From positions 4,032,001 to 4,096,000 of the forward strand of contig OZ244561.1 of NCBI GenBank assembly GCA_965217585.1: DNA of 64,000 nucleotides, in the 5' to 3' direction. Positions 1-64,000 of this stretch are shown here, one piece after another. The notes under the pieces were generated by a model, which did no database searches, was not told the DNA's origin, and saw nothing but the letters and a program-made list of their open reading frames with translations. The position numbers and the translations under genes are program-made. Numbering within the stretch: the stretch's first letter is position 1; each line of letters opens with the position of its first letter. This DNA is from Candidatus Latescibacterota bacterium (GTDB lineage Bacteria > Latescibacterota > UBA2968 > UBA8231).

Positions 1-1602
1 ACTGCCGAACGCCTTTTGGGTGCGGACGATATCGGCGATGTGATTGGCCCGGTCCCGGACGCGACCGACCGTCTTCATCAGGTCTTCGTTCCGCTTGGAG
101 AAACTTTCGGATAGCTCGATGATGAACGGCATCACCTTGCGGCCTTGCGGGTCGTTTTCGATGTAATCGCTCCAGTCGTCCTGGTGTTCTCTTACTGCCG
201 TGGCCAATGCGAAGAGACGGCGGCCGACGCGATCGTTCCCCAGATTCTGACGCACAGTCTCGATTCCCGTGGTGACGCTGTTGATGGCATTGCCGATGTT
301 GTGGAGAATGGTATCCACTACCTCCAATCGTCCCTGTGCAAATGCCTGTGCCAGCGCCTCCTCGGCGAGCATGCGCTCGGTAACGTCGCGGAAAACGATC
401 ACGCCGCCGCCATGCCCCCCTACATTCGTGCGTAGCGGTCGTCCACTGACGCTGATAAAAACTCCCTCCAGCTTTTTCTTATTGCGGAGGAACATCTCAA
501 CATCGTCGGTCTCCTCACCCCGTACGGCGCACACTAGGGGAAGCTGTGCCGTTGGCATGCGGGTTTTTTGGTCGGAATAGAAGACTCCATAGTTCCCGGC
601 CCATTGTTCGGACTTTAGATCCAGCATGCCGCCGGTGATCTGTTCGGCACTGGGATTGAAAAATGTGAATTCCCCCTCGGCGTTGGCGACCAACACGCCG
701 TCGCTGATACTGCTGAGAATAGTCTCCATGAGCAGGGCCTGGTCCTTCTGCTCGGCGATCGTCCGCTCCAGTTCGACTTCTGTATGCTGGAGCTTGGTGA
801 TGTCGCGGAAGACGAGGACACCCCCCTTCAAAGTCCCTGCTTTGCCCCGCAGTGGTCTGCCGCTGATGCTGATGTGAGCATGAACGCCTTCCGGCATTTC
901 CTCATTGTGCACCATTACCTCGAAATCGTCCGTCGCCTTGCCGTTCAAGGCCAGCGTCAGCGGACTTTCATCCTTCGCGACGAGCGCCTTCCCATCGGGC
1001 TGAAAAACGCCGTATTTCTCGGCCCATTTATCGATGTCCTGCTCCGCCGGAAGACCCTCACCGAACCCCCGCGCGACCGAATTGTGAAACACGAGTTCCC
1101 CGTTTTCATTGACGGCGACCACGCCTTCGCTCATGCTGTCGAATACGGGTTTCATCAGCCGGGTAAAATCTTTCAATTTTTTGATAATTCGCTTCAACCG
1201 CATCTCCGTCTTTCTGTGCCTGGTTTCCCTCTCGTGCATAGAGACGGCGGTTTGGATGTTCAGATGCAGTTGGCGCTCCTCAAACGGCTTCACTACGTAG
1301 CCGAATGGATTGGTTGCCTGCGCCCGTTGCAACAGGTCTTCCTCGGCCCCATCGGTCAAGTACACCACGGGAACGTCGAACCGGCTGCCGATCTGTTCGG
1401 CTGTTTCCAAGCCGGAGACTTCTCCGTCGAGTCCGAGATTGACTAGGGCGAGGTCGGGGCACTTGTGCTCCGCTTTTTCAATAGCCTCGTGCCCGCACGA
1501 AACCGCGGCACACACTGTATATCCTAGGTTTTCGAGGCATTCTTCGAGGTGCGCTGCGCTGGGTGCATCGTCTTCGACGATCAGTATCTTCGCGTGGGTC
1601 AT
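1..1602 (-). CDS. Hybrid sensor histidine kinase (REC-PAS-PAS-HisKA), runs off the left edge
   Basis: Not in the ORF track because it has no stop in the window. Manual translation from ATG at 1602 gives MTHAKILIVEDD...PDLALV...FGYVVKPF (receiver), two PAS-like repeats (DSMSEGVVAVNENG, SSISDGVLVANAEG...VFRDVTE) and H-box ILHNIGNAINS. Confidence 0.85.
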   Translation of the reverse strand, partial: MTHAKILIVEDDAPSAAHLEECLENLGYTVCAAVSCGHEAIEKAEHKCPDLALVNLGLDGEVSGLETAEQIGSRFDVPVVYLTDGAEEDLLQRAQATNPFGYVVKPFEERQLHLNIQTAVSMHERETRHRKTEMRLKRIIKKLKDFTRLMKPVFDSMSEGVVAVNENGELVFHNSVARGFGEGLPAEQDIDKWAEKYGVFQPDGKALVAKDESPLTLALNGKATDDFEVMVHNEEMPEGVHAHISISGRPLRGKAGTLKGGVLVFRDITKLQHTEVELERTIAEQKDQALLMETILSSISDGVLVANAEGEFTFFNPSAEQITGGMLDLKSEQWAGNYGVFYSDQKTRMPTAQLPLVCAVRGEETDDVEMFLRNKKKLEGVFISVSGRPLRTNVGGHGGGVIVFRDVTERMLAEEALAQAFAQGRLEVVDTILHNIGNAINSVTTGIETVRQNLGNDRVGRRLFALATAVREHQDDWSDYIENDPQGRKVMPFIIELSESFSKRNEDLMKTVGRVRDRANHIADIVRTQKAFGS

Positions 1603-1896
1603 CTTGTTTGCTTTCTTTTTGGGCTTCTGGTCGTCTTCCTTCAGGCACCCCGGTGCACCATTTGGGTGTCGTCATCCAGCTTTGCGGGGAGAGCGAGAAG
1701 ACGTTCCAATGCGACCGGATATACCAAGGGCTATATCCGGGTTTTTCAATGGTTTATTGAGCGCATTTACAGAGAAATGTTGAGAGGTTGACACATAATC
1801 TCCGCATGCAATCGCGTGCAATATGATTGTGGAAGCTGAGTTCGCGCGGATGGATTTCCTAGCGCCGGGATATCAAGACGCTAGCTGGCTTCGGTC

Positions 1897-2685
1897 CTAG
1901 GCGACCCAGTGCCTGAACAGGGGTTTGACCTCGTCGGGCAAGTTTGCAAATACCCGCTCCGGTACCAGGGGCACTGTATTCTCTGCGAGGCCGCCCGCAG
2001 TGAGCCGCTGGCGCTCGTCGGAACCCGGCCGCAGGGAGTCCAAGTTTAGCCACCAAGGGGCAAAGCGAATGGGCAGCGCCACCCGCGACTGAGCCGATTG
2101 GTTGGGGCTAATCGCATGCCACAGGCGGCTATCCATCACCAGCACTGACCCCGGCTCGCCGGAGACGGTCACCTCGTCGGGGTGCGGTTCGAGGGGTGGG
2201 ACGCCATTGTCGCCGCTGGGATTGTTGCGCTGGCGATGCGTCCCGGGGACGATCCGCGTTCCGGTTTCTGCCGTAAAGGCCGTCAGCATCCAGATCGTCG
2301 TCACGTGCAGGAGCGCGTCGGGATACGGCGCCGGCACGTGTCCGGCGTTTTGCTGATTGAACGGCCAGTCAGCGTGCCACGCGCCGCGCGCATTGCCCGG
2401 ATGCGTCACCATGCAGGTGGTGTACGAGACGCGCAGGTGCTCGCCCAAAAGCGCTTTACACAGGCCCAACAGCCGCGGCTCCGCCAGATAGGGGACAAAA
2501 GATTGATCGAAGTTGACCAGTCCCGACACCTTGTCGAGCTGGCCGCGGGAATCGGGCAGCTTGTGGGCGGCAGCCGTGGCGAGGATGCTGTCTCGCACCT
2601 GCGCCACCGCCTCGGGTGGGATCACGGCGTCGATCACGCACCAGCCATCTTCGGCGATGCGGCGCTGCATTTCGCTTTGGGTCAT
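1897..2685 (-). CDS. Phytanoyl-CoA dioxygenase (PhyH) family Fe(II)/2-oxoglutarate dioxygenase
   Basis: DGWCVIDAVI start, WHAD metal motif, IVPGTH, distal RLWHA. Confidence 0.85.
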   Translation of the reverse strand: MTQSEMQRRIAEDGWCVIDAVIPPEAVAQVRDSILATAAAHKLPDSRGQLDKVSGLVNFDQSFVPYLAEPRLLGLCKALLGEHLRVSYTTCMVTHPGNARGAWHADWPFNQQNAGHVPAPYPDALLHVTTIWMLTAFTAETGTRIVPGTHRQRNNPSGDNGVPPLEPHPDEVTVSGEPGSVLVMDSRLWHAISPNQSAQSRVALPIRFAPWWLNLDSLRPGSDERQRLTAGGLAENTVPLVPERVFANLPDEVKPLFRHWVA

Positions 2686-4268
2686 TCGTCCACCTCAAAC
2701 GCAAAGAGCTTGGCACAGCGCAGGCGCAAGCGCAACATGAAGGACTGTCTCTGCTCCAATTGTATGCGGTCCCCACCGCGCCACGCCACCCGGTGATGCG
2801 AGGAATCGCCTAAAATCGGCACAGCGTCGTCAAAAGTGTGACCGGGCAGGGCGCGACCTTGGTGATCGGCAGCTTCCACCAGAACATGGCCGGCGGCCTT
2901 AACCGCGGCATTGAGTCTCACGCGCCGGCCGGTTGCGACCATCGGCAAAGTAGTAAAGCTGCCATCCTGTTCCGCCTCCAACGCAGCTAGGCGCTCGGCC
3001 GGCCACACGGCATAACCGCGATCGTGGCGAAAGGTGTGCGGGTTGCGCGGATATTTGTGCGGGTTGCGGTAGCCGCCATAGGGCAGCGCCACCCGATCGG
3101 CACCGAGCGGGATCAGGTCCGTACCGCCAAAGACACATCCCTCGTCCCAAGCACCTGCATCCCCGGACGGCACGGACGGCGGCCCCGGCACTTCCGACCA
3201 GACGATTCCGTCCGGACTCGAAAAAAGCCGCAATTCCGAGGTGTCGTCCATGTGGTGATAGAGCGCGGGAAACATTAGATGCTGATCGACCGTGCCGGGA
3301 TAGAGGGTTTTGGAGTTGGTGTACCAATCGTCGGCCGGATGATGGTGAAGACCGGGCCACACCAACAGATCGGGCAGGGGCCAGCGACGGAAGTCCGGGG
3401 TCTCAGCCCGGCCGATACAGCGACGGCCGTACGCGCTGCAGCGGGCGTACCAGACGTAGCGCCGCAGTCGCTCGTCGTAGTAAACCACGTTGGTCGTGTC
3501 GGAGTAGTGGATGACCAAAGGCCCTGGCAGCACCGTCCAGTGCACGCCGTCCGGCGACGTGGCCCCCCACATGCCGGACAGGTGGTGGCGGAAATCACCG
3601 CCTAGGGGATGGATGTCGTCGGGGCGCTCGCGGGCGAAATGTTCAACGATTTGTCGCCGGGCCTCGCCGTCTGTGGGGACGCCGCAGCGGAAGAACATTT
3701 TGTAGCTTTCCTCCGCGGGCGCAGAGGGATCGAAAAATATTTCCGCGCGCTCGTGGCCGGCGGCCTCGGGTGCGGCGCTCCAATCAAAATGGCATTCGCG
3801 TTCGCCACCGTACTCGTACCCATCGCTGGATTCGGCGTACCACATCGGACGGGTGGCCTCGCCGGTGCCGCGATCAAACCAAGTCTGGTACAGCCCATCG
3901 CGGTAAATAATCCTGCGCCCGGGGGGCGCACCTACTGGTAATGGTCCTTCCCGCTGCGCCGTGGTCGCGACGATGCGGATACCGCTAGGCACGTCGCTGG
4001 GCACGAAGCGCGCACTGATGGGTCGATCCCGCCGATCCACATCGTCCCATAGACGCAACGGTATGGGAGTGCCGTCCGGTTCGGCCCAATAGGGGCCCAT
4101 CGCGCCGACCTCGCCGGGCAGCACGTGGCGCCAATCGGTGAACAACTGCGGTCCAGGCTCCAGCGCTAGATGGTCGCCCTCCAGCCAAGGATGGCCGCTG
4201 CGCCGGGCCGCGACTTGGGCTTTTATGCCGAGTTCGATGTCCATGTGGTGTGACTCCAATTGGGCCAT
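2682..4268 (-). CDS. Hypothetical beta-propeller glycoside-hydrolase-like protein
   Basis: 528 aa ORF with repeated SxDGxxW/BNR-like motifs (ESSDGYEY, TSPDGVHW, ETPDFRRW, SSPDGIVW); overlaps the start of the downstream gene by 4 nt. Confidence 0.6.
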   Translation of the reverse strand: MAQLESHHMDIELGIKAQVAARRSGHPWLEGDHLALEPGPQLFTDWRHVLPGEVGAMGPYWAEPDGTPIPLRLWDDVDRRDRPISARFVPSDVPSGIRIVATTAQREGPLPVGAPPGRRIIYRDGLYQTWFDRGTGEATRPMWYAESSDGYEYGGERECHFDWSAAPEAAGHERAEIFFDPSAPAEESYKMFFRCGVPTDGEARRQIVEHFARERPDDIHPLGGDFRHHLSGMWGATSPDGVHWTVLPGPLVIHYSDTTNVVYYDERLRRYVWYARCSAYGRRCIGRAETPDFRRWPLPDLLVWPGLHHHPADDWYTNSKTLYPGTVDQHLMFPALYHHMDDTSELRLFSSPDGIVWSEVPGPPSVPSGDAGAWDEGCVFGGTDLIPLGADRVALPYGGYRNPHKYPRNPHTFRHDRGYAVWPAERLAALEAEQDGSFTTLPMVATGRRVRLNAAVKAAGHVLVEAADHQGRALPGHTFDDAVPILGDSSHHRVAWRGGDRIQLEQRQSFMLRLRLRCAKLFAFEVDE

Positions 4269-4745
4269 GTGCGCGTCAATTCAATGGTTAGCCGCCCGGC
4301 ACTTCCCACTTTTCCCTTTCCCACTGCTTTTGCCCGATCCGCTCGACGTATTCCTCCCCCTTGTGCTCGGTCAGCCAGCCCTTGAGGGGAACGTCCTCAT
4401 CTGTCGGCTGCCACCAGCCTTTGACGTCCACCCCATCGCCGAGCAATTGCCGGCGTATTGGACTGCACTTGGCGAGAATCTCATCGGGCATCAGGTTGTA
4501 GTCGAGGCCGCGCAGCCAGCGATAGCTATACCCCAAAAACAACACTTTCCGGGTCGTCTCCGAGGTGTTAATCCCGCGCGCATGCCACATCCGTCGGTCG
4601 AACAACACGGCCGTGCCCGCCTTCACCTGAACCTGCATTGCATCGGCAAAATCGGGCGGATGATCCCCCTTGTGGCTTTCGGGGACAATCCTGATCCCCC
4701 CTCTCTCTGGCTCGCTGATGTCGGTCAGCCAGAATCCGACCTTTA

Positions 4746-5602
4746 GAAGCTGTTGAGTTAAAAGCTATTTTGTATGTTATTTGTCTCAATGGCTCTTTTC
4801 GATAGGAGGCTTGTGTTATGCCTGGGTATCCCAGTGACGTGACCGATGCAGAATGGGTTTTGCTGGCTCCTTTCTTTGCTCGCCCTGACCCTCGGGGCAA
4901 CCCCGGCAAGTATGCCAAACGCGAGGTGGTCAATGCCATTTTATATGTCGTCAAAGGGGGTATTCCGTGGCGGATGCTGCCGCTTGATTTTCCCCCCTGG
5001 GATACCGTCTATGACCATTACCGACGCTGGAATCAGCGTGGCGTGTGGGAACAAGCCCTGGACGCGCTGAATGAGCGCGCCCGTCACAAGCAGGGCAAAA
5101 ACGAGCATCCGACCTATGCCTTGATCGATTCGCAATCGGTTAAAACCCAATATGCCAGTCAGGATCGAGGCGTGGATGGGGGAAAAAAAGATCAAAGGAC
5201 GTAAACGCCACCTCGCCACCGATACGCTGGGTAATATGCTGACCGTCCAAGTACATGCCGCCAATGTGGCCGATACTAGCCAAGGATGGGACGTATGTGA
5301 TCGGGTCGCGGAAAAGTATGATTCGGTCGAAGCCTTCTGCGGCGACCAAGGCTATCGCGGTACCACCGTTGAATTCGTTGAAAACCTGTTGGGGTTGCGA
5401 CTCGATATAGCGGATAAACCAACCCAAGGGTTTCAAGTGGTGCCCAAACGCTGGATCATCGAACGAACCTTGGCTTGGTTGGGTGGATTTCGACGCTTGG
5501 CCAAAGACTTCGAAATCCTCACCCAATCCGCAGAGAACATGATTCGTATTGCCATGATAAAGATTACGGTCGCTAAATGCATCTGAATAACTCAACAGCT
5601 TC
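4746..5602 (+). mobile_element. IS5-family insertion sequence (IS1031-like), 857 bp
   Basis: Perfect 15 bp terminal inverted repeats GAAGCTGTTGAGTTA (4746-4760) and TAACTCAACAGCTTC (5588-5602), with a TTA target duplication at 4743-4745 and 5603-5605. Confidence 0.93.
4818..5586 (+). CDS. IS5-family DDE transposase split over two frames (4818-5204 and about 5183-5586)
   Basis: YPSDVTDAEW, IDSQSVK, KKIKGRKRH..DTLG, GDQGY and KRWIIERTLAWL motifs; the frame changes at GGAAAAAAAG (5181-5190). Confidence 0.88.
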
Positions 5603-6036
5603 TTAGCGATAACCTCGGTTGGGGACGCTCCATTTCGGGAACTGGCCGGCCGCCGTCTTGGTGCCATCCTCCCGGCTTCAGATTGATGCTACTCTTGGAT
5701 TCGGGCGGGTAGTAGATCAAATGCGAGATATAGTGCTGGACGTTCCAGCCGAGAATATCCCAAATCAGCGGAAACGTCTTGGGCCAATCGAGCAGTTCGA
5801 GAAAAACATCATTCTCGACAATAGTCCTGAACTTCGACACCAGGGCATTGGGGGCCAAGCCACGCGCCGCCCTTTCCTCGGCATCGACGCGATCGCCGGC
5901 CTCCAGCAGCCTGCCCAGCATGTCGTCGTCGAGCGCATCCTCGACAATCAAGTATCCCTGCTGCTCAAAATGGTCGCGCTGTGCATCGGTCATGCAGTAC
6001 TGCAAGCAGCTTGGGTCCATGCGCTCTACCTCTCTG

Positions 6037-6078
6037 AAGTTTACGGATGATAGGTCGGCTGAGGACCTCATCCAACAT
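6037..6078 (-). pseudogene. 5' stub of a HEPN toxin gene
   Basis: Reads MLDEVLSRPIIRKL versus MLDEALRRLIVREL at 8576, with the same overlap to the upstream MNT gene; similarity then stops. Confidence 0.7.
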
Positions 6079-6370
6079 GCACGAGTTGATCTTCTTGCTC
6101 TAGGAATTCAGCGACTCGGATCTCAATATCTAGATCAACCAAGTTCACTGGATGGGAGAGTTCATCCATCAATCGACCTAGCAGACGATAGAAGCACTCA
6201 GGTGGACAGCCACGGACACCTATATCCAGATCGGACCGCGGCCGATGCCGTCCGGCTGCGACCGAGCCAAATATAAACACGTCTCGGCATCCCTCTGCCT
6301 TGCAGATCTCCACTGCCCGAACTACATCAGCGCGGTACTCATCGGGAATTGCTGTCCCCGACACGGGCAT
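6068..6370 (-). CDS. Minimal nucleotidyltransferase (MNT/MntA-like antitoxin), copy 1
   Basis: IFGSVA...SDLDIGV and NLVDLD motifs; close paralog of 8566-8868. Confidence 0.88.
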   Translation of the reverse strand: MPVSGTAIPDEYRADVVRAVEICKAEGCRDVFIFGSVAAGRHRPRSDLDIGVRGCPPECFYRLLGRLMDELSHPVNLVDLDIEIRVAEFLEQEDQLVHVG

Positions 6371-6394
6371 ATCAGACGTACGGGACAGGGGCTG

Positions 6395-7102
6395 TTATTC
6401 TGCCTCTAGGACTTCCGGATCCAATTGATACCAAAGTACCGCTCCAGAGTCGATATAGTCCTGTATCCGGTCATCTCGGTACAGACCAGCGACAGCGGCA
6501 TAGGAGCGCTTACTCGTGAACCGCGTCAAAAATTCGGCGTTGCGGAGAACCCGAGTGGTGTCCCGCCCATTGGCGGTAAAGGAGATTTCCACGGCGATGT
6601 AGCAAGTTCCACCGTCCGGATCAGTGGCCTCCATAATCAGATCAGCGCGGCGAAAACTCCTCAGTTCGTTTGCAGGAATATCCGACGTGTCGGCGAGGTC
6701 GGTCAGTGCCCATAGATCGTTCTGGGTGAGATTTTTCGTCCGCTGGAGGCCCATGTCCCTAGCAATCGTGGTGGCCTCTCTGAGTGCAGCACTCCGGGCG
6801 TGGGCACCTTTGAGTATACCTACATCATCCTGGATGGACTTCACTCTGGTTTCGAGCGTATCAAAGTGCTGGTTGGTGGTCTCTATGGACTGGTCAAGGC
6901 GCTGTTCAAGGCCATCAAAGCGCTGGTTCGTAGCCTCGACGAACTTGTTCACCTCCGCGACGAATTGGGTGAACCTTTCGGGGAGTTCGATCAGTTCGCG
7001 CGTCAACAGCCGGGCACGCATGGCTTCGGCCCACTGGGGATTTTCGTCCAAGACCTGCATCAGGTCTTCTATAGTGTGGATGGTGTTCATACCTTTCCCC
7101 AC
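6395..7102 (-). CDS. Hypothetical protein with N-terminal coiled coil and C-terminal PD-(D/E)XK-like domain
   Basis: Heptad-like repeats (TNQRFDGLE/TNQHFDTLE) followed by RADLIM...IAVEIS; the nuclease-fold call is by resemblance only. Confidence 0.6.
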   Translation of the reverse strand: MGKGMNTIHTIEDLMQVLDENPQWAEAMRARLLTRELIELPERFTQFVAEVNKFVEATNQRFDGLEQRLDQSIETTNQHFDTLETRVKSIQDDVGILKGAHARSAALREATTIARDMGLQRTKNLTQNDLWALTDLADTSDIPANELRSFRRADLIMEATDPDGGTCYIAVEISFTANGRDTTRVLRNAEFLTRFTSKRSYAAVAGLYRDDRIQDYIDSGAVLWYQLDPEVLEAE

Positions 7103-7259
7103 ATTGCTGTTTTATCAATCGTCCAATCAGCGGAGCACTTCTGTTGTCGCAAGTCTATTAAATCGAAAAGATCATTTTCATTAACTATCAGCCACTTCAA
7201 CGAGAGTAGCAATTAGATCTAGTAGTTACAAGGATTTTTTATGATCGGTCCGAGCGCCC

Positions 7260-7958
7260 CTACCTCCCCCATTCCTCTTCCGGCACCTCCGAATAATCCT
7301 GCGGCTCATACCCAATCGCCCTTTTGCCGTGCTCGACATCGTAGAGCGGCCAGTTGCTGCCCGACACCCCAAAGACGATTTCAAACTTTACGCCCGGATG
7401 AATCAGCGCCTGCTCAAAAACCCGCACGCAATCGCCATGGCTGAGATGGTGCGGGTGTTCGGGCTGGTCGCGTTCGAGGTTGAAATTGCCAATGCGCACG
7501 CAGACAAATTCCATGTCGTGCTGATGGGCAAAAGAGTGGGCCAGGGCCTCGGCGAAGACCTTGCTAACCGTGTAGATGCCCACCGGGGTGGTAGTCATCT
7601 CGACCGTGCGGCGGATGCTGCGCGGATAGAGGGTTAAGACCCCGGCGCGGCTGGCATAGGCGATGCGCTTGACGCCGTTTTGGCGCGCGGCCTCAAACAC
7701 GTTGTACGTGCCGATAAAGTTGCTCTGCAGCATGGTCTCCCACTCGTTGCCGCCGGGCAGACCGCCAATATGGGCGACGGCATCCACGCCGCGAGTGGCT
7801 TCTAACATAGAGTCGAAGTCGGTGAGATCGGAGACAACCGTATCCGTGAGGTCGGGCATGGGCACGCGGTCGTGGCCGCGCACCTCGTGGCGCGCTTGCA
7901 GGCCGCGGGCTACGGTAGAGCCGACGCGGCCAGCCGCGCCGGTTACGAGTACGCGCAT
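7260..7958 (-). CDS. NAD(P)-dependent epimerase/dehydratase (uronate-dehydrogenase-like extended SDR), copy 1
   Basis: TGAAGRVG Rossmann motif and YTVSK catalytic motif; 13 of 232 residues differ from 20251-20949. Confidence 0.88.
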   Translation of the reverse strand: MRVLVTGAAGRVGSTVARGLQARHEVRGHDRVPMPDLTDTVVSDLTDFDSMLEATRGVDAVAHIGGLPGGNEWETMLQSNFIGTYNVFEAARQNGVKRIAYASRAGVLTLYPRSIRRTVEMTTTPVGIYTVSKVFAEALAHSFAHQHDMEFVCVRIGNFNLERDQPEHPHHLSHGDCVRVFEQALIHPGVKFEIVFGVSGSNWPLYDVEHGKRAIGYEPQDYSEVPEEEWGR

Positions 7959-7973
7959 GGTACGTTCCTTTCT

Positions 7974-8111
7974 TTAAGCTCGGTGCAGGGTGATAATCGG
8001 GGCCTCGGGCGGGCAGCCGAAGCGGAAGGGCAGCCAGTACCCAACTCCGGCCGTGGTGTAGAGTTGGGTGGTTCCCTTTTCGTAGTGCCCCCAGATATAG
8101 CGCTCGGGAAA
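7974..8111 (-). pseudogene. Orphan 3' fragment of the metallophosphoesterase gene
   Basis: FPERYIWGHYEKGTTQLYTTAGVGYWLPFRFGCPPEAPIITLHRA matches the C-terminus of 20965-22215; no matching 5' part upstream. Confidence 0.88.
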
Positions 8112-8115
8112 GTCT

Positions 8116-8576
8116 TCAAGCCGACTCCTGTTGCACGAACTGCAAAATCTCTGAGCGGACGATATTCCATGTCTGCGAGGTGTCAGCGACCAATTGGGCC
8201 ATACCATCCCAGATGAGATGATGCGCATACGCGTGACGGGAGCGATGACGGAAGGCAAGGTAGTCGCGCAGACGCTGCCGGGAGTCCTCTGAGATTACAG
8301 CCGGCCGGCTCTCTGTCTGGCGAGCGACCTGATTTAGCAACTCGATATGCCACCGCTCGCCTTCAGGTTGTCTTAGTCGACCTCCTTGGCGATGCGTTCA
8401 AGAATTCGCTCGAGGCCGGTATAGAACGATTCGAGAACTGCCGACAGGGCGGCTAGGCGCTCAAAGGATGGCTCCGCATCGACTGGGGTCCCTAGCAATG
8501 GAGAGGAATTGCTGAGTAGAGTATCGATCTCTTCGAGTTCACGGACGATGAGTCGTCTGAGGGCCTCATCCAACAT
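8116..8576 (-). pseudogene. HEPN (HepT-like) RNase toxin, frameshifted
   Basis: N-half (LESFYTGLERILERIAKEVD*) and C-half (RQPEGERWHIELL...FRHRSRHAY) lie in different frames, with the break at about 8373; RHxxxH catalytic motif; lies directly after MNT. Confidence 0.85.
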
Positions 8577-8868
8577 GCACGAGTTGCCCCTCTTGTTCTA
8601 GGAACTCAGCGACTCGGATTTCAATATCTAGATCAACCAAGTCCACGGGATGGGTAAGTTCATCCATTAACCGACCTAGCAACCGATAGAAGTGCTTGGT
8701 CGGACAGCCACGGACAGCTATATCCAGATCAGACCGTGGCCGATTACGTCCGGCTGCGACCGAGCCAAATATAAACACGTCTCGGCATCCTTCTGCCTTG
8801 CAAATTTCCACCGCCCGAGCTACATCAGCGCGGTACTCATCGGGAATTGCTGACGCCGACACTGGCAT
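8566..8868 (-). CDS. Minimal nucleotidyltransferase (MNT/MntA-like antitoxin), copy 2
   Basis: IFGSVA...SDLDIAV...VDLVDLD; start at 8868 chosen by alignment with copy 1. Confidence 0.88.
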   Translation of the reverse strand: MPVSASAIPDEYRADVARAVEICKAEGCRDVFIFGSVAAGRNRPRSDLDIAVRGCPTKHFYRLLGRLMDELTHPVDLVDLDIEIRVAEFLEQEGQLVHVG

Positions 8869-8927
8869 ATCAAACCTCTTTTTTATTTTCGCCACGAGCC
8901 AGTAGTCATTGCTCTTGGCTTAATCCA

Positions 8928-9314
8928 TCAGACTGCTTGGATGGGACCGGGATAGCCAGCCACCTTGTTGTCCGTGGTAAGCAGCGTGACGCTTTCGACC
9001 TGTGCTTGCGCTATGAGTATGCGGTCGAAGGGGTCCTTGTGGATCGGCGGCAGAGACCCGACAGCGAGCGCGTGTTCGGCTCGAATCCCAAGTTCACTGT
9101 AGTCGTTTTGTATCAGGCCATTCCGCAACTGCTGCGGGTCAACGCAAAAGTCGCTTCTGCCGAGTGCGTTCTTGATGACGACCTCCCAAATACTTGCGAT
9201 GCTGAACATCAACTCCGTGGCGGGGTCACCGAGCAGGTTCTGAGCTTTTGATGACAGCCGTCTTGGGTCGCCTGCCGCCCATAGCAATAGATGGGTATCC
9301 AGTAATAAAGTCAC
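8928..9314 (-). CDS. vapC: PIN-domain VapC-family toxin
   Basis: LLLDTHLLLW, ASIWEVVIK, HKDPFDRILIAQA and LLTTD show the conserved acidic PIN residues; the GTG start overlaps the druE stop (GTGA). Confidence 0.92.
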   Translation of the reverse strand: MTLLLDTHLLLWAAGDPRRLSSKAQNLLGDPATELMFSIASIWEVVIKNALGRSDFCVDPQQLRNGLIQNDYSELGIRAEHALAVGSLPPIHKDPFDRILIAQAQVESVTLLTTDNKVAGYPGPIQAV

Positions 9315-12300
9315 TCATCCCCCCCAAACATCTTCTCTATCTCAGAATCGCCCATGCTGTCGAAGTCGTCGGGGACTTTAATCTCTCCGGCCATGAACCC
9401 CAACCGACGGGATGACTCCTTTCTGGCGGTCCTACCGATTCTTTGCAATACATCCCGCGTTGCCTCCGGAAGATTGCCGCGAACAATTAGTTCGTTTTTC
9501 AAGACCACGGCGATATTACCACCGTTGGTACGAAATTCGGCAATAGCTGGATCGGCTGGCTGGTCAGTAGTCAGTGGACTAGAGAGGGCAATAATGAATT
9601 CTAGTCCAGTGGTGGTTCTTGCCAGAATGGGTGCCGTCAGAACGCCCTTTTTGGTGCTGATTGGAACATCACGTTCGAACTTAATACTATCAACTTCTTG
9701 CCGCTGGAGATCGTGATATAATAGTGCAGTCGATCTCCGCAAGCGTTCGGAGTTAAATCTTGGCTGTTCACCGGTGAGCAGGTATTCAATCAATTCTGCT
9801 CCCACGTGGCGGTCTAGGAGACTGTGTTCAAACTTGTTTTTAAAACTACGTAGACACCGATAACAGGACGCATCGCATTCCTCTGGGCAGGCCGCCATCA
9901 AGTAGTGTGCCTGCTGAAACAGTTCTTGGCCGCAATCGACGAGTTGGCTGGCAAACCCTGCTCCTCCCGGCAAAGTGTCATAGAGAAAGATCTCCGCCTC
10001 AAGACCTCGCGCTCCATCCGGCGTTAGGGCTGGCCGGAATTCAGCCATTAGTTCGCCCGGCTCAATCTCAAGCAACTGACAGGCCGCTTTGGCTAGTGCT
10101 TCACTAACTGTTCTCAAAGCGGCGATGGTTGAAGAATGGCCAGGCCTCAGATTTAGAGGTTTGGCAACGCGCATCGAAAACAGGGCAATGTCCGTAATAA
10201 AATCCGTACCGAGAACGAGGTGCCGCGTCACTCTGGTGCCTTCACACATCATATCGTCATCGTCGGGATAAGGTTTGCGGTGTGCTCCAATCAGTTTAGG
10301 ATCGTGAACAGCGTTGGATTCTATGCGCCCGCATTGAGTACAGTAGGTATAACCATCTTTGTTGGGTCCGGTATTTGATACGAGCAGATGCTGCCGAGCC
10401 CTCAGAACACGGATGTGATCATTGACCGGAGTCCAATCCGCCTCCTTGTCGGGCGTACCCATAGTGAGTTTGGCACGGGTCGCATAACTCGTTTCCGGTA
10501 TGTCGTCTGGCGATGTGACTTCTTCGACATCGATAGGATGGGCAAAGCCCGGCGGGCGGAGCCAATAGCGTCCAGGTCCGAAAGTTTCTTCGCCTCCGCA
10601 AGCCTCACATCTACGTGTTTCGTTGCTCTGTGCCTGACCAATCAAAAAAGTTTTCGCGAAACCGCATTCGCTGCATTCCATGTAAATACGCTTTGATTCC
10701 CAAGCAGCGGACCGGTCGTCTGACATGACGGAGTAAAGTGCACCCGATGTGTAACATTTGCCCGAAATCCAAACCTGTTTGTCCGGTGCGTACTGTGTTA
10801 GGGCAATAGGAAGACCTTGAGATGGTGCAAAACGCATAATTGGGTGAAAGCGCGACGAACGATCTTGGTCGAAAACATGGAATGTGGCCACATCTGTTGG
10901 AAAAGCATAGCGAGGCAGTTGGCCACAATACAGAAGACGGTCAAGAAGCTTACTGGGATTTGAAGCCTGTTGCGGGCGTTCCTCGCCTTGTTCGGATGGG
11001 TCCTCGGTCTCGTTATCTTCGTCAGGATCGCCTTCTACGTCAGTCTCTCCAGGACCAAGCCGAATAGCATCGTCAATCGCTTTCAGGCAATCGACCCTCA
11101 TCTCGCGAAGAAGGTCTTGGCGGTCATCTTCCGAAAGCTCCTCGGGCATCCATGAAAGGACACGCTCCTGCAAACGTTGTTCGTACTCGGTGAGCCAAGC
11201 CGCAAAATCGTCTCGGTTCAATATCGACGTACCGTTACGGAATTCAGAGACCGTACCTAGAACGGAGAACAAGTCGTGTCGTTGTTCCAGATTAATCTCT
11301 GGAAGTCGATCTTGGTGATAATTCTGTAGTAGGAAGGCGCGAATGTGGCGACGTACGATCTCCCGGTTGTCGAGAGTCAACTTCGGATCGACAACATCAC
11401 CGCGAATCATACCATCCGGCTCCGAGAAGTAATGCTCATCGTGGCTATCGGCACTGCCGAACGCAACGACCGTGGCAACAGCGTTACCACGACGGCCCGC
11501 ACGCCCGGAGCGCTGCTGATAGTTAGCACGGCCCGGTGGCATATTGCGCAGAGCAACTCCCGAGAGTGAGCCTATATCAATACCAACCTCCATAGTCGTC
11601 GTGCTCGAAAGAACATCAATGGCAGTTGATCGACTTTCTTCAGTTGATCGACCCTTCAGGTCTATATCCTGAAAGAGTAGTTCGTTCTCTTCGGCCTTGG
11701 AGAAAACATCTTCGTTTTGTGGTGCGTTTAGCTGGGCCGTGTGTTCGGCGGCGATAAGTGCCATGGGCTGTGCCTCCATGACGGGCTTGCGATAGAATCC
11801 TTGGCGAGCAAGGAATACGGGATCGGAATCCGGATCAAGATGCCTAATGTCTAGGCTGCCGCAGTCCAGACAGTGCAACAGTCCTGGTACCGGCCGATGA
11901 ACGGATCTACAAGTCGTGCAATGAACCCAGGTGCCGTCGAACAGAAGCGAAAGCTCGCTGCCTCTAAGTCGCTTGTATCCACTATCAGTATCCTGAGTAA
12001 ACAGGGCCAATAATGCTGGGGACCATTTGTCCCAGAAAATCTTCTGGGCTGTTTTATCCGCAAGAACGATATTCATGGCCTTAAACTTCCCTTTCTGACC
12101 ACGAACGCTCGTGCCCTCTGAACGCGGCCGTCTCCACCATGCGAGGGGCATTGCGTTCAACCAGAAGCCGTGATTTTGCCAGCAGCGCAGCCAAGCCCGT
12201 GCGAGTCCAACCTTGGCTTCGGGAGTTTCGATAAGTCCCGGAATCGTTGGCAGTTTCTCAAGCTCGTCAGTATGCTTGCGTCGTTCAGCAATTGAGGCCA

Positions 12301-14965
12301 GTGCCAGTGCCTCAAACCCGCGGAACCGATCCTGAACGGTCGTAACAATGTTATCGAGCAATGCCTCTGGTGGACGTTCGTTTCGAAACTCCAAGTACAG
12401 ATTTTGCAAGCCCACGTCATTTTCTTTCTCACCATCGCGGATTGCCTTTTCTACAATGAGATTGGCACCATCGAAGCTGCTTTCGCCAGATTTCTCTTCA
12501 GGACGCAGGCGTACGTTTAGTTTCTGCGACGCTAGCAACACGGCGAGATACAAATCCTCAAGATTCAGGTTCGTACTGAGGGCAGGCACGTCCTGAAGCC
12601 TGCGATATCCCCATGAGATGAGAGGACGCAAGGAATCGCGGACCGAATACATTTGTAAGTTCGGTGCGAGTCGGGCAGCGACCTGCCTGGAGTCGGAAAA
12701 GGCCAAGACTTTGCGTCCTTGCAATGGCGCAAAACTGCTAGCTTCTACAGGAGCCGGTGGTTGGATCTGTATCTGACGAGCTACAAGCGCTTGGAATGGC
12801 TGATCGCCTTTCGTCTGATGATCTTGCACATAAGAACGACCAAATCGGGCTGCCTTACCGCAAACCGCACAAGATATGAACTGGCCTCGTGTTTCGATTC
12901 CTGTAGATGTTTCGTCGTCTTCATCGGCAGAATCGGACACTCGATCACCTCGGATATAAACGGTACGTGTGCGTGGGCCCAGCCTCTGAGGATTAAGGCG
13001 TCCCGTTTCGAGATCGTAGTCAGCCGGTTCGGCACTGTCTTCTCGGCCCGGTTCTTCGATAAGCAAGTCAAGGGGCAAAAGCGGACTCGTCTCACCACCT
13101 TCCACTCGGAGCCGCTCTCCAGGCTCAGACCATAGTGCTGACGGAACATCGATGTCGTCGGAGTAAGCTCTTGCGTAGGCTGTGCCGCAATTGCGGCACG
13201 TGTACAATTCTAGAACTCGCGCGCCGCATCCACAACGCTCACGCGGCTGGCTGTACATCTTCCCACAAATACCGTCCTTATGATCATCTTCGATTTCGTT
13301 GCAATCGGGGTCCATGCAAACCCAAAGACCTGCAAGTCCACGAAAAAAATTGTGAATACGACACGGCAAAAGGCCAGGCGTGTTGGGTTCGACACGGGCA
13401 ACGCTTCCGAGGGCCATCAGAGCAGTCACTGCAGCATCGGCTTTCTCGGGTACCGCAGAGGGAAAAAGGAAATGACCAAGTTCTGAAATTGGATATGCCT
13501 GCTGCATAGTTGAATTAATGAGTAGCCCCATCGGTCCGAAACCCACCAGTGCGTTATAAAGCGCGACCTCAGATGTATAGGTACCCTCTACATGGCGATG
13601 ATCAAGAAGGGGTTGTATGACTGAGAGGCGTGCCGAATCTGTGGTCGCCTTGTAGTACCTTTGAAGATCAATAGAAGCGAGAACATCGGCATCATGATCC
13701 GTTCCAGGCGCGTCATGTGGTCTTAGATTGAGAGAACCCGTGATCGAAATGAAGGTATCGGAGGGAATTCCTGAAAGCTGCGCACCGAACTGCGGCGCGT
13801 ACTCGTGGTCCTTGAAACTCGCTGTGGCGCAAATGACCTGGAACCGCTCTGCTGAGATGCTCAGTCGGTCCCGCAGCCGCCGAATAAGAAGACCTACTTC
13901 AGCACCGGCTGCACCTCGGTAAAGATGGGCTTCGTCTAGAACAACGAGGAACTTCTCATTAGGATTGCTCTCAAGCCACTCTCTCGTCTTGTCGAATATA
14001 GGCCGCTCGATCGGGCGCATTAGCATGTATTCGAGCATTGAGTAGTTAGTGACTAGCAGGTCTGGAGGGGTCATTTGAACCTCGTGCCGTATAAGCAGTT
14101 CCGAATCGTCCGGAAGCGTAACGGCTCTTTGGAACTCTCCAGTCGTAGGGTCCTGCCACCTGCTGCCTTTTTCACCTAGCCACGCGGCCAGATCAGGCTT
14201 GGCCGGCCATTTGCCGCGTTCTCTCAAAGCTTGCAGCAGTCGGTGCGATTTCTCCTGTTCCTCTGAATCTTTGGTCTGCGCACAACGCTGGATGTCCGCA
14301 TAGAAATCATTAAAGGCTTTGAGCTTTAAGGAATCCTTCTTGGCGGTGCGAATGCCCGCATACGGCGTCCTGCTTGTATAACGGGCAAAGCGCGGTGGCC
14401 TGCCGGCCCACTCTTTGAATAGCTTCACGAGTCGGGGATCGCCGAACAGCGCTCGCAGTCGTCCGAGTTGGTCGTTCACTAGCGCGTTCATAGGATAGAG
14501 AATGAGCGCTCGCATGGCTGTCTGTTGGCCAAAGGAAGCAGGACATGTTTTCGCTTCTTGTGCGAGCTTGCCAAGGATCGGTAAGAGAAAGGATTCGGTC
14601 TTCCCAGAACCTGTCCCTGTCGTAATGACAAGATTTCTGCCATCAATGAGGCTGCCGCGGATAGCGTCGGACTGGTGCTTATACGGCGGATTATAGACAA
14701 GCCTCGGTAGATCGCCCTCGGGCTTGGACACCACCAGATAGGCTTCAAGGGCTGCCGCAGGCAACCCATTCATGGCGGCGAAGCCTTCGCCTGTCTGGTA
14801 GCGGGGAGTCGATTCGAGATAAGGGACTTGATATATGACACCAGGGTTATCGAGCAATTCCTTCCGCTGTGCGATGAGCGACCGGGCACTGACGTGATAA
14901 GTAGCCTCGATATAGTCACAAAGCGCACCATGTAGTTGCTTAATGTTTTCTTGAATCGTCGTCAT
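9311..14965 (-). CDS. druE: Druantia DruE-like DEAH-box helicase with DUF1998, carrying a C-terminal antitoxin-like tail
   Basis: 1884 aa; TGTGSGKTE, YPMNALVNDQ, LDEAH, QQRSGRAGRR, several CxxC clusters and CPEECDASCYRCL (DUF1998); last gene of an operon that starts with druA. Confidence 0.88.
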   Translation of the reverse strand: MTTIQENIKQLHGALCDYIEATYHVSARSLIAQRKELLDNPGVIYQVPYLESTPRYQTGEGFAAMNGLPAAALEAYLVVSKPEGDLPRLVYNPPYKHQSDAIRGSLIDGRNLVITTGTGSGKTESFLLPILGKLAQEAKTCPASFGQQTAMRALILYPMNALVNDQLGRLRALFGDPRLVKLFKEWAGRPPRFARYTSRTPYAGIRTAKKDSLKLKAFNDFYADIQRCAQTKDSEEQEKSHRLLQALRERGKWPAKPDLAAWLGEKGSRWQDPTTGEFQRAVTLPDDSELLIRHEVQMTPPDLLVTNYSMLEYMLMRPIERPIFDKTREWLESNPNEKFLVVLDEAHLYRGAAGAEVGLLIRRLRDRLSISAERFQVICATASFKDHEYAPQFGAQLSGIPSDTFISITGSLNLRPHDAPGTDHDADVLASIDLQRYYKATTDSARLSVIQPLLDHRHVEGTYTSEVALYNALVGFGPMGLLINSTMQQAYPISELGHFLFPSAVPEKADAAVTALMALGSVARVEPNTPGLLPCRIHNFFRGLAGLWVCMDPDCNEIEDDHKDGICGKMYSQPRERCGCGARVLELYTCRNCGTAYARAYSDDIDVPSALWSEPGERLRVEGGETSPLLPLDLLIEEPGREDSAEPADYDLETGRLNPQRLGPRTRTVYIRGDRVSDSADEDDETSTGIETRGQFISCAVCGKAARFGRSYVQDHQTKGDQPFQALVARQIQIQPPAPVEASSFAPLQGRKVLAFSDSRQVAARLAPNLQMYSVRDSLRPLISWGYRRLQDVPALSTNLNLEDLYLAVLLASQKLNVRLRPEEKSGESSFDGANLIVEKAIRDGEKENDVGLQNLYLEFRNERPPEALLDNIVTTVQDRFRGFEALALASIAERRKHTDELEKLPTIPGLIETPEAKVGLARAWLRCWQNHGFWLNAMPLAWWRRPRSEGTSVRGQKGKFKAMNIVLADKTAQKIFWDKWSPALLALFTQDTDSGYKRLRGSELSLLFDGTWVHCTTCRSVHRPVPGLLHCLDCGSLDIRHLDPDSDPVFLARQGFYRKPVMEAQPMALIAAEHTAQLNAPQNEDVFSKAEENELLFQDIDLKGRSTEESRSTAIDVLSSTTTMEVGIDIGSLSGVALRNMPPGRANYQQRSGRAGRRGNAVATVVAFGSADSHDEHYFSEPDGMIRGDVVDPKLTLDNREIVRRHIRAFLLQNYHQDRLPEINLEQRHDLFSVLGTVSEFRNGTSILNRDDFAAWLTEYEQRLQERVLSWMPEELSEDDRQDLLREMRVDCLKAIDDAIRLGPGETDVEGDPDEDNETEDPSEQGEERPQQASNPSKLLDRLLYCGQLPRYAFPTDVATFHVFDQDRSSRFHPIMRFAPSQGLPIALTQYAPDKQVWISGKCYTSGALYSVMSDDRSAAWESKRIYMECSECGFAKTFLIGQAQSNETRRCEACGGEETFGPGRYWLRPPGFAHPIDVEEVTSPDDIPETSYATRAKLTMGTPDKEADWTPVNDHIRVLRARQHLLVSNTGPNKDGYTYCTQCGRIESNAVHDPKLIGAHRKPYPDDDDMMCEGTRVTRHLVLGTDFITDIALFSMRVAKPLNLRPGHSSTIAALRTVSEALAKAACQLLEIEPGELMAEFRPALTPDGARGLEAEIFLYDTLPGGAGFASQLVDCGQELFQQAHYLMAACPEECDASCYRCLRSFKNKFEHSLLDRHVGAELIEYLLTGEQPRFNSERLRRSTALLYHDLQRQEVDSIKFERDVPISTKKGVLTAPILARTTTGLEFIIALSSPLTTDQPADPAIAEFRTNGGNIAVVLKNELIVRGNLPEATRDVLQRIGRTARKESSRRLGFMAGEIKVPDDFDSMGDSEIEKMFGGDE

Positions 14966-14977
14966 AAGGAGTCTCTT

Positions 14978-16060
14978 CTAGTCTGAATCTCTTGTGAGCG
15001 AAAGCCAGAGCTGTTCCTGAAGGAATTGCTCCTCTCTCTCCATCTCGGTGCTTGGTATTCGGTAGGACATCAAACTGCGATCTCGCGGCAGTGGACGCCC
15101 AATAATCATAAGACGCCGTTGCGACCACTCTGGCAGCGGGGAAAAGAAATCTAGGCGTACGCCGTCGCCGTCATTCAGCCGTCGATAGATCTGCGGGGTA
15201 TGACGGCAATGGTCAATCGCCATTTGCAAATGCCACGCTATATCGCAGCCACGCCACCGTGTTCTCTTGGGAGGCAGGTCCAGCAACCGGACAACCGTGC
15301 CTTCCTCTAATTCGGCAAAGCACCAGATAGGCGCACCGAATTCCTGTGGCCGTCTTGCGACGAAGGTGCCGGTCCGGTTTTGGGGTGTTGTCCAACGTCC
15401 GCTGTAAAATTTCACGGGCCGCGTCGGGTCAAGAACTTGGAGATCGTCGACAGCACCACTTGGCGGTTGCGCCGAAAGCTGATGCTTAAATTGCCTAAGC
15501 ATGTCTTCGGGCCGCTCTGCTTTCGGGCTCTTGAGCCAAGAATTTTCGGATAGCCGTTGCAAGCCCTGCTCGAGCAGTTCGGTGACGAGTTCTTCATCAG
15601 GCTTTGAGGCAATTATGCGTGTCAAGCCTTCGTACCTAACCCGCGAGGCCAGTGACTGTGGCAGGAAAACATCCTGATCGTGAACGATACCCAGCAGGAA
15701 GACATCGCCACTTGGCCTCACGACAAAGCTGGGCGGTGCGGCAAAAACCCATGTTCCCCTCACGTTGGGATCATCGATTGCTACATCGTTCAGTTCAAGA
15801 AGGTCCCCACCGACGATAAGGCCCTCGATGATCTCGTCAATATGATCAGATAGTGGTGTCTCGGCCGGGGATAGGTATTGGAGGCTTTCGAGGAGCGAGC
15901 CGCGCAGCATGGCGCGGGAGCATGGACAATGGATCCCTGCACTACGCCTGAGTAGGAACGCGAGCAAAACATCGTCTATAGACCCTTCCTGGCTTCCGGG
16001 AAGACCAAGCGTCTGCCTATATCTGGAGAGAACGTCACCCGCCAATATCTTAGTGATCAC
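14978..16060 (-). CDS. Druantia accessory protein (DruD/DruG-like by position and size)
   Basis: 360 aa ORF co-directional and tightly packed just upstream of druE; no motif recognised independently. Confidence 0.6.
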   Translation of the reverse strand: MITKILAGDVLSRYRQTLGLPGSQEGSIDDVLLAFLLRRSAGIHCPCSRAMLRGSLLESLQYLSPAETPLSDHIDEIIEGLIVGGDLLELNDVAIDDPNVRGTWVFAAPPSFVVRPSGDVFLLGIVHDQDVFLPQSLASRVRYEGLTRIIASKPDEELVTELLEQGLQRLSENSWLKSPKAERPEDMLRQFKHQLSAQPPSGAVDDLQVLDPTRPVKFYSGRWTTPQNRTGTFVARRPQEFGAPIWCFAELEEGTVVRLLDLPPKRTRWRGCDIAWHLQMAIDHCRHTPQIYRRLNDGDGVRLDFFSPLPEWSQRRLMIIGRPLPRDRSLMSYRIPSTEMEREEQFLQEQLWLSLTRDSD

Positions 16061-16089
16061 TATTGCGACCTCTGCAGTATGTACACTGG

Positions 16090-18921
16090 TTAGCCGTGAT
16101 TATGGGTATTGCGCAAAAGGGTAAGGAATCGCGCCCCGCGTAGAATCACTGGATTACCTCGGACAGTGTTGAGCATTTCGTCCAGTTCACAGCCAAACAT
16201 CTTAGAAAGCAGGTGGGGTTCGGTGGCTAACCTAAATGCAAAACCGCACAACTTAGGATCAGTGCTCACGTGATACCGCATCGCCAGATCCGAATACCAT
16301 TGTTCAGCTTGATCTGGATTATTATCTATTTTTTTGTGTTCACGACGCAGTACGGCAGAGAACCCAGTGGATTTTTTTTCTACGGCCTGCTGTAGAGTAT
16401 CAAGAGCAGGCTGCGAATTTGGCGTCTTCAGAAAAGCTTTTTCCGCCCGCGTCCAGTTTTGACCGCAAAGCGTTTCGTAAATGCTATCAAGGTATCCATC
16501 CGCTATCTGCTCCTGTCGAGCTTTCACGAGGGTTCCATACAAGCGCCCTCCGTGCCAATGTGCGAGCATACGCAAACAGCCTCCCAAAGCAATAGAGCCG
16601 GTACGAATTCCAAAAAAGTCGGGAGTAATTCCAAGGCCGCGCAAACCCTCGTGTCTTGGTATAGCACTAACGATCACTACATCGCAGTGGTCTCCTTGCT
16701 TCGCATAGAACAATCCCCCAGGCGGCTCAACGATCATTCCGGATAAAGCTTTTTCTGATAGATATCGTTTTTCCTTAAGAGGACACTCCATGCTAAAAAA
16801 AAGAACTTCGGGTTCGGAATTTTCCTGGCCAGTATCATCGATCAATCTGATACGGATATCATTACGATCGCGGCTCAAAATCCAACGTAGAGGGACAGAA
16901 TCGTGCTCAAACAGGCACGAAAATTCACCGAGTTCCTCTCCCTTTATTTTTATTTGACCTGTAGTAGCTTTGAGGTAACTCCACGTAATTTTCTCATTTT
17001 CTAGGAACTTGGAAAATCTATTGCTCCATGCCTCTGGAGTAATCGGTAGTTCCACATTGTCGAAACGCTTTGAAAGAATCTCCTTACCGCTCCTGTCTTC
17101 GAGGGAGACAGTAATTGTGACAGGACGACCCTCTGGACCCAGTACTGACAGCTTCACCTCGTTTCTCCAAAAGATATCGAGATCAGCGTCGTGCGGTTCG
17201 AGGGTCACGATGAAGCCGGTGTGGGAAACGGCCCCGGGAGTCCACGGCTCAGGTTCCCGCACATGTAGTTGAGCGAACCCTTCAGCCCCAGGGGTCGCTA
17301 CAACTTCATTCAGCCAACTACTCCGCTGTGCCTTGACTGTAAGTATGTGTTCCCCTGTGGGAAGAGACGGTAGACGCACGAAAATAGGTTCTCCCTTCGG
17401 ACCCGCCTCAACTACCGTCTGTGTGCCGTTATTGATGCAGAGTAAATATGCGTCAACAGGGTGATCGTGCATGAATCCAAAGCACGGCTCCTCAGTCGTA
17501 AGCCACTCACTACTTCCTTCGCCATCCCAGCCACGACCGGGAAGCCCAGCAGGCCAGACCTGGATAGTTCGCGCCACTTGCAGATCGAGCTTATTAAGCC
17601 ACGCTGTATCCTCCTCAGACACACTGGGAGGGATTTGCAGACGAAAGGATTTTACGCCAGTGCAATTCACGGAGCAGGCGCTCATACCATTATATGGTTC
17701 AGGTAACTCCGCTGTTGTGACAACGATGTAGCTGCAGCCGGGCCGAACGATACAGCTAGTAATTTCACGGGCAGTCCCGTCCCTAGCAATCCGAAATAGC
17801 CAGACCGGACCGGGCGTGAGGCGGCATTCGGATTCAAGAAGGTGGTCAATTTTACCGTGCGATTGATCAAACTGAATAAGCGGCTTTTGCGAATCGGGCC
17901 AAGACCTCAGAACGCCCTTTCGGTTCCTAGCAAGAAGCCAGCCTGCTGACTTGATATCGTCGGCACCGTTGAGACGGCATCGAGTGCTCCTCAGAAAGGA
18001 CCGAATATCTGTACTGAGTGTAGCAACGTTGTGGAAGGACGGAATCTCCAACCGGACTGACCAAGTTCCTCCACCGCGGTGGCCCAACACAATATTCGGC
18101 CGAGCACTAAATCGGACTCCATCCGGCACGGCCGAAGACCCGCGTTGAATAGACAAACCTCTACCGGGTTGCCCGCTGCCGATTCCTTTGAAGCGATCGC
18201 GGACGTAACGTCTTGTTTCTCCGAACCACTCGCGCGTACTGCGAACCTTCTCCAGATCCTCAACGATCCGTTGGAGGGTTCGCGGATAAATCAGCTCTTC
18301 GCCTCCTACGGGTGTCGCGTCAAGAAGAGCGAGAACGATTCGCCCTGTCAGTTCTTCCTGTTGGAGGAACTCTTGAAAACGGGTAGAGGCATGATGCGCG
18401 TTAGCAGCTAGTAATCGTCCGATAGTGGTAGGAGCGAGTGTCCCCAAACCAGCAAGACGATAACGTAGATCATAGAGCGTTTTGGCAAACTGGCGCTGTA
18501 GGTATCGAGGAAGAATAGCATGCGTAATTGGCCAAGAGATAATTGTGAAATGATTCGCCCATAGACCGGACGGCACTACGCCATCATACATCTCTTGGAA
18601 TTTTATGAAACAGCGGCGGAGCTTATAGCGGTCTTCTGCCTCCCACTGTGGCATCTGTTCCTCGAACGACCGCCAGTACTCGTCTCCCTCGTAAGTGTAG
18701 CCGCGCTCACTGGCATAGATCACCCAAGGAAGCCAGTATCGCGACAAAGGAATTCGGGCTTTGAGGCAGGAGTGAAGCAGCGATGATACTTCTTCGATTT
18801 CCTCGTCGTTCAGACTATGCTCAAGGGCAAAGATGTGATATTCAGAGCCTGCTCGAATGCGTACAAGAGACTCAAAATGCCGCTCAAGGCGTTCCTGCCA
18901 TTGTTCGAGATGCGTCGGCAT
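16090..18921 (-). CDS. Large Druantia accessory protein (DruB-C fusion-like or DruF-like), about 943 aa
   Basis: Long ORF between druA and the 360 aa gene; ATG at 18921 follows AGGAAGGTGAG; the role is inferred from context. Confidence 0.6.
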   Translation of the reverse strand: MPTHLEQWQERLERHFESLVRIRAGSEYHIFALEHSLNDEEIEEVSSLLHSCLKARIPLSRYWLPWVIYASERGYTYEGDEYWRSFEEQMPQWEAEDRYKLRRCFIKFQEMYDGVVPSGLWANHFTIISWPITHAILPRYLQRQFAKTLYDLRYRLAGLGTLAPTTIGRLLAANAHHASTRFQEFLQQEELTGRIVLALLDATPVGGEELIYPRTLQRIVEDLEKVRSTREWFGETRRYVRDRFKGIGSGQPGRGLSIQRGSSAVPDGVRFSARPNIVLGHRGGGTWSVRLEIPSFHNVATLSTDIRSFLRSTRCRLNGADDIKSAGWLLARNRKGVLRSWPDSQKPLIQFDQSHGKIDHLLESECRLTPGPVWLFRIARDGTAREITSCIVRPGCSYIVVTTAELPEPYNGMSACSVNCTGVKSFRLQIPPSVSEEDTAWLNKLDLQVARTIQVWPAGLPGRGWDGEGSSEWLTTEEPCFGFMHDHPVDAYLLCINNGTQTVVEAGPKGEPIFVRLPSLPTGEHILTVKAQRSSWLNEVVATPGAEGFAQLHVREPEPWTPGAVSHTGFIVTLEPHDADLDIFWRNEVKLSVLGPEGRPVTITVSLEDRSGKEILSKRFDNVELPITPEAWSNRFSKFLENEKITWSYLKATTGQIKIKGEELGEFSCLFEHDSVPLRWILSRDRNDIRIRLIDDTGQENSEPEVLFFSMECPLKEKRYLSEKALSGMIVEPPGGLFYAKQGDHCDVVIVSAIPRHEGLRGLGITPDFFGIRTGSIALGGCLRMLAHWHGGRLYGTLVKARQEQIADGYLDSIYETLCGQNWTRAEKAFLKTPNSQPALDTLQQAVEKKSTGFSAVLRREHKKIDNNPDQAEQWYSDLAMRYHVSTDPKLCGFAFRLATEPHLLSKMFGCELDEMLNTVRGNPVILRGARFLTLLRNTHNHG

Positions 18922-18929
18922 CGTCGCGC

Positions 18930-20153
18930 TCACCTTCCTGTGTCCCCGGCAATCAGCCGACCCGAATTCGAGTAGCAAGTTTGTATGATCTGGCTGTGGT
19001 CGCCGAACAATTGGATAAGATGATCACTCGTCCATTTCCGGTACTCAGGTCGTCTCTGCGAACGCGGCACGATCCAGCGTTCGCGGGCCAAGCGAGCAAC
19101 TTTACTGACACTGAGAAGCGATGAAAGGTCAGGGCGGCCTTTGCCGGTACGGAGGAGCTCGGTGGCATTGGACGCCAGCGAGCAGATGAAGACTTCCCGT
19201 CGAATGCCGTGACGGAGCAGATTATCATTGAATCCTAGTGCCTTCAAAGCAGCCCGTGTTGTGCGTAGTCGCCAGTTCGGCCCAGCACCGAACCGGTGAA
19301 GGTCCGCATACGGATGCTCAATTTCACGTAAGTAATCGCGTAGTTCAGCAAACAACTCATCAGGGATATGAAAATGGCCCCACCCTCTGGTGTAGCCAAT
19401 GGAACGAAAATACTCCGTTTCTCCCAATTTTAGCCTATTATAAACTGAGGAACGTCCCATTGAAGACGTAGTCGTCACTGCGAGAAGACGTGCCTTCTTC
19501 TGTTTCTGGGATATAATGCCGACTGTCGCACCGTATGTTTTCATAAAGTCTTTATATATCTTTTGGGTCCGGATGAGACAGGCTACCATCTTTCCACCGA
19601 GTAAGACATTATAAGGCGGTAAGGCACCGAGCACGTAAGCGTCCATGATATTGACGAGGCGTTCTCTGCGGTCATGCGCGTTCCATCCGATCAGGTTATC
19701 GCGGACCGAGAGATTAAAAACCGGATCGCCAATCGCGATCAATCCGATCAGTTTTCCATTATTCTTATCCCACACGAGATACCTGAGACGGCGGCCGAAC
19801 CCATTCGACACCGGAACAGACCAAGTCATGGACGCCAGTCTGAACAGGTCAGATTGCCATGTACCGGCGGATATCCTTTCCAGACGAGGCGATATATTGG
19901 CTGGTTCAATATCTCTTCCCGACGCAAAGTGTTTAATCAGTGCCGAGGCACGTTGTACCAAAAAGTTACGGTTCGCTTCTCGGCGGGCATTTCTTTGCGA
20001 GCTATGAAGTGCTCGTATAACATCTTTGCCTCTACCTTCGACCTCTAGGATGCCCTCGGCTGAGTTTTGAAAGCCGAGGGAAAGAAGATGACAACGTATC
20101 CTCTGTTTGAGGTTGGCTTCCTGTGAATAGATTGGGATAACAGAGCGATCCAT
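18930..20153 (-). CDS. druA: Druantia DruA (DUF4338 family)
   Basis: 407 aa with LFRLASMTWSVPVSNGFGRRLRYLVWD, GDPVFNL, MDAYVLGALPPYNVLLGGK, TTSSMGRSSVYNRL and GYTRGWGHFH, all typical of DruA. Confidence 0.85.
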   Translation of the reverse strand: MDRSVIPIYSQEANLKQRIRCHLLSLGFQNSAEGILEVEGRGKDVIRALHSSQRNARREANRNFLVQRASALIKHFASGRDIEPANISPRLERISAGTWQSDLFRLASMTWSVPVSNGFGRRLRYLVWDKNNGKLIGLIAIGDPVFNLSVRDNLIGWNAHDRRERLVNIMDAYVLGALPPYNVLLGGKMVACLIRTQKIYKDFMKTYGATVGIISQKQKKARLLAVTTTSSMGRSSVYNRLKLGETEYFRSIGYTRGWGHFHIPDELFAELRDYLREIEHPYADLHRFGAGPNWRLRTTRAALKALGFNDNLLRHGIRREVFICSLASNATELLRTGKGRPDLSSLLSVSKVARLARERWIVPRSQRRPEYRKWTSDHLIQLFGDHSQIIQTCYSNSGRLIAGDTGR

Positions 20154-20248
20154 TTACTTTACCCATATCATGTAGAATTGATTACTCGAAAAATATCTGC
20201 GGCAACAGGTCAAACCCAGATACTGCGACACCTTTCGGTCATCCGGCA

Positions 20249-21102
20249 CCCTACCTCCCCCACTCCTCCTCCGGCACCTCCGAATAATCCTGCGGCTCGT
20301 ACCCAATCGCCTTTTTCCCGTGTTCGACGTCGTAGAGCGGCCAGTTGCTGCCCGACACCCCAAAGACGATTTCAAACTTTACGCCCGGATGAATCAGCGC
20401 CTGCTCAAAAACCCGCACGCAATCGCCATGGCTGAGGTTGTGTGGATGTTCGGGCTGGTCGCGCTCGAGGTTGAAGTTGCCGATGCGCACGCAGACAAAT
20501 TCCATGTCGTGCTGATGGGCAAAAGAGTGGGCCAAAGCCTCGCCGAAGATCTTGCTGACCGTGTAGATACCCACCGGAGTAGTAGTCATATCGACCGTGC
20601 GGTGGATGCTGCGCGGATAGAGGCCCAAGACCCCGGCGCGGCTGGCATAGGCGACGCGCTTGACGCCGTTTTGGCGCGCGGCCTCAAACACGTTGTACGT
20701 GCCGATAAAGTTGCTCTGCAGCATCGTCTCCCACTCGTTGCCACCGGGCAGACCCCCAATGTGGGCAACGGCGTCCACGCCGCGCGTGGCCTCTAGCATA
20801 GAATCAAAGTCGGTGAGGTCAGAAACGACCGTATCTGTGAGATCGGGCATGGGCACGCGGTCGTGGCCGCGCACCTCGTGGCGATCTTTGAGGCCGCGGG
20901 CCACGTTAGAGCCGACGCTGCCGGCCGCGCCGGTTACGAGTATGCGCATGGTACGCTCCTTTCTTTAAGCTCGGTGTAGGGTGATAATCGGGGCCTCGGG
21001 CGGGCAGCCGAAGCGGAAGGGCATCCAGTGCCCAACTCCGGCTGTGGTGTAGAGCTGGGTGCGGCCCTTTTCGTAGTGCCCCCAGATATAGCGCTCGGGA
21101 AA
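20249..21102. repeat. About 850 bp imperfect direct repeat, copy 2
   Basis: Colinear with 7258-8111. Confidence 0.93.
20251..20949 (-). CDS. NAD(P)-dependent epimerase/dehydratase, copy 2
   Basis: TGAAGSVG and YTVSK motifs. Confidence 0.88.
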   Translation of the reverse strand: MRILVTGAAGSVGSNVARGLKDRHEVRGHDRVPMPDLTDTVVSDLTDFDSMLEATRGVDAVAHIGGLPGGNEWETMLQSNFIGTYNVFEAARQNGVKRVAYASRAGVLGLYPRSIHRTVDMTTTPVGIYTVSKIFGEALAHSFAHQHDMEFVCVRIGNFNLERDQPEHPHNLSHGDCVRVFEQALIHPGVKFEIVFGVSGSNWPLYDVEHGKKAIGYEPQDYSEVPEEEWGR

Positions 21103-22215
21103 AAACGGCTCAAAAAAGCTGCGGCCAGCCATGCCTAGCTGGAAACCATGCGTGTGGCCGGCCAGAATCAGGTCGGTGCCACCGAGGGGCGCGGCGTAGT
21201 CGAGGGCTTGCGAGCGGTGGCTCAGCAACACGGTGAAGGCATCGCTCGGCGACGCGCTTACGGCCTTTTCCACTGAGTTGCGGAGTTGCGCGTAGGACGC
21301 CGGACTGCGCAGGAAGCGCGGGTCGTCAACCCCGCCGAGGTAGAGAGTCGCCGCGCCCACCGGTACCGCCAGCCCCTCATTCACGAGCAAGGGAATCGCA
21401 GTCTGGTCGAAATGCCGGCGGATGCGGCGGACGCCGCGCATGTACTCGTGGTTGCCCAAACTGGCGTAGACCCCAAGCCGGGTCGGAACGCTTTCGATCA
21501 GGCGCAGGGTCGCCAAGTACTCTGGGTTGTGGTCGCATATATCGCCGGTAATCACGATCAAGTCCGGTGCAGCTTGAGCCGCGCGCGCGAGCAGAGCTTC
21601 AAGGTCGGCAAGTTGGACGTACGGCCCGATGTGTAGGTCACTGAGATGGAGAATCTTCAAGTCCTCTAGCTCAGCGGGCAGGTCGGGATAGCAAAGCGGC
21701 ACCGCAGGCATGCGCGCACGAGTGCAGGAGGTATAGATACCGTGGCTAACGCCCGCCGCCCCAAGAGCGGGTACCACAGCGAGGCCGCGGCTGAGGAAGC
21801 GCCGCCGCTCAAACGAGCTAGGCCCCTCCGTCCCCCCTTGCCGCAACCGATCGTAGAGCAAAACGCCCACGACGACCGGCGTCATCAGCAGTGCGGCGAT
21901 AAAGAAGGCCCCGAGGTAAAGAGTGAGGGCCGAGAACAGACTCGTGCCGATAGCCCACAGCCAAGGCACATCGTAGTAGCGGCTCAGAACGCGGAACACC
22001 GCGCCTAATAGGGCCAGTGGAAACTGCCAGTAGAGCAGACGGCGGAACCAAGCGACGCGCCACCAGTGCCGATGCACCCCAGCGACCAAGGCCAGCGTTG
22101 TAAAATAGAGGATGACGTACGCCGCCGTGGCGAAGATGAGAAAGCGCGGAATCCCCGCCACTAGGCGCTCGAGCGATGCCCACAGCAGGGCGACGTAGGA
22201 AATGAGCTCCATCAT
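20965..22215 (-). CDS. Membrane-anchored metallophosphoesterase (YkuE/YaeI-like)
   Basis: N-terminal TM helices, then HLSDLH, TGDICD, LGNHE, LLSH and AGHTHG motifs; start moved to ATG at 22215. Confidence 0.88.
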   Translation of the reverse strand: MMELISYVALLWASLERLVAGIPRFLIFATAAYVILYFTTLALVAGVHRHWWRVAWFRRLLYWQFPLALLGAVFRVLSRYYDVPWLWAIGTSLFSALTLYLGAFFIAALLMTPVVVGVLLYDRLRQGGTEGPSSFERRRFLSRGLAVVPALGAAGVSHGIYTSCTRARMPAVPLCYPDLPAELEDLKILHLSDLHIGPYVQLADLEALLARAAQAAPDLIVITGDICDHNPEYLATLRLIESVPTRLGVYASLGNHEYMRGVRRIRRHFDQTAIPLLVNEGLAVPVGAATLYLGGVDDPRFLRSPASYAQLRNSVEKAVSASPSDAFTVLLSHRSQALDYAAPLGGTDLILAGHTHGFQLGMAGRSFFEPFFPERYIWGHYEKGRTQLYTTAGVGHWMPFRFGCPPEAPIITLHRA

Positions 22216-22222
22216 CCGCGCT

Positions 22223-25200
22223 TTAGGACGCCTCGTGCTCAGTGCCCAAGCGCCACCACAAGCAGAAGACCACCAAAAGAGCCAGCAGCAACAGGATGCC
22301 GGCTTGCAACTGATAGGCTGGAGCGGCCAGCGCGCCGAGGCTCTTGACCTCCGAGAGCACCGAGGCAAATCCCAATAACACGTACGCGAGGAGGTTGTTC
22401 CGCAAGATCAAGACGATTGCGGCTACGACGAAGCCAACGTTGGTGACAAACGTCAACAACTCAAAGAGGAATTCGTCGAAGTGAACGGCGTTGCCGCCGG
22501 ACACAATCAATCCCACCCCCAAGCCCGCCACGACTGCGTAGAGCCTCTTTTTTATTACGACGCGGCTATAGTAGAGCACCAAGCCCGCGATAATCGGGGC
22601 GAAGATGGCCCCCATTGCGCCGTCGGACAGGGAATTCCAAAAGGGCAGATACTGATCCAATGCAGAGGGTAGCCCAAAGCCGAGACTCGGGTCGGAGGCA
22701 ATGAATCGGCTCTCTACATAGCCGCGCAAGTGCTGCCACGCCTCTCTGGCGATGAGGATCAGCGCAACCCCGACGACCGCGTCGCGGAATTCGGGCACGC
22801 GCCGCGCAGCCCGCAGACGCGCCGGCCAGTCTGGATAGAGGCTGGTGGCCAAGCCGAGGGCCGCGAGAATCATCAAGCCGACCCCCAAGCTGCCCAAAAC
22901 GAAGCTAAGTATCTGGGTAATGGTAAAGATCGACAGCGTGAGGCGGGTGTCATAGGCGCGTTCGACAACCGACAGGCCATTGAGAAAGTCGAGTAATAAG
23001 AGAGCCGCACCAATCGCGGCGATTTTGACCAGCGGTGCCCAAGCTATACCCTCGTTCCGCACGCGGCGCACGAGCAGCCACAGGCCGTGCAGCACCACGG
23101 CGGCAATCAAGACGATGAGCAGGCCGGAAAGCGCGGTTTTGAGCGTGGTGCTCTCCTGGCGCGCACGCCGCCAATCCTCGGGCACTTTGAGGTAGCGATA
23201 GATAGAAACCGGCTCGTCGCCGGCCACGTTGACCCGCACCCGATAGCGCAACTCATCGACGTTGCGCTCGTCGCCCTCAGCAGCTTCAAAGACGAAGCGG
23301 TGATCGCGGCGGTTGGGCAGCTTTTCCGACGAGGATTCCTTGAGTTCGAGGTGATCGACGTCAAAACCGTAGGTGCGCAGGTGATCGACAGCCATTACCT
23401 GGGCTTGTGCCTCTTCAAGGTCGGCACCCTCGGCCTCTTCGGCCAGCAGGTGGTTTATGCTGTAGAGAGAGCCGTCTTCTGGATGGACGGCGACTCTGTA
23501 TTCCTCCTTTTCTCCGTAGCGGAAAAATCGCGTCACCCACAAGCTGGCCAACAGATCTTCTTGGTATAGGCGATTGACGACGGCCACCGAGTCGCGCTCT
23601 AGCATGTACCGGATCGCCATCGCGTCCGGTTGGTTTTGATAGTAGGTGACCACCTCGTATGCCGAGGCATCTGCTCCCGTCGCCTTTAGATGCTCGATGG
23701 CCTTGGCCTTGGCCTCGGCCTGAGTCAGGTGGACATCGACAAAATCGAGCGGCTTTTCGTAGTCGAGGGCGAAAAAGCCCAGCGAGGCCACGACCACCGC
23801 GGCAGCCCAACCCATGCGCCGCTTAGAGAGCGGGGTATAGGCAAACGTCGGAGCCGGGGCGGCGGGCTGTTGCGCTGTAGGCTCGTCCGCGCCGGCTTCC
23901 GGGGCTGCGGGCGCAGCGCTTTTGTTGAGCAAAGGCGTTGGGTCAGCGAAGCGGCGCTGCCGCACGTAGAGGACGAGCGCTACCGCCAAGGGCAACAGCA
24001 TCAGGCCCACCGACAAAGCCGCTGAAACGATGAAATAGCTATTGGACGAGCGGAAGAGGATTAAGGACGTGTACAGGGCGTCAATCGTGTAGTGCCACAC
24101 GAGAGGGGCAAGAATCCCGAAGCGAAGAAAAATATAGCCGACGACAATACCGGCGATGCCCACCTCAATACCGCGAATGTAAAAGGGCTGCTGCGGGTAA
24201 TTGGCATGAGCAAATCCCCATATAAGACCCGCGATGACGACCGCAACCCAACGGAACTTGAGGTATTTGTGCAGGAAGGGAATCGAAAATGCCCGGGATA
24301 TAAACTCCTCGGAGACCGCGGGCATAAAGCCGATCAACAGCACCATGATCCACGGGATATACGTGTTGACCATCTCGCTGTAGGGAATGTCCGCCGGGCC
24401 CCAAGCGCCGACCAACTGTTCGGCCGTGATGTAAAAGAGCACCTGGTAGGCCAAGAAGGCGGGGGTCATGGCCAAACCGAGAATAGTGCCGAGGAGAAAG
24501 CGCTTGGTGCGCAGGCCCGCTGGCGTAAATTGGCCCCCAATCTGGATCTGATTCGCGTAGTAGCGTCGGTACAAAGGCTCGGCCGCCGCCGTGAGAAAGA
24601 AGATGAAGATACCTTGGACGGCGGCGGCGAATAGACTGTTGAGCAGTTGCCCCGTCAAAAAAGACCCGTATGTATCGGTCGTGTCGTAGTCAAACGCTGT
24701 CAGCGGCAGGTTGTTGAGTTGGGCCAGCAGCGTCAGGACCGCAGCGATGGCCCCGAAAATCGCGGCGGTCTTCCAGCGGATGTCTCGGGCGCGGACGCCG
24801 ACAAAGAACGAGACCAGCATCGCCAGTATGGTTAGGATGAGTAAGGTCAGAGCCACCAAACCCGTGGTCTCATTGCGCGACTGCAACTCGGCGAAGTCGC
24901 GCTCCCAAGCCTCGGGGATTTTGAGATACTCGCCAAAGCCGCCGATCTGGTCGCCTTGCAGCCGCACGTAGAAGCGGTAGTAGGCCTCGCCAACGGCAAA
25001 GTTGCGCAGTTTCCAGCTAAAGGTGTGGTCGATGCGGTTAGGTCGTTCCTGAGTCTGGACTTCTACGAATTCGAGCGCGGCGAGGTCGCGGCCAAGCTCA
25101 GCGGTGAGAAAGGACTCGGCCAAGCGGCGGGCTTCGGCTTCTTCGAGGCTCGCGCCGGGCGCTTCTTCCTCAATGAGATGGCTAAAACTGACGAGCTCGC

Positions 25201-25576
25201 CAGAAGTCGTAACCGTGGCCTGGAACTCCTCCTTTTCCAGCTGACGCACCCAGCGATTGCTCCAGCGCCACAACTGCACGGGATCGCCGATGACCTGCGT
25301 GGCCCCCTCGAGGCCCAGCTCGCGCTCGAGAAAGGTCTTGGTCTGGTTATCGTAGCGAAAAATGGCGCTGTGGCGGTAGGCGGCGAGGTCAAAGCCGCGA
25401 GCGGCGAGAAAGTCGGCCGCCTGCTCCTTCGCCTCATCGCGGGTGACGCGAAAGTCGATTGAGGCTTCGGGAAAGGCCCGGTAGAAGTAGTGGACTCCAA
25501 CGGCCAAACTAACGGCGGCAACGAGCACGCAGCCGCCGATGAAGGCGAGGTCTTTTCTCGTTAGTTTTATTTCCAT
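22223..25576 (-). CDS. Large CPBP (CAAX/Abi) family intramembrane metalloprotease with internal duplication
   Basis: 1117 aa with many TM segments; SEEFISR, WGFAH and VWHY CPBP motifs. Confidence 0.8.
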   Translation of the reverse strand: MEIKLTRKDLAFIGGCVLVAAVSLAVGVHYFYRAFPEASIDFRVTRDEAKEQAADFLAARGFDLAAYRHSAIFRYDNQTKTFLERELGLEGATQVIGDPVQLWRWSNRWVRQLEKEEFQATVTTSGELVSFSHLIEEEAPGASLEEAEARRLAESFLTAELGRDLAALEFVEVQTQERPNRIDHTFSWKLRNFAVGEAYYRFYVRLQGDQIGGFGEYLKIPEAWERDFAELQSRNETTGLVALTLLILTILAMLVSFFVGVRARDIRWKTAAIFGAIAAVLTLLAQLNNLPLTAFDYDTTDTYGSFLTGQLLNSLFAAAVQGIFIFFLTAAAEPLYRRYYANQIQIGGQFTPAGLRTKRFLLGTILGLAMTPAFLAYQVLFYITAEQLVGAWGPADIPYSEMVNTYIPWIMVLLIGFMPAVSEEFISRAFSIPFLHKYLKFRWVAVVIAGLIWGFAHANYPQQPFYIRGIEVGIAGIVVGYIFLRFGILAPLVWHYTIDALYTSLILFRSSNSYFIVSAALSVGLMLLPLAVALVLYVRQRRFADPTPLLNKSAAPAAPEAGADEPTAQQPAAPAPTFAYTPLSKRRMGWAAAVVVASLGFFALDYEKPLDFVDVHLTQAEAKAKAIEHLKATGADASAYEVVTYYQNQPDAMAIRYMLERDSVAVVNRLYQEDLLASLWVTRFFRYGEKEEYRVAVHPEDGSLYSINHLLAEEAEGADLEEAQAQVMAVDHLRTYGFDVDHLELKESSSEKLPNRRDHRFVFEAAEGDERNVDELRYRVRVNVAGDEPVSIYRYLKVPEDWRRARQESTTLKTALSGLLIVLIAAVVLHGLWLLVRRVRNEGIAWAPLVKIAAIGAALLLLDFLNGLSVVERAYDTRLTLSIFTITQILSFVLGSLGVGLMILAALGLATSLYPDWPARLRAARRVPEFRDAVVGVALILIAREAWQHLRGYVESRFIASDPSLGFGLPSALDQYLPFWNSLSDGAMGAIFAPIIAGLVLYYSRVVIKKRLYAVVAGLGVGLIVSGGNAVHFDEFLFELLTFVTNVGFVVAAIVLILRNNLLAYVLLGFASVLSEVKSLGALAAPAYQLQAGILLLLALLVVFCLWWRLGTEHEAS

Positions 25577-25664
25577 CTGTCTATGAAGGGTTTTAACTGC
25601 GTAGAGGAAAATTTCGTTCCGTTCAACATAATTAAAAGACTAGGACGCGGACAAACCAGCCGCA

Positions 25665-25693
25665 TTGACGCGCACAGCGGCATTTTGCAGATT
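25665..25693 (+). promoter_or_regulatory. Putative sigma70 promoter
   Basis: TTGACG-17 nt-CAGATT about 40 nt upstream of the gene start at 25736. Confidence 0.3.
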
Positions 25694-25735
25694 CGCGGTC
25701 TTAAAAACCTTTAACAGATAACAGAGGAGCACACT

Positions 25736-26755
25736 GTGGCAGCAAAAAAACAAGAGCACTTCCGCGTAGGTGTCATAGGCTACGGCGGCGCGTTCAATAT
25801 GGGTCAGTTGCACTTGACCTCCATGGCCAAAAACGAAGGCGTGGAAGTAGCTGCGGTCTGCGAACTGGATGCTGAGCGGCGTCAAGTAGCGGCAGAGGAC
25901 TTCCCCGGCATCAAGACCTACGGCCGCGTCGGCACCATGCTGCGGAGCGCGAACTTGGACTTGGTAACGGTCATCACCCCGCACAACACGCACGCCAAGC
26001 TAGCGGTGCAGTGCCTCAATGCCGGGGTCCACGTAGTGTCCGAGAAGCCCCTCGCCATTACCAGCGCCGAAGTCAAGCGCATGCAGGCGGCGGCCAAAAA
26101 GAACAAGGTCCTGATCTCGACATTTCACAACCGGCGCTGGGACGGCGATTTCGTGGTGCTGCGCGATCTAATCCTCAAAGAGCAAATCATCGGTCCCGTC
26201 TTCCGCATCGAGGCCGGATTTTACGGCTACGGCGAGCAGGGGACTTGGTGGCGCTCCAATCGCAAAATCTCCGGCGGAGCCGTCTACGATTGGGGAGCGC
26301 ATTTTACGGATTGGATTTTGAATATCGTCCCGGAAAAAATCGCCTCGGTCAGCGGCTATCAAATCAAAAATCCCGCGTGGAAAAAATACGACAACGAGGA
26401 TCACTCCGAGTACACGCTGCGCTTCCAAAGCGGCTGCACGGTCACCCTAACAATGTCCAACCTGTCGATGAGTCCGCGACCGCGCTGGCGGGTGCTGGGC
26501 ACGCAGGGCGCGATCGAGGATGCGGGCGGCAAGTACCTCGTCAAGACGATGATCAACGGCCGCCAGATGAGCACCGAGGTGTCCTTCGCCGAGTCCAACT
26601 GGGACGCTTATTACGAAAACGTTTTCGCGCACCTACAGGGCCGCGCCGACCTCGTCATTACCCCCGAATCCGCAGGCCGGGTAATCGGCGTACTCGAAGC
26701 AGCCAACATTTCGGCGGCGCGCGGATCGGTGCCCATCGCGCCAGCCTTTGTCTGA
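25736..26755 (+). CDS. Gfo/Idh/MocA family oxidoreductase
   Basis: VGVIGYG, HVVSEKP, FHNRRWD, GGAVYDWGAH. Confidence 0.9.
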   Translation: MAAKKQEHFRVGVIGYGGAFNMGQLHLTSMAKNEGVEVAAVCELDAERRQVAAEDFPGIKTYGRVGTMLRSANLDLVTVITPHNTHAKLAVQCLNAGVHVVSEKPLAITSAEVKRMQAAAKKNKVLISTFHNRRWDGDFVVLRDLILKEQIIGPVFRIEAGFYGYGEQGTWWRSNRKISGGAVYDWGAHFTDWILNIVPEKIASVSGYQIKNPAWKKYDNEDHSEYTLRFQSGCTVTLTMSNLSMSPRPRWRVLGTQGAIEDAGGKYLVKTMINGRQMSTEVSFAESNWDAYYENVFAHLQGRADLVITPESAGRVIGVLEAANISAARGSVPIAPAFV

Positions 26756-27077
26756 GCAAGTGCTGCCCCGCCTCAACCCATCGGCGCAACTGTCCGCGCT
26801 CTTGGGAATCGGCTGCCGCTCTGGAGCCACGGTCGTCGGTCTGTCGGCCGTGCGCCGCGCCAAGGGACTAGCCTTTGTATTTGCCAGCAGCGACCTTGCC
26901 CAGCGGACGCTGCGCGAGCTAGCTCGCTTGGAGCGCGGAGGTACGCGCGTCTTTCAAGTACAGGCAATGGAAGTGCTGACTCAGGGCTTTGGCCGCGAGG
27001 ACGCCCAGGTGATCGGCGTTTTGCGCGGCGACTTAGCCCGCGGGTTGGCCAAGCACGTAGAGGAGCAAGAATCGTGA
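26748..27077 (+). CDS. L7Ae/L30e-like (YlxQ-like) RNA-binding protein
   Basis: LLGIGCRSGATVVG...VFASSD...GREDAQVIGV...LARGL pattern, 109 aa. Confidence 0.6.
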   Translation: MSEQVLPRLNPSAQLSALLGIGCRSGATVVGLSAVRRAKGLAFVFASSDLAQRTLRELARLERGGTRVFQVQAMEVLTQGFGREDAQVIGVLRGDLARGLAKHVEEQES

Positions 27078-27550
27078 CGTCCTGGGAAATCGAACGCAAG
27101 TACCTCGTAGCTGACCGCTCTTGCCTCGACCAGTTAGAAGGCGTCGCCTTCCGGCAGGGCTACATCCCCATCCAAGACGGCGGGGTGGTGCGCGTGCGAA
27201 TTGAAGGAGAGCGGGCGGTACTCACGCTCAAGGGGGCGACTAGCGGCATATCGCGCCGCGAGTACGAATACGAAATCCCGCGCCAAGACGCCGAGAGCAT
27301 CCTAGCAACCCTGTGCCAGCGGCCCCATATCGAAAAGACGCGCTATACCTTGCCTTGGGCGGGCAAGGTATGGACCATCGACGTATTTGCTGGCGAAAAC
27401 GAGGGGTTGGTGCTCGCCGAAGTCGAGCTGAGTAGCCAAGACGAGGCTGTGGAGAAACCGCCTTGGGCCGGCGTCGAAGTATCGGACGATCCACGCTATT
27501 ATAACACCAACCTCGTGCGCAATCCCTATTGTAAGTGGGGGGACGGTTAG
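27074..27550 (+). CDS. CYTH domain protein (triphosphate tunnel metalloenzyme)
   Basis: EIERKYLV, RQGY, VRVR, EYEYEI, EKTRY, LAEVEL. Confidence 0.92.
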   Translation: MTSWEIERKYLVADRSCLDQLEGVAFRQGYIPIQDGGVVRVRIEGERAVLTLKGATSGISRREYEYEIPRQDAESILATLCQRPHIEKTRYTLPWAGKVWTIDVFAGENEGLVLAEVELSSQDEAVEKPPWAGVEVSDDPRYYNTNLVRNPYCKWGDG

Positions 27551-27570
27551 GAGTGGTTCACGCTGTCATC

Positions 27571-27601
27571 CTATTCTGCGTCTATCTGCGTCCATCTGCG
27601 G
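27571..27601. repeat. Three 10 bp tandem units (xxxATCTGCG-like) between convergent genes
   Basis: CTATTCTGCG TCTATCTGCG TCCATCTGCG. Confidence 0.6.
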
Positions 27602-27664
27602 ATCATCTTAAAGTAATGTAGGGTTGCTATAACGGATCGGGACTAACCACTAATCCGACCGCTT

Positions 27665-28534
27665 CTATCCCTCAAAAAGCATGCTCAGATCCAACGCCGG
27701 TGCCGAATGCGTCAGGGCACCGATCGAAACAAAGTCCACACCAGCGGCCGCAGCCTCGCGCACAGTCGCCAAGGTATAACCGCCGGTGGCCTCAATCTCA
27801 ATGGCGGGATTGGCGGCGCGGATGAGCGCTACGGCCCGGCGCATGGTCGGCGCGTCCATATTGTCGAGCAGAATGCGGTTCGGGCCGCCCGCAAGAGCCT
27901 CCTCAACCTCCCCGATATTTTCGGCTTCTACGTAGATCGGCGCTGCTTGGCCCCGTGCCTCGCGGATGGCAGCGCGGACGCCGCCAGCGGCTGCGGCGTG
28001 GTTTTCCTTGATCAGCACGGCGTCGTACAGGCCCATGCGGTGATTGACGCCGCCGCCCAAGCGCACGGCCCACTTCTGTAAGTGCCGCCAGCCCGGGGTG
28101 GTTTTGCGGGTGTCGGTGATGCGCGTGGCCGTGCCGGTTAGGGCCTCCACATAGCGCTGGGTCAGGGTGGCCACGCCTGAAAGCTGTTGCAAGAAATTGA
28201 GCGCGGTGCGCTCCCCAGCTAAAAGCGAGCGGGCGCGGCCCTGCACGCGGACGAGGGTCTGGCCTGCTGCAACCTCGACTCCGTCGGCGACCTCGGCGCA
28301 CGCGGCAATGCTCCCGTCGAGACGGGCGAAGACCGCACGGGCAACCTCGATGCCCGCGACGACGCCGGCTTGGCGGGCGATGATGCGAGCGCGAGCCTCG
28401 GCATCGCTCGCCACGGTCCAAGCAGCGGTCAGATCGGCTGCTACATCTACAGTGCCGAGGTCTTCCCGCAAAGCTAGCTCGATGAGCTGGTCATAAGCGG
28501 CAGGGGGCAATGGAGCGGAGCGGTTTGTGACCAT
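27665..28534 (-). CDS. nadC: Nicotinate-nucleotide diphosphorylase (quinolinate phosphoribosyltransferase)
   Basis: ERTALNFLQ, DTRKTTPG, NHRMGLYD, LIKENH, ILLDNM, SIGALTHS. Confidence 0.96.
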   Translation of the reverse strand: MVTNRSAPLPPAAYDQLIELALREDLGTVDVAADLTAAWTVASDAEARARIIARQAGVVAGIEVARAVFARLDGSIAACAEVADGVEVAAGQTLVRVQGRARSLLAGERTALNFLQQLSGVATLTQRYVEALTGTATRITDTRKTTPGWRHLQKWAVRLGGGVNHRMGLYDAVLIKENHAAAAGGVRAAIREARGQAAPIYVEAENIGEVEEALAGGPNRILLDNMDAPTMRRAVALIRAANPAIEIEATGGYTLATVREAAAAGVDFVSIGALTHSAPALDLSMLFEG

Positions 28535-28645
28535 TTTGTTTCCCAAAAGAAAGTTGCTGGTTTACAGAGAGTGAAAAATGTACGCAAAGTCTAGTCGCGT
28601 CGCTGACATTAGACAGAAAATGCCCGGCAATCTATGTTTTTTAGT

Positions 28646-30364
28646 ATGGCCACGCTCGTCCACGTCACGCACGAAGCCGTGCAGCAAGCCGGTGGAATCG
28701 GCACGGTCCTGCGCGGTCTGATCACGGCCCGCAGCTACCAAGCTCATTGCCAGCGCACGATCCTACTCGGCCCCCTAGTCGATCCAGACAGTGTCCAACC
28801 GCTCGGCCCGGACGGCGAGATCCTCTACGACGCCAGCCGCAGCATCCGCGACTCGCAAGTCGCCGACCAGCTCAACGCGGTCGAGCAAGAGTTTGGCGTG
28901 CGGCTGGTCTATGGCCGACGCTTGCTGACCCAGGACGGGCACCGAGCCTCGCCAGAAGTTCTGCTAGTGGATGTAAGCCGCCCGCCCAAGCGGTTGAACG
29001 AATTCAAGCGCGACCTATTCCTCCACTTGGGCCTCGAATCGCACCGCTACGAACAGCACTGGGAATACGAGCAATACATGCGCTTGGCCGAGCCGGGTTT
29101 CGCAGCCGTGCGCTCCCTAGTCGAGGACGCGCCCTTCTTGCTGTTGGCGCATGAATTCATGGGGCTAGGGACCGCCTTCAAGGCCCTGATGAGCGATGCG
29201 GCGTGTAAAACCCTGTTCTACGCGCACGAAGTGGCCACCGTGCGGCCCTTGGTGGAAAAGCGGCCCGGGCGCGACATTGCCTTTTACAATGCGCTGCGCC
29301 AAGCGCGAGCAAACGGCCAGTACATCGACGAGCTGTTCGGCCCGCAAGACGGCTATTTCAAACACGCCCTCGTCAGCCAAGCCTATCGTCTCGATGCCGT
29401 CCTCGCCGTCGGCGATTGGGTGGTGGACGAGCTGCGCTTTCTCGGGCCGGAATTCGCTGCTCGTCCCATTGACCTCGTGTATAACGGCGTGCCGGCCGTC
29501 GAACTGTCCGCGGCCGAGCGGGAGGCGGCGCGGGAAAAGGTGCAGGCCAGCGGGGCTGCACTCTTAGGTTGGACCCCGGATCTGGTCTTCACACACGTCG
29601 CGCGCCTAGTCGAGAGCAAAGGGTTGTGGCGCGATTTGTTGGTGCTCGAACACCTCGATCGCCACCTGTGGGAGCGAGGGCAACGGGCGCTTTTTATCGC
29701 ATTGGCGACCGAGACTGGCCGCCGCGATCCCGAAGACGTCCAGCGCATGGCCGCGTACGGTTGGCCGCTGGTCCATCGCGAGGGGGGGAGCGACCTCAGC
29801 AGCGGCGAACTAAAATTCGACCTTTTAGTCCGCGCCTTTAATGTGCGCACGCGCGCTGTCAAAGCGCTTTTCGTCAACCAATTCGGCTGGGACCAGCAAA
29901 GCTGCGGCGCGTTCCTACCGACCGATGCGGAATTCGCCGATTTGCGCCGAGGCAGCGACGCGGAGTTCGGGCAGTCGATTTACGAGCCTTTCGGCATCTC
30001 CCAAGTCGAGTGCTTGAGCTCTGGCACCATCAGCGTGGTCAGCGATGTGTGCGGTTGCCGCGGCTTTGTGCGCCAGACAGCCGGAGCGGCGGGATTGGGC
30101 GGCTTTATCGAGGGAGCCTATACCCAACTCGACGAGGCGGACCGCGCCGACCAGCCGATTGGAGTGCGGGAATGCACACAGGCCGAAGCATTGCAAAGTC
30201 AGGTGGTGGCCAGCGCCTTGGCCAGCCAGTTGTCTGCGGGCGCGACCGGCCGCAAAAGGCTGCTTGCCGAAGGCTATGCGGCAGCCCAGCAGATGAGTTG
30301 GGAGCGCGTGGCCGAGGATATGCTGTTGCCCGTTTTGCAGCGGCTGGAGCAGTGCCATGGCTAG
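28646..30364 (+). CDS. GT-B glycosyltransferase resembling GT3 glycogen synthase
   Basis: HEAVQQAGGIGTV (compare EVANKVGGIYTV), AHEFM and SIYEPFG motifs. Confidence 0.7.
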   Translation: MATLVHVTHEAVQQAGGIGTVLRGLITARSYQAHCQRTILLGPLVDPDSVQPLGPDGEILYDASRSIRDSQVADQLNAVEQEFGVRLVYGRRLLTQDGHRASPEVLLVDVSRPPKRLNEFKRDLFLHLGLESHRYEQHWEYEQYMRLAEPGFAAVRSLVEDAPFLLLAHEFMGLGTAFKALMSDAACKTLFYAHEVATVRPLVEKRPGRDIAFYNALRQARANGQYIDELFGPQDGYFKHALVSQAYRLDAVLAVGDWVVDELRFLGPEFAARPIDLVYNGVPAVELSAAEREAAREKVQASGAALLGWTPDLVFTHVARLVESKGLWRDLLVLEHLDRHLWERGQRALFIALATETGRRDPEDVQRMAAYGWPLVHREGGSDLSSGELKFDLLVRAFNVRTRAVKALFVNQFGWDQQSCGAFLPTDAEFADLRRGSDAEFGQSIYEPFGISQVECLSSGTISVVSDVCGCRGFVRQTAGAAGLGGFIEGAYTQLDEADRADQPIGVRECTQAEALQSQVVASALASQLSAGATGRKRLLAEGYAAAQQMSWERVAEDMLLPVLQRLEQCHG

Positions 30365-31421
30365 CTTGGTGATTGCACTCGTACTCTCGCTTGGCGGCTG
30401 TGTACCCTTTATCGGCGGGCGGGAGCAAAGCCGTCAGCTAGCGGCTGCGGCCCAAGACCTAGTAGGGATCGTCGAGGCCCGGAAGGGCGAGGTTGACTGG
30501 CTAGGCTTGCGCGACCCCGCCGGCGTGCAGACCGAGGAGACCAAGGTGCTCAACGACTACTTGTTGTCCGCGCTGCTGAGGGCCGAAGTCGCGCTGGGGC
30601 TGGCGGACACGACCGGGAAGCGGTGGCGCAACGAGGAATTGGTGGGTCTAAAGCAAGGGGGGGGCGCCGCGCTCGCGTTGGGCGGGCGTCTCGAAGCAGA
30701 CGCCCCGTGGATGTACGTGCGGATGTTTTTAGTCGAGCGGAAAAGCGGCGAGCTAGTGGCAGCTCGCACTGCCCGCATCTTGGAGCGGGACGTGCGCCAT
30801 GAGGTCGCCTCGCGCCAGACTGGAACCAGCGCGAGCGATGGGCCAGTTGAAGTGGAATTACACCTAATTGCCAAGCGCGAAGAAGGAGGCGTCGCCCATG
30901 CTGTCGCGCTAGCGGAGGGCGTGCAATTGCAGCAAGGCGACCAGCTACAACTGCGCTTCAAGCTAAGCCTCGACGCCGAGGTCCACGCCTTTCTGTGCAG
31001 TTCTGACGGCTCGTTAGAAACCCTGTTTGACGAACAATTCGTCTATTCGGACATCGTCCAATACGGCCCCGGCGAGAACAAGTGGATCACCTTCAACGAG
31101 ATCGATCAAGTCTATACCCTGTACTTCCTCGCCGGGCCGCAGCTATTGGCCGAAAACGCCGGGCCGTTCTACGAGCAATTCGCCACCCTTGTCCAAGAGG
31201 GACAAATCGACCGCTTTATCGGGCTGGAACAGCTCGATCAGACACTGATCGAATTTCTCCAGCGCCCCGAACCCATCGCGGTCTTGCGCGGCGACGAGGA
31301 CATTTCCCTAGACCGGCCAGAGACCATGGTGTACGACGACGGCAACACCCTGTCGAGCCAAGCGGAAATCCTCACCGGCACCCCGGTGCTGGTGCGTGCC
31401 CTGAGTTTTTCCGTGCAGTAG
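30357..31421 (+). CDS. Putative lipoprotein with DUF4384-like domain
   Basis: Hydrophobic signal ending in LGGC lipobox; LQQGDQLQLRF...DGSLETLF segment. Confidence 0.55.
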   Translation: MASLVIALVLSLGGCVPFIGGREQSRQLAAAAQDLVGIVEARKGEVDWLGLRDPAGVQTEETKVLNDYLLSALLRAEVALGLADTTGKRWRNEELVGLKQGGGAALALGGRLEADAPWMYVRMFLVERKSGELVAARTARILERDVRHEVASRQTGTSASDGPVEVELHLIAKREEGGVAHAVALAEGVQLQQGDQLQLRFKLSLDAEVHAFLCSSDGSLETLFDEQFVYSDIVQYGPGENKWITFNEIDQVYTLYFLAGPQLLAENAGPFYEQFATLVQEGQIDRFIGLEQLDQTLIEFLQRPEPIAVLRGDEDISLDRPETMVYDDGNTLSSQAEILTGTPVLVRALSFSVQ

Positions 31422-31470
31422 GGGCGACCGGCCTTCCGTGCAGTAGGGGCGACCGGCCGGTCGCCCCTAC
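31409..31470. repeat. GTAG-type REP palindrome preceded by a 25 bp tandem duplication
   Basis: Perfect palindrome GTAGGGGCGACCGGCCGGTCGCCCCTAC (31443-31470); TTCCGTGCAGTAGGGGCGACCGGCC occurs at 31409 and 31434. Confidence 0.85.
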
Positions 31471-32651
31471 AGGACCGCAGCCACCGCGGCGCAGAAGTAA
31501 TCGAGGTTGTCCTCGGTCAGACCGGCGACGTTGATGCGCCCTCCCGCTACGATGTAGATCGCGTACTGTTCCCGCAGCACCTCGACCTGCTCGGCGTTCA
31601 AGCCCGAGAAAGAGAACATCCCCCGCTGCCCCTCAATAAACGAAAAGTCGCGCTCCACGCCCTGCTCGCCGAGCCGAGCGACGAGCCGTTGACGCACGCG
31701 GTTGATCCGCTCGCGCATCTCGGCCAATTCGCCTTCCCATTGGCGACGCAGCACTGAGTCGCCGAGGATTTCGCAGACCATGGCCGCGCCGTGGGCCGGG
31801 GGATTGGAGTAACTGGTGCGCGCGCCAATTTTGAGGTGGCTCAAGGCCCTTTCCGCTGCCTCGGCGTCCGCGGCGATCAAGGTCAGGGCACCGACGCGCT
31901 CGTTGTACAGGCCGAAGTTTTTGGAAAAGGAACTGGCCACGAGCAGCTCGCAGCCCGTGTCGCAGAGTGCCCGCAGGCCGGTCGCGTCCTCTTGCAACCC
32001 ATCGCCGAACCCCTGATAGGCAAAATCGACCAAGGGCAACAGGCCGCGCTCGACGACGACTTCAGCGATCTGCCGCCAAGTGTCCTGGGTGGGGTCGCAG
32101 CCGGTGGGGTTGTGGCAACAGCCGTGCAGCAGCACCACGTGGCCGGAGGGGATTTTCCCGAGCGCGGCGAGCAAGGCGTCGGCGTCGATGCTATTGGCGC
32201 AGGCGTCGAAATAGGGATAGGTCTCGACCTGTAGGCCGGCCGAGGCAAAGATCTTGGGGTGATTGGCCCAAGTCGGGTCGCTTATCCAAATGGACCGGTC
32301 GCCTAGGTGCTGGGCGAGGAAATCGCCCGCTAGGCGCAAGGCTCCGGTGCCACCGGGGCTTTGCACGGTAATAGCGCGTTCGGCCGCCTCGTGCCCGGGG
32401 CCCAAAATTAGCTCCCGCACGGCAGCCCCGTATTCCGAGCTGCCCTCAATGCTCAAATAGCTCTTGGTCTTTTCCGCGGCCAAGACGCGCTCTTGCGCCG
32501 TTTGCACCGCAGCCAAAACCGGCGTCTGGCCGCTCGCATCCTGATAAACGCCAACGCTGAGATTGATTTTGTTTGGATTCTCGTTGCTCTTGAACGCCGC
32601 GCTCAACCCCATGATGGGGTCGGCCGGCGCCATCGTTAATTGTTTGAACAT
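31467..32651 (-). CDS. aspC: Aspartate/aromatic amino acid aminotransferase (AspC/TyrB type)
   Basis: KINLSVGVY, GGTGAL, HGCCHNPTG, DFAYQGF, SFSKNFGLYNERVG. Confidence 0.9.
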   Translation of the reverse strand: MFKQLTMAPADPIMGLSAAFKSNENPNKINLSVGVYQDASGQTPVLAAVQTAQERVLAAEKTKSYLSIEGSSEYGAAVRELILGPGHEAAERAITVQSPGGTGALRLAGDFLAQHLGDRSIWISDPTWANHPKIFASAGLQVETYPYFDACANSIDADALLAALGKIPSGHVVLLHGCCHNPTGCDPTQDTWRQIAEVVVERGLLPLVDFAYQGFGDGLQEDATGLRALCDTGCELLVASSFSKNFGLYNERVGALTLIAADAEAAERALSHLKIGARTSYSNPPAHGAAMVCEILGDSVLRRQWEGELAEMRERINRVRQRLVARLGEQGVERDFSFIEGQRGMFSFSGLNAEQVEVLREQYAIYIVAGGRINVAGLTEDNLDYFCAAVAAVL

Positions 32652-32659
32652 GCGTTATA

Positions 32660-33385
32660 CTACCATCTGGCTTTTAGGTCTCCCCAACTAATGGGTGCCA
32701 CGGCCGTGGGGCCGGGAACGCGGGTAAGCTCAAAGGTGTCGACAGAGCCGTCTGGATATGGAACGGAAAGATTGACGCTGTCGCTTGAGAAAGCAGCAGC
32801 GATAGTCGATCCCCGTACAGGCGTACCGCCGAAGAGGGAAGTAATCTCTTCCACTAAATCGTCGGGAAGTTCGTCCGAGCCGAGTACCTCAGCAAAGAAA
32901 TTGATAAAGAACTCGACAGCCTCAGTATCGCCCAAGTACAGGTCAACTTCGTTAAGATCCATCCGCAAGCTGCTGCCCTCGGTGCTATAGGTACCCATCC
33001 AAGCAAAAGTCATCGAATACCCATGCGGACTTGCAAGTGCATCAATAGCTCGCTGACGCCAAGTACCTAAGTCGATAGTCGAATCCACTGCGGTGGCGAC
33101 GTCCCACAAGCGAGTTTCGTCTGGTGCGAAGAACAATCCCGAGATGAATTCGGCGTCGTCGAAGCGCATCTTAATGTCAAATTGGCAAGAGTTATCTTCT
33201 GCAAAGATTGCCCGGACGATAGTTTCGCCCTCTAGCGTTTCGCGGAGGAAGGTGCCGTCTTCTTCGACGCTAGCCAACTCGACTCCTTCCTCAGTACCTT
33301 CCCAGGTACCCAGCAGGCCGTCCTGGCCAGCGGCGGGCAAAGCCCACAGGATTAGGACGTAAAAAAAAGAAAGGCTGCGTTGCAT
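32660..33385 (-). CDS. Secreted hypothetical protein with C-terminal SWGxxK motif
   Basis: Signal peptide, strong RBS AGGAGGAG, ends TAVAPISWGDLKARW. Confidence 0.7.
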   Translation of the reverse strand: MQRSLSFFYVLILWALPAAGQDGLLGTWEGTEEGVELASVEEDGTFLRETLEGETIVRAIFAEDNSCQFDIKMRFDDAEFISGLFFAPDETRLWDVATAVDSTIDLGTWRQRAIDALASPHGYSMTFAWMGTYSTEGSSLRMDLNEVDLYLGDTEAVEFFINFFAEVLGSDELPDDLVEEITSLFGGTPVRGSTIAAAFSSDSVNLSVPYPDGSVDTFELTRVPGPTAVAPISWGDLKARW

Positions 33386-33480
33386 GATAGTCTCCTCCTT
33401 TGATGAGGTAACTTAAAAAGGTGAATGTACACCGCCAATCCTCATAATCAAACCCCCAAAGACGGGTTTTATGCACCTCC

Positions 33481-33957
33481 TCAGCGGCGGCGATAAGTCG
33501 CAAATATCAGCTCGCCTTCGCTGCGCTTTTCCACCACCTCCCATTCGCCTTCTTCCCACGTCGGAAAATACGCGTCGCCCTCGACTTCGATGGGCAAGTG
33601 CGTCAGAATCATTTCGTCGGCCAAGGGCAGAGCCTGCTCATAGACTTGGGCACCCCCGAGCACGAAGAGTTTTTCGCTGCCGTGGGCGCGGGCGCGCTGC
33701 AAAACCTCGGCCAAGCTCGCGCAGACAACCACGCCCTTGGCAACCTCGTAAGCCGGATTGCGGGTGAGGACGAAGTTGCGACGCTGGGGCAAGGGGCGCG
33801 TCTGAAAGGTCTCGTAGGTTTTGCGACCAGCCACGACCGCGTGGCCCCGAGTGACGCGGCGGAAGTGCTTCATGTCGGCCGGATAGTGCCACGGGATGGC
33901 GTTGTCGCGGCCAATGACCCTGTTCTCGCTCAGGGCGGCGATGATGATGGTTTTCAT
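33481..33957 (-). CDS. folA: Dihydrofolate reductase
   Basis: VIGRDNAIPWHYPADMKHF, GRKTYE, RPLP.RRN, LGGAQVY, EGDAYFP. Confidence 0.95.
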   Translation of the reverse strand: MKTIIIAALSENRVIGRDNAIPWHYPADMKHFRRVTRGHAVVAGRKTYETFQTRPLPQRRNFVLTRNPAYEVAKGVVVCASLAEVLQRARAHGSEKLFVLGGAQVYEQALPLADEMILTHLPIEVEGDAYFPTWEEGEWEVVEKRSEGELIFATYRRR

Positions 33958-34700
33958 TCGGACAAATCGGACGGATGAAAGAAAGAGCGGACGACCGGGC
34001 GCTCCGAGTGCTTGGCCTCGGCGACCGTGCCGGTGAATGCCACTTGGCCTTGGTCCAGCATGATGAGACGGCCATCGAGTCGCTCGATGCTAAGTAACTC
34101 GTGGGTGATAATGGCGATGGTGATGCCCAATTCGCGGTTGAGCGTGAGGAGCAGCGCGTCGATTTCGGCGGCGGTGACCGGGTCAAGGCCCGCGCCCGGC
34201 TCGTCGCAGAAGAGAATCTCCGGGTCCATGACCATGGCCCGCGCGAGAGCGGCGCGTTTGCGCATCCCGCCCGATAGCTCGCCTGGATAGCGGTCGCAGG
34301 CGTGCCCCAAGCCCACCGAAGCGAGGCGGGTGCGGGCGATATCCCCAATCAGAGCTGGCTCTAGGGCCGCGTGCATTTCCAAGGGCAGGGCGACGTTTTG
34401 CTCAATCGTCAACGAGTTGAGCAGCGCGCCGTATTGGAACATCACGCCCAGCCGCTTGCGCAGGGCCGCCAACTCCTCCTCGCCGAGGGCCGTCGCGTCT
34501 TGGCCGAGGATTTCAACGCGGCCCGAGGCGGGTTGCACCAAGCCGATAATCGCCTTGAGCAAGGTGCTCTTGCCGCAGCCGCTACCGCCGAGCACGACGG
34601 CGATTTCCCCCTCGTCCACATGCGCATCAATCCCGCGCAGGACGACCGTCTCGCCGTAGGACACGCAGAGATTTTGGATATCGATGGCGCGAGTCACCAT
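33954..34700 (-). CDS. mlaF: MlaF/Mkl-type ABC ATPase
   Basis: GGSGCGKS, FQYGALLNSL, LSGGMRKR, CDEPGAGLDP; start moved to ATG at 34700. Confidence 0.85.
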   Translation of the reverse strand: MVTRAIDIQNLCVSYGETVVLRGIDAHVDEGEIAVVLGGSGCGKSTLLKAIIGLVQPASGRVEILGQDATALGEEELAALRKRLGVMFQYGALLNSLTIEQNVALPLEMHAALEPALIGDIARTRLASVGLGHACDRYPGELSGGMRKRAALARAMVMDPEILFCDEPGAGLDPVTAAEIDALLLTLNRELGITIAIITHELLSIERLDGRLIMLDQGQVAFTGTVAEAKHSERPVVRSFFHPSDLSE

Positions 34701-35788
34701 TTGAAATAAAAGACAATGCCCCAGAAGGCGTCGAGGACGATGATGCCAAACAGCGACGACACGACCGCCGAAGTCGTCGCTCGGCCGACGCCCTCGGCCC
34801 CGCCGCTGAAATTGAGGCCGTGGTAAACCGAGATGATCGTGATAAGCCACGCAAAGGACGCGCTTTTGACCAGCCCGGTGAGCAAATCCTTGAGAAAGAG
34901 TGCCGAGAAGACTTGGTTGAGAAACACAGTAGCTGGGATGTCCAGCGACACCATGCCAATGAAGGTGCCGCCGAGGATGCCAACGAAGTTGGCCATGATC
35001 GTCAAAAGCGGCATGCAGATGATCATCGCCCACAGCTTGGGCACGGCCACAAAGCGCAGCGGGTCGATTCCCATAGTCTGCAGGGCGTCCAATTCCTCGG
35101 TGAACTTCATGGTGGCGATCTCGGCGGCAATGGCCGACCCAGAGCGGCCAGACACCATGATCGCGGTCATCAGCGGCCCCAACTCGCGGGTCAGGCCAAT
35201 GCCCAGCAGGTTGGCGACGAAAATATCGGCCCCGAACTGGCGGAGCTGGGCCGCGGACTGCAGGGCCGAAACCGCGCCGACGAGAAAGAGAATCAGCCCG
35301 ACGATCTGCAGGGCCTGCGCGCCAATCGCGTACGCTTGCTCACCAAAGCTGCCCCGGCGAATCTGATCGCGGCGGAACAGGGATATCACCGAGAACACGC
35401 TCAGGTCGGCCATCAGATAGAGAAAATCGGCCGCGCGGACGCCACGAGCGTGGACCCAAGCGCCAAGGCGTTCAAGAGCGGCGGGGGGGGGCGCGGGGGG
35501 CGCGGGGGGCGGCGCGGGCGTGGCAAAGTCGAAAAAGGGCTGCAAGTGAGCGGGCAGCCCATCGAGGCGGAGTTCCTTGTCCAAGGAGCGGGCGAGGGCG
35601 GGCAAGCCGCGCAGGAAGACGGCTCCCGCAGTGTCGAGGTGTTCGACTTGGCGCAAGTCAGCGCGGAGCGCGGAGCGCGGGTGTTCGGAGATGAGTGCAC
35701 GGGCTTGGGGAGCGAGCGCGCCGATGGTGTGTAGCGAAAGCACGCCCCCGAGCGCGATTCCCTGTTCGTCGCTCCGCACCCAAGTCAT
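34694..35788 (-). CDS. mlaE: MlaE-family permease with N-terminal STAS-like domain
   Basis: HLDTAGA (STAS), RELGPLMTAI, GRSGSAIAAEIATMK, GAEGVGRATT. Confidence 0.88.
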   Translation of the reverse strand: MTWVRSDEQGIALGGVLSLHTIGALAPQARALISEHPRSALRADLRQVEHLDTAGAVFLRGLPALARSLDKELRLDGLPAHLQPFFDFATPAPPPAPPAPPPAALERLGAWVHARGVRAADFLYLMADLSVFSVISLFRRDQIRRGSFGEQAYAIGAQALQIVGLILFLVGAVSALQSAAQLRQFGADIFVANLLGIGLTRELGPLMTAIMVSGRSGSAIAAEIATMKFTEELDALQTMGIDPLRFVAVPKLWAMIICMPLLTIMANFVGILGGTFIGMVSLDIPATVFLNQVFSALFLKDLLTGLVKSASFAWLITIISVYHGLNFSGGAEGVGRATTSAVVSSLFGIIVLDAFWGIVFYFKW

Positions 35789-37293
35789 AGCAAATAGTTG
35801 AGGCGCAGCAGGACATGCTGCTCGGATTGCAGCCGCTGGACCGGCGGCTTACGCTCGAAGTCGAAGACGACGACCATGTTGACGAAGCGACTAAGCGGCA
35901 AGCGCAAGCGGTTTTCCCAAGTGAACTCCCAAGTGTCGGTGGCCGTCTTCGGGATAAGGAGGTCAAACTCCGAATCCAAGCTGGGGAAGCGCGAAAAACG
36001 CGACCGGAGGAGCAGCACGGCCTCCAAGCCGGTGGTGGCCGTGTCATGCAACTTGCGGGCAATAGTGCGGGAGGAGTTTAGGTCAAAGGTATCGGTAACA
36101 TAGCTTTGACGCGCCCCAAAACCAACGCGCATGTCGAGGTTCAGGGGAAAGCTACTGATGACCTGGGAGTTGATGCCGATGCCCTGGCGCAACACGAGGG
36201 GGCTGAAGGGCGGAGAGAGGGTAAATTCGCTAATGCCCGTCCTGCCTTCGATCTGGTCGCCGTCGCGGATCAGAAGGTTGCGCGGCTGGTCGAAGCGGTC
36301 CTCAGTGGCGAATAGCCTGGTGTTGAACACCCCGCGCAGATAGGGGCCGATCCGCTTGGAAAGCCGGTAGATATACGTAGCGCGGACCTCGAACTTGTCG
36401 TCGCTGGTCTTGCGGAAGTCGTCGCCCTCCTCACGGGTGAAGCCCTCTTCAAAGTCCAGCCGCAAATTGGCGTAGTGGCGGTCCGTGTTATAGACACTGC
36501 TGCCGATGACTTCAGCGGAAAGCGAGAGGACCGAGCGATCTGCGCCGATGGTATTCTGCGAGGTGGACAGCCGAGGCGAGCCGCTTAGCTGCAAGGAGGT
36601 CTTCCAGCGCGAGTCAGTTACTTGGGCGAGGAGGCCATATTGAGCCGGGGGGTAGAAGCCGATGAAGGTATCGTCGCTGGTGTCTACTACTAGATTGCGC
36701 TGGACCAACTCGCCTGGCTCTAAGCGGACGCTGAACTTGCGGGTGGTTGATACGTTGTCGCCGACTCCCACTACTGAGTAAACGCCTGGGGGCAGGAGCC
36801 ACGTTTTGACCGCCTCGCCTCGCTCCTCCTCGATACCGAAGCCGAGGCCGTAGTTTTCCTGCGAGGACTCCCGATATAGTTCATAGGATTCGTTGATCGA
36901 TGCGCGGTTCTCGGACATGACGTTGATGACTAGTCCGGCCCAGAAGGGCTTTATCAGGGTCGTCATGCCCTCTTGGATCGGCACGGTGCGGCTCATCATC
37001 TGGAGGTCCGAGCCCGAGCCGACCAGTAATTTGTAGCTGCCGGGCGCGAGCAACTCGCCAGTGCCGGGGGAGGCTTCGCGGATGGGTTTGTTCCCCTGTA
37101 AGACGAGGAAACTGGGCTCGTTGAGGGAGCCGGACATCGTCGGCACGAAGAGAAAGCCCTTGCCCTTGGGAATCAGCGTTGGATCCTGTTCGAGTTGGCC
37201 GCGCTCGGGTGGGGCGATCCACGTATAGCTGTTGCCCGCGGCGGGACCGACAAGCAACGGCAGGGCGATCAGGATGTAGAGTAGCTTGTACAT
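35785..37293 (-). CDS. Exported protein with probable C-terminal outer-membrane beta-barrel
   Basis: Signal peptide from ATG at 37293 (MYKLLYILIALPLL), alternating beta-strand pattern, ends LLRLNYLL; lies inside the MCE operon. Confidence 0.6.
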   Translation of the reverse strand: MYKLLYILIALPLLVGPAAGNSYTWIAPPERGQLEQDPTLIPKGKGFLFVPTMSGSLNEPSFLVLQGNKPIREASPGTGELLAPGSYKLLVGSGSDLQMMSRTVPIQEGMTTLIKPFWAGLVINVMSENRASINESYELYRESSQENYGLGFGIEEERGEAVKTWLLPPGVYSVVGVGDNVSTTRKFSVRLEPGELVQRNLVVDTSDDTFIGFYPPAQYGLLAQVTDSRWKTSLQLSGSPRLSTSQNTIGADRSVLSLSAEVIGSSVYNTDRHYANLRLDFEEGFTREEGDDFRKTSDDKFEVRATYIYRLSKRIGPYLRGVFNTRLFATEDRFDQPRNLLIRDGDQIEGRTGISEFTLSPPFSPLVLRQGIGINSQVISSFPLNLDMRVGFGARQSYVTDTFDLNSSRTIARKLHDTATTGLEAVLLLRSRFSRFPSLDSEFDLLIPKTATDTWEFTWENRLRLPLSRFVNMVVVFDFERKPPVQRLQSEQHVLLRLNYLL

Positions 37294-37301
37294 GCCAAGT
37301 C

Positions 37302-38060
37302 CTAGGGGGCCAGCTTCCCCGGTATGAGTTCGTAGTGATCGGCTTCGGTTTGCAGCACCGTATCTCGGGCCGCTAGGGCGGTTTCCTCGTCGGGCGTGAC
37401 GAGCGCGGGTCGTTGCTTGTTGCGGAACTTGAAGTCGATCTCCTCGATCGCCTTTTGCATTTGTTTGCCCAAAATGTCGCTCAAAACGGCCACCGTGTAT
37501 CTCATGGCTGGGAAGAACACCTGTTCCTCCTCGTCGAAATCGGTCTGCCATATAACTTTGCCGTCGGCCTGTCTCACTAGTTCCATCGTCATAACGAGAT
37601 GGGCCGCCCACAGGTCGCCGCTGTCGAAGCGCTCAATGGCTTTGACCGAGCCGCTGAACACGTAATCCGGGCGGTGCTCAAAAAAATCGCGATCCCCGCC
37701 CACATAGGTAAAGAGGTCAGCTTGGCGCAAGTACTGCTTGACTGCATCGGTAATCATGCCGCTGGGGCGCTCCATCCAGTAGTGGAGGTTGTCGCGCTGC
37801 AGTTCGTACTGATCGCGGCGGCGGATGATGTTGGTGCGATCATACGCTCGGGGCACCTCAAAGCCTTTGACCTGCAAGCGGAAAGGGTACGGGCGCTCGG
37901 AACCTTCCACGCTACCGCGCAAGGGTTCGATATGCAACTTGAAATAGCGCCGTTGCGGCAACTTGGTGTCGCCGCCCAGCAACTGGGCGCAGCCAGATAG
38001 AGCTATGGCCAAGACGAAAGCCTGGCTGCAGCGGCGCGCTCGGCTATTCGGTCGCACCAC
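37302..38060 (-). CDS. PqiC-like ABC-transport auxiliary lipoprotein
   Basis: LSGC lipobox, YDRTNII, HYWMERPSGMI; lies directly after mlaD; start approximate. Confidence 0.7.
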   Translation of the reverse strand: MVRPNSRARRCSQAFVLAIALSGCAQLLGGDTKLPQRRYFKLHIEPLRGSVEGSERPYPFRLQVKGFEVPRAYDRTNIIRRRDQYELQRDNLHYWMERPSGMITDAVKQYLRQADLFTYVGGDRDFFEHRPDYVFSGSVKAIERFDSGDLWAAHLVMTMELVRQADGKVIWQTDFDEEEQVFFPAMRYTVAVLSDILGKQMQKAIEEIDFKFRNKQRPALVTPDEETALAARDTVLQTEADHYELIPGKLAP

Positions 38061-39021
38061 TGCGACCTCGGATGAGCACCGCGGGATTCTCGCGGATGAG
38101 TTCAGTGGTTTCGCGGATATTCTGCAAAGTTTCCTCCAGTTCCTGTATGGCGCGCAGAAGATTCTGTCGGCTGGCCCCCACGGTTTGGTCGATGCCCACA
38201 AAGGTCTGGTCGATATGGCTTATCACGGTGTCCATCCGCGCGATGAGCAGGGGAACCGGGCCGTCCATTTGCTGGCGCAACTTGTGCATCGTCACTTGCA
38301 GGTCGTCAACCGTCTGTTGCAGCTTCGCGCCCACGAGCAAGGCGTGCAGGGAATCGACTGTCACCGCCAACGTCGCGCTGGCTTTGGCGAGCGAGCGACT
38401 GGTGGCAACCATATTGGCCGCGGTCTCGTCGAATGCGGAGCGGTTGTTCTCGACCAGCGCGTTGGCCGTGGCCAGCAGATTGCCCGCGTTGCTCAGCAGC
38501 TCGGTGAAGACGCGCTGGTTTTCGCTGCTGAGCAGTGCGCTTAGGTTGTCGATGGTTTGTTCAACCTTGATGCTGAGCACTTCGGCGCGCTCTTGCATGC
38601 TGCTAAAAAAGGTCTCGTCCGCGACAATTGTGGACCCCGGAGGGAGGACTGGGGAGTCGTCACTGCCGCCGAAAAGCTCGATGAACTTCAGGCCGGTGAT
38701 CCCCAACGAGGCCATGCGCGCTTGCGTGTCGGTGCGGATGGCGTTTGCGGCCCGCCGCCTCTCGACCGAAATCTCGATTACCAAAGTAGAGAGATGATCC
38801 TGCGCGATCGCAATGTCCTCGACTCGGCCAATACTGAAACCCAAGTACTTGACATCCGCGCCTTTGTTGAGGCCGCTGACGGGCGAGTTGGACTCGATGT
38901 AATAGGTATCGCGCTGACGCAGGAGATGGCTGCCGGCGACGACGATGAAGAAAAGCGCGAGGACAGAGAGAGAAACTAAGAAGAAGATGCCCAGGCGTAT
39001 TTGCTGTGCTCGGGTAGCCAT
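38044..39021 (-). CDS. mlaD: MCE/MlaD family protein with long helical C-terminal region
   Basis: N-terminal TM, VSGLNKGADVKYLGFSIGRV, LGITGLKFIEL, ends ENPAVLIRG. Confidence 0.88.
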   Translation of the reverse strand: MATRAQQIRLGIFFLVSLSVLALFFIVVAGSHLLRQRDTYYIESNSPVSGLNKGADVKYLGFSIGRVEDIAIAQDHLSTLVIEISVERRRAANAIRTDTQARMASLGITGLKFIELFGGSDDSPVLPPGSTIVADETFFSSMQERAEVLSIKVEQTIDNLSALLSSENQRVFTELLSNAGNLLATANALVENNRSAFDETAANMVATSRSLAKASATLAVTVDSLHALLVGAKLQQTVDDLQVTMHKLRQQMDGPVPLLIARMDTVISHIDQTFVGIDQTVGASRQNLLRAIQELEETLQNIRETTELIRENPAVLIRGRSGATE

Positions 39022-39072
39022 AAAGACGCTGTGGAATAAGTCGTAATTGAAATGCCGCCCCTTGGGGCAATA

Positions 39073-39978
39073 TCAGCAACGCACCCCTTGCGAGCAAGAA
39101 CTCGGCACCACCACCCGCAGAGCCGCCGGGCTAATTTCCAGCACCAGTGGCGTCTGGTCTAGATAGTCGCCGTCCACATATACGCTGTGCGGCGCGTCAG
39201 TGTGCAGCGCTAGGCGGGCTGTGCGCTCGATGCGCACGGCTGGATGGCGGACATGTCCTTGCCAAAAGAGGCGGATCATCAGCGGTAGAATCGCCCACCG
39301 TGGCACCGCATTGACGACGACCACGTCGAAGAGGCCATCGCCGCAATCGGCATCTGGGGCAACGCACAAATTGCCTCCATAGTTCCGCGTATTAGCGGTA
39401 GATACTTGCAGCACCTCTTGCTCAATCTCCCCGAAATCGCCGCAGAGGCGGACCTGGGCCGGTTGGTAGCGAGCGACGTGCCGCAACGCTTCCAAGATAT
39501 AGCGGGCCCGCCCGGACAGAGGCCCTTGGGCGCTTTCCATGCGGCGATTGACTTCGGCGTCAAAGCCAAAGGCGGCGATTGTGGCGAAGAAGCGGTCGCC
39601 GGCCCGGCCCAAGTCTATGGTGCGCACCTCGCCGCGGAGCAGGTTGCCTATGGCCGCTTCCACTCGGAGCGGCACTTCGAGGGCGCGGGCCAAGTCGTTG
39701 CACGTGCCGCAGGGCAGCAGCCCCAAGGTCGTGTGCGAGCCGGCGAGGGGCGCGAGTGTCTCGTTGATGGTGCCATCGCCGCCGCAGACCACGAGCCGCT
39801 CAGCACCCTCGGCCACGGCCTGCTGCGCCAGCTCGGCTCCGTGGCCCTTGGCCCGCGTGTAGCGCAATTCGACCGCTTGACCGGCAGCTTGCATAGCCAA
39901 GGCGGCTTGCTCGGCGAAGCTGCGCGCGCGGGCGTTGCCCGCCGTTGGATTGGCTATCAAGACCCAGTGTTTGGACAT
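39073..39978 (-). CDS. Diacylglycerol/lipid kinase (YegS/DagK family)
   Basis: NPTAG, GGDGTINE, PCGTCNDLAR, GFDAEV, NYGG, YVDGD. Confidence 0.92.
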   Translation of the reverse strand: MSKHWVLIANPTAGNARARSFAEQAALAMQAAGQAVELRYTRAKGHGAELAQQAVAEGAERLVVCGGDGTINETLAPLAGSHTTLGLLPCGTCNDLARALEVPLRVEAAIGNLLRGEVRTIDLGRAGDRFFATIAAFGFDAEVNRRMESAQGPLSGRARYILEALRHVARYQPAQVRLCGDFGEIEQEVLQVSTANTRNYGGNLCVAPDADCGDGLFDVVVVNAVPRWAILPLMIRLFWQGHVRHPAVRIERTARLALHTDAPHSVYVDGDYLDQTPLVLEISPAALRVVVPSSCSQGVRC

Positions 39979-40042
39979 AGCTTGGGTTGTCCCGTCCCGT
40001 CCTGCGCATAGATTAACCTTGATAAAAAGATAACATCAAAAC

Positions 40043-40189
40043 ATGGCCAAGCGAAAACGAGACATCGAGTGGGCTGACCAGCGCCGCGAGCTGGAAAAAC
40101 AGGTCAAGCACCCCTATATCACCAAGCAAGGGCTAGACCGGAATCGGCGCGACGGCAAGGGTCGCGATCCTAAGCGTCCCGAGCAGTGA
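40043..40189 (+). CDS. Small charged protein, 48 aa
   Basis: MAKRKRDIEWADQRRELEKQVKHPYITKQGLDRNRRDGKGRDPKRPEQ*; host-like GC3 bias; followed by hairpin GGCGGGG-CG-TCCCGCC. Confidence 0.55.
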   Translation: MAKRKRDIEWADQRRELEKQVKHPYITKQGLDRNRRDGKGRDPKRPEQ

Positions 40190-40195
40190 GCCTCC

Positions 40196-40279
40196 TTGTG
40201 GCGGGGCGTCCCGCCTTCTATATTACAGCGCTTCAAGCCCTGTCCTGACGGGCCTCTCGCGGCACGGGATGGGGCTTTT
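40196..40279 (+). promoter_or_regulatory. Putative promoter and structured 5' leader of the multidomain lipid gene
   Basis: TTGTGG-17 nt-TATATT (40196-40224), then stem AAGCCCTGTCCTG / CGGGATGGGGCTT (40235-40277) ending in TTTT. Confidence 0.4.
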
Positions 40280-40308
40280 GTCCGTCTCCGCTATGATCCG
40301 TTTCCGCT

Positions 40309-43300
40309 ATGATCAGAGAATTCTATCAGGACCGCACCGTGTTGCTGACCGGCGGCACCGGGTTTTACGGGCAAGGGCTGACGGCCAAGATCCTGCGCTA
40401 TTTGCCCGCCGTGCGGCGCTTGTACCTCGTTTTGCGGCCCGGTCGGGGTCCTGATGGAGCCGCGCTGCCGGTAGAGGAGCGGCTGGACGAGCTTTTCAAG
40501 CTAGTCGTCTTCGACCGCTTTCGCCGCGAGGAGCCAGCCGCTTTTGCTGCGGCGCGACAGAAGGTGCGCGCCCTCGCCTGCGACATGCAGCAGCCGGGCC
40601 TCGGGCTAGACGAAGCATCGCGCGACGAGTTGCTCGCGGAAGTTGACCTCATCATCGGCAACGCGGCCAGCGTCACCTTCGACGAACCGCTCGACTCGGC
40701 GATCCAATTCAACACCTTGGCACCTCAGGAGCTTTTGCGGCTGGCCCGCGGAGGCCGCAAAAAGCCCGTCTTAGTACACGTATCAACCGCATACGTCAAC
40801 GGCCGCCTCGCCGGTGCCGTCCCCGAGCGAGTACTGCCGGTCGATCGCACGATTCAACACCTAATCGACGGCAGCACGCCTCCACAGCCTTTCGTCCCCG
40901 AAGAAGAGATCGCCCAAGCGCAAGCCCGCTGCCGTGCAATCCGTGCCCAAGCGCAAAGCGCCGAGCAACAGCAAGCATTCCGCCGCGAGATCGTCGAGCA
41001 GAGCCATAGCCGCAAGCTTTCTGACAGCCGCTTGCAAAAGCTGATTGACGACCGCTGTCGCCGCTGGATCGAGCGCGAGTTGGTCGAGGAAGGGATGCGC
41101 CGAGCGCGGCAGCATGGCTGGAATGACGTGTACACTTTTACCAAAGCCATGGGCGAACAGCTACTCGTCAAGCACCGCGACCAAGTGCCGCTGGCCATCG
41201 TGCGGCCCAGCGTCACCGAAGGCGCGCTCGAAGATCCACATCCAGGCTGGATCCACGGCCTCAAAGTAACCGATCCACTAATCGTGGCCTACGGGCGGGG
41301 GCTTGTCCCGGACTTCCCGGCCGCAGTCGGCGCGCCCATGGACTTGGTGCCCGTGGACATCGTCGTCAATACCGTGCTGGCCGCGGCCACGCAGGCCACG
41401 GCCTCCACAGTGGAGGTCTTCCACGCGGCAACCAGCGAAGAAAACCCGCTGCCCAACACCCGGATGTTCAAGTACGTAAAAGGCTACTTTGAGGAACACC
41501 CCCTCCTCAACAAAGACGGCTCGCGGCCCGAGCTAGTGGATTGGACCTTCCCGACGGTGACCCGCTTCCAGCGCGCCTTCAACTGGAAGTACCTCTATCC
41601 TCTGGAGATAAAGCAAAAGCTCTACGAGTACCTGCCCGAGCGCTGGGCACCGGCCCAGAAGAAACGCCGCTTGGCCGCACTCAAGACGCGACTCAAGCGC
41701 GTCCAGTACTTCACCGACCTGTTCAGCCCGTACACGACCCTCGATTGCCGCTATGAAACTAAGCGCATGTTGGCTCTCTACGAGTCGCTGTCCCCCGAAG
41801 AGCAGCGAATCTTCAACATGGACGTGCGGCGGATCGACTGGTATCAATACTATCAAAAGACCCACCTGCCCGGCCTGCGGCGTCACGAGCTAGGCGGGGC
41901 CGACGACGAGCAAGAGCCGTTGAGCGCGGCACCGGGCGAAGTGGGAGGCGAGGAACAGCGCTGGCGCATCGAGGAAAGCATCCGCACGATCCCGGACCTG
42001 TTGCGCTGGGCCTGCGGTCGCTACGCCGCCAGAACGGCCTTGCAAATCGAGCGCCGAGCCGGCTGGACGCGGATCAGCTACGACGAGTTGCTCGCCCGCG
42101 CCGAGCGCGTGGCGCGCAGTTGGCAAGCGCAGGGCGCGTCGGCCGGTGCGCGGGTCCTGCTGTGCGGGGACAACGGGCCGGAGTGGGTCGTCGCCTATAT
42201 GGCGGCCAGCCTGCTCGGGCTAGCGGTCGTGCCCATCGACCCGCAGACGCGCGAGGAAGACATCTGGAGGCTGTGCGACTTTGTCCAAGCGCGGGCACTG
42301 ATTGCGGCGGAAAAGCGCTTTTCTCAGCTCTCGCCCGAGGGCGTGGCAGCCCACAAGGAGATGGCCTTTTTCAATGTAGATCACGACGGTCTGCCGTTCG
42401 GGCACGCTCCCGAACCAGCCGCGGCCGCTGAAGAAGGCCGTTGGAAGCCACCACGGATCGGGCCAGACGCCACGGCGTCAATCATCTTTACCTCGGTCCT
42501 CGAGCCGCGCGGAGTGGTGTTGAGCCATCGCAACCTCATCTCCAATGTCCTCGCCCAAGGCGAGGTGCTGCGCATCTACGAATCCGACCGCATGCTCTCG
42601 ACCCTGCCCCTGCACCAAGTCCTCGAATTCACGGGCGGCTTGCTGCTGCCGCTGCTCAGCGGGGCCACCATCACGTATTTAGAGGCCGTCAACAGCCGCG
42701 AGATGCTCCGCGCCCTGCACGATACGGGTACGACCGTGCTGTTGACCGCGCCGCGCCTGTTGCGCGTCTTGGCCGACCGCGTCGAGCGCCTCGGGGCCGA
42801 GGCCACGGCTGCGCTAGTCGCTCTGAGGCGGGTCGTCAGCGTCGGCGCAACCCTGTCCGACGACCTCATCGGCGCTTACGAGCGTCTCGGCGCGGCGATT
42901 TGCCAAGGCTATGGCCTGAGCGAAGCGGCCTCGGTCGTGGCGGTCAACGAGCCTAAGCAGGGCAAAGCCCGGTCGGTGGGGCAGGTGCTGCCTGGGCAGC
43001 AAGTGCAGATCGCCGAGCCAGACGAGCGCGGCGTCGGCGAGGTGTTGGTGCGGGGTGCCAACGTCATGGAGGGGTACCTCTCCCAAGAAGAGCTGACCCA
43101 AGCGGTGTTGCGCGACGGGTGGCTACACACCGGCGATCTCGGCCGACTAGACCAAGAAGGCTATCTCTTCGTCGAGGGGCGGAGCAAAGACCTGATCGTC
43201 AACGGAGCTGGCCACAACGTCTATCCACGCGAAATCGAATCGCTCTACCACGGCTTGCCGCACGTGGCCGAGCTGAGCGTGGTCGGCGTGCCCTCGGCTC

Positions 43301-44505
43301 GCACCGGGGGTGAAGAAGTGCGCGGCGTGGCCGTACTCAACCGCGAGGCCGAGGAGGCCGAGGACCTGCGCGAGGCTATCCAAGCGCGCTCATACGAGAT
43401 TTCTCGCACCTTGCCCAGCCATCACCGGATCCAGCGCCTGCACTTTTGGACCCAACCGCTGCCGAGGCTGGACGACGGGGCCGTGGACCGCCGTGCCCTG
43501 TTGTCCGCAATCGAGCGCGAAGACTGCCCAGACACGGCCCTGCCGGAATGGGAGCGGGCGATCCAGCGCCAAATCGGCCTGCTCGCTGGTCTGAGCGCCG
43601 GAGAGGTAGCAGCTCATATAGACGCACCGCTCGACACCTTGTTGGATTCGCTGATGGCAGTGGAGTTCGCCGCGTGGATCGGCCAGCGGCTGGGGAACCA
43701 AGTCGATGGGCTTTGGTGCCCACAGGACACGCTCCGCAGCGTCTTGGCGCGGTTAGAGGCCCACTTGCGCGACGGGGTGGACTGGGAGGTGGAGCAGTCA
43801 CCCGCGTACTGGTCGGGCATCTTGCACGCCGAGCTGAGCGCCGAGCCAGAGAACGAGGCCGGCAAAAAGATGCTGCAAGAATTCCTGTGGGAGACCGGCG
43901 GCCCCTTGTTCCGCCGCTTTTTCGACCTCCGGGCTGGCGGCCTAGAGTACTTGCCGCAAGATCGGCCATACCTAATTGCCGCCAACCACGCCAGCCACCT
44001 CGACGGTGCTTGCGTGTACTCAGCCGTGCGCTCTCATGTAGATCACCTCAATATCTCAATGGACGAGCATCACCTTGCCGACTCCGAGTTGCGCTGGTTT
44101 TTGTACACCTTTGCCAACGCCGTCCCCTTCGACGGCCACGGCGATTTTGCCGCCGGCTTGGTGCGGGCGCGGCAATTGGTGGGGGTGCGCCGCCCGCTGC
44201 TGGTCTTTCCCGAAGGCACGCGCTCAGTCAACGATCAGCTACAGCCGTTTAAGGCGGGCGTGGGGCTTTTGGCCTACGAGCTGGACGCGCCCGTAGTGCC
44301 CCTGCACATTGCCGGCACCCGCGAAGCCCTGCCCAAGGGGACGCGCACACCATCGCGCCACCCTTTGCGCCTGCTCTTTGGCCCCCCCCTAGAAACGACC
44401 TCTTTCAAAGGGCGCGCCGAGGCGTTGAGCCCCTATGAGATCTACTACGAGATCGCCGCGGCACTTAAGCGACACATCGAGGCGCTGGGCCGCAAGAACA
44501 TTTAA
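40309..44505 (+). CDS. ElbD-like multidomain enzyme: fatty acyl reductase + adenylation domain + ACP + PlsC-type acyltransferase
   Basis: TGGTGFYG, HVSTAYV and YTFTK (FAR); GYGLSE and LHTGDLG (AMP-binding); LDSLMAVE (phosphopantetheine Ser); NHASHLD and FPEGTRS (acyltransferase). Confidence 0.85.
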   Translation: MIREFYQDRTVLLTGGTGFYGQGLTAKILRYLPAVRRLYLVLRPGRGPDGAALPVEERLDELFKLVVFDRFRREEPAAFAAARQKVRALACDMQQPGLGLDEASRDELLAEVDLIIGNAASVTFDEPLDSAIQFNTLAPQELLRLARGGRKKPVLVHVSTAYVNGRLAGAVPERVLPVDRTIQHLIDGSTPPQPFVPEEEIAQAQARCRAIRAQAQSAEQQQAFRREIVEQSHSRKLSDSRLQKLIDDRCRRWIERELVEEGMRRARQHGWNDVYTFTKAMGEQLLVKHRDQVPLAIVRPSVTEGALEDPHPGWIHGLKVTDPLIVAYGRGLVPDFPAAVGAPMDLVPVDIVVNTVLAAATQATASTVEVFHAATSEENPLPNTRMFKYVKGYFEEHPLLNKDGSRPELVDWTFPTVTRFQRAFNWKYLYPLEIKQKLYEYLPERWAPAQKKRRLAALKTRLKRVQYFTDLFSPYTTLDCRYETKRMLALYESLSPEEQRIFNMDVRRIDWYQYYQKTHLPGLRRHELGGADDEQEPLSAAPGEVGGEEQRWRIEESIRTIPDLLRWACGRYAARTALQIERRAGWTRISYDELLARAERVARSWQAQGASAGARVLLCGDNGPEWVVAYMAASLLGLAVVPIDPQTREEDIWRLCDFVQARALIAAEKRFSQLSPEGVAAHKEMAFFNVDHDGLPFGHAPEPAAAAEEGRWKPPRIGPDATASIIFTSVLEPRGVVLSHRNLISNVLAQGEVLRIYESDRMLSTLPLHQVLEFTGGLLLPLLSGATITYLEAVNSREMLRALHDTGTTVLLTAPRLLRVLADRVERLGAEATAALVALRRVVSVGATLSDDLIGAYERLGAAICQGYGLSEAASVVAVNEPKQGKARSVGQVLPGQQVQIAEPDERGVGEVLVRGANVMEGYLSQEELTQAVLRDGWLHTGDLGRLDQEGYLFVEGRSKDLIVNGAGHNVYPREIESLYHGLPHVAELSVVGVPSARTGGEEVRGVAVLNREAEEAEDLREAIQARSYEISRTLPSHHRIQRLHFWTQPLPRLDDGAVDRRALLSAIEREDCPDTALPEWERAIQRQIGLLAGLSAGEVAAHIDAPLDTLLDSLMAVEFAAWIGQRLGNQVDGLWCPQDTLRSVLARLEAHLRDGVDWEVEQSPAYWSGILHAELSAEPENEAGKKMLQEFLWETGGPLFRRFFDLRAGGLEYLPQDRPYLIAANHASHLDGACVYSAVRSHVDHLNISMDEHHLADSELRWFLYTFANAVPFDGHGDFAAGLVRARQLVGVRRPLLVFPEGTRSVNDQLQPFKAGVGLLAYELDAPVVPLHIAGTREALPKGTRTPSRHPLRLLFGPPLETTSFKGRAEALSPYEIYYEIAAALKRHIEALGRKNI

Positions 44506-44507
44506 TT

Positions 44508-45260
44508 ATGTATCCCTACCTATTCGAGATCGGCCCCATTACTATTAGCACGTTTGGCCTCATGGTAGCCCTCGGTTTCCTAGCGTCCCTGCGTGTGCTC
44601 AATCGCGAGTTCAAGCGCCAGGGGCTACACGAAGAGTTGGGATCGACGATTGTCACCACCTGCATGGTCGGCGGGATAGTCGGGGCCAAGCTCTACTTTG
44701 TGCTATTTGAAACCTCGCCTGAGACCTGGGACGAGGTGTTCGACCTGCTGTTTTCCGGCTACGGCTTGACTTGGTACGGGGGGTTTGTCCTTGCTGCCGC
44801 CGGCGTGCTTTGGCAAATTCGCCGACTCAGTGCGCCGCTGGGCCAAGTCGCCGACTCGTTGGGCATTGCCGCTGCCGTGGGCTACGGGATCGGGCGGATC
44901 GGCTGCCAGCTCGCCGGCGATGGCGACTACGGGGTGCCGACTGATCTTCCCTGGGGCATGGCCTATCCCAACGGAGTGGTGCCGACCCTTGAAAAGGTCC
45001 ATCCCGCGCCAGTGTACGAAACTCTCGCCCACCTGGGGATCGCTGTCTTCCTGTGGAAGACGCGGACCCGCTTCGCGACCCCAGGTCTGTCGTTCAGCTT
45101 CTATCTCATCCTCGCCGGGCTAGCGCGGTTCTTGGTGGAGTTCATTCGGATCAACCCGCGCGTGCTGTGGGGCCTGAGCCAAGCCCAGCTCCTCAGCATC
45201 GCCATGATCGCCTTCGGCTTGGGGCTGATGCTGTATCTGCAACGCCGGGAGGCCTCCTGA
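44508..45260 (+). CDS. lgt: Prolipoprotein diacylglyceryl transferase
   Basis: [37 protein letters not shown]. Confidence 0.93.
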
Positions 45261-46729
45261 TGGCCAAGACGCGCTATCCGCGCATCTCCAGCTTTAAGCG
45301 GGCAGCGGACTTCCGCGCCCATCTGGCCCATTTGGGTGCGGAATTGCCCTGCGATGACCAGATCGAAACCGCTCCCACTTCCCCGCTGGCCCAACCAGCC
45401 CACAGCGGCGGCAACCGCATCGGCAACCGCTTTGCCATTCAGCCGATGGAAGGGTGGGACGGGACTGAGGACGGTCAGCCGAGCGATTTGACGCGCCGCC
45501 GCTGGCGGAATTTCGGGCGCAGCGAGGCCAAGCTCATCTGGGGTGGCGAGGCGTTTGCCGTAGTGCCCGAGGGCCGCGCCAACCCGAACCAGCTTATGGC
45601 ACGCGAGGAAAATCGCACCGGCATGGCCGAGCTGCGCGACATCCTCCTGTCGGCGCACCACGAGCGGTTCGGCACCACCGACGACCTGCTCCTCGGCCTG
45701 CAACTGACGCATTCGGGGCGATTCTGCCGGCCCTGGCGTAAAGACCAATCCGCGCCAGCCATTCTCTATCACCACCCGATCCTGGATCGCAAATTCGGCC
45801 TTGACGCGGACTATCCGCTCCTGACGGACGCCTATATCGAGGAGCTGATCGACCGCTATGTTGCCGGCGCGCAAATCGCCCACGAGTTGGGCTACCACTT
45901 CGTGGACATCAAGCATTGCCACGGCTATCTAGGGCACGAATTCCTCAGCGCGTTCACGCGGCCCGGTCCTTTTGGCGGCTCCTTTGCCAATCGCACGCGC
46001 TTTGTCCGCTCCATCATCGAGGGGATCCGCACCCAAGCACCCGGCCTCGGCATTGGCGTGCGGCTGAGTGCCTTCGACTTGGTGCCCTTCCGGCCCGATC
46101 CAGACGCGAGTACCGACGGCAAGCCGGGGCATGGAGTGCCCGAACCGTACCAAAACTGCCTGCCCTACGAGTACGGCTTTGGAGTCGATCAGGGCGACCC
46201 GCGGCAAATGGACTTAGGCGAGGCCGAGCAGTTCATCGCCTTGTTGGAGAGCTTGGGCGTGGAGCTGATCAACTTGTCCTGCGGCAGCCCTTATTACAAT
46301 CCGCATATCCAGCGACCGGCGCTCTTTCCCCCTTCCGATGGGTACCTGCCGCCGGAAGACCCGCTGTGCGGGGTGGCGCGGCAAGTGGCGATGGTCGCCC
46401 AGCTCAAAGCGCGCTTCCCGCGCAGTCTGTTCGTCGGGTCGGGATATTCCTACTTGCAGGAATATCTGCCACACGTGGGGCAAGCCCTCGTGCGGGCGGG
46501 CATGGTGGATTTCATTGGTTTGGGGCGGATGGTTCTGTCCTATCCCGACCTGCCCTGCGACGTGCTGCAAACGGGCCAACTGCAACGCCGCGTCATCTGC
46601 CGCACGTTTTCCGATTGCACGACCGCGCCGCGCAACGGCATGATTTCGGGCTGCTTTCCCCTCGACTCGTTTTACAAGCAGCGCGAGGAAGCCCAGCGCT
46701 TGCAGGCACTCAAAAAGGGAGCGGAATAA
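45260..46729 (+). CDS. NADH:flavin oxidoreductase (old yellow enzyme family)
   Basis: [41 protein letters not shown]; ATG overlaps the lgt stop. Confidence 0.88.
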
Positions 46730-47460
46730 TGCGGCAATTCGTCGATAAAGTTGTTGTTGTAACCGGCGCGGGCACTGGGATCGGCGCGGCCATAGCACGC
46801 GGTTTTGCTGACGCAGGGGCGCGGGTGGCGTTCGTCGGGCGACGTCCTGAACCGCTCGCCGCTGCGGCCGCTGGCCTCAATGCCGCCCGGATTCTGCTCC
46901 ACGCCTGCGACGTATCCGACCGCTGCGCTGTCGCTGACCTAGCGTCCGCTGTCGAGGCCGAGTGGGGTGTCGTCGATGTGCTAGTCAACAACGCCGGCAT
47001 CAACACCAATCCGCGCGCAGTCGGTGACGTGGCACCCGAGGACTGGGACCAGACCATTGCCATCAATCTCACTGGGGTGTACAACATGATGCGGGTGGTG
47101 TTGCCGGGGATGCGGCAACAAAACGACGGCCTCATCATCACGATTTCGTCCATCGCCGGCCTGCGGGCCAGCAAGCTGGCCGGTGCCGCGTACTCGGCCT
47201 CCAAGCACGGGGCGGTAGCTCTGACAAACTCTATCAACGAGGAGGAAGTCGAGTTCGGCATCCGCGCCTGCGCGATTTGTCCCGGCGAGGTGGAGACGCC
47301 GATTTTGGCCCAGCGGCCCGAACCCGTCAGCGCCGAACGCCGGGCCGCCATGCTGCAACCCGAAGAACTGGCCCAAGCCGCGCTCTTCGTCGCCTCGCTG
47401 CCGCCCCGCGCCTGCGTGCCCCTCTTGGTGATCAAGCCGACGGTGCAACTATTTCAGTAG
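46729..47460 (+). CDS. Classical short-chain dehydrogenase/reductase
   Basis: TGAGTGIG, NNAG, YSASK; ATG at 46729 overlaps the upstream TAA. Confidence 0.92.
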   Translation: MRQFVDKVVVVTGAGTGIGAAIARGFADAGARVAFVGRRPEPLAAAAAGLNAARILLHACDVSDRCAVADLASAVEAEWGVVDVLVNNAGINTNPRAVGDVAPEDWDQTIAINLTGVYNMMRVVLPGMRQQNDGLIITISSIAGLRASKLAGAAYSASKHGAVALTNSINEEEVEFGIRACAICPGEVETPILAQRPEPVSAERRAAMLQPEELAQAALFVASLPPRACVPLLVIKPTVQLFQ

Positions 47461-47518
47461 GGCGTTACTAAACGCTATCTCATAGTTCGCTACTCAGGTG
47501 ATCGAAAGGGCGAGGATA

Positions 47519-47770
47519 ATGACAACGCGGAAAATCGTGATTGATATTCCAGAGAACGTACTGCTGGCCGCGAAGACCGACGAACGCGCTTTTGCACGTG
47601 AACTCCGCATGCTGGCCGCGGTCAAGCTCTACGAGCTTGGCCGTCTTTCGTCTGGCCGGGCTGCGGAGCTCGCCGGGATGGAGCGCGTGGAATTTCTATT
47701 GACGCTTGACCGCTACAAGGTCTTTCCACTTGAGACGGAGTTGAATGACCTAGAACGCGAGCATGTCTGA
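47519..47770 (+). CDS. UPF0175 family putative antitoxin
   Basis: AAVKLYELGRLSSGRAAELAGM.RVEFL motif. Confidence 0.85.
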   Translation: MTTRKIVIDIPENVLLAAKTDERAFARELRMLAAVKLYELGRLSSGRAAELAGMERVEFLLTLDRYKVFPLETELNDLEREHV

Positions 47771-47809
47771 GTTCATCAGCAACACTCTGCGCTGCTGTAC
47801 CTTTATCGC
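47763..47809 (+). pseudogene. 5' stub of a DUF3368-type PIN toxin
   Basis: Overlapping ATG; reads MSEFISNT, then with one frame shift ALLYLYR, like the DUF3368 start VISNTSPLLYL. Confidence 0.55.
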
Positions 47810-47858
47810 AAATCCATCGTCATGCGTCTTTCGTGGAATGAAATAATTGGAGAATACC

Positions 47859-49367
47859 ATGAGCGAACAACAGAAGCCGCAGAAAAAACACCCATTTAAG
47901 TTACTTGCCTTGATCTTAGGCATGGTTGCTCTTTTGGGCGTTGGGGGCAAAATGTATGTCGATCACGCCGAGAAGCAACGTCAGGAGGAGGTATTTGTCG
48001 CAGAGGTGGGGCGTATGCCACATCCGAAGGGTGAGAACAAGGGAGAGCCCGACCTACATATTGCAGTGAGACTGAACTTGCCCGTGTTGACAGTATCCCT
48101 GCTTAATCAGGGGGCCGATGTCCATGCTAAAACTAACGACGGCTGGACATCGCTACACTGGGCGGCGCGTAATGATGCTTCTTCGACGGCTGCGGTGTTA
48201 CTTGAGTCGGGGGCCGATGTCCATGCCAAAAACAACGACGGCTGGACGGCGCTATACATAGCGGCGCGTAATGATGCTTCTTCGGTAGCGGGGTTGTTGC
48301 TCAAAGCAGGGGCCGATGTTCACGCCAAAGACAACGAAGGCAAAATGCCACTACACGCTGCGGCGGCGCATAATGCTGCTGCTGTTGCTGCGGTATTGCT
48401 CAAGGCAGGAGCCGATGTTCACGCCAAAGCCGGCTTCTATGGCACGCCACTGCACGCTGCGGCGGCGCATAATGCTGCTGCTGTTGCTGCGGTATTACTT
48501 GAGTCGGGGGCCGATATCCATGCCGAAAACAACGACGGCGAAACACCACTGCATAACATTTTTGGCTATGACATGGACGCAGCAAGAGTTGCTAGAGCAG
48601 GCAGATTTTCTAGGACGGCCGCTGCTTTTCTCGAAAAAAGACGGAGGGTGACACCAACTGACGCTGTCAATACACCGCTGCACCATCTGACGACATCTGA
48701 GGATGCAGATGCTTCTGCTGTTGCTGGTATGTTGCTTAAGGCAGGGGCCGACGCCAACGCCAAAAACAATGATGGTTCTACGGTTTTGCACTGGGCAGCG
48801 GCGCATAATGCTGCGGCTGTTGCTGCGGTATTACTTGAGTGGGAGGCCAACGTCAACGCCAAAGACAACTTTAACGACATGGGCTGGACACCACTGCACT
48901 GGGCGGTGAGTGAGGATGCTTCTGGTCTTACCGGTATGTTGCTTGAGTGGGGAGCCAACGTCAATGCCAAAGATAGCGATAAGGGCTGGACACCGCTGCA
49001 CGTTGCGGCGCAGCATAATGCTTCTGATACCGCCAAGATCTTGCTCAAGGCAGGAGCCGATGTCCACGCCAAAGCTGACTTTTTGGGCTTTACGCCACTA
49101 CATGTTGCGGCGCAGTATAATGCTTCTGCTGTTGCTGCGGTATTGCTCAAGGCAGGGGCCGACGCCAATGCCAAGGGAGTCTATGGTACTACACCGTTAC
49201 ACTGGGCGGCGCAGCATAATGCTTCTAATACCGCCGAGATATTGCTCAAGGCAGGAGCCAATGTCCACGCCCAAACAGACAACGGCAGGACGCCGCTGAG
49301 ATGCGCGATAGAGGAGGAGGATTTAGAGACAGCCGCGGTTTTGCGTCGTTATGGTGCCCGTAGGTGA
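47859..49367 (+). CDS. Ankyrin-repeat protein with N-terminal membrane anchor or signal
   Basis: About 13 repeats of G.TPLH.AA..N....A.VLL..GADV.AK; hydrophobic LLALILGMVALLGVGG. Confidence 0.95.
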   Translation: MSEQQKPQKKHPFKLLALILGMVALLGVGGKMYVDHAEKQRQEEVFVAEVGRMPHPKGENKGEPDLHIAVRLNLPVLTVSLLNQGADVHAKTNDGWTSLHWAARNDASSTAAVLLESGADVHAKNNDGWTALYIAARNDASSVAGLLLKAGADVHAKDNEGKMPLHAAAAHNAAAVAAVLLKAGADVHAKAGFYGTPLHAAAAHNAAAVAAVLLESGADIHAENNDGETPLHNIFGYDMDAARVARAGRFSRTAAAFLEKRRRVTPTDAVNTPLHHLTTSEDADASAVAGMLLKAGADANAKNNDGSTVLHWAAAHNAAAVAAVLLEWEANVNAKDNFNDMGWTPLHWAVSEDASGLTGMLLEWGANVNAKDSDKGWTPLHVAAQHNASDTAKILLKAGADVHAKADFLGFTPLHVAAQYNASAVAAVLLKAGADANAKGVYGTTPLHWAAQHNASNTAEILLKAGANVHAQTDNGRTPLRCAIEEEDLETAAVLRRYGARR

Positions 49368-49404
49368 AATAAGCTGATTCTATCTCTAAGCGAGTCGGGG
49401 GCGG

Positions 49405-49600
49405 ATGTCCACACTCGCCGATCCCTACGACCCAGACGCAATGCCACCCGACCTGCGCCAAGCGCACTCAGCCCTCGACCGCGTAGTAGATAGACTCTAT
49501 CGCCACGCCCGTTTCAATTCGGAGCGCGACCACATGGAGCATCTCTTTGAGCTTTACGGGCAAATGCAAGTGCCGCTGGCGGCGAAAGCGGCGGGGAAGT
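49405..49600 (+). pseudogene. C-terminal remnant of an MmeI-like Type IIL restriction-modification enzyme
   Basis: TLADPYDPDAMPPDLRQAHSALDRVVDRLY...SERDHMEHLFELY matches the MmeI-family C-terminus; the rest of the gene is absent; end approximate. Confidence 0.8.
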
Positions 49601-49634
49601 GGAGACGAGGTGAAGAAGCGTTGAGCTCGCTGCG

Positions 49635-52600
49635 CTACCGGGAGTCCCATAGCCGCTTCAATTCGAGAAATTTTTCGTTAGTTCTAAGGGTAGGATCGAC
49701 TTTGACTATCGACGCTAGTATATCTTCAATATCATAGGGCCAAGATAGGACATTATCTGATAGCACTGCATATAAGAGATCTAGCTTCTGACACGAGTGT
49801 TTTTTGAAGGCATCCTCAGACAACTTATGCAGCGGCGCATAATGGAGATGGAAATCTATCTTCGCAAGAAGTGGAAGAATTATTTGTACCAATTCTGGAA
49901 ATAGCTTTTCGCTGTAGAGTACCAAGTAGCATAAAGAAGAGGACACTGCTGGTGAGTTCGCCTTTCTCTGACGAGGCCATACATCTCTCAAGAACTCTGG
50001 CAACAATGATGTCCATTTGCCTCTGGTCTCCTCTTCTTCATTATTCCACAACTGCCTCATCTTATGCAACACATGGGATCGAAATTCATCATCTGCCTGC
50101 ACTAGAACAGCTCTGAACTCCTCATTGGAAATACAACGATCGCTCGTCCCCTCAATAACGCTCCCCCACCCAGATAAAATAATGCTTGAAAGCCCTTGGC
50201 TGTGCTCGCAGCGCGTCTTACCATCCTCTCTCGCGAGCTGAAATAAGTGCGGTTTTAAGCGCATAAACAACTCTTGGTTTACTGTCTTGTAACAGAAAAA
50301 CCCTCCCCAAAAAGCCTCTTTATCGTCAAGGTTGCTGGAATCGAGGGCCGAAAGTAGATTCGCTTCTGACCATTCGCGATTATTCACATAAAACCAGCTC
50401 ATCCTCTGTGCGAAGATCGCTACTGCCTGTCGGCTCAGATCGCCAGGCAAAGCAAGCAATTCATCTGCATACTCTAGAAAATCTGTTTGCTGAGCGCGAC
50501 ATAGAACTGATTGTGCAACTTTCCCGGCCGGTGCGTTAAGTGCCGTCGTCATCCAGTCCCGGACTCCGTCGATCTGCCAGACCCCCGAATCACTACTTTC
50601 CGGTTCTTTCGCTAGAATCCGGATTAGCGCACTCGTCACTCGGTGAAAACTTGTTGGATATTGGTCGGCAAGATGGTCACTCACGTTCAAAAGCCAGCTT
50701 GCTGCCGGTCTGATGAGTTCCGTATTCCCTTTATCTAGATAACGGGCTAATCGCTCGGCGATCAACGCCACAAATCTGGGTTTGTCGGTCTTTCGCTTCT
50801 CCGCATTCAGAAAGTCGCTCCACGCCCAATCTGGAAAATCCCCTTCCTTGGCTGCCATCCTGAGAGCGGTGAATGCTCTGACAGGGTGGTCATCGAGAGG
50901 TATATCCAATAATGCTGAATGCTCAGTTTCAGTGTTCATTGTCTCGATTCTAGTTCCCCGATATGCTACTATTTCATCGGCATATTCCGGCTTCCAATCT
51001 GGTACGAATCTCCGAAGCTTATCGGTCTCTTCTTCAAGATTGAGACTCAGTTTGCATCCTTTTTTCGACAACCAAGTTATCCGAGCTAGTATTGACAGAG
51101 CACGCCATTTTTTGAATTTCTCTTCGTCGTCTTCTTTCCGACGCACACGCCCTTTCAGGATCCGTTTTTCGATCTCGACACAAGTATCGTCATTCAGTCC
51201 ATCCCACCGAACCAATAGCGTATGCATCAAATCCCACTCATGGCTACGGTCCCAAAAGGCGTTATCACTCACATCGGCAAGCATAGAACCAAACTGATCA
51301 TCCGACACCAAGTCAGATTTGCCTGCGGCCCATATCCGCAGCCTTGTAAATATCGCGTCGTCTTCAATAGGCCATTTTGAAAACTCTCGTCTCGCCGCTT
51401 TAAGGTCGATCTGCATGAGACGCTCAAAAACAGATGTAAATTCAATGACGGCTCCGGATAGTCTGCGTTTGTGATCGCTGTCTGAACTCTGGTCTGGAAT
51501 AATAGAGCTTATACGACCAAGACCACCTCTGTCGGTTTCGGTCTCAAGCTCTATTGCAGTTTCGAGGTTCTTACGCAATACTATGACAACAGGAGTAACC
51601 CATTCATCTGGGATGTCGATATTTTCACTGTTATCTGCTGGATACACGACATCCAAATCAATAAGATCACTAAGACGAGGTGGCTCTACCTTCAAGTAGG
51701 GACGAGAACATGTAGCATAGGCACGAACAACGCTTCTGCTCCAACCGTCCTTTGAAATTCGTCTTTCCAATTCGTACCAAGCGTCCGAATCGGCATTACT
51801 ACCTCTACCTTGTTCCCAGTATTCGAGCAGATAGTACCAAGCCTCACGAATAGCGGGAGATATGGGCTGTTGTGAATCCGTAAGGGCCAAACGTATTTCG
51901 CGCCGAATATCGGGATGCAGAGGGGTTTTTCGCACCGCCCACCAAACCGCCGCAGGCTGGCCAGCAACATCCTTTATCCACTCACCCATTTGGCGAAGCC
52001 GCGAAGGAAGGGGCGGCACATTGTACGCCCAACGACCTGTTATCGAAGGAAAATTGTCATCGCTTAAGTTGGTTTTATCGAGGTGGTTCAGATCAAAGGC
52101 ATCCCAAGTATCGGTTGGCACCTTACTTTCAGAGAAATGACCTGTAGGATTAGCTTTGTCTGGTGGCACATCCGAGTCGATGCGGTAAAGATCAAAAGGA
52201 TCGACGTATGGTCCCTCCTGCAAAAAGCCACCTAACTTTCCCGGTTCACCATAGCGTCTGTACGAATCGAAAACACACAGCCACTCTGCCGGAGGAGGTT
52301 CTTCTCCCTCCGAAAATTTTCTGACCCCCTCAACCGTCGAAACGATGTGAGCAACTTGCCCACGCTCATGCGGCGAAAGGCTTTGAGGCCCCTGCTTCGA
52401 TTTATTGATGACCCCCGAATACCATTTATCGGGATCTCGTGCTCTCTGCGCCCATGCCTCCAACGTGTGCCAAAGCTCAGTATGGTCGGAATCTTCCGCA
52501 TAGGGAATGGCCTTAACCCCTCTGTGCCCCCATTTAGCGGTCGCTTCGTCCGCCTCACCCGGTTGAAAAGCATAGACCTGGCGTTCATTAATCTGTCTGT

Positions 52601-53312
52601 TTAGTCCTTCTAACAAATAATGAACAGGAGGATCGTCCGCCGCGTAGCCGACGAAGACAACGACGTATCTGTCAATGATTTCTCGAAAGAAGGAAGTAGC
52701 CCAACCCTCCGAAAGATACGCCTGTCCAAATTGGGAACTGGACAGAACAAATCCAGCGTCTTTAGCCTTTTTATAATCAGGTGTAACTTTGCCGTGAAGA
52801 TAGACAATGCCGTCCATATCTTTTGGCCGCGACGGATCAGGCAAACGAGACCGTTGCCACGATGAAAGGCCGCGACCACAATCATCAAATAGACGATCAA
52901 AGTTGGTCGTTACGACATGAACTAAATTTTCCCTAGTGGTTGCGAGGTCGAGGATTATGCGATGAGCCGTCAAATCCGGTTCATCACCCGGTCGTAGCGC
53001 GGAAGCCACCGCCTCTTCTATAGAGTTCAAGGGAAAGTCTTGCTCAAGCAGACCGAATATCCGATCCGCCGGGATTACACCGACCACACCGGTTTTGGTC
53101 TCCAAGTTACGCGCTTCCTCAAGTAGTTTCCGGGCTGGACTATCAACTAAAACCCCAAGAGTTTCCATGACTTTTTCTGCCAAACCAAAGAAGCCCGGCA
53201 GCCCTGCCTTGGCCTGTGAGACCCCAGCACCACAGAAGAAAACTACTCGGCCCTCATCACGGGCGTGGAGAAGCTCATCCGGAATCGCCGGACCATTTTC
53301 AAAAAACCGCAT
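49635..53312 (-). CDS. SIR2-domain anti-phage protein, Dsr1-like
   Basis: GPAIPDELLHARDEGRVVFFCGAGVS, TTNFD, YLHG, FVGYAADDPP; 1225 aa with helical C-terminal region ending FLRDVWP. Confidence 0.85.
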   Translation of the reverse strand: MRFFENGPAIPDELLHARDEGRVVFFCGAGVSQAKAGLPGFFGLAEKVMETLGVLVDSPARKLLEEARNLETKTGVVGVIPADRIFGLLEQDFPLNSIEEAVASALRPGDEPDLTAHRIILDLATTRENLVHVVTTNFDRLFDDCGRGLSSWQRSRLPDPSRPKDMDGIVYLHGKVTPDYKKAKDAGFVLSSSQFGQAYLSEGWATSFFREIIDRYVVVFVGYAADDPPVHYLLEGLNRQINERQVYAFQPGEADEATAKWGHRGVKAIPYAEDSDHTELWHTLEAWAQRARDPDKWYSGVINKSKQGPQSLSPHERGQVAHIVSTVEGVRKFSEGEEPPPAEWLCVFDSYRRYGEPGKLGGFLQEGPYVDPFDLYRIDSDVPPDKANPTGHFSESKVPTDTWDAFDLNHLDKTNLSDDNFPSITGRWAYNVPPLPSRLRQMGEWIKDVAGQPAAVWWAVRKTPLHPDIRREIRLALTDSQQPISPAIREAWYYLLEYWEQGRGSNADSDAWYELERRISKDGWSRSVVRAYATCSRPYLKVEPPRLSDLIDLDVVYPADNSENIDIPDEWVTPVVIVLRKNLETAIELETETDRGGLGRISSIIPDQSSDSDHKRRLSGAVIEFTSVFERLMQIDLKAARREFSKWPIEDDAIFTRLRIWAAGKSDLVSDDQFGSMLADVSDNAFWDRSHEWDLMHTLLVRWDGLNDDTCVEIEKRILKGRVRRKEDDEEKFKKWRALSILARITWLSKKGCKLSLNLEEETDKLRRFVPDWKPEYADEIVAYRGTRIETMNTETEHSALLDIPLDDHPVRAFTALRMAAKEGDFPDWAWSDFLNAEKRKTDKPRFVALIAERLARYLDKGNTELIRPAASWLLNVSDHLADQYPTSFHRVTSALIRILAKEPESSDSGVWQIDGVRDWMTTALNAPAGKVAQSVLCRAQQTDFLEYADELLALPGDLSRQAVAIFAQRMSWFYVNNREWSEANLLSALDSSNLDDKEAFWGGFFCYKTVNQELFMRLKPHLFQLAREDGKTRCEHSQGLSSIILSGWGSVIEGTSDRCISNEEFRAVLVQADDEFRSHVLHKMRQLWNNEEEETRGKWTSLLPEFLRDVWPRQRKANSPAVSSSLCYLVLYSEKLFPELVQIILPLLAKIDFHLHYAPLHKLSEDAFKKHSCQKLDLLYAVLSDNVLSWPYDIEDILASIVKVDPTLRTNEKFLELKRLWDSR

Positions 53313-53340
53313 TACTTCGCCTTGTCTATTAACTGGCTAA

Positions 53341-53661
53341 CTACTGGTCCGGACTTCCGTGGATGGTTCCCAAGTCGCGCTGGAGCTCTTCGAGGTCGTA
53401 TTGGGCAGGCACCTTTCTGGCACGGGCATAATCCATCATCTCCCACAAGGAGACTCCAGCATCGCGCGCAGCTCGCGCCAGCGTGAGCTTTCCATCTCCA
53501 TACAGCCGGACGTAGTGCTCGAGCTTCCATTGCTGGATCGCTTTCGAGAGTAGCCGGCGCACAGTGGTCGAGCGATCGGACTGCTCAACCTCCTCGATAA
53601 ACGCCAATTCGCGGACCAACTCCGAGGGGAGCCTAGTGCCGACCATCTGTTCCTTCTTCAT
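53341..53661 (-). CDS. UPF0175 family protein with N-terminal ribbon-helix-helix
   Basis: TRLP...DRSTTVRRLL and LYGDGKLTLARAARDAGVSLWEM...YDLEELQRDL. Confidence 0.78.
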   Translation of the reverse strand: MKKEQMVGTRLPSELVRELAFIEEVEQSDRSTTVRRLLSKAIQQWKLEHYVRLYGDGKLTLARAARDAGVSLWEMMDYARARKVPAQYDLEELQRDLGTIHGSPDQ

Positions 53662-53872
53662 CTGTTTCCCTCCCGTGCAAGTCTCAATAGGTCAAGCACG
53701 CCGGACACCGCTGTCATTTTTCTTGTCAAAATTGCTGACATTTTTTATGCTTTTTTATCATACTAATTTATATTAGTTATTTGAAAACAATTACTTATAA
53801 GTGGGAAAAACGAGACAAGTAAGCGGTCATACAAAGCGGCACATTCTTGGATCGTGTTTGCTCTTGACCACT

Positions 53873-53926
53873 CTGGATTTCCGCCCCGTGTCGGGGCACG
53901 GGGTGACGTTCTTCCACGGGAATGAC
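53873..53926. repeat. REP-like palindrome (GTCATTCCCG...GGAATCCAG type) with a nested hairpin
   Basis: Minus strand reads GTCATTCCCGTGGAAG...GCGGAAATCCAG; inner CCCCGTG-N6-CACGGGG at 53884-53903. Confidence 0.65.
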
Positions 53927-54010
53927 GGTACTTGCTGTCTCCGGTCACTGGCGATGCGACCGGTCCTGTCAGCGCCGTTCTTCTCGCCAACCGATCTACC
54001 CTGGCGCAAC

Positions 54011-55306
54011 CTAAGCGGCTGAAAGCGACCGGCGCAGCGCCTGCCGCGTCCCAGCCAAGTCGAAACAGGCCTCTTGGTTGCCGCGCATGAAGCGAGTCGC
54101 CAGCTCTATGGCTTCGGCCTCGGTCAGCAGGCCGTCGTCTATCTCGCCTTGGAGGGCGCGGGTGAGCCAGCGCCGCGCCTGAATCGCGTAGGCCACCGAG
54201 CTAGTCGGCCAGCCGGTGTCGCCGCCAAAGGCGAAGAGCTTGGACGCGGGAGCCGCGTGGATAAAGCGGCGCACGAAGTCGCACGAGCTGTACGGGTCAA
54301 TGGACCACGCCCAGCAGAGGTCGGCGTACACGTTGCGGTAGTGCTTGGCTAGCGCGACCAATTCGTTGGAATAGGGATAGGCGATGTGCATCAGCACAAA
54401 GCGGCAATCGAGGTAGCGGGCCAGCAAGGGACAGAGATTGCCGCTTTTGATGCGGTCAACGGGCATGCGGTCGTTGCCAGCGTAGTAGCCGGTGTGGATC
54501 TTGAACGGCAACTCGTATTCGATCGCCAATTCGGTGCCCCGCGCCCAGCACCAGTCGCCCAATAGCAACCGGCTCGGCTCGTCGAGCTCGGTGCCCTGGA
54601 GCAGGTGTTGGAGTACGCGCTCGGCGTCGGCGTCGGCGCGCTCTTCCCAGCGCAGCGTGCGATTGTACGCGTGCTGGGCTTTGACCGCAATGGCATGGGG
54701 GCCGTGCTGGTCAAAGATGGCTTCCATGCCCTGCTTGAGACTAGCCAAGTCGGTGACAGCCACGCCAGTTTCTCGCTCAATGGCCTCGGCGTCGATTTGG
54801 CCGTTGCAAAAGGTGGCCCACGACAAGTCGTAGAGGAAGAAGTCCACGCCGGACTCGTCGGGCGAGCAGGGCCAAGAGAAGTCGTCGGTCTGCACGTGGT
54901 CCAACCGGCCTATTTGGCTGAGCAGCTCGTGCCGCCCGCCGGGTTGACGCCAAGCGCTGAGCTTTTCTTGCGCCTTGTCCAGTTCGTCGCCGCTAAAATC
55001 GGCCATGCCATAAACTTCGTGCGCGAGAATGCGCACAGCCTCGCCGTAGCCGGTGAAGCGGATGGCCGCAAAGGCCGCGCGGATACAATCAAAGCGCGCG
55101 CCAAAGTCCGGGTCGGAAGCGTCGTTGAGCTGGTGCAAGTCTTCGCGGGTAGCGCCGGCGGCTATCAGGTCGGCGGGCACGTAGTTGCCAAAAAGGTCTT
55201 GCAAAATGTCCGGGCCATTCTCGACCCAGTCGCGCTCCTTGCGCAGGTGCTCGTGCGTGTCGATTAGCAGCGTGTCTTCGATGTGTTGACGCAGGTCCGT
55301 GGCCAT
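54011..55306 (-). CDS. Amidohydrolase superfamily protein
   Basis: IDTHEH, KIHTG, LMHIAYPY, FGGD metal-binding pattern. Confidence 0.85.
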   Translation of the reverse strand: MATDLRQHIEDTLLIDTHEHLRKERDWVENGPDILQDLFGNYVPADLIAAGATREDLHQLNDASDPDFGARFDCIRAAFAAIRFTGYGEAVRILAHEVYGMADFSGDELDKAQEKLSAWRQPGGRHELLSQIGRLDHVQTDDFSWPCSPDESGVDFFLYDLSWATFCNGQIDAEAIERETGVAVTDLASLKQGMEAIFDQHGPHAIAVKAQHAYNRTLRWEERADADAERVLQHLLQGTELDEPSRLLLGDWCWARGTELAIEYELPFKIHTGYYAGNDRMPVDRIKSGNLCPLLARYLDCRFVLMHIAYPYSNELVALAKHYRNVYADLCWAWSIDPYSSCDFVRRFIHAAPASKLFAFGGDTGWPTSSVAYAIQARRWLTRALQGEIDDGLLTEAEAIELATRFMRGNQEACFDLAGTRQALRRSLSAA

Positions 55307-55336
55307 GAGGTATTGCTCCGGTTTGAGGTGTCGCGT

Positions 55337-55374
55337 TCCCAGGCTTCATTAACAATCCCAAGCTTCATTAACAA
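55337..55374. repeat. 19 bp tandem duplication in a divergent intergenic region
   Basis: TCCCAGGCTTCATTAACAA followed by TCCCAAGCTTCATTAACAA. Confidence 0.75.
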
Positions 55375-55386
55375 TAACAATACAAT

Positions 55387-55815
55387 ATGGATTGGCATCC
55401 CTTCATCGTCCACTACCCTATCGCGCTCTTGTCGCTGAGTCCGCTGTGCGATCTAGGCGCACTGTGGCTAGGTCGCCGCGCCGGGCACCACCTAGCGTAC
55501 GGCTTGCTGGTGTTGGGCGTACTAGCGGCGACAGCCGCCGTGCTCAGCGGCAACGCGGCCGCGACCAATGCTTGGGAGGGACCGGCCGCCGCGCCGTTAG
55601 CCACGCACGAATCCCTCGCTACTTGGACCTTGCTGTTGGGATTGGGGACCGTTCTCGGGCGCTTGCCTTTGCACCTCAAGGGGCGGCTTGCAGGATGGCC
55701 GCTCTATGCGTGGATCGCCCTCGGCGTCCTGATCGGCGGCTTGGTCTTGTGGACGGGCTACTGCGGCAGCGAATTGGTCTATGTACACGGCTTGGGCGTG
55801 CGGGCCGATGGCTGA
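55387..55815 (+). CDS. DUF2231-family membrane protein
   Basis: HPFIVHYPIAL start, four TM helices, TGYCGSELVY.HGLGV end. Confidence 0.8.
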   Translation: MDWHPFIVHYPIALLSLSPLCDLGALWLGRRAGHHLAYGLLVLGVLAATAAVLSGNAAATNAWEGPAAAPLATHESLATWTLLLGLGTVLGRLPLHLKGRLAGWPLYAWIALGVLIGGLVLWTGYCGSELVYVHGLGVRADG

Positions 55816-55891
55816 GCCGCCGGCTGGTTGGCGGAATCTGTTTGGCTTATCTTCGCCGCAACTTTTCACGCCTGCAAACTAGGAGCAACCC

Positions 55892-57301
55892 GTGAATCGC
55901 CCCAACATACTACTCATTATGACGGACGAACACGCGCCCATGTACAGCGGCCCCTACGGACATCCGCTCGTGCAGACGCCCTTTATGGATCAATTGGCCG
56001 CCGAGGGCGCGACCTTTGACAACGCCTATTGCAACTCGCCGCTCTGCCTGCCGTCGCGGATGTCGTTTATGACCGGCCGCTACATCAGCCAGATCGGGGC
56101 CTTTGACAATGCCAGCCCCCTGCCGTCGGATGCGGTCACTTGGGCCCATCGGCTGCGCGCCGTCGGCTACGACGTGGTACTCTCGGGCAAACAGCACTTT
56201 TGCGGCCCCGATCAGCTACACGGCTTCCACGCCCAACTAGCGCGCGATTTGCACGCCGAGTTGTGGACCAAAGATGGCGTCCTGCGCGGCACGCCCGACT
56301 GGAGCAAGGGCACGCCCCCAGCCGACAAGCCCTGGGGTGGGGTCGCCGAGGCCGGGCCGGGGACGACCTTGGAAATCGAAGTCGATGATCTGGTGGAGCA
56401 GCAGGCGTTGGCCTACCTGCGCGACCCGGCCCGCAAGGAGCAGCCCTGGGCACTAAATGTCTCATTTATTGCGCCGCATTTTCCGCTCGTAGTGCCCGAG
56501 CGGTTTTTCAATCTCTATCCCCTCGACCAAATCGACATGCCGGAAATTCCCCCCGGCCACCTCGAAAGCCAGCACCCCGTACACCAGCGGATGCGGGCGA
56601 TGTTCGGGGCGGTCGATTTCCCCGCAGAACAGGTGCGCCGCGCACGCGCTGGCTACTACGGGCTGATTACCTATCTGGACGAGAAGATCGGCCACCTGCT
56701 CGCCGCCCTAGAAGAAACCGGGCAGCGCGACAATACGCTCATCGTGCATTTCAGCGATCACGGGGAAATGAACGGCGAGCACGGCATGTGGCGGAAGTCG
56801 AGCATGTACGAGGCGTCCGCCAAGGTGCCGCTGCAAATGGTCTATCCTGGGCAGATTCCCGCCGGGCAGCACATCGGCGAGGTAGTCTCGCTAGTGGATC
56901 TGGTGGCGACCATTGTCGATATGGCCGACGCGCCCAGCGCGGGGCCGCTGGACGGCGATAGTCTGTTGGGATTGCTACAAGGGCAAGACGCAAACTGGAA
57001 GGACGAAGCATTTTCCGAATACCTCGCCCACGGCGTGAAGCGGCCAACAGCCATGTTGCGGTGCGGCCGCTACAAGCTCCACTACAGCTTGGGAGATCCG
57101 CCCCAGCTATACGACGTGGAGGCCGATCCCAACGAGTTCGACGACCTAGCGAACCATCCAGCCCACGCGGTCACCTTAGCCGTCCTCCAAAAGCGGCTAC
57201 TGTCCGAGTGGGACCCGGTCGCCTTAGAAGCGCAGGTGCGGCAAAGCCAGCAAGATCGGCTCTTGATCGAACAAGCCGCACAGCGACCTCCCAACCAATA
57301 G
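55892..57301 (+). CDS. Sulfatase (choline-sulfatase-like)
   Basis: PNILLIMTDEH, CLPSR formylglycine motif, GKQHF, SDHGEM, KSSMYE. Confidence 0.92.
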   Translation: MNRPNILLIMTDEHAPMYSGPYGHPLVQTPFMDQLAAEGATFDNAYCNSPLCLPSRMSFMTGRYISQIGAFDNASPLPSDAVTWAHRLRAVGYDVVLSGKQHFCGPDQLHGFHAQLARDLHAELWTKDGVLRGTPDWSKGTPPADKPWGGVAEAGPGTTLEIEVDDLVEQQALAYLRDPARKEQPWALNVSFIAPHFPLVVPERFFNLYPLDQIDMPEIPPGHLESQHPVHQRMRAMFGAVDFPAEQVRRARAGYYGLITYLDEKIGHLLAALEETGQRDNTLIVHFSDHGEMNGEHGMWRKSSMYEASAKVPLQMVYPGQIPAGQHIGEVVSLVDLVATIVDMADAPSAGPLDGDSLLGLLQGQDANWKDEAFSEYLAHGVKRPTAMLRCGRYKLHYSLGDPPQLYDVEADPNEFDDLANHPAHAVTLAVLQKRLLSEWDPVALEAQVRQSQQDRLLIEQAAQRPPNQ

Positions 57302-57310
57302 GAACAAGTC

Positions 57311-58579
57311 ATGCACGTCGATCTGCAACAATTCCGCCGCGAAGGCTATCTGATCTTGCGCAACGTCGTGCCGCCCGAGCGGTTGGGTGCGATGCGGCTC
57401 GCCATCGAGCAGATGGTGGATCAGGAAAAGGCGCGCTCGGCGGCCGCACGCCAACCCGGCGACCCGCTCGGCGGTGCTTGGTACGAAAGCGCCCAACCGC
57501 GACTGACCATGAATTCGATTGATGCCGAGACCGCCGATGTCATCGACTTTTGCCTCGGCGAGACGACCTTGGGCGTCAGCGCCCAACTCATGCAGGCTCC
57601 GGTGACGGCCCTTACCGCCTTTGGTGCGCTGTGCAGCGGGCTGATCGATTATGGATACACGGATTGGCACCGCGACGCGAGCTCGGCTGAGCAGGCACCA
57701 CTCAGCGGCATGCAAGCGGATCTCATGGCCAATTCCCCGGGATATGTGCAGTGGAACATCGCGCTCTACGAAGACGACGTATTCTGGATCCTGCGAGAAA
57801 GCCACAAACAGCCCACCAACGAAGGGCAGCGGCGGCAGCTCATGCTGGATCCCAGAGTACCGCTGGAAGGCGGGATCTCCGTCGAGCTACAGCCCGGCGA
57901 CGGCATCGTCTATCCCAATCTGATGATGCACTGGGGCAGCCAGTACACCAGTCGGCTGCGTCGCACCATCCACCTCGGCTTTCGCTCCTTCGGCAGCCAG
58001 ATTTTCTCGTATCACCACCATCTCGACTGGTATCACGCCGATGGCTTCCTGCAACACCTCTCGCCCGAGACCAAGGCCCACTTTGCCCACTGGGCCAAGT
58101 GCTACGATCGGGAGCAGGACCAGATTGAGGCGACCTTCCGCGCGCTGATTGCCCGCGACGAGCAAAAATTCCGCACCTGCTTGGCCGAGCTACACCCAGG
58201 CGAGTTCGGCCGCATGGTGAGCGTGGTACTGTTGTGCCGGATCGCCAACAAGGTCGTCTTCCTGCACCGGCCGGAAATCGCCCAGATGTCCGTGCAAGAG
58301 CGCAAGCCGTTGATCGATGGCTCACCGCCCGCATCCTACGCCGAGGATATGGCGCAGCGCTTCACCGCCGCCGAAGCCGAGGTCCTGCAAAGCCGCCTTG
58401 CCGCGCTCAACGAGCGGTTGCAGCAAGACGAGGCCCGCGTCCACCAGCATTACAGCGATATATACGCTGACCTCCGGCCCGCAGCCGATCCGCCGAACTT
58501 CGAATCGCGGTCGCTGCGCACCTTCAACAGCGAGATGCCCGAGGGCTTTGGCGTGGACGAATTTGTAGGTACTTGGTAA
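57311..58579 (+). CDS. PhyH-family dioxygenase with C-terminal extension
   Basis: EGYLILRNVV, WHRD, MMHWGS. Confidence 0.75.
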   Translation: MHVDLQQFRREGYLILRNVVPPERLGAMRLAIEQMVDQEKARSAAARQPGDPLGGAWYESAQPRLTMNSIDAETADVIDFCLGETTLGVSAQLMQAPVTALTAFGALCSGLIDYGYTDWHRDASSAEQAPLSGMQADLMANSPGYVQWNIALYEDDVFWILRESHKQPTNEGQRRQLMLDPRVPLEGGISVELQPGDGIVYPNLMMHWGSQYTSRLRRTIHLGFRSFGSQIFSYHHHLDWYHADGFLQHLSPETKAHFAHWAKCYDREQDQIEATFRALIARDEQKFRTCLAELHPGEFGRMVSVVLLCRIANKVVFLHRPEIAQMSVQERKPLIDGSPPASYAEDMAQRFTAAEAEVLQSRLAALNERLQQDEARVHQHYSDIYADLRPAADPPNFESRSLRTFNSEMPEGFGVDEFVGTW

Positions 58580-58593
58580 GGAGGAATAAATAC

Positions 58594-59595
58594 ATGTTGA
58601 AGTTTGCATTCCTAGGCGCTTGGCACAGTCACGCGGCCATGCACGTGCGAGAGGCGGCGGCAAGGCCGGGCGAGGTGGAGCTGGTGGGGATGTACGATGC
58701 CGATCCCGCAGTGATTCAGCAGAATCTGGAGCGGTGGGCGGAATACGGGCTGGACATTCCAGTCTTTGCATCCATAGAGGACGTGTTGCATAGCCAAGCA
58801 GAGGCCGTAGTCGTGGAAGGGCACGTGTATCAGAACCTCGACTATGCCGAGCGGGCGCTCGCCGCCGGTAAGCACGTGTTGTTGGAGAAGCCAGCCGGAG
58901 TCGATCTGGCCCAATTGGAGCGGCTGCACAAGCTCGCCGAGGACGAGGGCTTGATGCTGCAAATGGCCTATATGTGGCGCTACAATCCGGCAGTGGCCGA
59001 GATGCTGCGCTTGGTGCGGGAAGGCTGCCTGGGGCAGGTGTTTATGTATCGCGGGCACATTCCCAAGCCGATTGGCTGGCACAAGCAGCTATACGGGGAG
59101 TTTACCGCTTATTACGGCGGCGTTTACTTCGAGATGGCCGGGCACTTGGTGGATTTAATGGTGGCGATGATGGGCGAGCCAGTGGCTGTCCACGGCGTAT
59201 TGGGCAAGCACTACGGGGAGCGGGCTGAAATCGATAACGCGGTGGTCGTCCACGAGTGTCGGGATGGGATCGGCATCGTGGATACGACCGCCATGCAGAT
59301 CGGCATGGACCGGCGGATCGAGGTCCACGGAACCCAAGGGACCCTGCTGCACGAGCCGATTGGCTCGAACAAGCTGCGCGTCTTCTTGGCTCAGGAGACC
59401 GAGGGATATCAGGCCGGCGAGTGGCAGGACATGGAAATCGATCCAGGGCCGGCCCCGCCGAGCTTGTTGCGGGAGCTAGCCGCGTGCATCCGCGGCGAAA
59501 AGACGCCGGATTTCGCGCTCGCGCACGATCGCGCCGTGCAGCGGACCTTGTTCAAAGGCTGCGGCATAACCGACGGCCATGCCCTGAGGACCTAA
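58594..59595 (+). CDS. Gfo/Idh/MocA family oxidoreductase
   Basis: GKHVLLEKP, YMWRYNP, GGVYFEMAGH; RBS AAGGAGG upstream of ATG 58594. Confidence 0.88.
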   Translation: MLKFAFLGAWHSHAAMHVREAAARPGEVELVGMYDADPAVIQQNLERWAEYGLDIPVFASIEDVLHSQAEAVVVEGHVYQNLDYAERALAAGKHVLLEKPAGVDLAQLERLHKLAEDEGLMLQMAYMWRYNPAVAEMLRLVREGCLGQVFMYRGHIPKPIGWHKQLYGEFTAYYGGVYFEMAGHLVDLMVAMMGEPVAVHGVLGKHYGERAEIDNAVVVHECRDGIGIVDTTAMQIGMDRRIEVHGTQGTLLHEPIGSNKLRVFLAQETEGYQAGEWQDMEIDPGPAPPSLLRELAACIRGEKTPDFALAHDRAVQRTLFKGCGITDGHALRT

Positions 59596-60674
59596 GCGTC
59601 CGCCTCGTACTTCGGCTGCCGCGGCGCGCGATCCCGCTCCAGCCGGTAGGCGCTCCCGTCAAGCGGCAAGTCTACGCGAGCACCGCCGCGCTGGTGCGAC
59701 TCGACAAACGCGAAAATTAGCTCGGTATTAGCCCGCGCCAGTTCCGCGCCGCCGCGCGGAGGCTCGCCCGTATCGAGTGAGTGGACCAAATCCTCGACCA
59801 AGCAAAGCGTCGAAGCCCGGTGCTCGAAAGAGGGAAATTCCACCAAGCCCAATTTATCGCGGCCCCGATGATCCTGTGTTACCGGTGCCCGCAACTGCCA
59901 CTCCCTATCATTGCCCAGCGCCGTCACCACGCCTTTTTCGCAGACGGCCTCCACTTCCAAGCCCCGACCCGAATTGAGCGCGTACGCAGTGACCCCGTTG
60001 GCGAACTGGATGATGCCGTGCCCGACCGGGTCCTCGCGCAGGATATCGCCGTCGATGATCTCGTCGCCATTGGGCAAATGCGCTTGCACCCAAGCGGCAG
60101 GGGCGTCGGAGTTGAGACGCTGGAGCAGATCAAAGCTGTGGCTTGCACCGTTGAAGAGCGCACTGGTCTGGTGGATGATGAGGGTTTGCAACGCGCCGAT
60201 TTCCCCGGAGTCGATGACGGCCTTCATTTGGTCGTAGCCGGGATGGAAGCGGCGATTGGTGCCCATGTTGAGTGCGACATTGTGGCGCTGGCAGGCTTCG
60301 ACCATGCGGTCGGCTTCGGCCAGCGAGGCCGAGAACGCCTTTTCCGCGTAGATCGCACGGGCACCCGCTTCGGTTGCCGCGATGACAATCTCGGCGCGGT
60401 GCTCGGGCTGGGTGGCCACGCTGACGATATCCGGCTTTTCGCGATCGAGCATTTCGCGGTAGTCGGTGTACTGCTTGTCCGGGGGAATGCCGTAGCGCTT
60501 ACCGACCCTTTCCATCACATCGGCGCGCAGGTCCGAACAGGCGACGAGGTCCGTGCGCTCACAAGCCTCGTACCCAGCGGCGTGGGAGTACGGGCGCATC
60601 TCGGCCGGGACTTCGTTGTCGATGAAAGCCCCCATGCGGCTGCAGCCGATGAGAACGGCTTTGTATTGGTCCAT
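59592..60674 (-). CDS. Gfo/Idh/MocA family oxidoreductase
   Basis: LIGCSRMG, PDIVSVAT, IYAEKA, TNRRF; RBS AAGGAGG. Confidence 0.88.
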   Translation of the reverse strand: MDQYKAVLIGCSRMGAFIDNEVPAEMRPYSHAAGYEACERTDLVACSDLRADVMERVGKRYGIPPDKQYTDYREMLDREKPDIVSVATQPEHRAEIVIAATEAGARAIYAEKAFSASLAEADRMVEACQRHNVALNMGTNRRFHPGYDQMKAVIDSGEIGALQTLIIHQTSALFNGASHSFDLLQRLNSDAPAAWVQAHLPNGDEIIDGDILREDPVGHGIIQFANGVTAYALNSGRGLEVEAVCEKGVVTALGNDREWQLRAPVTQDHRGRDKLGLVEFPSFEHRASTLCLVEDLVHSLDTGEPPRGGAELARANTELIFAFVESHQRGGARVDLPLDGSAYRLERDRAPRQPKYEADA

Positions 60675-60685
60675 TTGCTCCTCCT

Positions 60686-62323
60686 TTACCAAAATTTGGC
60701 GACGTTTTCTTCCGCCTTGGTCATCACCTCCAACAGGGCGGCTCGACCTTCGAGATTGGCCGCGAGTGCGCGTTGGATGGCCGGTGCCAAGTCCGGGGGC
60801 GTTTCAACGCGCTCGGAGTGGGCACCGAGGGCCTCGGCTACCTGCGCGTAGTGTCCGCCGAGCTGGTTGCTCTGCCAGTGCTCGCTGGCGTAGGGCATGT
60901 GCTGGTCGTAGTGGGTCATCACGCCGTTGTTGAGCACCACCGTGAGAATGGGAATTTCTGCGCGCACTGCGGTCTCAATGTCGAGGCCCGCCATGCCAAA
61001 AGCCGCATCGCCCATGACGTTGATGACCTGCTTGTCCGGCGCGGCTAACTTGGCCCCCAAGGCCAAGCCCAAACCATAGCCAAGCTGGGTCGATTTTCCC
61101 CAGCCGATGTACCCTCTGGGGACTTGGGGCCGCCAGAACGGCACGAGCTGATCGCGGGGATAGCCCGAGTCGTGGGTGATGATGGTGTTGGGCACATCCA
61201 CGGCGCGGGCGAGTTCGGCGAAGACCCGGTAGGGGTTTATCGGCACCTCGTCCGAGCGGAATCTCGGTGCCCATGCGGCGTTGAACTCAGCGCGGATGGC
61301 CGCGATCTCATCCGCAGTCTCGCGCCCGTCTCCCCGCCCGTCGGCCCCGAGCTGCCGGCGGACTTCCTCAATAATCTGCTCCAGCACGATCCGCGCATCG
61401 CCGATGGCCCCTAAGTCGATCCGGTAGTCCTTATTGAGATCCTCCGCGCAGTTGGTCACCTGCGCCAAGACAGCGCGATCGGGCATGGGGGCGTTGAAGA
61501 CCGATATGGTAAAGCTGGTGCCCACGCCCAAGACGAAGTCGGTCTTTTGCAGGAAGCGATCGACCATCAGCGTGCCGGTGTGGCCGCCGGTGCCCAGCGC
61601 GAGCGGATGGTTTTCGGGAAACGCGCTCTTGCCAGCCAAGGTGGTCATAACGGGCACATTGAGCAGCTCGGCGAGGGCCACGAGCTGATCCGTGGCTTCG
61701 GCCCACAGCACGCCGTGCCCGGCGTTGATGACCGGACATTCGGCCTTGACGAGTGCGGCAACCAAGTCGCGCACCGCATCTGGGTCAGCCCCCGACTTGT
61801 AGGCTTTGACCGGTCGGTAGTCGAGATCACCGGGAAATTCGGCAGTACCTAAATCGGTGGGTATTTCCACCAGCACCGGCCCGGGGCGGCCGTGGGCGAG
61901 CTGGCTAAAGGCTCGGCGTATCAGCTCGGGAATGCGCTCGACTTGGTTGATATTGGCAGCCCATTTGGTGATGCCGCGATAGTTATCCACCGCGTCGAAG
62001 TTGGGCGGCACTTGCGTGCGGGCCGTGGGCGCGCCGCCGGGCAAGAGCAGCAGGGGAATGGAATCAGCGTAGGCCTGGGCCGCGCCACCAAGGGCGTTTT
62101 CAGCCCCCGGCCCGGTCTGCATGGTAAAGACGCCAAAGGGGCGGCCATTGGTCGTGCGGCTAAAGCCGTCGGCCATGTTGACGCCCGTCCGCTCCTGGCG
62201 GCAGATAATGGGCCGGATACCAGCGCGGGCCGCCTCGTCAATCAGCGGCTGGGCGGGAAAAGCCGACAGCCACGCGACGCCTTCGGCCTTGAGGATGTGG
62301 GCAATGGCTTGGTTGCCGTTCAT
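60686..62323 (-). CDS. Thiamine-diphosphate-dependent enzyme (acetolactate-synthase-like family)
   Basis: RQERTGVNMADG, GPGAEN, GRPGPV, MGDAAFGM...LNNG ThDP motif. Confidence 0.9.
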   Translation of the reverse strand: MNGNQAIAHILKAEGVAWLSAFPAQPLIDEAARAGIRPIICRQERTGVNMADGFSRTTNGRPFGVFTMQTGPGAENALGGAAQAYADSIPLLLLPGGAPTARTQVPPNFDAVDNYRGITKWAANINQVERIPELIRRAFSQLAHGRPGPVLVEIPTDLGTAEFPGDLDYRPVKAYKSGADPDAVRDLVAALVKAECPVINAGHGVLWAEATDQLVALAELLNVPVMTTLAGKSAFPENHPLALGTGGHTGTLMVDRFLQKTDFVLGVGTSFTISVFNAPMPDRAVLAQVTNCAEDLNKDYRIDLGAIGDARIVLEQIIEEVRRQLGADGRGDGRETADEIAAIRAEFNAAWAPRFRSDEVPINPYRVFAELARAVDVPNTIITHDSGYPRDQLVPFWRPQVPRGYIGWGKSTQLGYGLGLALGAKLAAPDKQVINVMGDAAFGMAGLDIETAVRAEIPILTVVLNNGVMTHYDQHMPYASEHWQSNQLGGHYAQVAEALGAHSERVETPPDLAPAIQRALAANLEGRAALLEVMTKAEENVAKFW

Positions 62324-62363
62324 GGATGGCGTCCCTTTCCGGGTTGTGTGGTTGGATCAGGAA

Positions 62364-62453
62364 TTTGGTAAGGGCAGGACTACAGAGATTTGGTAAGGAC
62401 AACCCCTGTGGTTGCCTATCGGGGTTTGGTAGGGGCAACCCTCGTGGTTGCCC
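62364..62453. repeat. Cluster of decaying GTAG-type REP elements
   Basis: GTAGGGGCAACCCTCGTGGTTGCCC (62429-62453), GTAAGGACAACCCCTGTGGTTGCC (62393-62416) and a stub at 62368, each preceded by TTTG. Confidence 0.7.
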
Positions 62454-62497
62454 ACCCGCAAAATCTGCATAGAACGTTGGACAGAGACCTAGCTGCG

Positions 62498-63775
62498 TCA
62501 AGAGGCTCGCCGCCCGCGCCCGATACTCCACCAGACGACCAAGGCCTCCACGGTGTGACCGCTGATCAAGGCACCCACGGCCTGGGTTGCACCGTGGAGC
62601 TCGAAATTGGCAAGCAGGGCTAACATCAGCAAGACGGTCGCTACGCGCGACGGAGCACTCGGCGCCATGGCTTGGGTGCGGTGCTGGAGCAGGCCAATGC
62701 CGTGGAAGTAGCTGCGCAGGCTGACGACAAAGGGAAAGCCCGTAAAGAGCAGCAAGGGCACCTTGCAGTCGGCGATCAGCTCGGGGCCAATGCCGATCCA
62801 AGCGCCGAGTATGTAATTGACAGCCGGCGTCCAAAACAGCAGCACCATCCATGCACAGGAAAACAGGCAACAGCCCCAGCAGAAGCGGCGGATCTTGGCC
62901 AAATCTCCTTCTTGACGGAAGGCCGTCGGCAGGTTGCGCAGTTCGTTGAGCCAGCCATAGGGGATGTGGCCGAGCGCATAGACGATGGTCAGCACGGCCA
63001 GCGCTTCGGTGCCGTCGGCACTGCGAGCGACGAACACGTTGATCAGCGGCCGAGTGCCGGCTTGCACGGCCATGATCAGCGCCAAGGGCCAGAAGAACCG
63101 CAGGACATAGAAATAGGTCAGAGCCGGCGCGTTGGCTGGCGCAGGCCAGCGCACCAAGCGCCAGCGGCCCCACGCGACCACGCCAAGCTCGGTGAGAGCA
63201 CCCGTGTACGTGGCGAGGACCGGCAGTAAAATGGGGGTCTGGCGGACGAAGCCGAGCGGCAGCAGCGCAAAGACCGCGAGGATGCTGAGGGCGATTCCAG
63301 TAGTGGTGGCGTACGCGGGGATGTCGGTGCGGCGGACGCGGATGAGTTCGCCGCTGTAAAAGCGCGTCATCCCGTGCAGGACGGGGAAGGGAACGAGCCA
63401 CAACAGGGCCAAGCGCACTGCCTCCCCGAGTGCGGGATCGACCCCGTGCAGGTCGTTGATAATCCAAGCCCCCAAAGGCGTCAGCGCCAAGCTCGCTAAG
63501 ATGCCGGCCAATAGCAGCCCGGCGGCGAGCACGAAGCGGAAGCAGACTCGGTAGCCTTGGGTGTGCTCGACGAGGACCAAGCCGAGCTGCCGCACTTGAG
63601 ACAGGGTGCCGGCGAGGAATAGAGCCAAGCCAAAGGCCAAGCCAAAGGCGGCCAGCGTTTCGACCGCCCGCGGCATGCGCGCCATGCCGCCGTTGAGGAA
63701 CTGGCCGCTGAGCTCTTGCACCAGCGCCGTCACCACCAAGGGCAACATGAAGCGGGTTAGCTGGGCATAGCTCAT
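62498..63775 (-). CDS. MATE/MOP-like multi-pass membrane transporter
   Basis: About 12 hydrophobic helices in two similar halves (RFMLPL / RFFWPL). Confidence 0.65.
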   Translation of the reverse strand: MSYAQLTRFMLPLVVTALVQELSGQFLNGGMARMPRAVETLAAFGLAFGLALFLAGTLSQVRQLGLVLVEHTQGYRVCFRFVLAAGLLLAGILASLALTPLGAWIINDLHGVDPALGEAVRLALLWLVPFPVLHGMTRFYSGELIRVRRTDIPAYATTTGIALSILAVFALLPLGFVRQTPILLPVLATYTGALTELGVVAWGRWRLVRWPAPANAPALTYFYVLRFFWPLALIMAVQAGTRPLINVFVARSADGTEALAVLTIVYALGHIPYGWLNELRNLPTAFRQEGDLAKIRRFCWGCCLFSCAWMVLLFWTPAVNYILGAWIGIGPELIADCKVPLLLFTGFPFVVSLRSYFHGIGLLQHRTQAMAPSAPSRVATVLLMLALLANFELHGATQAVGALISGHTVEALVVWWSIGRGRRAS

Positions 63776-64000
63776 GCCCGGACGATCTGTCCGGCGCGGC
63801 TGTCGGCTATTTCTCCTTGTTCAACGGCGATCCGCCCATTGACGATTACGCAGTCGATGCCCTGCGGATAGCGGTAGGGGTCGGCAAAGTCGGCGCACTC
63901 GCCGATGGCTGCTGGATCGAAGACCACGAGGTCGGCCCAGTAGCCTTCGCGCAAGAGGCCGCGCGCGCCCAAGCGGAAGCGGGCGGCGGGGTGGCCGGTG
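63772..64000 (-). CDS. 3' end of an N-acyl-D-amino-acid deacylase / amidohydrolase
   Basis: RGLLREGYWADLVVFDP...GIDCVIVNG...RAGQ; the frame continues off the right edge. Confidence 0.8.
   Translation of the reverse strand, partial: TGHPAARFRLGARGLLREGYWADLVVFDPAAIGECADFADPYRYPQGIDCVIVNGRIAVEQGEIADSRAGQIVRA

Follow-up and report, generated by a model that had tools for sequence, protein, structure and literature searches.

An antitoxin-type tail on a Druantia DruE helicase and the PIN toxin gene that overlaps it

The fused DruE and its neighbours

The window analysed here (the whole stretch of 64,000 nucleotides) holds a Druantia operon whose druE gene overlaps a gene for a PIN toxin. The features of the locus, by position in the window, are as follows.

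8373..8576, minus strand: truncated HepT-like remnant (Pfam HepT-like_2, E 1.7e-4, below the cut-off, covering profile positions 1-25 of 110)
8566..8895, minus strand: MNT-type nucleotidyltransferase antitoxin gene, downstream of PIN (Pfam Polbeta / NTP_transf_2)
8924..9416, minus strand: cassette block of tail plus PIN, 89-90% identical in DNA to Family A-tail-PIN loci of sister species
8928..9314, minus strand: intact PIN (VapC-like) toxin gene, 128 aa, GTG start (PF01850, E 8.4e-11)
9311..9314, minus strand: shared GTGA, in which the TGA stop of DruE overlaps the GTG start of PIN, from the sequence
9314..9409, minus strand: antitoxin-type tail of DruE, residues 1853-1884, RRLGFMAGEIKVPDDFDSMGDSEIEKMFGGDE (homology searches and alignment)
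9410..9433, minus strand: linker RTARKESS, residues 1845-1852 (8 aa; comparison of the C-termini of DruE relatives)
9434..14965, minus strand: DruE body, residues 1-1844, a Druantia type I YprA-like helicase with DEAD, Helicase_C and MZB/DUF1998 domains
14978..16060, minus strand: DruD (PADLOC DruD1, E 3.2e-132)
16090..18978, minus strand: 962-aa ORF in the DruB/DruC position, no family match
18930..20153, minus strand: DruA (PADLOC DruA1, E 7.5e-202)
20251..20949, minus strand: NAD-dependent epimerase, copy 1, whose stop codon bounds the Druantia insert on the left in comparison with sister species

An ORF check identified DruE as an 1884-aa ORF with an ATG start (9311-14965, minus strand), the C-terminal 32 codons of which translate as RRLGFMAGEIKVPDDFDSMGDSEIEKMFGGDE. 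The PADLOC DruE1 profile (PDLC00013) aligned to residues 2-1843 (E=0, 2038 bits; profile positions 5-1774 of 1776), and because it stops at residue 1843, residues 1845-1884 lie beyond a normal DruE. Pfam identified DEAD (1.1e-17), Helicase_C (1e-9) and MZB (1.7e-12), that is, an SF2 helicase core and a zinc domain, and the GSGKT and DEAH motifs are present in the translation. Ahead of the tail on DruE, Pfam and PADLOC profiles detected no RHH, Phd or HTH domain. The linker DNA contains AAGGAG, 12 nt ahead of the TTG codon for Leu1855. Among the operon genes upstream of DruE, DruA1 and DruD1 were matched; the 962-aa ORF between them gave no PADLOC (even at E<=10), Pfam or NCBIfam match that would identify it as DruB or DruC.

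The earlier note on this DNA had described an intact PIN gene with its start on the DruE TGA and no separate antitoxin ORF, and both observations hold: the ORFs, the GTGA overlap, the PF01850 match and the invariant acidic residues agree with the former, and because DruE and PIN overlap there is no gap between them in which an antitoxin ORF could lie. The acidic residues D6, E44, D97 and D115 are unchanged in all 12 aligned PIN sequences. Pairwise dN/dS of PIN against 11 relatives is 0.14-0.34, with a median of 0.19 over 62 pairs, values indicating that the gene is held by purifying selection. The 12 tail-PIN pairs all have either the -4 overlap or a 0/+1 spacing, four of them using ATG at the same position, and the purine-rich final codons of the tail are likely the ribosome-binding site for PIN. 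Of the three other toxin genes in the window that the earlier note counted as decayed, one came to light here, the HepT-like remnant at 8373-8576.

Recurrence of the fusion and soundness of the assembly

The tail is absent from 117 of the 120 best-listed DruE relatives, which stop at about ...LQKIG and are around 1830-1856 aa long, and present in three (P0021, P0022 and P0023). These three share 93%, 90% and 80% full-length identity with DruE, respectively, and each has the tail in frame; as clusters they comprise 19, 15 and 4 sequences of differing origin. Linker lengths among the fused relatives are 8, 10, 13 and 15 aa by our own count. The same DruE/tail junction occurs in the fragments P0003 and P0202, and an unfused sister, P0024, falls within the fused clade. 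The alignment of homologs thus places the normal end of DruE before the tail, and together with the ORF and the profile end it bears out the in-frame fusion that the earlier note had reported. The concern that the tail might be an ordinary DruE C-terminus is removed, and the concern that the fusion might occur only here falls because it recurs in three other DruE clusters. A metagenomic variant, P0004, reads the DruE 3' end in the +1 frame before running into the tail, an ORF of 51 aa in all; if real, it would mean that the tail can exist apart from DruE.

It is very improbable that DruE was joined to a separate small antitoxin ORF by a long-read assembly that gained or lost 1 nt in error, although the genome is a single 7.3-Mb contig and the P0004 variant, one indel away, exists. 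The DruE/tail junction is bridged by X5 record 12 (9344-10663) and X6 record 19 (9338-9450), contigs of two other studies that differ from the window by 24 bases and 1 base, respectively, with no indel. The tail/PIN junction is bridged by X5 record 8 and X6 record 18, and no indels are listed at either junction in the contigs of these two independent studies, so positions 9400-9460, where the earlier note had feared a misjoin, are crossed intact. The in-frame fusion in the three protein clusters from different sources also stands against such an error. The assembly is sound at the fusion, and the artefact reading is largely refuted.

The tail as an antitoxin module and its many carriers

The tail was used to search a 5.8-billion-protein database, in which 18 of 18 candidates had E values of 1.7e-16 to 1.4e-4. 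A profile of the tail matched 1173 representative proteins at E<=0.001, most of them small. Among the 143 newly listed profile matches, 137 are <=130 aa long, and the 84 that are >=70 aa include 17 with PhdYeFM, 4 with DUF2281, 2 with PHD_like and 1 with MqsA. Phd/YefM is the commonest recognised N-terminal domain among tail bearers, and RHH-like, Phd/YefM (PF02604) and DUF433 proteins bear the same tail. In an alignment of 15 tails taken from different carriers, the positions that never vary are R, G, F, G, I, VPDDFD, MG, I and F. The NCBIfam model TA_VapB reached 18.7 bits on the tail (E 0.0019), short of its cut-off of 60. Canonical Phd-tail-PIN pairs are present in the same genome, in L024 and in the viral contig L041. 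By these searches the likeness to antitoxins is far beyond chance, and we regard the tail as a genuine antitoxin module. This accords with the earlier note, which had read it as a toxin-binding antitoxin segment: the tail corresponds to the C-terminal, toxin-side module of antitoxins of the Phd/YefM, RHH and DUF433 types, which are encoded ahead of LLLDTH PIN toxins.

Prediction of the tail-PIN complex gave an ipSAE of 0.46 versus 0.01 for the best control, with runs sharing at least 89% of contacts and a partner pLDDT of at least 58. Among 80 solved complexes 58 pass the ipSAE mark, as do 2 of 110 mismatched pairs, and the passes at 0.60 or under comprise 7 of the 80 solved complexes and both passing mismatches, so a score of 0.46 lies in a range that is more often wrong than right unless the pairing is likely beforehand. 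A sequence search of the PDB found no similar complex. The model lends weak support to binding of PIN by the tail.

We compared the window with L026, L027 and L029 by blastn, aligned the junctions and read the X6 and X7 contigs. At the same chromosomal site, sister species carry a protein of ~310 aa (Family A) fused to the same tail and PIN. Homology of the cassette begins at the SS codons before RRLGF (9416) and continues through PIN, and in runs X6 and X7 loose ends that read into Family A end at 9416. In the comparison with L026, L027 and L029, the Druantia operon (10.8 kb) replaces the Family A body from the epimerase stop to the tail. Synteny continues on the epimerase side, where window positions 24000-20249 match L027 1186-4936 at 91% by blastn, with the gene order kept in L026, L027 and L029; on the other side, an MNT gene also follows PIN in L029, and the window's MNT is 89% identical to it by tblastn. 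The Druantia operon came from outside the phylum. At seven Family A loci Druantia is gone, PIN is intact and the tail is on another ORF at the same site, and in G026, where Druantia is deleted, a free-standing HigBA follows a 99-nt DruE remnant.

Other carriers include Type III restriction Res subunits that end in the tail (P0144, 25 sequences; P0147, 9 sequences), which PADLOC assigns to REase_III at E 1.5e-204 and 9.7e-210, as well as Nmad2 (nucleotide-modification-associated domain), STAS-like DUF4325, DUF433, RHH and Phd proteins. Families A and B are the commonest large carriers, and no recognisable defence domain was found in them. A language model finds a weak resemblance of Family A to phage major capsid proteins. 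Some tail bearers are odd chimeras: a PIN N-terminus joined to the tail (P0245), a fusion of Family A, half a tail and MNT (L026), and double tails. In metagenome contigs the depth of tail and PIN is far above that of DruE, which fits many copies. Judged from these sequences, tail and PIN behave as a portable cassette in sponge-associated bacteria. The earlier note's alternative, an accidental deletion-fusion, does not survive as a simple local event: the cassette sits on many carriers, and the Druantia operon lies exactly in the place of another carrier gene.

Of the 22 tail places examined, 12 have an intact PIN next to the tail. All 11 large carriers whose DNA was read keep an intact PIN at their side, whereas none of nine RHH antitoxins does; these cross-species counts are counts of kin rather than independent events, and P0021-P0023 and the Res fusions, seen as protein sequences, stand outside them. 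By our own reading of the junction alignment, PIN was destroyed beside RHH antitoxins at no fewer than five distinct deletion junctions.

Readings of the fusion and comparison with known systems

The architecture, its inheritance and the cassette behaviour of tail and PIN are established here. The explanation that we favour on balance is a type II module of the VapBC kind, its antitoxin reduced to a toxin-binding tail of ~32 aa on DruE, that stabilises its carrier gene. The tail on the DruE C-terminus would stand in place of a small DNA-binding antitoxin; ribosomes ending DruE would restart at the overlapping GTG, tail and PIN would then be made roughly 1:1, and the DruE tail would capture PIN. 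In our reading, neutralisation of the toxin would be tied to full-length translation of DruE. Because the antidote is the final 32 of 1884 codons, truncation or deletion of druE would remove it, and druE mutants would be poisoned as long as PIN kept being translated from a purine-rich ribosome-binding site of its own. Against this, coupled translation means that an early stop in druE might reduce the output of PIN as well. The main effect would be an addiction or gene-integrity lock on the carrier gene, here the defence operon, and recombination at the SS|RRLGF boundary would move tail and PIN onto differing carriers. Strict addiction of the host to druE, as the earlier note had put it, is weakened because the same genome holds an orphan RHH antitoxin of 81 aa with a 72%-identical tail and no PIN; by acting on PIN in trans, this orphan could leave the lock leaky. 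The out-of-frame P0004 weakens it as well, and the unfused P0024 within the fused clade also counts against the favoured explanation.

Release of PIN through phage interference with DruE could share this architecture and is not needed for the data. A Druantia armed in this way, in which the DruE tail sequesters the PIN RNase and frees it on phage binding, cleavage, degradation or a DNA-sensing conformational change, leading to abortive infection, is a reading that we hold to be somewhat unlikely. The tail does occur on a second, unrelated defence enzyme (Type III Res, P0144 and P0147) and on Nmad2, PIN is intact beside all the large carriers seen and none of the RHH antitoxins, and PrrC/EcoprrI and CrePA, which the locus resembles in architecture, are precedents; moreover, the Vsr nuclease domain of Druantia type I DruE is described as predicted to be inactivated (PMC12458937), so an added nuclease would not be redundant. 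However, nothing here bears on triggering, most tail carriers are ordinary small antitoxins, the commonest large ones (Families A and B) show no recognisable defence domain, and in Hachiman-PezAT the toxin-antitoxin module is reported to act on expression and to be dispensable for defence (PMC13064477). A wider form of this idea, in our judgement unlikely, would make tail and PIN a portable arming-and-locking module that renders any protein given the 32-aa peptide at its C-terminus the keeper of an RNase, with two-layer immunity on DruE and Type III Res: the intact defence enzyme would silence PIN, anti-defence proteins of phages, proteolysis or a triggered conformational change would release it so that infection aborts, truncations would be purged, and Families A and B would be unrecognised sensors.

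Recombination among many tail-PIN copies might instead graft the cassette onto any upstream gene; DruE would tolerate the fusion, which would play no part in Druantia. Control of PIN would then come in trans, either from the orphan RHH-tail antitoxin or from a tail peptide started at an internal TTG/ATG behind AAGGAG. The orphan antitoxin in the same genome, the AAGGAG 12 nt ahead of the Leu1855 TTG, the tail as a separate small ORF in P0004, the chimeras (P0245, the L026 fusion, double tails) and the excess depth of tail and PIN over DruE in metagenome contigs all speak for this by-product. We nevertheless consider it quite unlikely: the in-frame linkage of tail and DruE persists over protein identities of 80-93% and through in-frame linker changes (a protein search would miss out-of-frame forms), the dN/dS of PIN is about 0.2, and PIN has repeatedly been lost beside RHH antitoxins but never beside the large carriers seen.

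Should the tail neutralise PIN, a short peptide would be enough to make any protein an antitoxin, and selection would repeatedly have put that peptide on large defence enzymes. Such neutralisation would also give a reason for the persistence of costly defence operons, and Druantia and Type III restriction would have their own equivalent of CreTA/CrePA and PrrC at the protein level; tail, PIN and carrier would offer a simple testable handle on the merging of toxin-antitoxin modules and defence systems. For annotation, tail-only antitoxins on large genes leave PIN toxins looking like orphans. Our literature search found no work joining "Druantia" and "VapC"; the portion of the YprA/DruE survey preprint cited here (PMC12458937) has no mention of such a tail, and its supplementary tables may list C-terminal extensions.

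Compared with VapBC-type modules (Phd/YefM or RHH antitoxin), the locus has the PIN toxin with its four acidic residues, a stop-start overlap that places the antitoxin coding sequence directly ahead of the toxin gene, and a tail homologous to the C-termini of small antitoxins. It differs in lacking the N-terminal DNA-binding domain and in having the tail as the final 32 residues of a helicase of 1884 aa, so that neither autoregulation nor lability of the kind usual in antitoxins can be assumed. In the PrrC system, too, the gene of an RNase toxin neighbours that of a DNA-targeting defence enzyme, here the Type Ic restriction enzyme EcoprrI, which is proposed to restrain the toxin; PrrC is described as latent on EcoprrI until a T4 inhibitor activates it (PMC1484252). 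However, PrrC is an anticodon nuclease fused to an ABC-ATPase that non-covalent association keeps masked, and its activation has been shown, whereas the PIN domain of the present locus would be held by an antitoxin peptide within the defence protein's own chain. CreTA and CrePA also place a toxin-antitoxin pair inside a defence locus, the toxin being unleashed when the CRISPR-Cas effector is lost or inhibited, with addiction the reported outcome for CreTA and abortive infection for CrePA (PMC12737573). Their antitoxins are RNAs guiding Cascade, in contrast to the protein fusion and translational coupling found here in Druantia and the protein fusion in Type III restriction enzymes. Pez-Ham of Streptococcus joins a type II toxin-antitoxin module to the helicase-nuclease defence system Hachiman, but there PezAT consists of separate genes that repress Hachiman expression, and the portion of the source cited here describes no antitoxin-helicase fusion (PMC13064477). 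The hyperpromiscuous Panacea/PAD1 antitoxin network is similar in that toxin-antitoxin parts are shuffled modularly; whereas one antitoxin domain is described there as meeting many toxins (PMC10440598), here the toxin and its binding peptide are constant and the carrier varies.

DruE, the PIN gene and the fused tail

The Druantia genes and the PIN gene are arranged in the window as follows.

18930-20153, minus strand: DruA (PADLOC), upstream of DruE
16090-18978, minus strand: 962-aa ORF between DruA and DruD, where DruB and DruC are expected
14978-16060, minus strand: DruD (PADLOC), upstream of DruE
9311-14965, minus strand: DruE ORF, 1884 aa, upstream of the 128-aa ORF
8928-9314, minus strand: PIN ORF, 128 aa, GTG start (PF01850)

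The PADLOC DruE1 model aligned to DruE with E=0 (residues 2-1843, profile positions 5-1774 of 1776), and Pfam identified DEAD, Helicase_C and MZB zinc domains; the 1884-aa protein is a complete Druantia type I DruE. The 962-aa ORF had no match in PADLOC (including the DruB and DruC models, even at E≤10), Pfam or NCBIfam. The DruE and PIN ORFs share the bases GTGA. NCBIfam assigns the PIN protein to no family; its acidic residues D6, E44, D97 and D115 are unchanged in an alignment of 12 relatives. The last 40 residues of DruE lie past the DruE1 model and consist of an 8-aa linker (RTARKESS) and the 32-aa tail; the linker region contains an AAGGAG motif 12 nt ahead of an in-frame TTG. Scanning positions 8300-10300 for promoters and terminators gave no signal (three promoter-like sites, 1.2 ± 1.0 expected; two terminator-like sites, 2.0 expected), and the four contigs of RNA run X18 contain only fragments of PIN and tail copies.

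We searched DruE residues 1700-1884 against a set of 5.8 billion proteins; this analysis identified 704 relatives at E≤0.001. Based on a motif check of the best 120 of these, 117 end at approximately ...NELIVRGNLPAATR.V.QKIG plus 0-11 residues and thus stop before the tail, which is not the normal DruE C-terminus; only P0021, P0022 and P0023 carry it. These three proteins are 93%, 90% and 80% identical to DruE over their full length, and they represent clusters of 19, 15 and 4 sequences from various sources. Their linkers vary in sequence and length, and the tail is in frame throughout. The same DruE/tail junction occurs in the fragments P0003 and P0202.

The stretch is present in sequencing runs from 12 studies, including runs labelled sponge metagenome. 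For contig comparison we used four runs from four studies, leaving out the four best-matching runs as a possible source of the assembly. In run X5, record 12 spans 9344-10663 with 24 differences, and in run X6, record 19 spans 9338-9450 with 1 difference; the tail and PIN are bridged by X5 record 8 (8927-9373) and X6 record 18 (9050-9356). No indel is listed in these contigs across the DruE/tail and tail/PIN junctions. Because the in-frame fusion recurs in relatives and the bridging contigs are free of indels, an assembly artefact is unlikely, and the in-frame fusion that the earlier note had reported is confirmed.

A JGI metagenome scan with a 129-aa junction query returned 596 pattern matches and no relative, and a degenerate DNA pattern for the DruE-end-to-tail junction matched two stretches, both false. 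In P0004, a 51-aa metagenomic ORF, the DruE 3' end is read in the +1 frame, followed by the in-frame linker and tail (compare window positions 9410-9480); this reading points to a one-base indel, real or erroneous, that parts the tail from DruE in that contig.

We inferred a tree of 25 DruE proteins (P0001, which is the DruE of the window, and the members of P0021-P0045 with at least 1800 aa, P0041 excluded) after removing the tail columns. P0001, P0021 and P0022 group together (support 100); P0024, which is unfused, is sister to that group (support 100), and P0023, which is fused, branches outside. This tree requires a minimum of two changes between the fused and unfused states, and the fusion may have arisen once or more than once. 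The end of P0024 (FSVIPPRN) has a faint likeness to a frame-2 reading of the linker, too weak to count.

The tail as an antitoxin module on varied carriers

A 59-aa C-terminal DruE query against the same 5.8-billion-protein set identified 18 small proteins (all 18 candidates; E 1.7e-16 to 1.4e-4), in which RHH-like, Phd/YefM (PF02604), DUF433 and other short N-termini stand ahead of a near-identical tail. A profile of 15 tails (A1), scored on 1.84 billion representatives, matched 1173 proteins at E≤0.001, of which 155 also passed E≤1e-10. Among the 143 new proteins in the A1 matches listed, 137 are at most 130 aa long, and at least 113 have the motif no more than 25 residues from the C-terminus; 84 of the 143 are at least 70 aa long, and these 84 include 17 PhdYeFM, 4 DUF2281, 2 PHD_like and 1 MqsA protein. 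The NCBIfam TA_VapB model scored the tail below threshold (E 0.0019, 18.7 bits vs. a cut-off of 60), and Pfam gave nothing for the 59-aa piece at E≤10. The canonical order of Phd/YefM, tail and overlapping LLLDTH PIN is found in the window's own genome (a more distant pair), at locus L024 and in the viral contig L041. As far as sequence can show, the tail is an antitoxin piece; the small-protein matches with Phd/YefM, RHH-like and DUF433 N-termini and the canonical Phd-tail-PIN pairs bear out the antitoxin likeness claimed earlier.

Some small antitoxins (P0207, P0212, P0240, P0245 and P0251) have tandem double tails, chimeras of a PIN N-terminus and tail, or an antitoxin-PIN run-on. The double tails and chimeras are signs of frequent rearrangement in the tail family.

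Co-folding of the PIN alignment with the tail alignment in three runs gave an ipSAE of 0.46 (0.41, 0.46 and 0.48), vs. 0.01 for the best control, with contact agreement of at least 89% and partner pLDDT of at least 58. The ipSAE mark is passed by 58 of 80 solved complexes and 2 of 110 mismatched pairs; passes at 0.60 or under comprise only 7 of the 80 solved complexes and both passing mismatches, and the prediction lends weak support to binding of PIN by the tail. By sequence, the PDB contains no comparable complex: the PIN profile matched no chain at E≤0.01, and the tail gave only chance-level matches (E>1).

The tail also ends longer proteins, with 66 matches divided into 3 DruE, 24 Family A, 27 with a Family B-type C-terminus and 12 others; in P0203, one of the 27, a different PIN domain is fused to that C-terminus. 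The 12 others include the Type III restriction Res subunits P0144 (1117 aa) and P0147 (1107 aa), with PADLOC REase_III matches at E 1.5e-204 and 9.7e-210, respectively, and Pfam ResIII; the fragment P0141 is grouped with them. Both Res subunits end in ...ASSRRLGFM[AD]GEIKVPDDFDSMGDSEIEKMFEEDE, the same tail as in DruE. An Nmad2 protein (P0180), a STAS-like DUF4325 protein (P0183) and four DUF433 proteins are also among the 12. DruE P0023 shares the tail subtype ...EKMFEEDE with the Res fusions and with part of Family A, and other Family A proteins have ...EKMFGGG; common subtypes fit a putative cassette exchange among carriers.

Families A (P0155, ~310 aa) and B (P0158, ~305 aa) are conserved and always end in the tail (loci L007, L010-L014, L018, L006, L008 and L028), and neither matched Pfam, PHROGs or PADLOC. 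In the ESM Atlas, Family A scored 0.93-0.94 to clusters annotated as phage major capsid, but with few shared features (135-145), and for Family B the score to YozE-like clusters was 0.84; each is a lead only. The AlphaFold models of the two families were poor (mean pLDDT 41.5 and 44.0), and no reading was drawn from them. A search of viral contigs gave no Family A protein.

Tail and PIN across related genomes

A 284-aa query identified no close DruE1 elsewhere in the phylum among 168 species genomes, and in the other 75 genomes of the order DruE is present only as a 34-aa piece, in genome G026. Druantia is a foreign operon in this lineage. The tail itself was found in 18 of 30 other genomes of the genus, as counted from the place table. 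The analysis covered 22 tail places (the window, L002, L006-L024 and L028), with six further places outside this set. At 12 of the 22, an intact 128-aa PIN gene starts between -4 and +1 bases relative to the tail stop; the carrier is DruE at one, Family A at seven, Family B at three and Phd/YefM at one. The other 10 comprise nine RHH antitoxins and one Family B remnant, with PIN deleted or broken, and the first 13 bases of PIN are retained at several orphan tail places. One orphan, an 81-aa RHH-like antitoxin in the window's own genome (L002:1378-1623, equivalent to G000:C1, about 1,243,300-1,243,560), has a tail 72% identical to that of DruE and just those 13 bases 3' of it; L009 and L021 have the identical deletion junction and downstream gene. 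Pairwise dN/dS among the 12 PIN genes had a median of 0.19 (62 pairs), with 0.14-0.34 for the window PIN against the others; since these genes are kin, the values indicate constraint on PIN, not independent events.

L026, L027 and L029 share one gene arrangement: a membrane protein gene, then metallophosphoesterase, epimerase, tail-bearing Family A and PIN; in L029, MNT comes next. The window aligns to these loci with 88-91% identity from 24000 down to the epimerase stop at 20249, and a second aligned block, 88-90% identical, opens at 9416, where the SS codons precede RRLGF, and runs across PIN. Between the epimerase stop and 9416, the window has 10.8 kb of Druantia, and the relatives have the ~1-kb Family A body. 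Runs X6 and X7 have loose ends at 9416 that carry the Family A junction sequence. With homology on both sides of the replaced segment, the 5' carrier has been exchanged at this site while tail and PIN stayed constant. Integron- or transposon-like movement was set aside, as the junctions have no repeat or site, only the start of homology; we infer that the cassette moves by homologous recombination.

At the G026 site, the epimerase stop is followed by a 99-nt DruE 3' remnant (82.8% identical to window 9531-9433) and a HigB-HigA pair (L045:4976-5800, G026:C274). The remnant and the pair are evidence that Druantia was once at this site in another species, abutted by a different toxin-antitoxin module, and was later deleted.

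A 420-aa ORF at L026:7704-8966 is a fusion of the Family A body with the N-terminal half of the tail (LGFMAGAIKIPDDFDRLGGP) and an MNT antitoxin; this paralogue has lost PIN. In the window, the metallophosphoesterase 3' end and epimerase gene are duplicated (7258-8112 and 20249-21100; 92.6% identical over 854 nt), as is the MNT gene (6068-6370 and 8566-8895; 88.8% identical). Between the two copies sits the Druantia-tail-PIN-MNT block, which suggests recombinational import from a related strain or an old duplication. A dioxygenase-like gene (4288-6071), whole in L029 and L027, is seemingly interrupted by an inserted element whose two transposase-like ORFs overlap (4818-5586, plus strand). On the minus strand, the window also encodes a 1225-aa SIR2-type Dsr1 defence protein (49635-53312; PADLOC Dsr1 E 1.3e-85) and, upstream of it, a small ORF (53341-53661) that matches the candidate system PDC-S70 (E 1.8e-5).

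Candidate mechanisms and known systems

The analysis establishes the architecture, its persistence, its cassette behaviour and the constraint on PIN. In the mechanism that we propose, the tail would bind PIN as its small-antitoxin relatives bind their toxins, translational coupling would supply tail and PIN in about equal amounts, and the toxin would remain attached to DruE. The antidote is encoded at the extreme 3' end of a gene of 5.6 kb, so a truncated or deleted druE would lack it; if PIN were still translated from its own purine-rich site, the druE mutants would be poisoned, and this poisoning would stabilize a defence operon that is costly and was acquired horizontally. Every intact PIN goes with a tail on a carrier, and where a free-standing HigBA follows DruE, Druantia was lost; both patterns fit stabilization. 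Counting against it, the orphan RHH antitoxin in the same genome could act in trans, the AAGGAG motif and in-frame TTG in the linker may yield a free tail peptide, and the tail of P0004, if real, is separate from DruE.

The same parts could instead serve as a guard, as the earlier note proposed, with DruE holding the VapC-like PIN inactive and PIN released when a phage disables DruE; this is possible, and the presence of the tail on Type III Res subunits speaks for it. That note's interpretation is partly supported: the antitoxin tail is in frame on DruE and PIN is intact, but the case for addiction of the host to druE is weakened by the orphan RHH antitoxin.

A literature search identified no paper combining "Druantia" and "VapC", and broader searches gave no comparable case. 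In passages of the YprA survey preprint, type I DruE is described with a predicted inactivated Vsr nuclease domain (PMC12458937), and those passages make no mention of an antitoxin tail on DruE. The novelty lies in a tail-only antitoxin that is borne by defence enzymes, within a portable tail-PIN cassette.

The module resembles VapBC in its toxin, gene order and tail; however, the small DNA-binding antitoxin that defines VapBC is absent, and the module is therefore filed as a VapBC variant, not a plain member. Its proposed logic is like that of PrrC held by EcoprrI (PMC1484252), CreTA/CrePA of CRISPR loci (PMC12737573) and Pez-Ham (PMC13064477).
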